Part shown: piece after piece, positions 1-46,617 of the stretch | Position numbering within the stretch: position 1 is the stretch's first letter | Layout of the letters: every line of letters starts with the position of its first letter | Assembly: GCA_013239625.1 (NCBI GenBank) | Contig: PNXV01003397.1 | Span: 1-46,617 of the forward strand | Length of the DNA: 46,617 nucleotides | Direction: 5' to 3' | Source of the DNA: Lama guanicoe | Taxonomy: Eukaryota | The notes under the pieces: generated by a model | The model's database searches: none | Told to the model about the DNA's origin: nothing | Seen by the model: only the letters and a program-made list of their open reading frames with translations | Position numbers and translations under genes: made by a program

Positions 1-620
1 GCAGGGGAGCAGAGGGCTGGGAGGGCAGGGGGCAGCCCCAGGGGTTCCAAGGAATAAGTTGAGCTTGTACAGATGAGCGGAGGGCTACGAGGGCAGAGGG
101 CAGCCCTGAGGGGCTCCAGGGAGCAGTTTGAGCTTGTGCAGGACAGCAGAGGGCTGGGAGGGCAGGGGGCAGCCCTGAGGGACTCCAGGGAGGAGGTTGA
201 GCTTGTGCAGGATAGCAGAGGCCTAGGAGGGCAGGAGGAAAGCCCCAGGGGCTCCAGGGAGCAATCAGAGTTATGACCTGTAGGCTGCGGGCAGGCAGGT
301 ACAGGACTGCCCTGAGGAGATCCAAGGAGCTGGTAGAGCTTGTATTGCTAAACAGGCGGCTAGGAGTGCAGGGGGCAGCCTAACTGGCTCCAGGAATAAA
401 GTAAAGCTTGTGCAAGTAGCAGAGGGCTGGGAAGGCAGGGAGCAGCCCCAGGGGCTCCAGGGAGCAGGTTGAGCTTCTGCAGGGGAGCAGAGGCCTAGGA
501 GGGCAGGGGGCAGCCCCAGAGGTTCCAGGGAGCAATCAGAGCTATCACCTGTAGGCTGGGGGCAGGCAGATACAGGACTCTGCCCTGAGGAATTCCAAGA
601 AGCTAGTAGAGCTTGTATTG
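1..620 (+). repeat. 3' end of switch (S-gamma) region of the IgG2b gene; degenerate ~68-bp G-rich repeats
   Basis: G-rich top strand with units like gagcaggttgagcttctgcaggggagcagagggctgggagggcagggggcagccccagg, same family as 22836-25170; lies upstream of CH1; contains AGCT motifs. Confidence 0.85.
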
Positions 621-1584
621 GTGAACAGGGGGATGGAAGGGCAGTAGGCAGCTTAAAGTAGTCAAGGAAGCCAGTTGTAATTGTGAGAATGAGCAAAGGG
701 TCCGCATGACAGCGGGACTCCCCTGTAACTAGTGGATTAATGCCCGGACCTAAGGTACAACCACATGAGGAGCTGAGCCAGGGTGACGGCTGTGGGGATG
801 CTCACAGGGGCCACGGATGCTCCTGGGACAAGAGTCTCAGAGGCTGCTAGTGAGCAGGGGGCTGAGGTCAGAGGACAGGGATCTGGGAACCACGAGCTGG
901 GGTGGGGTCAGGGGCCCCGGTTGGAGGGGGAAGTGAGCTGAGGGTCTCCAGCTGGAGGACCAGAAGAGGGACTGGAGCTCTCCGAGGCACAGACTCGGCA
1001 GCCTGGCTGAGGCCACAGGGATGAAAGGGGAGGGGCCAAGGAGGAGACCTGCAGGGATAGGGTCCAAGGGGGCCAGGGTCCATAGGGGCCATGGGCCAGG
1101 GCCCAGGTGCTCTGACTGCAGAGCTGACCCAGAAGACACGGGCCCGGAGGACAAAGAACAGGACAGGCAAGGGGCCACAAGCAGGCTTCTGTGTGGTGGA
1201 GGCCCACCAAGCCAAGGAGAGGCCTGCTCACCTAGGGCAGGGCCGGGCTAGGGCAGCAGGACGGTGAGCTCAGGGGACCAGCGGATGCTGCCCGGGAGCA
1301 CGCAGCACTGGTAAGGACTCAGACACAGGGCTGAGTCAGGCCAGGCACCTGCAGGAGGTTAGGGACCTGGGGGGCTGTCACCCAGGTGATCACCCAGCTC
1401 TGACCCACAGCTGCAGAGGCACAAGGCCCCAGGTGGTGAGGGCCCTGCCGGCCAGCTGGTTTGCAGACATTCTGGAAGCACATGGGCGCTGGGCTCAGGG
1501 GTGCCCAGACCTGGACTCGTGACACCCTGCCCGGACCCTCCCAGGGGTGAAGCCCTGGTGGTCACACGGCCTACATTCTTGCAG

Positions 1585-1877
1585 CCTCCACCAAGGCCCC
1601 ATCGGTCTATCCTCTGACTGCTTGATGCGGGGACACGCCTGGCTCCACAGTGGCCTTCGGCTGCCTGGTCTGGGGCTACATCCCTGAGCCGGTGAGGTGA
1701 CTTGGAACTCAGGTGCCGTGTCCAACGGCATCCACACCTTCCCATCTATTCTCATGTCCTTGGGGCTCTACTCCCTCAGCAGCTTGGTAACCATGCCCGC
1801 CAGCAGCTCAACTGGCAAGACCTTCATCTGCAACATAGCCCACCTGGCCAGCAGCACCAAGGTGGACAAGCGTGTGG
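1585..1877 (+). pseudogene. IGHG2B: IgG2b CH1 pseudo-exon (skipped in heavy-chain-only antibody)
   Basis: ttgcag acceptor then (A)[15 protein letters not shown] at 1623-1625 where paralogues have AGA; 1-bp deletion at ~1696 (gtgaggtg vs gtgacggtg); 293 bp vs 294 bp in paralogues; donor is G|ATAAGT instead of G|GTAAGT. Confidence 0.95.
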
Positions 1878-2192
1878 ATAAGTGGACAGGCCTCAGGGAG
1901 GGCGTCCACTCCCAGACAGGACCGAGGTCAGCCTTCCTCCCGGCTCGAACCACATGCCAGTATGGCGACCTCTGTCCAGGGTATCAGAGGAGGAGCGGTC
2001 TCCTCGCCTGGAGGCCTCCCAGGCTATGGGAGGGGACCTCTGGGTGTTTCTATCAGGTCCAAGGTGGGCACAGGCTGCACAACGCTACCGCACATAGCTG
2101 GTGCTGGACCTGCCAAAATCTGTCCCTGCCCTATGCCCGCCCCAACAGACCTGCCCCCTCACCCAGAAACCTCCTGTCTGCTTTCTTTGCAG

Positions 2193-2279
2193 AACCCAAG
2201 ACACCAAAACCACAACCACAACCACAACCACAACCACAACCCAATCCTACAACAGAATCCAAGTGTCCCAAATGTCCAG
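2193..2279 (+). CDS. IGHG2B: IgG2b long hinge exon, [29 protein letters not shown] (29 aa)
   Basis: ctttgcag acceptor, G|gtgagt donor, 87 bp; matches the known llama/alpaca IgG2b hinge. Confidence 0.95.
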
Positions 2280-2401
2280 GTGAGTCAGACAAGCCAACCA
2301 CCTTTTCAAGGGGGTGGCCACAGCCCTGGTATGCTGGGAATACATATGCCCTGGACAACGCTGGCCCAGGTGCTAACTGCCCACCTTGTCTTCCCTGCCA
2401 G

Positions 2402-2731
2402 CCCCTGAGCTCCTGGGAGGGCCCTCAGTCTTCATCTTCCCCCCGAAACCCAAGGACGTCCTCTCCATTTCTGGGAGGCCCGAGGTCACGTGCGTTGTGG
2501 TAGACGTGGGCCAGGAAGACCCCGAGGTCAGTTTCAACTGGTACATTGATGGCGCTGAGGTGCGAACGGCCAACACGAGGCCAAAAGAGGAACAGTTCAA
2601 CAGCACGTACCGCGTGGTCAGCGTCCTGCCCATCCAGCACCAGGACTGGCTGACGGGGAAGGAATTCAAGTGCAAGGTCAACAACAAAGCTCTCCCGGCC
2701 CCCATCGAGAAGACCATCTCCAAGGCCAAAG
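2402..2731 (+). CDS. IGHG2B: IgG2b CH2 exon ([18 protein letters not shown]...QFNSTY...ISKAK)
   Basis: 330-bp AG/GT-bounded exon; Ig C1-set Cys/Trp; N297-equivalent sequon NST. Confidence 0.96.
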
Positions 2732-2814
2732 GTGGGACGGACAACGGGCGCGGGAGGGTCCTGTGGGGCTGCTTGGAGCTACCATCATGCTCACAGACAC
2801 ACCTGTCCCCCCAG

Positions 2815-3144
2815 GGCAGACCACCCGGGAGGCAGGTGTACGCCCTGGCCCCACACCGGGAAGAGCTGGCCAAGGACACCGTGAGCGTAACCTGCCTGGT
2901 CAAAGGCTTCTACCCACCTGATATCAACGTTGAGTGGCAGAGGAACCGGCAGCCGGAGTCAGAGGGCACCTACGCCACCACGCCACCCCAGCTGGACAAC
3001 GACGGGACCTACTTCCTCTACAGCAAGCTCTCGGTGGGAAAGAACACGTGGCAGCAGGGAGAAACCTTCACCTGTGTGGTGATGCACGAGGCCCTGCACA
3101 ACCACTACACCCAGAAATCCATCACCCAGTCTTCGGGTAAATGA
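2815..3144 (+). CDS. IGHG2B: IgG2b CH3-secretory exon, with a net +1 frameshift near its 5' end as given
   Basis: [21 protein letters not shown]...[19 protein letters not shown]; 330 bp vs 329 bp in both paralogues; internal membrane donor G|GTAAAT after 3136. Confidence 0.85.
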
Positions 3145-3248
3145 GCTTCACCCCGGCACCCCAGCGAACCCCCCACCCCGAAGCTCCCAGGCTCCCGCGT
3201 GGAGGCCTGAGCCCCACCCCTGTGTACATACCTCCCAGGCCAGCATGA

Positions 3249-3254
3249 AATAAA
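3249..3254 (+). terminator. Secreted-form poly(A) signal of IgG2b
   Basis: AATAAA ~105 bp after the CH3 stop; same position in IgG1a. Confidence 0.85.
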
Positions 3255-4570
3255 ACACCCAGGGCCTCCCTGGGGCCCTGCAGCACTGTCACGGTTCTTT
3301 CCGAGCAGAGCTCCGGCGCCCGCCGGGCCTGCGGGAGGCGGGGGCAGCCCAGGCTCTGAGGACAACCTTGGTGCCATCAGGGGACTGGGGATGACCAGAG
3401 GCAAGGGATGGGGTCTGCCAGAGGCAGCAGCTCCCTAGGGTCCAGTGTCGAGCCAGCACCTGCTCAGGCTGGAGTGTGCAGAGGACACTGGTAGAGCCTC
3501 CCAGGGACCCTCACGGAAATGAATACATAGTTCTTCCCACCTCTGTCCAAGCCCAACTGTGGGACAGTGGCAGGTCCTTATCCCCGCAGTTCCCGACCCC
3601 GGGGCCTCAAAGGCCCACGTGCTGACACCCTGTCAACATGGGATCCACGCCAGGCCAGCAATGGGGGCACAGGCCTCCTGCTCGCAGGACGCACGGGGAT
3701 CAGGCCCCACATTCCCGCAGGCAAGGTTCTCGGGCCAGAACGGTACACTCGAGGGGACATTCACCTAGACCCATAGGAAACAAGCCTTCTCATGGAGCAC
3801 AACAGCCTGCACACCCCTCGTCCTCCTGCATACTCACGCACACTCATTTCCTGTGCAACTGCACAAAGCGCTGAACCACAAAAGTGCACACAGGCCAGCC
3901 TTGCTCACTGGGTCCTCAACGGGGTACCCGCCCGGGGCCAGACCGGAGCCTGCAGCCGGGTCTCATGAACCCTCTGTGGACAACAGCTTGGTCCCCACTC
4001 CTCAAAGCCCCAGCAGCACAGACCACACTCTGACCACACTGGTCAGCTCAGACCCCCACCCCTCCTCTCCCCAGAACACCTGCACCCCCTCCTCAACACA
4101 CAGAGACCCAACACCCCACTGGTCCCTAGCACGCCGACCCCACCCCCTTGGGCACACAAGGACACCCCAAGGTTGCCTCCGCCCTTCCCTGCAGTAGGAC
4201 CCACCACAGCCCTGCTCTGCAGACCCTGCCTTCTAGGCCTGGCCTCCAGTGGGAGGGAAGGCAGGGGTCAGGGCACCCTCCCCGCAGAGGACCCCATGAA
4301 AGGCACAGCAGAGGAGAGGATAGGGGCCCCCACTGACCAGGCCGAGATCTGGGCCCAAGGAGTCCGGCCAAGACTGAGGCCCAAGCTGGAGGAATGGGGG
4401 ACACGAGGTCGCTGCCCAGGGACTGACCTAAGGGAACCATTGATCCAGCCCCCCAGGGGGATCCTAGTGCCCCACCCGCCCTGTCACAGAGGGACCCACC
4501 CCAGGCGCCACTGACCCTGCCCTGGCACGTGACGGGCAGCCACAGAGCTGAACACCCCCTCCCTGTCCAG

Positions 4571-4704
4571 AGCCACTCCTGGAGGAGGAGAGCTGTGCCG
4601 AGGCCCAGAGCGGGGAGCTGGACGGGCTGTGGACCACCATCTCCATCTTCATCACCCTCTTCCTGCTCAGCGTGTGCTACAGCGCCACAGTGACCCTCTT
4701 CAAG
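4571..4704 (+). CDS. IGHG2B: IgG2b membrane exon M1 ([45 protein letters not shown])
   Basis: ccag acceptor, AAG|gtgggc donor; canonical IgG transmembrane segment. Confidence 0.95.
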
Positions 4705-5052
4705 GTGGGCGGGCCAGGCCAGCGGTGCCTGCTGTCCCCACACGGTGCCCGCACAGTCCGCCTTCCCTGTCCCCTTCCTGTCCCCTCACAGTCCCGTCAC
4801 TGTCTCCTCACTCTCCCCTCTTGTCCTCTCTGTCCACTGTCTGTCCTCCTCTGTCTCTCCAGTCCATTCTATTCTCTCACTGTCCCTCTATGTCCTGGTC
4901 GGGACCTCGCTGTCCGCGGCTGTGCCCATGTAGTCCTCGCGCCACCCCACCTGAGCACACTTGCGGCCGGCAGTCCCAGGGCTGGGAGGCCAGGTCCCTG
5001 GGGGAAGCTGGCATGGGGGCCCCGGCTGTGCTCACACCCGCCGTCCCTGCAG

Positions 5053-5136
5053 GTGAAGTGGATCTTCTCCTCGGTGTTGGAGCTGAAGCAGACGATCGTC
5101 CCAGACTACAGAAACATGATCGGGCAGGGGGCCTAG
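5053..5136 (+). CDS. IGHG2B: IgG2b membrane exon M2, cytoplasmic tail [27 protein letters not shown]
   Basis: ctgcag acceptor; contains the IgG tail tyrosine motif DYRNM. Confidence 0.95.
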
Positions 5137-6140
5137 CGTGTCCTCTGGGGGTGTCCACGGCCACCACAGGCCCCAGAGGTACCCCGTTCATCACTCCGAG
5201 CTGCTCAGCCACTACTCCGCCCGCTGCCCTGCCAGTTCTGAGCTCTCGGCCATGCTCACCCGCACCTCCATCCTCCGACCTCGCGGCCACCACCGACCAC
5301 ACCCTGCACATTGCTCACGTTCAGGGGCCAGCTGGGCAGCAGGTGCTACCACCAACCTGAGCTTAGGGGTCTGCCTGTCCTCACCGGGAGTGCCCGGGGC
5401 ACCCTCAGGTTCCCTTGGATGAGCAGGAGGCTGGCATCCCGGGGCAGTGGGCAGGGATAGCTCTGTGGACACCATCAGATTGGTCATCAAGCAGGGTCCC
5501 CAAGGGGAGGTGCCTGTGTCAGATCCTTGGTGGGAACATATGCAGCCCTGGCCAACGTCTCGCAGCAGGGAAGCTTCTGGATGTGCCACCAACGGTCAGC
5601 CAAGTACTCAGCTCTGAGAAGGGCCTGGGCCCATGGCCCCTACAGGAGCCAGGCCTGCCAGGAACGGCAGTGAGGTCTCCCCACTCCAGCTTCCCAGAGA
5701 CGGAACTGGTGACCGGGTCCCCCAGGGGCAGGACACAGCCTCGCTGGACACAGCAAGAGGGACACTGGCACAACAGGGCAGTGGCCGCAGCCAGCCTGTC
5801 CCTTGGCCAGCGGCCTGAGTCACCTTCAGCAGGAGCTCCCCTGCACCGGGGGGTGGGGTGAGAGGCGACCCCGGGAGGAGGGAGCCCGACACCCCGGCGT
5901 CCCGGCCCGAGACCCCTGGGCCTCTCCTGTCTTGTCCCTGGATGGGGAGGGGCAGGCCCCACTGCCGGGTGGTGGCGGGGGAGAGGGGGCGCGCTACAGC
6001 CAGAGGTCACGCCAGGCCTGGCTTGGGGAGCTGTGCATCCTTTCTAAACGTCTGGAGCCCATGAACTTTCTGCGCTGTTTCTCTTTGGTTTGGGTTTTTG
6101 TTGCGAGACTCTGGCTTCTCATATTTTCGGTTCTCTAGAC

Positions 6141-6146
6141 AATAAA
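6141..6146 (+). terminator. Probable membrane-form poly(A) signal of IgG2b
   Basis: AATAAA ~1 kb after the M2 stop, preceded by T-rich sequence. Confidence 0.7.
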
Positions 6147-7588
6147 GCATCCTTTACCATTCCATAGCTCCCTGGCAGTCGCTCTGTGTTGCGGCCCCTC
6201 CCCTGGGGACTCCACAGCCTGGCCGCCCGCCACACCCTCCCAGCCCCAGGCCTCAGCTCTCCCCCCACCACACCCATCCCTGGGGTTCCCTGGGGGCGCG
6301 GAGTCAGCAGCAAGTCCCAGGGGTCGGACGCCTGGTCAGCACGGCTGCTGTAACACGCACCGCAGTCGGGTTGGAACCACAGAAATGATTGTCTCCCGTC
6401 CTGGAGCAGCACGTCCCAGCTCGAGGAGCGTGAAGGCCACTGTGCCCACCGGCTGCCAAGGCTGCAGGGACGCAGTCAGGACTCGGTCCTCCGGGGAGGC
6501 CAGACCCTGAGCTCCAGGCCCTCCTGGTGGCTCCATCTCAAAGGAACAGTCTCAGGTCCCGGGCTGTAGGAGACACAGCACTCCCCAGAGGGCAGACACA
6601 GGATCCACAGCTGTCTGCCCTTCGCAGGAAATGCTCCAGGAAACGGAGGCCAGTGCCTGGTCAGGGCTGGCTCTGCTGGGCGGTCCAGGCCAGCGCTACA
6701 GGAGAGCTCAGTCATCCACGGGACGCGGCCCTGGGCGGCTGGACATTGTCCAAGTGTCTGTGTGAGCCTTTCAGTGTGTCAGGGAAGAGGGGGCGAAATC
6801 AACGTGCCGAGTCTGTGCCTCCACGGCCCCAGGGGAGGCCAGCAGGACAGGCTCCTGGAGGGGAGCTGGGACCAGCACTGAGTGGAAAGGGCCATTCCAG
6901 CTTCCTGTGGGCACAGACAGACAGACAGCCAGAGGAAGACAGAGAACTTCATGCAGGAAAGGGACAGCTCGCTCCAGTGGGCTCTGCACCAGAGACGGTG
7001 AGGCCATGGGGCGGGCAGCCGGGTCCAGGGGCATCGCCGGCCCTCAGGGACCCTGCCAGGCGTGAGGACACTGGGCACCCTCTGCCTCCAGGGTGCTCCG
7101 GAAGCCATCCTGGGGGTCTCCCCCACTCGCCATTTCCCTCACACGGAACACCTAACCAACAAGCTGAACCTGCCTATGGTCCCTGCAGCATGCCCAGCCC
7201 CAGGCCCTGCCCCTCACCTCCATCCCCTGGAGCCCGGATCTGCCTCCAGCCACACATTCCCACGGGGACACCAGGACGCTCGATGCCGGGCTGGCCCCGC
7301 GGGTCCTTGAGGAGCACCAGTCCCAGAACAGCTGCCCCCCACCAGGCCTGAGGGCCCCGTCCTGACCCCGGGGCAACACCAGGCCACAGCGCGTCCCCCA
7401 TGCACAGCCCCTCCTGGGACCCTGGAAGCGAAGTGGCCGACGCCTTCCCTTGAGCCCCTGTGTCAGCACCGGTGCGAGCCTGAGCTCAGCTTTCTGCTGC
7501 TCCTGACCCCTAGGGGCGCTGCCCCGGGCAATAGCTCCGACACACTCCTGTCAGTGTCTCACCTATCCGACCCGCACCCCCATCCACA

Positions 7589-7592
<4 letters not shown>

Positions 7593-7620
<28 letters not shown>
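7593..7620. repeat. (CA)n microsatellite
   Basis: ~14 AC units. Confidence 0.95.
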
Positions 7621-7623
<3 letters not shown>

Positions 7624-7729
7624 GGGCTGCCACCCCACTGCGCTCCTGGGCCCCCACCAGGTCCCCCCTCCTCCCGCACTCCAAGGGGAACGCCTGCCGG
7701 TCTGAGCTTTGAAAACCTGGATTGCTGTC

Positions 7730-8340
7730 CGTGTGTGGTGTCCGTGGATGTGGAGAAAAGAAACCCTTGTGCGCTGCTGGTGAGAACATAAGATGGCATT
7801 ACCGTTGTGCAAAACGGTTTGGAAGCCCCTCAAAGACATTTCAGAAACAACTACCACACTTGCAGCAATCTCACTGCTGACAATAAACCCGAGCGAACAT
7901 ACAACAGGTCTTAAAGAGGCACTTGAACACCCACTTCACAGCAACTCCGTTGACAAGACCTACCACGAGGCACGAACTCGAGTGTCCTTCCGGGGATGGA
8001 CAGATGAGCACGATGTGGGCTGAGCGTACAATGGAACAGTACTGCCCCGAGAAAGAAGAACACTCTGACGTGTGTGACAGCACGGGGGCACCTGGAGGAC
8101 ATCGGAACGCGTACCGTGAGCCGCGGGCAAGACGGTGAATCGTGTGCGATTCCACTCGGGTGAGCGATTAGGAGTGGCCGCATTCACAGAAGGAGAAAAC
8201 ACAGAAGTGGTTGCAGCCGGGGGAGAACGGGGGGTTGTTGTTTACGGGCATAGGGTTTCACACGTAAAGATGGGAAGAGTTATGGAGACACGGGCGGTCG
8301 TGACTGCACTTTATGAATGCATTTGCTGTCCCCAAAACCC
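7730..8340 (+). mobile_element. Degenerate LINE-1 3' fragment
   Basis: ggatgtggagaaaagaaacccttgtgcgctgctggtgagaacataa... resembles the L1 ORF2 end/3'UTR. Confidence 0.65.
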
Positions 8341-8396
8341 GGAGAAAGGCTTAACATGGTACACTTTCTTGGGGGCAAGTCCTATTCTTTTAAACG

Positions 8397-8579
8397 GGAG
8401 AAATCTAACCCGTTAAATAAAATCTGAAAGCCTTCAGGAAGACCTGGAGCCCGTGTCTCTCCCTGTGGAAGAAACCGGTGGCAGCAGGAGAAATCTAACC
8501 CGTTAAATAAAATCTGAAAGCCTTCAGGAAGACCTGGGGCCCGTGTCTCTCCCTGTGGAAGAAACCGGTGGCAGCAGGA
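8397..8579 (+). repeat. 90-bp direct tandem duplication
   Basis: ggagaaatctaacccg...ggtggcagca at 8397 and 8487, one mismatch. Confidence 0.92.
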
Positions 8580-9429
8580 TGGAGCTGCACACCTGCCTGG
8601 CCCAGGGCTGGACCCCTGCGGAGGCCGGCGGGCGCCGGAGGAGCAGCTTCTCCACACTGACGGCGTGAGGGTGCCGGTCAGTGACAACGTGCACGGCTGT
8701 AGCAGAGCCCCCCAGCCAAGGGACTGCTCCTTCAGTTTGCTCTCCAACAGGTGTAAACTTCTCTTCTGGACAACCCTAACCTAGAGACACACGAAGGGAA
8801 GGGAACGCTAAGAAAGCTGCTCACGGCTTAGCTAACCTGACGTAGAACAAGAACAGCACAACCCACTGCTTGTCGGCCACCGTGCACCACGTTAAGCTTC
8901 CCGATTAAAAGGCAGCAATACACTTTGTGTTTCCACCTAATGCAGGGGAATTACCTCAGATGTAATATAAAAATGCCAACCCTCCTCCAAGAAAGGCTTC
9001 AACTCCCATTGCCCACCTTACGTACCTTCGGCTGATGTTCACGTCTCGTGTTGATGAATAACCTCCGCCTTGGGTGTCCTGCAGCTTATACGCTGAGGTA
9101 TGTAGCATCACCTCTAACACGTCCTTTGTCACACGGTGGGGGGGGGGGTGGACGGAACAGGTTGGTTATGAGAGGAGGAGACGGAGACGGTGGAGTAGAA
9201 GGACACAGAGCACATTCACATTACATCTACATGTGGACCACGTCTCACTGGAGAAAAATGGAGACTGGCAGAGAGACTCCTGTACAGCCAAGGCGCTGAA
9301 GAAAGGTCCACGAGGAGTCACGTAGGGAGGGAAGAGAGGTACTCGGTTTGGAACGCAGCCTCGGGGAGGGGACCCGGGACAGGGGGACACGTCATGGGCA
9401 CGCAGGTCTTCCCTGGGGAGTGGGCAGCG

Positions 9430-11260
9430 TGAGAGCGTTAGTAATATGAATGCTAACCAAGTTAGGGAAAAGGACACATGAAAACAGTTTGAACCTTTAC
9501 AGGGACCTGGAAAATATAAAAAGAGAACCACTCACCAGAGGGGTACGATGGCTAAAACTTAAAACACTGGAAGGGGCGAACAGGGCACTAGGTGGCACCG
9601 GAGACCCCACGCGACCTGGAAGACAGAACCATGGGAATTACCCAGTCAGAACTACAAAAGGAAAAACAACTTTTTTAACACTGAGAGCAGTTGACGGAAT
9701 CTATGGAACGACATCAACTGTCCTAACTTCGGCATGATCGGGGTCCCAGAAGCAGAAGGGAGAGAGAGAGAAGTTGAAAATGTACTTAGTGAAATTATGG
9801 CAAAAACTCACCAACCATGAAGAAAGAGAGACATTTCCAGGCGTAGGAATCACACAGTCCCAAACAAACACAACCCAGAGAGACCCACACCAAGACACGT
9901 CACAATTAAGTTGGCAAAAGTTAAGGATAAAGAGAGGATTCTGAAGACAGAAAGAGAACAACAGAGTCACGTACAAGGAGCTGCCACAAAGTTAACAGCT
10001 GATTTTTCTGCAGAAACTCTGCAGACCAGACGGGAGAGGCATGATCTATACAAATGCTGAATGCCAAAAACCTACAACCTAGGAGACGTCACCCCGCAAG
10101 ATTGTGGTTTAGACCTGAAGGAGAGACAAGAACTTCTCAGGCAAGCAGACCCTGGAGCAGTTCATCAACCCCCAGAGACATGTCAACGGTCTTCCTGGAG
10201 GGGAGCACACAGGCTATTGCAAGACGCAAGAATTTACAGCAAAGGCAAATCCCGCTAAAAGGCAAATTAAAGCCTGAGGTCATCAGCTAAATAAGCAAAA
10301 GATTAAAAGATACATTACGTAAAATTAACTGTGACTGCAGTAAACAGCAGTTCACAGGAAGAAGCAAAATATAACATCAAAAATAACGGGGGGCGTCACA
10401 GAGGGAACTAAAAAAAACAGACAGGTGAAAAGCTGCTCACATTCCTAATCGTTAGGGAAATGTAAATCAAACCCAAAAGGAGATGTCACCACAAAGACTG
10501 CAAGTAAGAAATATTGGTGAAGAGATGGGGTAGACGGAGCCCTGGTCGCTGGTCGCAGGAGTGCAAGCGGGTGCAGCCTCTGGGGAAAACAGCAAGGAGT
10601 ATCCTCAGAAAAACTAAAGAAACAACTATCACACGGTCCAGCAATTCCACTCCCGCCTGTACATCCGAAGGAAACAAAAACAAGAATTTGCAAAGATACA
10701 TGCACCCCAAGGTACATAGCAACCGTATGAACAAGAGTCAGCATACGGAAGCAACACAGGTGTCTGTCGGCAGAACAATGGATAAAGGTGGTACGATGGA
10801 TACACACGACGCAATAATGCTCAGCCGTGCAGAAGATTGATTTCCGCCGTTTGTGACATTGGTGGTTCTCTGCAGTAGGAGGCTTAGTGAAGTCAGTCAG
10901 ACAAAGGCAAATGCTCTAGGATATCACTTGTATGTGGAATCTAAACATTAATAGAAGTGAGTAAATATAACAACAGGAAAACAGACACACAGATAGACAG
11001 ATCAAATTAGTGGTTACCCGTGTGGAGAGGAGAGGGGGAAGGGGCTACGTAAGGACAGGGAATTAAGAAATACCAACTACTATGTATAAAATCCATAGGC
11101 TACTAGGACTATTGCACAGCACAGGGAGTATAGTCAGTGCTTCTAATAACTTCAAGTGGAATGTACTCTCTAAAAGTATTCAATCACCATTTTGTATGTT
11201 GTCCACCCGAAACTAATATAACTTTCTCAGTGAAGTGTATTTAACTTAAATCTATGTATA
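9430..11260 (+). mobile_element. Degenerate, internally deleted LINE-1 (ORF1 remnant joined to ORF2 end/3'UTR)
   Basis: 9870-9980 resembles L1 ORF1p (NPERPTPRHVTIKLAKVKDKERILK...); 10430-11230 resembles the L1 3' end; A-rich top strand. Confidence 0.75.
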
Positions 11261-11649
11261 TACACAAATTCATATCAAAATAAGGAACCATCTTCAAATT
11301 CCACCCACCACACTTGGGATCAATCATGCTTCTCTGTGGGGCGTGACTCCAAGACATTGGGCCAAGAAGAGTACTCAGGTTACGAAGATGGACATGGCTC
11401 CTGCCCCGAGACACACGAGGTCTTGGGACGCTGGTCCAGGCTGCGTTCTTCCTCTGAAACTACCTTGCGTTCCACAGGGCCCATTTGCTGTCCATGAGGC
11501 CTTTTCCACGTCAGGCAATGGCTGAGCCATGTGTGTACCCAAGGCCTTCCAGGCCGCTGTCCGTGGTCCTGACGCGGACTAGCAGGCTGTTTCAGCTACT
11601 GTCCATGGTCCTGCTTCTGCTGCTCTGCACGGAGTAATGATATTTTTAG

Positions 11650-12240
11650 ATTAAACAGACTTTGCCCTTTTAGGGTAGTTTCAGGCTAACAGAAAGTCCA
11701 CAGAGCTCCATAAATTCCAGTGCCCCACACATACACCCAGTTTCACCTGTTGTGAATATCTTGCTCCAGTGTGCTACATTTGTCAGAAGTGATGAACCAA
11801 GTTAATACATTATGATTAACTGAAGTCCATAGGCAACACCATGGCTCACTATTATCTGCACAATTCTATGAGTTTTGACAAATGCATGGTGTCATTTGCA
11901 TCCAGAGGCCCCGAGGCTGCTGTCCATGGAACTGCCTTGATCAGGTTCACTGTTCAGGCTGCTGCCCATCGGTCCACCATTTCAGCAACACACAGTACAA
12001 TTTCACTGCCTTGAAGACCCCCTGTACCTCACCGCCTCATTCCCCACCCCTCCCACACAAACTCCTGGCAGCCACTCGCCTTCTCATTGTCTCCATAGGT
12101 GAGCTCCTTCAAATACCGTGTAGTAGGAATCTCACAGCGAGCATAACCTTCTCCGGTTGGCCCCTTTCACTTAGCAATGCGCATTTTCATTTCCCCATGT
12201 CCTTTTGTGCCTCAATGGCTCATTTCTTCTTCGTTTTTAA
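11650..12240 (-). mobile_element. Antisense old LINE-1 3' fragment
   Basis: T-rich L1M-type 3'UTR motifs (gatgaaccaagttaatacattat, ctttcacttagcaatgcgcatt). Confidence 0.55.
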
Positions 12241-12254
12241 TGGTCGTTTCTTAC

Positions 12255-12368
12255 TTTGGGGGACTATGGGAGGGTAATTAGTTTTCCTTCATGGAGATAC
12301 TGGGGATTGAACCAAGGACCTCATGCATGCTAAGCACACGCTCTATCATTGATCAATACCCTCCCCCC
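12255..12368 (-). mobile_element. tRNA-derived SINE (camelid Vic-1-like)
   Basis: Reverse complement GGGGGAGGGTATTGATCAATGATAGAGCGTGTGCTTAGCATGCATGAGGTCCTTGGTTCAATCCCCAGTATCTCC: degenerate A box and GGTTCAATCCC B box. Confidence 0.75.
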
Positions 12369-12729
12369 ATTGCTTCTCCTACTAACTTCTTTTTTCAACA
12401 GCTTTGTTGAGATACAATTGATACACAAAATAAATGCATATATTCGAGGTACATCTGAGTTTGCACATATGCAGACACCTGTGAAACCATCGTCACTGTC
12501 AGGGTAGTCGATATATCCATTCCTCTAAAAGTTTCCTTGTGCTTTGGGTTTATTGGGATGGGGGAGCAGCACATGTATGTGAAGAGCCCTTATCACGAAA
12601 TCTACTCTCTTAACAAGTATCTGGGTGCACAATGCAGTGTTGTAAACCGTCAGCACAATGTTACACACGGAGCCTCGGAATAGATCTCATTCTGCATAAC
12701 TGAAAATTTATACCTATTGAATCACGGCA

Positions 12730-13135
12730 GAATCAAAGAGTATCACCACAAAAAATCAATGAAGCACAAAAGAAAGAAGCAAGAAGGAATAGAGGAACAA
12801 GTTCACTACAAGACAGGCAGAGAACTATTAAAAACAACAGTGATAATAGGCCTTTCCCTGCCACAATTACCTTAAATGTAAATGGATTACATTATCAGAG
12901 CAAAAGATATACAGTGGCTGAGTGGATAACAAGCAAGGCCCAGATCTGTGCCAACACAAGGCACTCACTTTAGGCTTAAGGACACATGTAGGCTGGTCAC
13001 GAAGGGATGGAAAAACGTACTCCATGGAAAAGGCAAACAAAAGGAAGCAAGGATGCGTACACTTGGACAAAATAGACTTGAAGGTAAAAACAGTCATAAG
13101 AGACCCAGAAGGATGCTATACAATGATGAAAAAAA
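12730..13135 (+). mobile_element. LINE-1 fragment covering the start of ORF2 (endonuclease)
   Basis: attaccttaaatgtaaatggatta...gtggctgagtggata = ITLNVNGL...VAEWI, the L1 EN N-terminus. Confidence 0.7.
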
Positions 13136-13139
13136 TCAG

Positions 13140-14100
13140 TTCTTCACAGACGGCTTCGTCCTTTTTATTCTGCAATCCTGTTCCTCTGCCTGGATGCATC
13201 CACTCACCTACTGAGGGACATCCTGTGCGCATCCAAGTTTGAATTAAGCTACGAATGAAGCATCTGTAGACATTTATAAACCATACACATCGCTGCACAG
13301 ATTTGGGGTGGACATGAGTTTTCAGCCCATTTGAACAGGTGAGTATCTAGGAATGCAGTTGCCGGGTTGTATGGCAAGATTAGGTTTAGATTCTGGAGAA
13401 ACTGCCGAGCTCTCCTGCAGACGGGCTCTTCCCGTTTGCACCCACCCGCAGCGGAGGAGGCCTCCTGCTGCCCCACACCCTCACCAGCGTCGGGAGGTGC
13501 CGGGTTTCGGTGTTGCTTCTGGACGTCCACCGTTCTAACAGCTGCGTGGTGGTCTTCCTTGTTTTCGCTTACAGCCTCCAACGACGTCGGATGTGGAGGA
13601 AACTTGTGCTTCCTTCTCTGCATCTGTGAGTCTTCTTAGGTGAGAGGTCTGTCCAGGGCTTTTAGTCACTTTTGACTGGGTCGTTTGTTTCCTTGTTGTG
13701 GACTTTTAACACTTCTCCGCATATTGCGGACACGAGTCCTTCATCAGATACGAGGTTTGCAAATGTGTGATTCTCCCAGTCCATGGCCTGCCTTTCATTC
13801 TCTCGACAGTGTCTTCCACAGGCAGGCATTTCCACTTCAGTTAAGTTCAGCTAGTGACTTCTTTTCCGTGGAATGCGCTTTTGGTGTTGTACCTACTGAC
13901 TCTTCGCCGAAGTCAAGGTCACCTAGATTCCCATAGTTCCCTTTTTTGCATTGAGGTCAATGACCCACTGTGAGTTAACTTCATGACCAGTGTGAGCATG
14001 CGCCTCAGCTCGTTTCCTGCTGGGATGCAGGTGCTCCACCACCACTTGGTGAAAAGAGCCCCTTCTCCATCAAGTTACCTTCACTCCAGTCGAGCCCTCA
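13140..14100 (-). mobile_element. Antisense LINE-1 ORF2 3' fragment
   Basis: L1 antisense motifs (catccactcacctactgagggacat, ccacaccctcaccagc, tcagatacgaggtttgcaaat). Confidence 0.65.
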
Positions 14101-14339
14101 GAGGTGGGCATGGGCAGGGAGAGGTCACTCCCTTGTCTGAGCTCCTTTGGTGCTTCTAGAATGTTCTGTCACTGAGGGGGACATGCAATCAAATGGCCTT
14201 AAACCATCTGCAGAAAAATTATTTCTAACAGAATTTACACCCAAACCAAGGATAAAGTGTAAAGGTAGGATAAAGGCATCCTCTGACATGCAAGATCTCA
14301 AACAACGTCCCTCCAGGCATCCTCTCTCAGGAAGACAGC

Positions 14340-14516
14340 AGACGGCCTTTGGACCTGAACTCTCCACGTCAGCGGCCTGGGCCCCGGCAGATCATGGACT
14401 CCAGCCACCATCATGGTGCCAGTCACTTCTTTACGACAAGTCTCTTTCTAGATACGGACCATATACACAGAGATAGGGGTACATCCTACGGATTCTGTTC
14501 CCCTGGAGACTAACAC
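14340..14516 (+). mobile_element. Possible MLT2-like LTR 3' remnant
   Basis: Ends in catcctacggattctgttcccctggagactaaca, similar to the MLT2 terminus. Confidence 0.4.
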
Positions 14517-15300
14517 ACCCTGGGGCACAACGCAGTCTTCTTCCAACCCACAGGAACCGACTGACTCCAGAGGGGATGGGGGGGCAGGTCCAAGGCACTC
14601 AGCAGCGTTCCTGAAGAGGGGGTCTAAACTGCACTGGAAAGCCAGCTCAAGAGCCCAGCATCGATGCTTAATTAAGTCTAAAGCACGTGCTTCCATACGT
14701 ACAAAGTGGGAATGTTCAGCTACACGCACTGGGTCTGTTCACAACACAGCGTGTTTCTTCCTAAACGGTACATCGAGCGATTGAGCCTCGTAGAGGGAAC
14801 AGCATCCTGGATTTGAACGGCAGCAAGTGTCACAAACCTGCTGGAAAGCAGAGTGGATCCCTCCCGCGGGCGGCCCCACTCGGCTTGCTCACTGGGTGCC
14901 CAGCACTCGAGCTGCTCAGGAAGGCACCTCCGTGTGGTCCTGCTGTGAGGAGCATGAGCCGTTCTCCACCTTGGGAGACAAAACGCTGGCTTCCTGTAAG
15001 AAAAAATACGGTGCTGCCCAGGGTCCTTGCGCTTCACCTGGCCGTGAAGGTGAGTTTCCCCCGTCAGGATCTGTGGCACCTAGTTCACCACACGCAGCAG
15101 AGGGAGGCGGCCCAGGCCAGCCAACGCGTTCCAGACCCACATCCCGGCCCTCTCCGACCCTCTCCACGCCCTCTTCTCTGGCTGCTGCACGTCTCAGTGA
15201 GGGGCTGGGGGAACGCACACCTGACTGCAGCTTGTCAGCTGAGCTGGAGCCTCAACCAAGTGACAGCCTTGGAGCAGGTGGGCCATGGAAGAAGCCCCCG

Positions 15301-15860
15301 TGATACAGGAAACTGGGGCTCAAGACGCTGGCGGTGTCCCAAGTCCCAGGTGAGTCCCCGGGATGCACCCCATCAAGGGAGGGTCCTTGGCTTCACACGG
15401 GGCAGAATTCAAGAGCAAGCCATAGGTGAGTAAAAGTAGGTTGTTTAGACAGATGCACACTCCGTAGACAGAGCACGGGCGTCCCGCTCAGCAGGGAGAG
15501 CGGCCACGCGGAGTGGGGGTGCTGGTTCCCATGGGCTCAGTAGCGTCACATGCTAACTAGTGGGAGGATCGTTCCAGCCACCTTGGGGAAGGGGCAGGGG
15601 TTCCCAGGTCTTGGGCCACCACCCACTTGTTAGCCTTATGGCCAGCCTCAGAACTGTCCTGGCCCCTGTGGGAACGCCATTTACCAGGCTAGTATATTAC
15701 AATGAGCCTATAGTGAAGCTCAAGGCCAACTGGAAGTCAACGCTTCCACCATCTTGGGCCTCAAGATCTACTGGGAGTTGAGTCTCCCACCGTCTTGGTG
15801 CTAATCGTCGTGTCATTCCTTCAATGGCGGTGCCCTGCCCCCTTCCCTCCTGTCCCACCC
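15301..15860 (-). mobile_element. Probable solo ERV LTR
   Basis: Starts TGATACAGGAAA; ccttggcttcacacggggcagaattcaagagcaagcca...gtaaaagtaggttgttt resembles antisense ERV1-class LTR sequence; boundaries approximate. Confidence 0.45.
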
Positions 15861-17370
15861 GGACAGCAGACCTCAGCGGCAGGCAAATCTGTGAGCCCCC
15901 GGGAGTGGTTTAACACAAATTCTCTCCCGGGGCCGCAGCCTTCCATTGCTCCCTCACTCCTCTGGACCCCTCTCGCTCCCCACACCTTCCTCCAAGGGGA
16001 GCTGCGGGCTCCCGTGCCCATCAGCCGCCAACCACTGTGATAACAGCGTCAGCACCCAGGGAACGGAGGGAGCAAGGCCCAGCCAGCGCCCTGGCCCGTC
16101 GTTGGCTAACTCCGTCTGTGGCTCTTGCCCAGGGGCCGTCCTGCGTTTCCTCCTTCTGTAAACGCACAGCCTCCCCACACTGCTCAACAGCTCCATCCTC
16201 CAACCATAGACTCAGCTCCTCTCCCTGCTCCACTCCAGCACAGGGCGCACCCACCATGCTGCCATCACCACCCACCGAGCAGCCTGCCTGCCGTCCTGGT
16301 GGGTCTCAGCCCAGGGTGGTCTCTGCCGTGGGAGGTAGGGTGCAGCAGGAGTCAAGAAACCAGTCCCTACTCTGCCTCCGTCACACTCAGTGTGATGGGC
16401 CTGGGGGGCAGGCTTGGGTGTCACTGATGGCGCCCCAGTCATAAAACTCTGCTTGGACGGGGCACGGGGAGGGGCTTTGTGGTTAAAAGCTGCAGGCTCG
16501 GGGAGCTGAGAGGTCAGGGGTGTGGCCCAGCAGGAGCCCCAGGAGCTGCCCTCCCACCTGCACGGTTCAGACGGATGCCTCCAAGGAGACCGCTGGAGAA
16601 GGCAGTGATGGGGGAGCCGCTTGCGGACCCAGGTATGAGCTGAGCGTGGGGCCCCGAGCCCTGCACACCTCCCCGTGGTCCGTCTAAGCCACACAGCATG
16701 GACGCAAGGATTGTTTCGAGCCGCAGGCAATCAGAAAAGCAGGCACAAGGCAAACTCTCCGCCTCCTGCCTCCTACGAGGCAAAGCAGGGCGACACCTGG
16801 GGACACAGCAGACCCTTATCAGCACCTGCCAGGGCCTGCCCTGCAAGCCGGCCTCACTGCCTCTCCCGTCAGCCCGTGTACCCACCTTCCCCGCTACGCT
16901 GGCCAGAGACACAGAGTCCCTCTCCTTCGTCTTCACCCTTGGCTACGACTCAAGTCCTTTTGTCCGGGTCTGTCCACCCCGTGTCGACCCCCTGCCCCGT
17001 GCTCATCCGGGGCACCCTCTGTTCCTATATTCCAATCCCCCCGGGAGACGCTTGTTTCAGAAACCTGAGGTGGAAGGGGGAACTGGCCCCCTCTCCTACA
17101 AGAGCAAGCCTCTCCCGGACCTGGCAAGGGGCAAGCAAAGTCTGAGAGCCCTGGCAAAGAGGAGGGAGCGTGCACAGGGAGGTGTCCATCAGCCCTGCAG
17201 GAAGACAGCCAGGCAGCTTCCACCTCTAGCTACCTCCATCTGATCCCTGTCCAGCCAGTACTGGGAGTGCCAGGAGGCACTAGAGATCTGAGTTGAGGCA
17301 GGAGAGCAGAGTGAAATGTGGATCTGAGCTGGGAGGACCTGGGTGCACTGCAGATCTGTGCTGGAGGACC

Positions 17371-18699
17371 AGGGTGCACAGAAGATCTGAGCTGGCAGGA
17401 CCAGGATGCACGGGAGACCTGGGCTGGGAGGATGAGGGTGCACAGAAGATCTGAGCTGGCAGGACCAGGATGCACGGGAGACCTGGGCTGGGAGGATGAG
17501 GGTGCACAGAAGATCTGAGCTGGCAGGACCAGGATGCACGGGAGACCTGGGCTGGGAGGATGAGGGTGCACAGAAGATCTGAGCTGGCAGGACCAGGATG
17601 CACGGGAGACCTGGGCTGGGAGGATGAGGGTGCACAGAAGATCTGAGCTGGCAGGACCAGGATGCACGGGAGACCTGGGCTGGGAGGATGAGGGTGCACA
17701 GAAGATCTGAGCTGGCAGGACCAGGATGCACGGGAGACCTGGGCTGGGAGGATGAGGGTGCACAGAAGATCTGAGCTGGCAGGACCAGGATGCACGGGAG
17801 ACCTGGGCTGGGAGGATGAGGGTGCACAGAAGATCTGAGCTGGCAGGACCAGGATGCACGGGAGACCTGGGCTGGGAGGATGAGGGTGCACAGAAGATCT
17901 GAGCTGGCAGGACCAGGATGCACGGGAGACCTGGGCTGGGAGGATGAGGGTGCACAGAAGATCTGAGCTGGCAGGACCAGGATGCACGGGAGACCTGGGC
18001 TGGGAGGATGAGGGTGCACAGAAGATCTGAGCTGGCAGGACCAGGATGCACGGGAGACCTGGGCTGGGAGGATGAGGGTGCACAGAAGATCTGAGCTGGC
18101 AGGACCAGGATGCACGGGAGACCTGGGCTGGGAGGATGAGGGTGCACAGAAGATCTGAGCTGGCAGGACCAGGATGCACGGGAGACCTGGGCTGGGAGGA
18201 TGAGGGTGCACAGAAGATCTGAGCTGGCAGGACCAGGATGCACGGGAGACCTGGGCTGGGAGGATGAGGGTGCACAGAAGATCTGAGCTGGCAGGACCAG
18301 GATGCACGGGAGACCTGGGCTGGGAGGATGAGGGTGCACAGAAGATCTGAGCTGGCAGGACCAGGATGCACGGGAGACCTGGGCTGGGAGGATGAGGGTG
18401 CACAGAAGATCTGAGCTGGCAGGACCAGGATGCACGGGAGACCTGGGCTGGGAGGATGAGGGTGCACAGAAGATCTGAGCTGGCAGGACCAGGATGCACG
18501 GGAGACCTGGGCTGGGAGGATGAGGGTGCACAGAAGATCTGAGCTGGCAGGACCAGGATGCACGGGAGACCTGGGCTGGGAGGATGAGGGTGCACAGAAG
18601 ATCTGAGCTGGCAGGACCAGGATGCACGGGAGACCTGGGCTGGGAGGATGAGGGTGCACAGAAGATCTGAGCTGGCAGGACCGAGATGCACGGGAGACC
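17371..18699. repeat. 64-bp minisatellite, ~20-21 perfect copies
   Basis: Unit gggtgcacagaagatctgagctggcaggaccaggatgcacgggagacctgggctgggaggatga; lines 17401 and 18361 (960 bp = 15 x 64) identical. Confidence 0.97.
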
Positions 18700-20189
18700 A
18701 TCTACAGCAACCAGCCCAGGAAGCCGCCTGCTCCCCACACGGCAGACCTGCAGGAAGTGAGACCTCTACCTCCAGTGAAAGTCCAAGAAGCCGAGCAACC
18801 TGTAACAGCACCCCCATGCCCGGCAGGGGTGCGACCAGTAACCGACAGCGTCCATCATTTTGTCCCTGCGTCCACCTTAGGACCCACGGGAGAAAGCCGG
18901 ACGTGCCCCCAGCCATCACAGGGGCGCCTGCGTCCAGCCTCCCCAGGGGCGTCCAGCTTCCCCAGCCCACCGCCCCATCATGCACCCCAGAGCTCGCCCT
19001 TTTTCTATAAAGAACCTCCCTATACACAGAGACTATTTTAATCGATTAACAGAGTATTTATTATACACTATGCATGCATGTGTTAGAAACATATGTCACA
19101 GACGTGTGTATGTGTACAGTAACACTGAACAGTACATACACATAATAAAACCGCAAAGCTCTCCCGCGTCCCTGCCTGCCTGGAGGCTCTGCCAAGCCCG
19201 GTGGTGGGTGTGGACTCCCTGGCTGCACCAGCTCGGAATAATCAGGCTCTCCTTATCCTGTTAAAGCATTTTCAGCAACTTAGGAGACACCAGGTCTCGT
19301 GACAGTAGCTCACAGTCGCTGTTAAAAAACAGCCCCAAGTGCATCTTGGGACCTGGACACAAGCGGAGACGAAGGTGAAGGTGGCGGAGCGGGTCTGAGC
19401 AGGGGCGGTGATCCCCGGAGGAAGCGAGCAGAGCAGGGGTGGCGGGCGGTCCTGTGGGGCCCAGCAGAGCACCTGGGCTGGACTCCGCTCTGGGCAGGCC
19501 GGAAGGGGCACAGCACGCATGTCGCCCACCCAGCCCTTGTAGGACACGTGCCCGGGAAGCCCCTTCCCCACCCGCGGCACTTCTGAAGTGGGCACTACGT
19601 TATCTCCCAGGGACCCTGATGCTGCAGGCACAGAACCGCCCAGGGTGCTCACGGGGCTCGGAGTGAGCTGCGGCACTCCAAGACAGGAGAAGCCGAGGGT
19701 CCCCGTCCCCACTCTTGGGACACACACAGCGGTGGAGGGCCTGCATGCTCTTTCTCAGCCAGAGAGCCATCTTCCAGCCCCAGAGACCACCGTGAACTCT
19801 GCAGCACAGAAGACAGCTGCTGCTGGGGAAACAGCTTCCCTCTGACCTTGCGTGTCACACCGCCCTTCGGTCAGAGATGGGGGACAGGGATGGGGCCACG
19901 GATGGAGGGAGAGAAGAGGCTTGGACCCAGAGGAAGACAGCCGCCCACCCAAGAGGCCGTGCTGGCAGGCGGACAGGACAAAGCTGGGTTAGGTTGCAGC
20001 CTGTGCCCACCGCACTCACCAGAGGGGAGAGAGGTGACCACTGGCCCTGGGAGGACCGAGGGCTCGGGGGGAGGCCGGGTGCCCCAGGCAACAGCCAGCC
20101 AAGCGGGCAGCATCCCTGTGGGAGGTACGGAACAAGTGACCGCAGAGACTCCCACTCTGAGCCCGAGGTCCCAGGACACCACTCGCCCC

Positions 20190-20330
20190 ACCCCCAGGCA
20201 CCCACGTGAGGCGCCTCTGCTGCGTCTGGACTCCCCCCAGGCCATCTGAGACAGAAACCACCCAGAGAAAAGGGAACTTCAGGAAGCAGGCGGTGCCACC
20301 GGTTTCAGTCCCGCTCTTAGTGTTCGCAGG
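20190..20330 (+). promoter_or_regulatory. I-gamma germline-transcript promoter of IgG1a
   Basis: ctggactcccc...acagaaaccacccagagaaaagggaacttcaggaag...ggtgccaccggtttcagtcc resembles the conserved mammalian I-gamma element with kB-like sites (20227-20236, 20272-20281); paralogue at ~41950-42070; sits upstream of the switch region. Confidence 0.75.
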
Positions 20331-20508
20331 GTTGCGGGCAGTCAGCTCACATCTCCGGGAATCCAGCTACGAAATCCTAGGGGCTGGGGCTGCGGGCACA
20401 GAGGTCGGCCTGGAGGAGCGCAGGTGCCTGGGGCCAGAGTAGGGAAGGGGTGGGGGCAGCACGGAGACCCAGGCTGCAGGGGAGCCACCTCCATGGCCTC
20501 CGCCTTCG
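20330..20508 (+). ncRNA. Putative I-gamma non-coding exon of IgG1a (5' end unknown)
   Basis: Conserved donor ccttcg|GTGAGT at 20509, also present in the paralogue at 42272. Confidence 0.45.
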
Positions 20509-20734
20509 GTGAGTGCAGCCCAAGAGGAGCAGGGACAGAGGGAGCGCAGGGGGGCACTGGAGGGGAGGCCCCACCTCAGGGACCCCACAAGGGTCCAGGA
20601 GCAGCTGAGTAGAAGGCTGGGAGCTGGTGGGCACAGGCAGCCGACCCACCACCTGGAAGGTCCAGGGGCCAGGGGAGACCTCTGGGGACACTGGGGACAC
20701 AAAAGAGGGTGACGGTACCCAGGGACGAGGAGCT

Positions 20735-20965
20735 CTGCTGGGAGGGGGCCAGCGTGGGACTCCAAGGAGAAAGCCATCCCTGCTGGGAGGGGGCCAGCGT
20801 GGGGTTCCAGGGAGAAAAGACATCCCTGCTGGGGTGGGGGGGGCCAGGGTGGGACTCCAGGGAGAAAGCCATCCCTGCTGGGAGGGGGCCAGGGTGGGGT
20901 TCCAGGGAGAAAAGGCATCCCTGCTGGGGAGGGGGGGGGCCAGGGTGGGATTCCAGGGAGGAAAC
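20735..20965. repeat. ~5 degenerate ~45-50-bp G-rich repeats
   Basis: ctgctgggagggggccagcgtgggactccaaggagaaagccatcc-like units. Confidence 0.8.
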
Positions 20966-21299
20966 CAGCCCTGGGGTTAACACAGGAGTCAGGGAGTGGA
21001 GCGGAACTAGGCTGAGGGCTCTGCGTTGACCCAGAGGGTCAGAGGCTGCCATGGGCCAGCACCAGGGACAAAGGTCAGGGAGGCTGAATGTAAGAGGTGG
21101 CAGAACACCTGGAGGTCAAGGAGGGCAGCCCCAGGCGCTCTAAAAACACATGGAGCTTGTGCACATGAGCAGAAGCCTGGGAGTGGACGGGGGCAAGAAG
21201 CTAACTTGGAGTTCAAGAGAAGTTGGAGCTTGTGTAAGTCAGAGGCCACTGAAGGGCAGGAGGGCAGTGGGACATTCCTTGAATTTCCAAGGATGCAAG

Positions 21300-24200
21300 T
21301 AGAGCTTTTGCAGGTGAGCAGAGGGCTGGGAGGGCAGGGGGCAGCCCCAGGGGCTCCAGGGCGCAGGCTGAGCTTTGCAGGAGAGCAGAGGGCAGGGAGG
21401 GCAGGGAGCAGCCCCAGGGGCTCCAGGGCGCAGGCTGAGCTTTGCAGGAGAGCAGAGGGCAGGGAGGGCAGGGAGCAGCCCCAGGGGCTCCAGGGCGCAG
21501 GCTGAGCTTTGCAGGAGAGCAGAGGGCAGGGAGGGCAGGGAGCAGCCCCAGGGGCTCCAGGGCGCAGGCTGAGCTTTGCAGGAGAGCAGAGGGCAGGGAG
21601 GGCAGGGAGCAGCCCCAGGGGCTCCAGGGCGCAGGCTGAGCTTTGCAGGAGAGCAGAGGGCAGGGAGGGCAGGGAGCAGCCCCAGGGGCTCCAGGGCGCA
21701 GGCTGAGCTTTGCAGGAGAGCAGAGGGCAGGGAGGGCAGGGAGCAGCCCCAGGGGCTCCAGGGCGCAGGCTGAGCTTTGCAGGAGAGCAGAGGGCAGGGA
21801 GGGCAGGGAGCAGCCCCAGGGGCTCCAGGGCGCAGGCTGAGCTTTGCAGGAGAGCAGAGGGCAGGGAGGGCAGGGAGCAGCCCCAGGGGCTCCAGGGCGC
21901 AGGCTGAGCTTTGCAGGAGAGCAGAGGGCAGGGAGGGCAGGGAGCAGCCCCAGGGGCTCCAGGGCGCAGGCTGAGCTTTGCAGGAGAGCAGAGGGCAGGG
22001 AGGGCAGGGAGCAGCCCCAGGGGCTCCAGGGCGCAGGCTGAGCTTTGCAGGAGAGCAGAGGGCAGGGAGGGCAGGGAGCAGCCCCAGGGGCTCCAGGGCG
22101 CAGGCTGAGCTTTGCAGGAGAGCAGAGGGCAGGGAGGGCAGGGAGCAGCCCCAGGGGCTCCAGGGCGCAGGCTGAGCTTTGCAGGAGAGCAGAGGGCAGG
22201 GAGGGCAGGGAGCAGCCCCAGGGGCTCCAGGGCGCAGGCTGAGCTTTGCAGGAGAGCAGAGGGCAGGGAGGGCAGGGAGCAGCCCCAGGGGCTCCAGGGC
22301 GCAGGCTGAGCTTTGCAGGAGAGCAGAGGGCAGGGAGGGCAGGGAGCAGCCCCAGGGGCTCCAGGGCGCAGGCTGAGCTTTGCAGGAGAGCAGAGGGCAG
22401 GGAGGGCAGGGGGCAGCCCCAGGGGCTCCAAGGAGCAGGTTCACCTTCTCCATGGGAGCAGAGGGTTGCAAGATCAGGGGGCAGCCCAGGGGGCTCCAGG
22501 GAGCAGGTGGAGCTCTTGCGGGTCAGCAGATGGCTGGGAGGGCAGGGGGCAGCCCCAGGGGCTCCAAGGCACAGGTTGAGCTTGTGCATGGGAGCATAGG
22601 CCTGGGAGGTCAGGGAGCAGCCCCAGGGGTTCCACGGAGCAGGATGAGCTTATGCAAGTGAGCAGAGGCCTGCGAGGGCAGGGGGCAGCCCCAAGGGGCT
22701 CCAGGGCACAGGTTGAGCTTCTGCATAGGAGCAGAGGGCTGGGAGGGCAGGGTGATACCCCAGGGGCACCAGGGCACAGGTTGAACTTCTGCAGGGGAGC
22801 AGAGGGCTGGGAAGTCAGGGGGCAGCCCCAGGGACTCCAGGGAGCAGGTTGAGCTTCTGCAGGGGAGCAGAGGGCTGGGAAGGCAGGGGGCAGCCCCAGG
22901 AGCTCCAGGGAGCAGGTTGAGCTTCTGCAGGGGAGCAGAGGGCTGGGAAGGCAGGGGGCAGCCCCAGGAGCTCCAGGGAGCAGGTTGAGCTTCTGCAGGG
23001 GAGCAGAGGGCTGGGAAGGCAGGGGGCAGCCCCAGGAGCTCCAGGGAGCAGGTTGAGCTTCTGCAGGGGAGCAGAGGGCTGGGAAGGCAGGGGGCAGCCC
23101 CAGGAGCTCCAGGGAGCAGGTTGAGCTTCTGCAGGGGAGCAGAGGGCTGGGAAGGCAGGGGGCAGCCCCAGGAGCTCCAGGGAGCAGGTTGAGCTTCTGC
23201 AGGGGAGCAGAGGGCTGGGAAGGCAGGGGGCAGCCCCAGGAGCTCCAGGGAGCAGGTTGAGCTTCTGCAGGGGAGCAGAGGGCTGGGAAGGCAGGGGGCA
23301 GCCCCAGGAGCTCCAGGGAGCAGGTTGAGCTTCTGCAGGGGAGCAGAGGGCTGGGAAGGCAGGGGGCAGCCCCAGGAGCTCCAGGGAGCAGGTTGAGCTT
23401 CTGCAGGGGAGCAGAGGGCTGGGAAGGCAGGGGGCAGCCCCAGGAGCTCCAGGGAGCAGGTTGAGCTTCTGCAGGGGAGCAGAGGGCTGGGAAGGCAGGG
23501 GGCAGCCCCAGGAGCTCCAGGGAGCAGGTTGAGCTTCTGCAGGGGAGCAGAGGGCTGGGAAGGCAGGGGGCAGCCCCAGGAGCTCCAGGGAGCAGGTTGA
23601 GCTTCTGCAGGGGAGCAGAGGGCTGGGAAGGCAGGGGGCAGCCCCAGGAGCTCCAGGGAGCAGGTTGAGCTTCTGCAGGGGAGCAGAGGGCTGGGAAGGC
23701 AGGGGGCAGCCCCAGGAGCTCCAGGGAGCAGGTTGAGCTTCTGCAGGGGAGCAGAGGGCTGGGAAGGCAGGGGGCAGCCCCAGGAGCTCCAGGGAGCAGG
23801 TTGAGCTTCTGCAGGGGAGCAGAGGGCTGGGAAGGCAGGGGGCAGCCCCAGGAGCTCCAGGGAGCAGGTTGAGCTTCTGCAGGGGAGCAGAGGGCTGGGA
23901 AGGCAGGGGGCAGCCCCAGGAGCTCCAGGGAGCAGGTTGAGCTTCTGCAGGGGAGCAGAGGGCTGGGAAGGCAGGGGGCAGCCCCAGGAGCTCCAGGGAG
24001 CAGGTTGAGCTTCTGCAGGGGAGCAGAGGGCTGGGAAGGCAGGGGGCAGCCCCAGGAGCTCCAGGGAGCAGGTTGAGCTTCTGCAGGGGAGCAGAGGGCT
24101 GGGAAGGCAGGGGGCAGCCCCAGGAGCTCCAGGGAGCAGGTTGAGCTTCTGCAGGGGAGCAGAGGGCTGGGAAGGCAGGGGGCAGCCCCAGGAGCTCCAG

Positions 24201-25250
24201 GGAGCAGGTTGAGCTTCTGCAGGGGAGCAGAGGGCTGGGAAGGCAGGGGGCAGCCCCAGGAGCTCCAGGGAGCAGGTTGAGCTTCTGCAGGGGAGCAGAG
24301 GGCTGGGAAGGCAGGGGGCAGCCCCAGGAGCTCCAGGGAGCAGGTTGAGCTTCTGCAGGGGAGCAGAGGGCTGGGAAGGCAGGGGGCAGCCCCAGGAGCT
24401 CCAGGGAGCAGGTTGAGCTTCTGCAGGGGAGCAGAGGGCTGGGAAGGCAGGGGGCAGCCCCAGGAGCTCCAGGGAGCAGGTTGAGCTTCTGCAGGGGAGC
24501 AGAGGGCTGGGAAGGCAGGGGGCAGCCCCAGGAGCTCCAGGGAGCAGGTTGAGCTTCTGCAGGGGAGCAGAGGGCTGGGAAGGCAGGGGGCAGCCCCAGG
24601 AGCTCCAGGGAGCAGGTTGAGCTTCTGCAGGGGAGCAGAGGGCTGGGAAGGCAGGGGGCAGCCCCAGGAGCTCCAGGGAGCAGGTTGAGCTTCTGCAGGG
24701 GAGCAGAGGGCTGGGAAGGCAGGGGGCAGCCCCAGGAGCTCCAGGGAGCAGGTTGAGCTTCTGCAGGGGAGCAGAGGGCTGGGAAGGCAGGGGGCAGCCC
24801 CAGGAGCTCCAGGGAGCAGGTTGAGCTTCTGCAGGGGAGCAGAGGGCTGGGAAGGCAGGGGGCAGCCCCAGGAGCTCCAGGGAGCAGGTTGAGCTTCTGC
24901 AGGGGAGCAGAGGGCTGGGAAGGCAGGGGGCAGCCCCAGGAGCTCCAGGGAGCAGGTTGAGCTTCTGCAGGGGAGCAGAGGGCTGGGAAGGCAGGGGGCA
25001 GCCCCAGGAGCTCCAGGGAGCAGGTTGAGCTTCTGCAGGGGAGCAGAGGGCTGGGAAGGCAGGGGGCAGCCCCAGGAGCTCCAGGGAGCAGGTTGAGCTT
25101 CTGCAGGGGAGCAGAGGGCTGGGAAGGCAGGGGGCAGCCCCAGGGGCTCCAGGGCACAGGTTGAGCTTCTGCAGGGGAACAGAGGGCTGGGAAGTTAGGG
25201 CGCAGCCCCTGGGGATTCATTGTGCAATCAGTGCTGTCACCTGTAGGCTG
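21300..25250 (+). repeat. Switch region S-gamma of IgG1a: ~16 perfect 67-bp units (~21341-22428) and ~34 perfect 68-bp units (~22836-25144)
   Basis: G-rich non-template strand with AGCT AID hotspots; ORF starts recur every 67 bp; lines 22861 and 23881 (1020 bp = 15 x 68) identical. Confidence 0.93.
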
Positions 25251-26287
25251 GGGGCAGCCAGGTACAGGACTACCCTGAAGAGCTCCAAGGAGCTAGTAGA
25301 ACTTGAATTGGTGAACAGGGGGATGGGAGGGCAGAAGGCAGCCTAAAGTGGTCCAGGAAGCCAGTTGTAATTGAGAGAATGAGCAAGGGCTCCGCATGAC
25401 TGCAGGGCTCCCCTGTAGCTAGCGGATTAAAGCCCGGACCTAAGGTACAGCCAAACGTGGAGCTGAGCCAGGGTGACGGCTGTGGGGATGGCCAGACGGG
25501 CCACGGCTGCTCTTGAACAGTGTCTCCTGGGACAAGGGTCTCAGAGGCTTCCAGTGAGCAGGGGGCTAAGGTCAGAGGACAGGGACCTGGGAGCAACGAG
25601 CTGGGGTGGCGTCAGGGGCCCCGGTTGGAGGGGTTAGTGAGCTGAGGGGCTCCAGCTGGAGGACCAGAAGAGGGACCGGAGCTCCCCGAGGCACAGACTC
25701 GGCAGCCTGGCTGAGGCCACAGGGATGAAAGGGGAGGGGCCAAGGAGGTGACCTGCAGGGCCAGGGTCCAAGGGGGCCATTGTTCAGGGGGGCCAGGGCC
25801 CAGGGCCCAGGTGCTCTGCATGCAAAGCTGACCCAGAACACATGGGCCCGGAGGGCAAAGAACAGGCCAGGCATGGGGCCACAAGCAGGCTTCTGGGTGG
25901 TGGAGGACCACCACGTCAAGGAGAGGCCCGCTCACCTAGGGCAGGGCCAGGCTAGGACAGCAGGACGGTGAGCTCAGGGGACCAGCGGATGCTGGCCGTG
26001 AGTACGCAGCACTAGTCAGGACTCAGACACAGGGCTCAGTCAGGCCAGGCACTTGCAGGAGGTTACGGACAAGGGGGGCTATCAGCCAGGTGATCACCCA
26101 GCTCTGACCCACAGATGCAGAGGCACAAGGCCCCAGGTGGTGAGGGCCCTGCCGGCCAGCTGGTTTGCAGACATTCTGGAAGCACGTGGGCACGGGCTCA
26201 AGGGTGCCCAGACCTGAGCTCGTGAGACCCTGCCCGGACCCTCCCAGGGGTGAAGCCCTGGTGGTCACATGGCCTACTTTCTTGCAG

Positions 26288-26581
26288 CCTCCACCAAGGC
26301 CCCATCGGTCTATCCTCTGACTGCTAGATGCGGGGACACGCCTGGCTCCACAGTGGCCTTCGGCTGCCTGGTCTGGGGCTACATCCCTGAGCCGGTGACG
26401 GTGACGTGGAACTCGGACGCCCTGTCCAGCGGCGTCCACACCTTCCCATCAGTCTTCATGTCCTCGGGGCTCTACACCCTCAGCAGCTTGGTGACACTGC
26501 CCGCCAGCAGCTCGACCGGCAAGACCTTCATCTGCAACGTAGCCCACCCGGCCAGCAGCACCAAGGTGGACAAGCGTGTGG
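26288..26581 (+). CDS. IGHG1A: IgG1a CH1 exon, intact ([32 protein letters not shown]...KVDKRV)
   Basis: 294 bp, open frame, canonical donor G|GTAAGT; conventional H2L2 antibody. Confidence 0.96.
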
Positions 26582-26896
26582 GTAAGTGCACAGGCCTCAG
26601 GGAGGACATCCACTCCCACACAGGACCGAGGTCAGCCCTCCTCCCGGCTCGAACCACATGCCAGTATGGCGACCTCTGTCCAGGGTATCAGAGGAGGAGC
26701 GGTCTCCTCGCCTGGAGGCCTCCCAGGCTATGGGAGGGGACCTCTGGGTGTTTCTATCAGGTCCAAGGTGGGCACAGGCTGCACAACGCTACCGCACATA
26801 GCTGGTGCTGGACCTGCCAAAATCCGTCCCTGCCCTATGCCCGCCCCAACAGACCTGCCCCCTCACCCAGAAACCTCCTGTCTGCTTTCTTTGCAG

Positions 26897-26953
26897 AACT
26901 CAAGACACCCCAACCTCAATCCCAACCAGAATGCCGGTGTCCCAAATGTCCAG
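26897..26953 (+). CDS. IGHG1A: IgG1a hinge exon [19 protein letters not shown] (19 aa)
   Basis: 57-bp AG/GT-bounded exon; matches the camelid IgG1a hinge. Confidence 0.95.
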
Positions 26954-27077
26954 GTGAGTCAGACAAGCCACTCCCTCTTTAACAAAGAGGTGACCACAGC
27001 CCTGGCATGCTGGTAATACGTGTGCCCTGGAGAACACTGGCCCAGGTGCTAACAGCCCACCCTGTCTTCCCTGCCAG

Positions 27078-27407
27078 CCCCTGAGCTCCTGGGAGGGCCC
27101 TCAGTCTTCATCTTCCCCCCGAAACCCAAGGACGTCCTCTCCATTTCTGGGAGGCCCGAGGTCATGTGCGTTGTGGTAGACGTGGGCCAGGAAGACCCCG
27201 AGGTCAGTTTCAACTGGTACATTGCTGGCGCTGAGGTGCGAACGGCCAACACGAGGCCAAAAGAGGAACAGTTCAACAGCACGTACCGCGTGGTCAGCGT
27301 CCTGCCCATCCAGCACCAGGACTGGCTGACGGGGAAGGAATTCAAGTGCAAGGTCAACAATAAAGCTCTCCCAGCCCCCATCGAGAGGACCATCTCCAAG
27401 GCCAAAG
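27078..27407 (+). CDS. IGHG1A: IgG1a CH2 exon
   Basis: 330 bp; [18 protein letters not shown]...QFNSTY...ISKAK. Confidence 0.96.
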
Positions 27408-27490
27408 GTGGGACGGACAACGGGCGCGGGAGGGTCCTGTGGGGCTGCTTGGAGCGACCATCGTGCTCACAGACACACCTGTCCCCACAG

Positions 27491-27819
27491 GGCAGACCCG
27501 GGAGCCGCAGGTGTACACCCTGGCCCCACACCGGGAAGAGCTGGCCAAGGACACCGTGAGTGTAACATGCCTGGTCAAAGACTTCTACCCAGTTGACATC
27601 AACATTGAGTGGCAGAGGAACGGGCAGCCAGAGTCAGAGGGCACCTACGCCACCACGCCGCCACAGCTGGACAACGACGGGACCTACTTCCTCTACAGCA
27701 AGCTCTCGGTGGGAAAGAACACGTGGCAGCGGGGAGAAACCTTCACCTGTGTGGTGATGCACGAGGCCCTGCCCAACCACTACACCCAGAAATCTATCAC
27801 CCAGTCTTCGGGTAAATGA
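27491..27819 (+). CDS. IGHG1A: IgG1a CH3-secretory exon ([11 protein letters not shown]...SITQSSGK*)
   Basis: 329 bp including stop; in frame with CH2. Confidence 0.96.
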
Positions 27820-27923
27820 GCCTCACCCCGGCACCCCAGCGAACCCCCCTCCCCGAGGCTCCCAGGCTCCCGCGTGGAGGCCTGAGCCCCACCCCTGTGT
27901 ACATACCTCCCGGGCCAGCATGA

Positions 27924-27929
27924 AATAAA
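27924..27929 (+). terminator. Secreted-form poly(A) signal of IgG1a
   Basis: AATAAA ~105 bp after the stop. Confidence 0.85.
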
Positions 27930-29245
27930 ACACCCAGGGCCTCCCTGGGGCCCTGCAGCAATGTCATGGTTCTTTCCGAGCAGAGCTCCGGCGCCCGCCG
28001 GGCCTGCGGGAGGCGGGGGTAGGCCAGGCTCTAAGGACAAACTTGGTGCCATCATGGGACTGAGGATGACCCAAAGCAAGGGATGGGATCTGCCAGAGGC
28101 AGCAGATCCCTAGGGTCCAGCGTCCGGCCAGCACCTGCTCAGGTTGGAGTGTGCAGAGGGGACTGGTAGAGCCTCCCAGGGACCCTCACGGAAATGAGTG
28201 CACGGTTCTTCCCACCTCTGTCAAAGCCCAACTGTGGGACAGTGGCAGGTCCTTGTCCCCGCAGTTCCCGTCCCCGGGGCCTCGAGGACCAACATGCTGA
28301 CACCCTGTCAACATGGGATCCACGCCAGGCCAGCAATGGGGGCACAGGCCTCCTGCTCGCAGGACGCACGGGGATCAGGCCCCACATTCCCGCAGGCAAG
28401 GTTCTCGGGCCAGAACGGTACACTCGAGGGGACATTCACCTAGACCCATAGGAAACAAGCCTTCTCATGGAGCACAACAGCCTGCACACCCCTCGTCCTC
28501 CTGCATACTCACGCACACTCATTTCCTGTGCAACTGCACAAAGCGCTGAACCACAAAAGTGCACACAGGCCAGCCTTGCTCACTGGGTCCTCAACGGGGT
28601 ACCCGCCCGGGGCCAGACCGGAGCCTGCAGCCGGGTCTCATGAACCCTCTGTGGACAACAGCTTGGTCCCCACTCCTCAAAGCCCCAGCAGCACAGACCA
28701 CACTCTGACCACACTGGTCAGCTCAGACCCCCACCCCTCCTCTCCCCAGAACACCTGCACCCCCTCCTCAACACACAGAGACCCAACACCCCACTGGTCC
28801 CTAGCACGCCGACCCCACCCCCTTGGGCACACAAGGACACCCCAAGGTTGCCTCCGCCCTTCCCTGCAGTAGGACCCACCACAGCCCTGCTCTGCAGACC
28901 CTGCCTTCTAGGCCTGGCCTCCAGTGGGAGGGAAGGCAGGGGTCAGGGCACCCTCCCCGCAGAGGACCCCATGAAAGGCACAGCAGAGGAGAGGATAGGG
29001 GCCCCCACTGACCAGGCCGAGATCTGGGCCCAAGGAGTCCGGCCAAGACTGAGGCCCAAGCTGGAGGAATGGGGGACACGAGGTCGCTGCCCAGGGACTG
29101 ACCTAAGGGAACCATTGATCCAGCCCCCCAGGGGGATCCTAGTGCCCCACCCGCCCTGTCACAGAGGGACCCACCCCAGGCGCCACTGACCCTGCCCTGG
29201 CACGTGACGGGCAGCCACAGAGCTGAACACCCCCTCCCTGTCCAG

Positions 29246-29379
29246 AGCCACTCCTGGAGGAGGAGAGCTGTGCCGAGGCCCAGAGCGGGGAGCTGGACGG
29301 GCTGTGGACCACCATCTCCATCTTCATCACCCTCTTCCTGCTCAGCGTGTGCTACAGCGCCACAGTGACCCTCTTCAAG
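29246..29379 (+). CDS. IGHG1A: IgG1a membrane exon M1
   Basis: Identical to 4571-4704. Confidence 0.93.
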
Positions 29380-29727
29380 GTGGGCGGGCCAGGCCAGCGG
29401 TGCCTGCTGTCCCCACACGGTGCCCGCACAGTCCGCCTTCCCTGTCCCCTTCCTGTCCCCTCACAGTCCCGTCACTGTCTCCTCACTCTCCCCTCTTGTC
29501 CTCTCTGTCCACTGTCTGTCCTCCTCTGTCTCTCCAGTCCATTCTATTCTCTCACTGTCCCTCTATGTCCTGGTCGGGACCTCGCTGTCCGCGGCTGTGC
29601 CCATGTAGTCCTCGCGCCACCCCACCTGAGCACACTTGCGGCCGGCAGTCCCAGGGCTGGGAGGCCAGGTCCCTGGGGGAAGCTGGCATGGGGGCCCCGG
29701 CTGTGCTCACACCCGCCGTCCCTGCAG

Positions 29728-29811
29728 GTGAAGTGGATCTTCTCCTCGGTGTTGGAGCTGAAGCAGACGATCGTCCCAGACTACAGAAACATGATCGGGC
29801 AGGGGGCCTAG
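29728..29811 (+). CDS. IGHG1A: IgG1a membrane exon M2 (DYRNM tail)
   Basis: Identical to 5053-5136. Confidence 0.93.
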
Positions 29812-30815
29812 CGTGTCCTCTGGGGGTGTCCACGGCCACCACAGGCCCCAGAGGTACCCCGTTCATCACTCCGAGCTGCTCAGCCACTACTCCGCCCGCT
29901 GCCCTGCCAGTTCTGAGCTCTCGGCCATGCTCACCCGCACCTCCATCCTCCGACCTCGCGGCCACCACCGACCACACCCTGCACATTGCTCACGTTCAGG
30001 GGCCAGCTGGGCAGCAGGTGCTACCACCAACCTGAGCTTAGGGGTCTGCCTGTCCTCACCGGGAGTGCCCGGGGCACCCTCAGGTTCCCTTGGATGAGCA
30101 GGAGGCTGGCATCCCGGGGCAGTGGGCAGGGATAGCTCTGTGGACACCATCAGATTGGTCATCAAGCAGGGTCCCCAAGGGGAGGTGCCTGTGTCAGATC
30201 CTTGGTGGGAACATATGCAGCCCTGGCCAACGTCTCGCAGCAGGGAAGCTTCTGGATGTGCCACCAACGGTCAGCCAAGTACTCAGCTCTGAGAAGGGCC
30301 TGGGCCCATGGCCCCTACAGGAGCCAGGCCTGCCAGGAACGGCAGTGAGGTCTCCCCACTCCAGCTTCCCAGAGACGGAACTGGTGACCGGGTCCCCCAG
30401 GGGCAGGACACAGCCTCGCTGGACACAGCAAGAGGGACACTGGCACAACAGGGCAGTGGCCGCAGCCAGCCTGTCCCTTGGCCAGCGGCCTGAGTCACCT
30501 TCAGCAGGAGCTCCCCTGCACCGGGGGGTGGGGTGAGAGGCGACCCCGGGAGGAGGGAGCCCGACACCCCGGCGTCCCGGCCCGAGACCCCTGGGCCTCT
30601 CCTGTCTTGTCCCTGGATGGGGAGGGGCAGGCCCCACTGCCGGGTGGTGGCGGGGGAGAGGGGGCGCGCTACAGCCAGAGGTCACGCCAGGCCTGGCTTG
30701 GGGAGCTGTGCATCCTTTCTAAACGTCTGGAGCCCATGAACTTTCTGCGCTGTTTCTCTTTGGTTTGGGTTTTTGTTGCGAGACTCTGGCTTCTCATATT
30801 TTCGGTTCTCTAGAC

Positions 30816-30821
30816 AATAAA
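30816..30821 (+). terminator. Probable membrane-form poly(A) signal of IgG1a
   Basis: AATAAA, paralogue of 6141. Confidence 0.7.
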
Positions 30822-32263
30822 GCATCCTTTACCATTCCATAGCTCCCTGGCAGTCGCTCTGTGTTGCGGCCCCTCCCCTGGGGACTCCACAGCCTGGCCG
30901 CCCGCCACACCCTCCCAGCCCCAGGCCTCAGCTCTCCCCCCACCACACCCATCCCTGGGGTTCCCTGGGGGCGCGGAGTCAGCAGCAAGTCCCAGGGGTC
31001 GGACGCCTGGTCAGCACGGCTGCTGTAACACGCACCGCAGTCGGGTTGGAACCACAGAAATGATTGTCTCCCGTCCTGGAGCAGCACGTCCCAGCTCGAG
31101 GAGCGTGAAGGCCACTGTGCCCACCGGCTGCCAAGGCTGCAGGGACGCAGTCAGGACTCGGTCCTCCGGGGAGGCCAGACCCTGAGCTCCAGGCCCTCCT
31201 GGTGGCTCCATCTCAAAGGAACAGTCTCAGGTCCCGGGCTGTAGGAGACACAGCACTCCCCAGAGGGCAGACACAGGATCCACAGCTGTCTGCCCTTCGC
31301 AGGAAATGCTCCAGGAAACGGAGGCCAGTGCCTGGTCAGGGCTGGCTCTGCTGGGCGGTCCAGGCCAGCGCTACAGGAGAGCTCAGTCATCCACGGGACG
31401 CGGCCCTGGGCGGCTGGACATTGTCCAAGTGTCTGTGTGAGCCTTTCAGTGTGTCAGGGAAGAGGGGGCGAAATCAACGTGCCGAGTCTGTGCCTCCACG
31501 GCCCCAGGGGAGGCCAGCAGGACAGGCTCCTGGAGGGGAGCTGGGACCAGCACTGAGTGGAAAGGGCCATTCCAGCTTCCTGTGGGCACAGACAGACAGA
31601 CAGCCAGAGGAAGACAGAGAACTTCATGCAGGAAAGGGACAGCTCGCTCCAGTGGGCTCTGCACCAGAGACGGTGAGGCCATGGGGCGGGCAGCCGGGTC
31701 CAGGGGCATCGCCGGCCCTCAGGGACCCTGCCAGGCGTGAGGACACTGGGCACCCTCTGCCTCCAGGGTGCTCCGGAAGCCATCCTGGGGGTCTCCCCCA
31801 CTCGCCATTTCCCTCACACGGAACACCTAACCAACAAGCTGAACCTGCCTATGGTCCCTGCAGCATGCCCAGCCCCAGGCCCTGCCCCTCACCTCCATCC
31901 CCTGGAGCCCGGATCTGCCTCCAGCCACACATTCCCACGGGGACACCAGGACGCTCGATGCCGGGCTGGCCCCGCGGGTCCTTGAGGAGCACCAGTCCCA
32001 GAACAGCTGCCCCCCACCAGGCCTGAGGGCCCCGTCCTGACCCCGGGGCAACACCAGGCCACAGCGCGTCCCCCATGCACAGCCCCTCCTGGGACCCTGG
32101 AAGCGAAGTGGCCGACGCCTTCCCTTGAGCCCCTGTGTCAGCACCGGTGCGAGCCTGAGCTCAGCTTTCTGCTGCTCCTGACCCCTAGGGGCGCTGCCCC
32201 GGGCAATAGCTCCGACACACTCCTGTCAGTGTCTCACCTATCCGACCCGCACCCCCATCCACA

Positions 32264-32298
<35 letters not shown>

Positions 32299-34104
32299 GG
32301 GCTGCCACCCCACTGCGCTCCTGGGCCCCCACCAGGTCCCCCCTCCTCCCGCACTCCAAGGGGAACGCCTGCCGGTCTGAGCTTTGAAAACCTGGATTGC
32401 TGTCCGTGTGTGGTGTCCGTGGATGTGGAGAAAAGAAACCCTTGTGCGCTGCTGGTGAGAACATAAGATGGCATTACCGTTGTGCAAAACGGTTTGGAAG
32501 CCCCTCAAAGACATTTCAGAAACAACTACCACACTTGCAGCAATCTCACTGCTGACAATAAACCCGAGCGAACATACAACAGGTCTTAAAGAGGCACTTG
32601 AACACCCACTTCACAGCAACTCCGTTGACAAGACCTACCACGAGGCACGAACTCGAGTGTCCTTCCGGGGATGGACAGATGAGCACGATGTGGGCTGAGC
32701 GTACAATGGAACAGTACTGCCCCGAGAAAGAAGAACACTCTGACGTGTGTGACAGCACGGGGGCACCTGGAGGACATCGGAACGCGTACCGTGAGCCGCG
32801 GGCAAGACGGTGAATCGTGTGCGATTCCACTCGGGTGAGCGATTAGGAGTGGCCGCATTCACAGAAGGAGAAAACACAGAAGTGGTTGCAGCCGGGGGAG
32901 AACGGGGGGTTGTTGTTTACGGGCATAGGGTTTCACACGTAAAGATGGGAAGAGTTATGGAGACACGGGCGGTCGTGACTGCACTTTATGAATGCATTTG
33001 CTGTCCCCAAAACCCGGAGAAAGGCTTAACATGGTACACTTTCTTGGGGGCAAGTCCTATTCTTTTAAACGGGAGAAATCTAACCCGTTAAATAAAATCT
33101 GAAAGCCTTCAGGAAGACCTGGAGCCCGTGTCTCTCCCTGTGGAAGAAACCGGTGGCAGCAGGAGAAATCTAACCCGTTAAATAAAATCTGAAAGCCTTC
33201 AGGAAGACCTGGGGCCCGTGTCTCTCCCTGTGGAAGAAACCGGTGGCAGCAGGATGGAGCTGCACACCTGCCTGGCCCAGGGCTGGACCCCTGCGGAGGC
33301 CGGCGGGCGCCGGAGGAGCAGCTTCTCCACACTGACGGCGTGAGGGTGCCGGTCAGTGACAACGTGCACGGCTGTAGCAGAGCCCCCCAGCCAAGGGACT
33401 GCTCCTTCAGTTTGCTCTCCAACAGGTGTAAACTTCTCTTCTGGACAACCCTAACCTAGAGACACACGAAGGGAAGGGAACGCTAAGAAAGCTGCTCACG
33501 GCTTAGCTAACCTGACGTAGAACAAGAACAGCACAACCCACTGCTTGTCGGCCACCGTGCACCACGTTAAGCTTCCCGATTAAAAGGCAGCAATACACTT
33601 TGTGTTTCCACCTAATGCAGGGGAATTACCTCAGATGTAATATAAAAATGCCAACCCTCCTCCAAGAAAGGCTTCAACTCCCATTGCCCACCTTACGTAC
33701 CTTCGGCTGATGTTCACGTCTCGTGTTGATGAATAACCTCCGCCTTGGGTGTCCTGCAGCTTATACGCTGAGGTATGTAGCATCACCTCTAACACGTCCT
33801 TTGTCACACGGTGGGGGGGGGGGTGGACGGAACAGGTTGGTTATGAGAGGAGGAGACGGAGACGGTGGAGTAGAAGGACACAGAGCACATTCACATTACA
33901 TCTACATGTGGACCACGTCTCACTGGAGAAAAATGGAGACTGGCAGAGAGACTCCTGTACAGCCAAGGCGCTGAAGAAAGGTCCACGAGGAGTCACGTAG
34001 GGAGGGAAGAGAGGTACTCGGTTTGGAACGCAGCCTCGGGGAGGGGACCCGGGACAGGGGGACACGTCATGGGCACGCAGGTCTTCCCTGGGGAGTGGGC
34101 AGCG

Positions 34105-35935
34105 TGAGAGCGTTAGTAATATGAATGCTAACCAAGTTAGGGAAAAGGACACATGAAAACAGTTTGAACCTTTACAGGGACCTGGAAAATATAAAAAGAG
34201 AACCACTCACCAGAGGGGTACGATGGCTAAAACTTAAAACACTGGAAGGGGCGAACAGGGCACTAGGTGGCACCGGAGACCCCACGCGACCTGGAAGACA
34301 GAACCATGGGAATTACCCAGTCAGAACTACAAAAGGAAAAACAACTTTTTTAACACTGAGAGCAGTTGACGGAATCTATGGAACGACATCAACTGTCCTA
34401 ACTTCGGCATGATCGGGGTCCCAGAAGCAGAAGGGAGAGAGAGAGAAGTTGAAAATGTACTTAGTGAAATTATGGCAAAAACTCACCAACCATGAAGAAA
34501 GAGAGACATTTCCAGGCGTAGGAATCACACAGTCCCAAACAAACACAACCCAGAGAGACCCACACCAAGACACGTCACAATTAAGTTGGCAAAAGTTAAG
34601 GATAAAGAGAGGATTCTGAAGACAGAAAGAGAACAACAGAGTCACGTACAAGGAGCTGCCACAAAGTTAACAGCTGATTTTTCTGCAGAAACTCTGCAGA
34701 CCAGACGGGAGAGGCATGATCTATACAAATGCTGAATGCCAAAAACCTACAACCTAGGAGACGTCACCCCGCAAGATTGTGGTTTAGACCTGAAGGAGAG
34801 ACAAGAACTTCTCAGGCAAGCAGACCCTGGAGCAGTTCATCAACCCCCAGAGACATGTCAACGGTCTTCCTGGAGGGGAGCACACAGGCTATTGCAAGAC
34901 GCAAGAATTTACAGCAAAGGCAAATCCCGCTAAAAGGCAAATTAAAGCCTGAGGTCATCAGCTAAATAAGCAAAAGATTAAAAGATACATTACGTAAAAT
35001 TAACTGTGACTGCAGTAAACAGCAGTTCACAGGAAGAAGCAAAATATAACATCAAAAATAACGGGGGGCGTCACAGAGGGAACTAAAAAAAACAGACAGG
35101 TGAAAAGCTGCTCACATTCCTAATCGTTAGGGAAATGTAAATCAAACCCAAAAGGAGATGTCACCACAAAGACTGCAAGTAAGAAATATTGGTGAAGAGA
35201 TGGGGTAGACGGAGCCCTGGTCGCTGGTCGCAGGAGTGCAAGCGGGTGCAGCCTCTGGGGAAAACAGCAAGGAGTATCCTCAGAAAAACTAAAGAAACAA
35301 CTATCACACGGTCCAGCAATTCCACTCCCGCCTGTACATCCGAAGGAAACAAAAACAAGAATTTGCAAAGATACATGCACCCCAAGGTACATAGCAACCG
35401 TATGAACAAGAGTCAGCATACGGAAGCAACACAGGTGTCTGTCGGCAGAACAATGGATAAAGGTGGTACGATGGATACACACGACGCAATAATGCTCAGC
35501 CGTGCAGAAGATTGATTTCCGCCGTTTGTGACATTGGTGGTTCTCTGCAGTAGGAGGCTTAGTGAAGTCAGTCAGACAAAGGCAAATGCTCTAGGATATC
35601 ACTTGTATGTGGAATCTAAACATTAATAGAAGTGAGTAAATATAACAACAGGAAAACAGACACACAGATAGACAGATCAAATTAGTGGTTACCCGTGTGG
35701 AGAGGAGAGGGGGAAGGGGCTACGTAAGGACAGGGAATTAAGAAATACCAACTACTATGTATAAAATCCATAGGCTACTAGGACTATTGCACAGCACAGG
35801 GAGTATAGTCAGTGCTTCTAATAACTTCAAGTGGAATGTACTCTCTAAAAGTATTCAATCACCATTTTGTATGTTGTCCACCCGAAACTAATATAACTTT
35901 CTCAGTGAAGTGTATTTAACTTAAATCTATGTATA
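34105..35935 (+). mobile_element. Degenerate LINE-1 (copy of 9430-11260)
   Basis: Inside the duplicated block. Confidence 0.72.
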
Positions 35936-36929
35936 TACACAAATTCATATCAAAATAAGGAACCATCTTCAAATTCCACCCACCACACTTGGGATCAATC
36001 ATGCTTCTCTGTGGGGCGTGACTCCAAGACATTGGGCCAAGAAGAGTACTCAGGTTACGAAGATGGACATGGCTCCTGCCCCGAGACACACGAGGTCTTG
36101 GGACGCTGGTCCAGGCTGCGTTCTTCCTCTGAAACTACCTTGCGTTCCACAGGGCCCATTTGCTGTCCATGAGGCCTTTTCCACGTCAGGCAATGGCTGA
36201 GCCATGTGTGTACCCAAGGCCTTCCAGGCCGCTGTCCGTGGTCCTGACGCGGACTAGCAGGCTGTTTCAGCTACTGTCCATGGTCCTGCTTCTGCTGCTC
36301 TGCACGGAGTAATGATATTTTTAGATTAAACAGACTTTGCCCTTTTAGGGTAGTTTCAGGCTAACAGAAAGTCCACAGAGCTCCATAAATTCCAGTGCCC
36401 CACACATACACCCAGTTTCACCTGTTGTGAATATCTTGCTCCAGTGTGCTACATTTGTCAGAAGTGATGAACCAAGTTAATACATTATGATTAACTGAAG
36501 TCCATAGGCAACACCATGGCTCACTATTATCTGCACAATTCTATGAGTTTTGACAAATGCATGGTGTCATTTGCATCCAGAGGCCCCGAGGCTGCTGTCC
36601 ATGGAACTGCCTTGATCAGGTTCACTGTTCAGGCTGCTGCCCATCGGTCCACCATTTCAGCAACACACAGTACAATTTCACTGCCTTGAAGACCCCCTGT
36701 ACCTCACCGCCTCATTCCCCACCCCTCCCACACAAACTCCTGGCAGCCACTCGCCTTCTCATTGTCTCCATAGGTGAGCTCCTTCAAATACCGTGTAGTA
36801 GGAATCTCACAGCGAGCATAACCTTCTCCGGTTGGCCCCTTTCACTTAGCAATGCGCATTTTCATTTCCCCATGTCCTTTTGTGCCTCAATGGCTCATTT
36901 CTTCTTCGTTTTTAATGGTCGTTTCTTAC

Positions 36930-37043
36930 TTTGGGGGACTATGGGAGGGTAATTAGTTTTCCTTCATGGAGATACTGGGGATTGAACCAAGGACCTCATG
37001 CATGCTAAGCACACGCTCTATCATTGATCAATACCCTCCCCCC
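36930..37043 (-). mobile_element. tRNA-derived SINE (Vic-1-like), copy of 12255-12368
   Basis: Inside the duplicated block. Confidence 0.72.
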
Positions 37044-39401
37044 ATTGCTTCTCCTACTAACTTCTTTTTTCAACAGCTTTGTTGAGATACAATTGATACA
37101 CAAAATAAATGCATATATTCGAGGTACATCTGAGTTTGCACATATGCAGACACCTGTGAAACCATCGTCACTGTCAGGGTAGTCGATATATCCATTCCTC
37201 TAAAAGTTTCCTTGTGCTTTGGGTTTATTGGGATGGGGGAGCAGCACATGTATGTGAAGAGCCCTTATCACGAAATCTACTCTCTTAACAAGTATCTGGG
37301 TGCACAATGCAGTGTTGTAAACCGTCAGCACAATGTTACACACGGAGCCTCGGAATAGATCTCATTCTGCATAACTGAAAATTTATACCTATTGAATCAC
37401 GGCAGAATCAAAGAGTATCACCACAAAAAATCAATGAAGCACAAAAGAAAGAAGCAAGAAGGAATAGAGGAACAAGTTCACTACAAGACAGGCAGAGAAC
37501 TATTAAAAACAACAGTGATAATAGGCCTTTCCCTGCCACAATTACCTTAAATGTAAATGGATTACATTATCAGAGCAAAAGATATACAGTGGCTGAGTGG
37601 ATAACAAGCAAGGCCCAGATCTGTGCCAACACAAGGCACTCACTTTAGGCTTAAGGACACATGTAGGCTGGTCACGAAGGGATGGAAAAACGTACTCCAT
37701 GGAAAAGGCAAACAAAAGGAAGCAAGGATGCGTACACTTGGACAAAATAGACTTGAAGGTAAAAACAGTCATAAGAGACCCAGAAGGATGCTATACAATG
37801 ATGAAAAAAATCAGTTCTTCACAGACGGCTTCGTCCTTTTTATTCTGCAATCCTGTTCCTCTGCCTGGATGCATCCACTCACCTACTGAGGGACATCCTG
37901 TGCGCATCCAAGTTTGAATTAAGCTACGAATGAAGCATCTGTAGACATTTATAAACCATACACATCGCTGCACAGATTTGGGGTGGACATGAGTTTTCAG
38001 CCCATTTGAACAGGTGAGTATCTAGGAATGCAGTTGCCGGGTTGTATGGCAAGATTAGGTTTAGATTCTGGAGAAACTGCCGAGCTCTCCTGCAGACGGG
38101 CTCTTCCCGTTTGCACCCACCCGCAGCGGAGGAGGCCTCCTGCTGCCCCACACCCTCACCAGCGTCGGGAGGTGCCGGGTTTCGGTGTTGCTTCTGGACG
38201 TCCACCGTTCTAACAGCTGCGTGGTGGTCTTCCTTGTTTTCGCTTACAGCCTCCAACGACGTCGGATGTGGAGGAAACTTGTGCTTCCTTCTCTGCATCT
38301 GTGAGTCTTCTTAGGTGAGAGGTCTGTCCAGGGCTTTTAGTCACTTTTGACTGGGTCGTTTGTTTCCTTGTTGTGGACTTTTAACACTTCTCCGCATATT
38401 GCGGACACGAGTCCTTCATCAGATACGAGGTTTGCAAATGTGTGATTCTCCCAGTCCATGGCCTGCCTTTCATTCTCTCGACAGTGTCTTCCACAGGCAG
38501 GCATTTTCCACTTCAGATAAGTTCCACTAACTATGTTTCCTTTTCACAAAGTGCGCTTTTTCATTGTACCTACAAACTCACTGCCAAAATCATCCCTCCA
38601 ATTGGTGCTCCTGACCGGCTGATCTACACGTGCCCGGGAAGAAGGCCTGTCAGAGGGTGCCCGAGGGTGGAGCAGTGAGGCGGGTGGCTCCCGCAGTCTG
38701 AGGGAGGTACAGAGCGCCCCACCTGCAGAGAGGCTGGGGCCAGCCTGCCGGAGCTCATTCCAGAGGGAATCACAGGCCGTGGGCTGTCGGGATCATCTGA
38801 GCGGACCATGCCAAGCCTCCCATTCAGGAAGACAGCCCACACCAGCCACTGGGGTGGGCACTGCAGGGAGAGACTGCCCCCACCTGAGCCTCTTCAGTGC
38901 CTCTAGAACATTCTGACACATGGAGTCAGACGGAGCCGAGTTCCCATGGTGCTGCAAAGTGGACTTGGGGGTGAAGTGTCACAAGACCCCTGGGTTGCTG
39001 TGCAGCCCACACCTCTAGGGATGACTGTGGTGAACGCTGAAGGTACTGGTCCCAGGCTCCTGAGAGACGCCAGCCCACGGGGGACATGTCCTGTGGGGGA
39101 CACGTCCTGTGGGGGACTGTGCAGGGCTGGGAGCCTGAAGGATTCCACCTACCTGGCTCAGCCACCCCCACCCTGCCCAAAAGGCCAGGATGGCCTGAGG
39201 CTCTTCTGGGATCCAAGGGTGGTGACTGAGGCCTGGAACCTGGGTCAGAACACACCACTTTTTCTTCTGTTGCCAAAAGAAATGGGAGGTTCAGAGCAGT
39301 AATGCATGTCCAGGGCATCCGGGCGTTAGGGGGGAAGCTGCAGGCGTGGCATCTGGTTCACGGAAACGTCTCAGGCTACGCGCGGCGCCCTTCAGTTAGG
39401 G

Positions 39402-39722
39402 ACAGCTGGGCCTTGCGCCTGCGGGAGACTGAGCCAGGGCTCCCTCAGACGCCGAAACCCCTGATGCTCAAGCCCCTTCTGCCAAGCCGTGTAGTGTGTG
39501 CACGTACATACTCCAGGCACATCCTCCAGTAGGCGTTACTCCTCCCTAGGCTGCTTATGACCCCTAATGCAACGTCAGTGTGATGTGAATAGTGGCCAGT
39601 GTGTGGCCAGTTCCAGTTGCTTTAGGGAATATTCTGGGATTTTGCGAAGGGGGTTACATATTTTTAATTCACAGATGGATGGATCCGTGGATGTGGAAAT
39701 GGCAGAGTCGGATGGCCAAATG
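39402..39722 (+). mobile_element. MER2-like (TcMar-Tigger) DNA transposon relic
   Basis: gatgctcaagcccctt...gcacatcctcc...ggatccgtggatgtggaa...gatggccaaatg parallels the MER2 consensus as I recall it. Confidence 0.6.
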
Positions 39723-39769
39723 CACTCATTTTTATTAGCACAAGACAGCCTTTGAAAAGGTTTCTGTTC

Positions 39770-40318
39770 TTTTAAAAAAAACATTTTTATTGAGCTATAG
39801 TCATTTAACAATGTTGTGCCAAGTTCCAGGGTAGAGCACAGTTTTCCAGTTGTACATGAACATACATATATTCATTGTCACATTTTTTTTCGCTGTGAGC
39901 TACCACAAGATCTTGTATATATTTCCCTGTGCTACACAGTATAGTCTTGTTTATCTAGTCTACATATGCCTGTCAGTGTCTACAGATTTTGAAATCACAC
40001 TCTGTCCCTTCCCACCTCCTCCCACTGGCAACCACAAGTTTGTATTCTATGTCTATGGGTCTGTTTCTGTTTTGTATTCATGTTCATTTGTCTTCTTTTC
40101 TTTTTTCTTTCTTTCTTTTTTTTTAGATTCCACATATGAGCAATCTCATATGGTATTTTTTTTTCTCTTTCTGACTTACTTCACTTAGAATGACATTCTC
40201 CGGGAGCATCCATGTTGCTGCAAATGGCGTTATGTTGTCTTTTTTATGGCTGACTAGTATTCCATTGTATAAATATACCACATGTTCTTTATCCAGTCAT
40301 CTGTTGATGGACATTAAA
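39770..40318 (-). mobile_element. Antisense LINE-1 3' end, relatively young
   Basis: tttttattgagctatagtcatttaacaatgttgtg...ttagattccacatatgag...catccatgttgctgcaaatggc...tatccagtcatctgttgatggacat. Confidence 0.85.
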
Positions 40319-40751
40319 AGGTTTCTATTCTTAATCAAACTCCCCTAAGCCCCACCACGTCCAAGGCAGGCCCCAAGTTCTATGCTGATGAGCACAGGCC
40401 TCTGTCCAGTGTTACCGAGCTGGCCTCAGACTGGATGCATCGCCTGGTGGTCACTTCAAATTTACGGCCCCCACTGCCCATCCCAGGATCCGCACATGCG
40501 CCCAATGGCCTGCAGAAGCCAGTCGGAGGTGGGCAGAGGGGACCAGGGGATACTGCACTTCTGTGCTGGGAGGACAAGGATGCACTGCAGAACTGTGACG
40601 GAGGATGCACAGCAGATCTGTCCTGGGAGGACCAGGGTGCACTGGAGAGCTGTGCTGGGGGACCAGGGTGCACTGGAAATCATCCACAGGAACCAGAACA
40701 GGAAGCCGCCTGCTCCCTACACATCAGACTTCCACAAAGTCTGACCTCTAT

Positions 40752-41276
40752 TGTTGGAGGACACATGGAGGGCCAGCGTCACGGGTGGCTAAAGAATTTA
40801 TCAAAGGCCAGGAGGAGTTCAAGAACAAAGGAAAGTTTAATAGTCATGCGGCTACAGTGGGCCACACAGACGACAGGTGCCCGCGTGTGCACCGAGTGTG
40901 AACGTGCAGGGTCTTTTAAGAGGAAGGGGCTGTGAACACAAAGGGACTAGGGAACAGATTTCTGACTGTCTGTAAGTGAGGTGAGGGGCTTTGGTACTTG
41001 GGGGGATAGTGGATCTATGACTCCCGTAAGATGGAGACGTGGGCTGACGCCAGCAAGGCCGTGGGACTCATGACTGATAAGGGGAGACGGGCTGAGCCAC
41101 GTCGGCCTGAGCTGCGGTGAGGCTGGTCATTTCCCAGGGCTGTCAATTCTGCCAAGGCAGACACCCGCCAGGAGTTTATCTTCTGAGGAGGAGCAGGCAG
41201 GTGCCGAAGGACTGGAGGTTTGGGGGCACAGGGCCTCGGCAGGCACCAGCTGCCACTGGTTCCGTGACCAGCAACA
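40752..41276 (-). mobile_element. Probable solo LTR inserted upstream of the IgG2c I-promoter
   Basis: TGTTG...CAACA inverted termini; antisense ATTAAA (~40836) and TATA-like ttaaaag; absent from the paralogous position (~18770). Confidence 0.6.
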
Positions 41277-41939
41277 GCTCAGAAAGCCGCACAGTCTGCA
41301 CAGCCCTCCTGTCGCCAGCAAGGAGGTGACCAGTGATGACCACGCCCATCATTTTGTCCCTGCGTCCGACCTAGGACCCACAGGTGGAAGCCGGACGTGC
41401 CCCCAACCGTCACAGGGCCCCCTTCTCGCCCCTCGTCCAGTTTCTCCAGGTTCACAGCCCCCATCAGGCACCCCTGAGCTCTCCCTTTTTCCACAAAGAA
41501 GCTCTCCATACACAGAAAATATTTTAACACATTAACATATACATCATATACTATGCATACCTGTAGTAAGTGTGTCTGTCACAGACCTGCACGTGTGTGC
41601 TGTAACACCCAGCAGCACACACACATGATACAAGCACCAAGCTCCCCCGGCCCCTCCCTGCCTGGAGGCCTTGCTGAGCCCGGGGATGGGCGCAGACTCC
41701 CTGGCTGCAGCAGCTCCGAGAACCCAGCTTTTGCCTGTCCTATTAGAGTGCCCACCACACCCTCATCAGAGAAGGGAGAGGTGCCCACCAGGGCTAGGAG
41801 GACCAGAGGGCTCAAGTTAAGGCCTGGTACCCTGGTCTGCAGTGGGACATGTGGGCAGCATCCCTGTGGGAGGCAGGGAACAGGTGACCGCCAGGACTCT
41901 CACTGTCTCCCTAGGGTCCTGGCACCAGTCGCCCCACCC

Positions 41940-42150
41940 ACACACACCCAATGAGGCGCCTCTGCTGCGTCTGGACTCCCCCAGGTCATCTGAGACAGCA
42001 CCCACCCAGAGAAACGGGAACTTCCGGAAGCAGGCGGTGCCACCGGTTTCAGTCCCATTCTTAGTGTTCGCAGGGTGGTGGTTAGGGGGTTCACACTCCG
42101 GGTCCGCAACTGAATTCCTAGGATGTTCAGCTACCACTTCCTAGAAAGTG
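41940..42150 (+). promoter_or_regulatory. I-gamma germline-transcript promoter of IgG2c
   Basis: Paralogue of 20190-20390; kB-consensus GGGAACTTCC 42016-42025; GAS-type TTCCTAGAA 42138-42146; candidate I-exon donor at 42272. Confidence 0.72.
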
Positions 42151-43099
42151 GGGCTGCGGACAAAGAGCCCAACCTGGAGGAGCACATGTGCCTAGGACAG
42201 AGCAGGGAAGGGGAAGGGGTGCCCAGGAGACCCAGGCTGCAAAGAAGCCACCTCCACAGCTTCCACCTTCGGTGAGTGGGGTCCAGGAGGGACAGACACA
42301 GACGGAGTGCAGGGGGGCAATGAAGGGGAGACCCCACCTCAGGGATGGGACCCCACAGGGGTTACAGGAGGGACAAGGACAGACGGAGTGTGGGGAGGGC
42401 AATGAAGGGGAGACCCCACCTCAGGGATGGGACCCCACAGAGGGTCCAGGAGCACCTGAGCGAGCAGGAGGAAGGCAAGCTGCCCAGCGGTCGTGCTGCC
42501 CACCCAGCTCAAGGATGAGGGAGCCCTGGCAGGGGCTTGCCCACACCAGCGGAGCTGGTGCATCAGAGGCCAGTGGAGCTCAGCTAGGCCGCCAGGCCTT
42601 CAGGGAGCGGGTCACGGTCAGTGGGCAGAAGCCTGCCCGGGCTGCACGGGGTCAGTTGTGCCAGAGACACAGGGCTGGCCTGGCTTCCCGAGAGCTTGGA
42701 GCTCGCAGCACAGGGGCTGCCCACCAGCTCCACTGGCTACAGGAGGGGCGATGGAGCCAGGGCGCAGAGGGTCAGGACTAGGAGCTGAGGGCTGGGAGCA
42801 GGGGGCGCAGAGACGCAGACCAGCACCTGGAGGGAACTAAGGAACAGGGAGACTTCTGGGGGCTCAGGGAGCAAAGAAGAGGCTTAAGGTACCCAAGGGC
42901 CAGGAGCTCTGCTGGGAGGGGACCAGGGTGGGACAGAGACTCTGCTGGGGGAGAGCTGCCCAGAAAGGGAGGGGCACCGAGCAGCTCCAGGGAGAAGGGC
43001 CCAGGAGCAGAGCGGAACGAGGGGGGTGACCTGCGGCAGGTCACAAGGCAGGGGCTGCTAAGGGCCAGCACCCCAGGGACAAAGCTCAGGGAGGCCGCA

Positions 43100-43920
43100 G
43101 GTGAGCAGGAGACTGAAGCCCAGGAAGGCAGGGGGCTTCTCAGGAATATGGAAAACGCAAGTAGAGCACGTGCGGGTGAGCAGGGGCTGGGGGGCAGGGT
43201 GGCTGCTCCAGCCTCTCCAGGAAGCAGGTAGGGCTTGTGCAGGTGGGTAGGGGCTGAAGGGGCACAGGGCTCACACAGCATTTCAGGAAGCAGGCAGAGT
43301 TTATGCAGGTGGACAAGGGGCTGGGAGGGCAAGGAGCTGACCCAGGAAATCCAAAGAGCAAAGCCAGGCCTGGGAAAGAAATTCCCGGACTGGATCTGAA
43401 CTAGGCTGAGGGCTCTGGGGCTGGCCAGAGGGGCTGGGGCTGTTCAAGGCCTGTAGCTCCAGGGACAGGGGTCAGAGAGGGTGTAGGTGAGCAGGGGCCT
43501 GCACCAGGACGGCAGGGGGCTGCCGCAGGTGGGCAGAGAGAGCAGGTAGACCTTGTGGGGGTGAGCAGGGGGCTGCACCAGGAGGGCGGGGGGCTGACGC
43601 AGGGGCTCAGAGAAAGCAGGTAGACCTTGTGGGGGTGAGCAGGGGGCTGCACCAGGAGGGAAGGGGGCATCTGCAGGTGGGCAGAGAAAGCAGGTAGACC
43701 TTGTGGGGGTGAGCAGGGGGCTGCACCAGGAGTTGTGGGTGCTGCCGCAGGTGGGCAGAGAAAGCAGGTAGACCTTGTAGGGGTGAGCAGGAGGCTGCAC
43801 CATTAGGGCAGGGGACTGACACATGGGCTCAGAGAAAGCAGGTAGACCATGTGGGGGTAGCAGGGGGCTGCACCAGGAGTGCGCGAGGCTGCCGCAGGAG
43901 CCCGGGGACATGGCAGAGAG
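43100..43920 (+). repeat. Switch region S-gamma of IgG2c; ~6 degenerate 74-bp units (43486-43900)
   Basis: ggtgagcagg recurs at 43486, 43560, 43634, 43708; G-rich; between the I promoter and CH1. Confidence 0.75.
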
Positions 43921-45089
43921 TTTGAGCTAAGGTCTGAGTAGGTGAGCAGGCCCAGCTGAGGGCTCCTGGGACAGCAGGACCCTTGAGCCCCTGAGGGGCT
44001 GGCCAGATGGTGTGCTGGGGTGGAGAGCGGTCCCTGGCAAGGGAGTTCTGTGGGAATGAAGGAGAGGGGTCACCCCTGAGGGGACCCGATGGGCCCCAGT
44101 CCTTGGGCTTAAGGGCCCGTGGCGGGATGAGAAAGGAGGGGTGGACGTGCCATAGCCTGGTGGAGTGAACAGACCCTGGGCCCAGCAGAGGGAAGGAAAA
44201 CGCGGGGCTCGTTCAGGGCCTGAGCTGGGCTGCCAGCCAGAACAGAGCAGATGGGTCACGGTGAGAGGAGACAGACCCGGCCAGAGATGGGCCTGGGCTG
44301 CTGACACCGAACAGGAGGGGAAGGTGGGGGCAGTGTGGGGCTCCGAACTGTGCTGAGGGATGACCTGGACTGAGAATGGACAAGGGCAGAAGGAAAGCAG
44401 GGACCTGAGAGCCACAAGCTGGGGTGGGGTCAGAGGCCCCGGTAGGAGGGGGAAGTGAGCCGAGGGGCTGTAGCTGGAGGTCCAGAAGAGGGACCGGAGC
44501 TCCCCAAGGCACAGACTCGCAGCCGGGCTGAGGCCACAGGGATGAAAGGGGAGGGGCCAAGGAGGAGGCCTGCAGGGACAGGGTCCAAGGGGGCCAGTGC
44601 CCATGGCCCAGGTGCTGTGCCTGCAGAGCTGACCCACAAGACACGGGCCCGGAGGGCAAAGAGCAGGCCAGGCAAGGGCCACGAGCAGGCTTCTGGGTGA
44701 TGGAGGCCCACCACGCCAAGGAGAGGCCCGCTCATCCAGGACAGGGCCGGGCTGGGGCAGCAGGACGGTGAGCTCAGGGGACCAGCGGATGCTGCCCAGG
44801 TAGCACGCAGCACTGGTGAGGACTCAGACACAGGGCTCAGTCAGGCCAGGCACTTGCAGGAGGTTAGGGACTTGGGGGGCTGTCACCCAGGTGATCACCC
44901 AGCTCTGACCCACAGCTGCAGAGGCACGAGGCCCCAGGTGGTGAGGGCCCTGCCGGCCAGCTGGTTTGCAGACATTCTGGAAGCACATGGGCGCTGGGCT
45001 CAGGGGTGCCCAGACCTGGACTCGTGACACCCTGCCCGGACCCTCCCAGGGGTGAAGCCCTGGTGGTCACACGGCCTAATTTCTTGCAG

Positions 45090-45383
45090 CCTCCACCAAG
45101 TCCCCATCAGTCTATCCTCTGACTGCTAGATGCAGGGACACGCCTGGCTCCACAGTGGCCTTCGGCTGCCTGGTCTGGGGCTACATCCCTGAGCCGGTGA
45201 TGGTGACCTGGAACTCAGGCGCCGTGTCCAGCGGCGTTCACACCTTCCCATCTGTTCTCATGTCCTCGGGGCTCTACTCCCTCAGCAGCTTGGTGACACT
45301 GCCCGCCAGCAGCTCGGCCGGCAAGACCTTCATCTGCAACGTAACCCACCCGGCCAGCAGCACCAAGGTGGACAAGCGTGTGG
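45090..45383 (+). pseudogene. IGHG2C: IgG2c CH1 exon: frame open but donor dead, so skipped in the HCAb
   Basis: 294 bp [20 protein letters not shown]...KVDKRV followed by G|ATAAGT. Confidence 0.93.
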
Positions 45384-45698
45384 ATAAGTGGACAGGCCAC
45401 AGGGAGGTCATCCACTCCCAGACAGGACCGAGGTCAGCCCACCTCCCAGCTCGAACCACATGCCAGGATGGTGACCTCTGCCCAGGGTGTCAGACGAGGA
45501 GCGGTCTCCTCGCCTGGAGGCCTCCCAGGCTATGTTAGGGGTCCTCTGGATTTTCCACCAGGTTCAAGGTGGGCACAGGCTGGACAACTCTAACCCACAT
45601 AACTGGTGCCGATCCGCACCTTCCACAACCTGTCCCTGACCTAAACTCCACCCAGGGCCATTTCCACCCACAGTAACCCCCATCTGCTCTCTCTGCAG

Positions 45699-45743
45699 CG
45701 CACCACAGCGAAGACCCCAGCTCCAAGTGTCCCAAATGCCCAG
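45699..45743 (+). CDS. IGHG2C: IgG2c short hinge exon AHHSEDPSSKCPKCP (15 aa)
   Basis: ctgcag acceptor, G|gtaagg donor; matches the llama/alpaca short-hinge HCAb. Confidence 0.95.
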
Positions 45744-45872
45744 GTAAGGGAGCCAGGCTACACCCTCCATTGCAAGGAAGTGACCAGACACCAGGCACCG
45801 CCTGATGAGAGAAACATGTGCCCTACAGGAGGCCCGTCCAGGTGCTGAACCACTTCTTGTTTCCCTCACCAG

Positions 45873-46202
45873 GCCCTGAGCTCCTTGGAGGGCCCACGGT
45901 CTTCATCTTCCCCCCGAAAGCCAAGGACGTCCTCTCCATCACCCGAAAACCTGAGGTCACGTGCGTTGTGGTGGACGTGGGTAAGGAAGACCCTGAGATC
46001 GAGTTCAGCTGGTCCGTGGATGACACAGAGGTACACACGGCTGAGACAAAGCCAAAGGAGGAACAGTTCAACAGCACGTACCGCGTGGTCAGCGTCCTGC
46101 CCATCCAGCACCAGGACTGGCTGACGGGGAAGGAATTCAAGTGCAAGGTCAACAACAAAGCTCTCCCAGCCCCCATCGAGAGGACCATCTCCAAGGCCAA
46201 AG
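45873..46202 (+). CDS. IGHG2C: IgG2c CH2 exon ([18 protein letters not shown]...ISKAK)
   Basis: 330-bp AG/GT-bounded exon. Confidence 0.96.
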
Positions 46203-46276
46203 GTGGGACGGACAACGGGCGCGGGAGGGTCCTGTGGGGCTGCTTGGAGCGACCATCGTACAGACACACCCCACAG

Positions 46277-46605
46277 GGCAGACCCGGGAGCCGCAGGTGT
46301 ACGCCCTGGCCCCACACCGGGAAGAGCTGGCCAAGGACACCGTGAGCGTAACCTGCCTGGTCAAAGGCTTCTTCCCAGCTGACATCAACGTTGAGTGGCA
46401 GAGGAATGGGCAGCCGGAGTCAGAGGGCACCTACGCCAACACGCCGCCACAGCTGGACAACGACGGGACCTACTTCCTCTACAGCAAACTCTCCGTGGGA
46501 AAGAACACGTGGCAGCAGGGAGAAGTCTTCACCTGTGTGGTGATGCACGAGGCTCTACACAATCACTCCACCCAGAAATCCATCTCCCAGTCTCCGGGTA
46601 AATGA
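46277..46605 (+). CDS. IGHG2C: IgG2c CH3-secretory exon ([11 protein letters not shown]...SISQSPGK*)
   Basis: 329 bp including stop; membrane exons lie beyond the window. Confidence 0.96.
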
Positions 46606-46617
46606 GCCTCACCCCGG

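Follow-up and report, generated by a model that had tools for sequence, protein, structure and literature searches.

In the camelid HCAb genes the CH1 exon is skipped through a mutation of its splice donor, and an AT donor at the end of that exon corresponds to the G>A lesion described for IGHG2B and IGHG2C of llama and alpaca and for IGHG2 and IGHG3 of camels (PMC6812646, PMC9100996, PMC11659936, PMC11059136). Reviews give the +1 base as A in all HCAb genes, and according to PMC3149040 and PMC12591594 the HCAb genes descend from conventional genes. In the available portions of these six papers the shared mutation is stated, with no mapping of a shared block and no mention of transfer between paralogues. 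For the dromedary, PMC10756906 (available in part) proposes a second C-alpha gene whose donor has changed from G to A; the same lesion is invoked there for the loss of CH1, though in a different isotype and by way of duplication and a new mutation.

On the guanaco contig analysed here (46.6 kb; the window is this whole stretch of 46,617 nucleotides) lie three IGHG genes of a New World camelid, 2b, 1a and 2c. Those with the lesion are the HCAb genes of that literature, and the lesion is the same: the change from GT to AT that marks camelid HCAb IGHG genes was found in 2b and 2c and not in 1a or 1b. The CH1 donors read A-TAAG at 1878 (2b) and 45384 (2c) and G-TAAG at 26582 (1a), with G also in 1b. 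The genes and their CH1 and hinge exons are as follows.

1585-3140: gene 1 (IgG2b)
1585..1877, + strand: CH1 pseudo-exon of IgG2b, disrupted by a TGA at 1623 and by the loss of one base near 1696
1878..1885, + strand: mutated CH1 donor of 2b, ATAAGTGG, identical to 2c at 45384
2193..2279, + strand: long hinge exon of 2b, its 5' part 1a-like and its 3' end Ser-Lys as in 2c
26288-27815: gene 2 (IgG1a)
26288..26589, + strand: CH1 exon of gene 2 (IgG1a) with its GT donor intact
45090-46600: gene 3 (IgG2c)
45090..45391, + strand: CH1 pseudo-exon of gene 3 (IgG2c), frame still open, AT donor
45699..45743, + strand: short hinge exon of IgG2c, the label following the available part of PMC7760621

In that part of PMC7760621 the short hinge belongs to IgG2c and the long hinge to IgG2a. 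The translated hinges of the window matched those of the alpaca proteins P0222 and P0321, the latter with one repeat fewer, in agreement with the subclass assignment, and in the alpaca gene model P0222 the V region is joined straight to the hinge. The CH1 pseudo-exon of 2c (45080-45538) keeps an open frame and both core cysteines, unlike that of 2b.

IGHC paralogues are known to undergo conversion, an ordinary process in such clusters, and it has reportedly been described among human and primate paralogues by Kawamura (1992) for IgA and by Calonga-Solis (2019) for IGHG. The guanaco genes likewise look like a patchwork of exchanges among tandem constant genes in which the hinges are most distinct; the difference is that the guanaco block includes a dead exon and a splice lesion that makes a two-chain antibody of a four-chain one. 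Among the papers that could be searched, none dealt with conversion between IGHG genes of camelids or mapped this block.

The comparison set comprised the window genes together with further copies in the genome and camel proteins. A second conventional IGHG gene, with a short hinge and a GT donor, lies on contig C10980 and is called 1b here, the labels 2b and 1a being those of the preliminary description. C9058 has one further copy each of 1a and 2c, in agreement with the window (6/1679 differences for 1a, 4/2210 for 2c). A truncated 2c-type orphan copy on C7219 and a processed pseudogene (the retrocopy) on C55223 completed the set. The gene list available from PMC6812646 for alpaca and llama is IGHG1A, 1B, 2B and 2C. 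As to gene order, 1a is followed directly by 2c both in the window and on C9058, and 1b stands alone on the 2.7-kb contig C10980; this arrangement possibly reflects copy-number variation or mis-assembly, and the available text of PMC11148044 mentions a duplicated IgG1 locus that is not the same in llama BACs as in alpaca cosmids.

A preliminary description had placed the splice mutation in a tract of about 1 kb (870-1935) shared by 2b and 2c within an otherwise IgG1a-like gene, and had proposed that the mutation arose once and was moved by gene conversion into the 2b lineage. The reading preferred here, at a probability of about 0.7, keeps the single origin of GT-to-AT and the subsequent germ-line gene conversion between IGHG paralogue lineages, and replaces the one 1-kb tract by a patchwork of events. 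It is supported because the grouping of 2b with 2c against 1a with 1b was recovered in the interval named beforehand, because two derived states are linked, and because the flanks of 2b are of gamma1 type. The two genes have in common a CH1/donor block of about 0.5 kb, and their switch regions, hinge introns and the 5' halves of CH2 belong to different paralogue lineages. From the common block, its tree, two derived bases and the differing backbones we infer conversion as the mechanism, its timing and the order of events.

The comparison of 2b, 2c and 1a gave 41 sites with 2b=2c against 36 with 2b=1a in 870-1934, which is no excess (p=0.65), and 24 against 143 in 1935-3140. A three-gene two-breakpoint permutation for a switch of topology gave p=0.0005, but this was rejected as evidence by itself, being mostly due to the long branch of 2c outside the tract, which lengthens from 0.04 within it to 0.2-0.39 beyond it. 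The motifs on which the preliminary description relied are real (ten motif pairs searched were found in place, and the CH1 pair tcagg..gtg/tcggac..ctg was seen in the alignment), although only 7 of their 13 substitutions are true splits and the other 6 are private to 1a. Once 1b was included, 26 of these 41 '2b=2c' sites proved to be 1a-private, and 15 separated (2b,2c) from (1a,1b); the objection that 1a-specific changes explain every shared base thus holds for those 26 and not for all. Distances alone are even, with all gene pairs 6.4-7.8% apart in 870-1934, 2b and 2c differing at 73/1047 (7.0%) and 2b and 1a at 82/1064 (7.7%).

With four genes, informative sites were counted in the order 2b2c/1a1b, 2b1a/1b2c and 2b1b/1a2c, and came to 15:5:2 in 870-1934 versus 5:11:4 downstream. 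The first count departs from one third (binomial p=0.0009), and the contrast of inside with outside (15:7 versus 5:15) gave a Fisher p of 0.007; a four-gene two-breakpoint permutation over 42 informative sites was not significant (p=0.089). The maximum-likelihood tree of 870-1934 grouped (2b,2c) against (1a,1b) with support of 98/98, and the AU test rejected (2b,1a) (p-AU 0.011) and (2b,1b) (0.007). Outside the tract (2b,1a) was the best grouping but a weak one (84/82 and 68/71), and (2b,2c) was not rejected there (AU test p 0.096 and 0.161) because informative sites are few. The anticipated switch of topology was seen, clear on the inside and weak on the outside.

The extent of the signal was smaller than proposed. 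Split at 1430, the tract gave 5:5:0 in 870-1430 and 10:0:2 in 1431-1934, which places the signal in about 0.5 kb, roughly 1424-1934; in the latter interval, picked after the data had been seen, the same tree was found with 99/96 and p-AU 0.009. When the orphan was included, the tree of 870-1430 became ((2c,orphan),(2b,(1a,1b))), in which the sister of 2c is the orphan and not 2b. No single run of significantly raised identity between 2b and 2c spans 870-1934, only 1424-1573 being significant, as is expected of an old tract that has decayed. A single tract from 2c covering 870-1935 was rejected.

The polarity of the shared bases was considered site by site. The A at donor +1 (1878) is derived, since the canonical donor is GT. 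The second firm case is a codon in CH1.

1718..1720, + strand: Val codon of 2b and 2c; the dromedary proteins P0147 and P0148 likewise have Val, whereas P0219 has Met and 1a, 1b and the retrocopy have Leu

Among matched non-camelid IgG proteins this position is Leu in 291/292 and Val in 0/292 (313 proteins were surveyed, 21 of them unmatched, and many are near-identical human Fabs), and Val is derived. At sites 1482 and 1515 the state of 2b and 2c is probably derived, since the 2c-type orphan has the base of 1a and 1b. Site 1751 is taken as ancestral in 2b and 2c and derived in 1a and 1b, Phe occurring there in 0/292 matched non-camelid proteins; site 1488 is probably derived in 1a and 1b too, and 1885 and 1915 weakly so, by read-through proteins of mixed mammal outgroups. 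For sites 1747 and 1750, both silent, no polarity was assigned. The 10 splits of 1431-1934 thus comprise two firmly and two probably derived in 2b and 2c, one firmly and three weakly derived in 1a and 1b, and two unpolarised; derived bases on both sides fit a root between (2b,2c) and (1a,1b). An apparent A at 1878 in the retrocopy was rejected as an alignment artefact, being the first base of the hinge.

That firmly derived shared states number only two leaves some room for GT-to-AT having arisen twice, once in each lineage, with the other common bases being ancestral or due to later conversion between HCAb genes. Later 2b-2c exchange is indeed visible at 1424-1573, selection for CH1 skipping could repeat the mutation, and CH1 distances show no preference for 2b with 2c: in CH1 alone, 2b differs from 2c at 20/293, from 1a at 21 and from 1b at 18, and a CH1 tree with the retrocopy (83/88) rejected no alternative, including (2b,1a) (p-AU 0.077). 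Two origins are nevertheless judged quite unlikely, for the identical base change would have to recur at the identical position, outside a CpG, when many other changes can break a donor, and in HCAb genes from both the Old World and the New World it is linked with a Leu-to-Val transversion, itself rare.

Outside the block, the single origin with transfer draws on the backbone of 2b, of which these parts are relevant.

1..875, + strand: switch-region 3' end and spacer of gene 1 (IgG2b), gamma1-type
2402..2731, + strand: CH2 of 2b, its 5' half gamma1-type (2402-2580 differs at 2/179 from 1a and 36/179 from 2c)
3145..3620, + strand: 3' flank of 2b resembling 2c and not 1a (6/476 from 2c on C9058; 35 and 28/476 from the two 1a copies)
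3620..13831, equal to 28295-38506, + strand: identical block of 10,212 bases with zero differences between the 2b and 1a 3' flanks

Upstream, 2b is of gamma1 type, which confirms the description for that part: 530-875 differs from 1a at 39/344 (11.3%) and from 1b at 33/313 (10.5%), and the region upstream of 2c aligns with it only in patches of 68-77%. To call the gene 'otherwise IgG1a-like' was too strong, given the 11.3% upstream, a hinge-CH2 intron nearer 1b (11/122) than 1a (16/122), and the 2c-like stretch at 3145-3620. Near-identity to 1a past 1935 was borne out for 1935-2191 and CH2 (5/329) and failed for the hinge (9/58), the next intron, CH3 (20/325; 2b is about equidistant there) and 3145-3620. 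Beyond 3620 the flanks are uninformative on likeness to 1a, because 2b, 1a and 2c are nearly or fully identical there (the 2c flank on C9058 shows 2 differences over 3500-10500), and the 10,212-base identity is due either to very recent homogenisation of this membrane-exon region or to a collapsed repeat in the assembly. The CH3 start of 2b (2815-2835) is frameshifted relative to 1a, 1b and 2c; since P0321, the 2b protein of alpaca, keeps its frame at this point, the shift is probably a sequencing or assembly error. In the hinge of 2b, 2259-2262 encodes Ser-Lys as in 2c, in place of the Cys and another residue of 1a, 1b and the camel long-hinge models, possibly a micro-conversion with loss of one hinge cysteine.

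The same backbone bears on the idea that 2b and 2c are simply sister genes, one HCAb gene having been duplicated, and that gamma1 sequence then overwrote 2b on both sides while selection spared CH1 and the donor. Homogenisation is common in the IGHG cluster, a young overwrite at 1935 halts 57 bases from the mutation, and 2b is also like 2c at the 3' end of the hinge and in 3145-3620. This history would require, however, that the switch-region end, the hinge with the introns before and after it, and CH2 had all been replaced, and these parts are of an old gamma1 type (9-13% from 1a and 1b) and not recent copies; moreover, CH2 is of gamma1 type in the long-hinge genes of camels already, and their hinge end is like that of 1a and not 2c. 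Sister genes are accordingly regarded as unlikely, and one origin followed by transfer is retained.

The edges of the shared region and several younger patches could be separated from the block itself.

876..2050 (2c 44398 to about 45550), + strand: gamma1-like interval of 2c in which the four genes are about equidistant; 3' end uncertain (2019-2112)
1424..1573 (2c 44929-45078), + strand: 2b=2c identity block upstream of CH1, young and without the splice mutation
1935..2191, + strand: homogenised intron block of 2b, 1a and 1b (2b/1a 1/257, 2b/1b 3/257; 2c 44-46/252)

At 1935 (break range 1916-1961) the mismatch between 2b and 1a falls from 82/1058 to 1/257, and the runs starting there were significant for all three pairs of 2b, 1a and 1b after correction for six pairs. 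The edge is made by a young homogenisation of 2b, 1a and 1b (0.4%), whose overwriting stops 57 bases from the splice mutation; the alternative named in the preliminary description, later homogenisation of 1a and 2b, is thus right for the 3' edge. Distances of 2c from the other genes are 5-10% within 876 to about 2050 and 18-40% outside, with homology to 2c starting at 876 and change-points in 2c distance at 2029-2084 (range 2019-2112). The 1935 edge and the jump in 2c distance near 2050 are two separate events, the second ending an older block, and the 870/876 edge is the point where 2c itself becomes gamma1-like. Conversion-like runs were significant in five of the six gene pairs after the same correction, the sixth giving 0.052. 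That at 1424-1573, with 12 polymorphic sites, had a permutation p of 0.0003 (0.0018 after correction), and a 1b=2c run at 1295-1410 gave p=0.0048, also corrected. In 1431-1584, 2b differs from 2c at 2/154 and either from the orphan at 8/154, so this 2b-2c exchange is younger than the orphan.

Two dromedary gene models include a CH1 pseudo-exon, and they represent both backbones. P0147 combines a long hinge, which the model reads out of frame, with a CH2 that differs from 2b and 1a at 5-6 residues and from 2c at 17; its Val 1718, Ile 1730 and Leu 1761 are as in 2b. P0148, which also has Val 1718, is of 2c type: it differs from 2c at 7 residues and from 2b and 1a at 20. All the camel proteins used here are automatic gene models in which the donor +1 base is invisible. 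In C. ferus, P0219 has Met at 1718, one transition from Val, and its CH1-hinge junction is at the normal place. The long-hinge models of camels have a gamma1-type CH2 and a hinge end like 1a, unlike 2c. Because the block occurs on both backbones in Old World camels, its sharing is likely older than the split of Old and New World camelids, if orthology holds. A further camelid CH1 read-through, P0001, has Ile 1730, Ile 1748 and Met 1792 in common with 2b alone, yet G at +1 and Leu 1718, a character conflict. It mixes 2b-like and 2c-like residues. It may lie near the source from which the block came before the mutation, or be one more mosaic, and may belong to a further IGHG gene or a pseudogene.

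The camel models also speak to whether the mosaic could be a chimera assembled from near-identical paralogues. The assembly is imperfect here, with 10,212 identical bases between two flanks, the frameshift at the CH3 start of 2b, 1b on a contig of 2.7 kb and an overlapping second 1a-2c copy on C9058. Yet 2b has 14 private bases in 1431-1934, and hence no copy of 2c reads was placed there; the second copies of 2c and 1a agree with the window; and the dromedary P0147 shows the same combination of Val 1718, Ile 1730, Leu 1761, long hinge and gamma1-type CH2. A chimera is therefore considered very improbable.

Under a single origin with transfer, events could have run as follows. An old exchange would first have made 876 to about 2050 alike across all IGHG genes. 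The mutated CH1 block would then have moved between a long-hinge gene and the 2c gene, the recipient becoming an HCAb gene that kept its own hinge and Fc, after which CH1 would have decayed, by a stop and a deletion in 2b, with the frame of 2c staying open. Younger overwrites (2b=2c at 1424-1573, 1b=2c at 1295-1410, and 2b=1a=1b from 1935) would finally have cut the trace of the transfer to about 0.5 kb. Sharing of the HCAb lesion between paralogues is real, old and fragmented, and probably came about by conversion.

The direction of the transfer, for which the preliminary description had 2c as donor, did not follow from its evidence, since 2c is unusually close to gamma1 over 876 to about 2050 and could itself be the recipient. 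Passage from 2c to 2b is nonetheless slightly favoured. Flow that way at least once is suggested by the Ser-Lys hinge end of 2b, like 2c where camel long-hinge models are like 1a, a matter of two substitutions only. The converse, with 2b as the donor gene, is held only a little less likely, because 2c contains the out-of-place 876-2050 block and because P0001 pairs a 2b-like CH1 with an intact donor. A clear role of 2c as recipient was dropped, as the 870-1430 tree fits both directions. An extension of the donor role of 2b, that the CH1-skipping allele is a portable cassette of gamma1-type origin exported to the old, divergent 2c lineage, is doubtful. If it were true, the cassette might perhaps also have entered a 1b-type gene and made the camel IgG3, which resembles 1b in hinge length and CH2; the HCAb subclasses would be polyphyletic in hinge and Fc and monophyletic at CH1 and the donor, and every transfer would make a conventional subclass light-chain-free in one step.

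A single origin with transfer would reconcile one common point mutation with a long-hinge HCAb whose Fc is nearer IgG1a than IgG2c, and would let HCAbs acquire several Fc backbones with no need for the mutation to recur. A caution follows for trees of whole or coding IGHG sequences, which would misdate the origin of HCAbs.

Other observations concern the surroundings of these genes. A search of the PDB returned only human and mouse-type CH1 among the best 60 of 7016 matches, and in a genome search with the upstream region of 1a none of the 19 candidates scored was an I-exon region belonging to 2b or 1b. Tandem arrays at 17261-18700 (64-base units) and 21100-25370 (67/68-base units, the switch region of 1a) have copies that look almost identical, possibly through expansion in the assembly. 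The orphan (C7219, about 49866-56000; L012/L013) keeps the upstream and switch regions and breaks off in CH1 at the window equivalent of 1714, short of the diagnostic bases, beyond which lies unrelated AT-rich DNA; its distance from 2c is 1-10% per 400-base bin. The retrocopy (C55223, 5911-8750; L014) originates from a sterile germline transcript, with the I-gamma exon spliced to CH1, and continues through a 1b-type hinge, CH2, CH3, M1 and M2 to a poly(A) tail, with 92-95% identity to the window exons. It is bounded on both sides by an 11-base repeat that resembles a target-site duplication.
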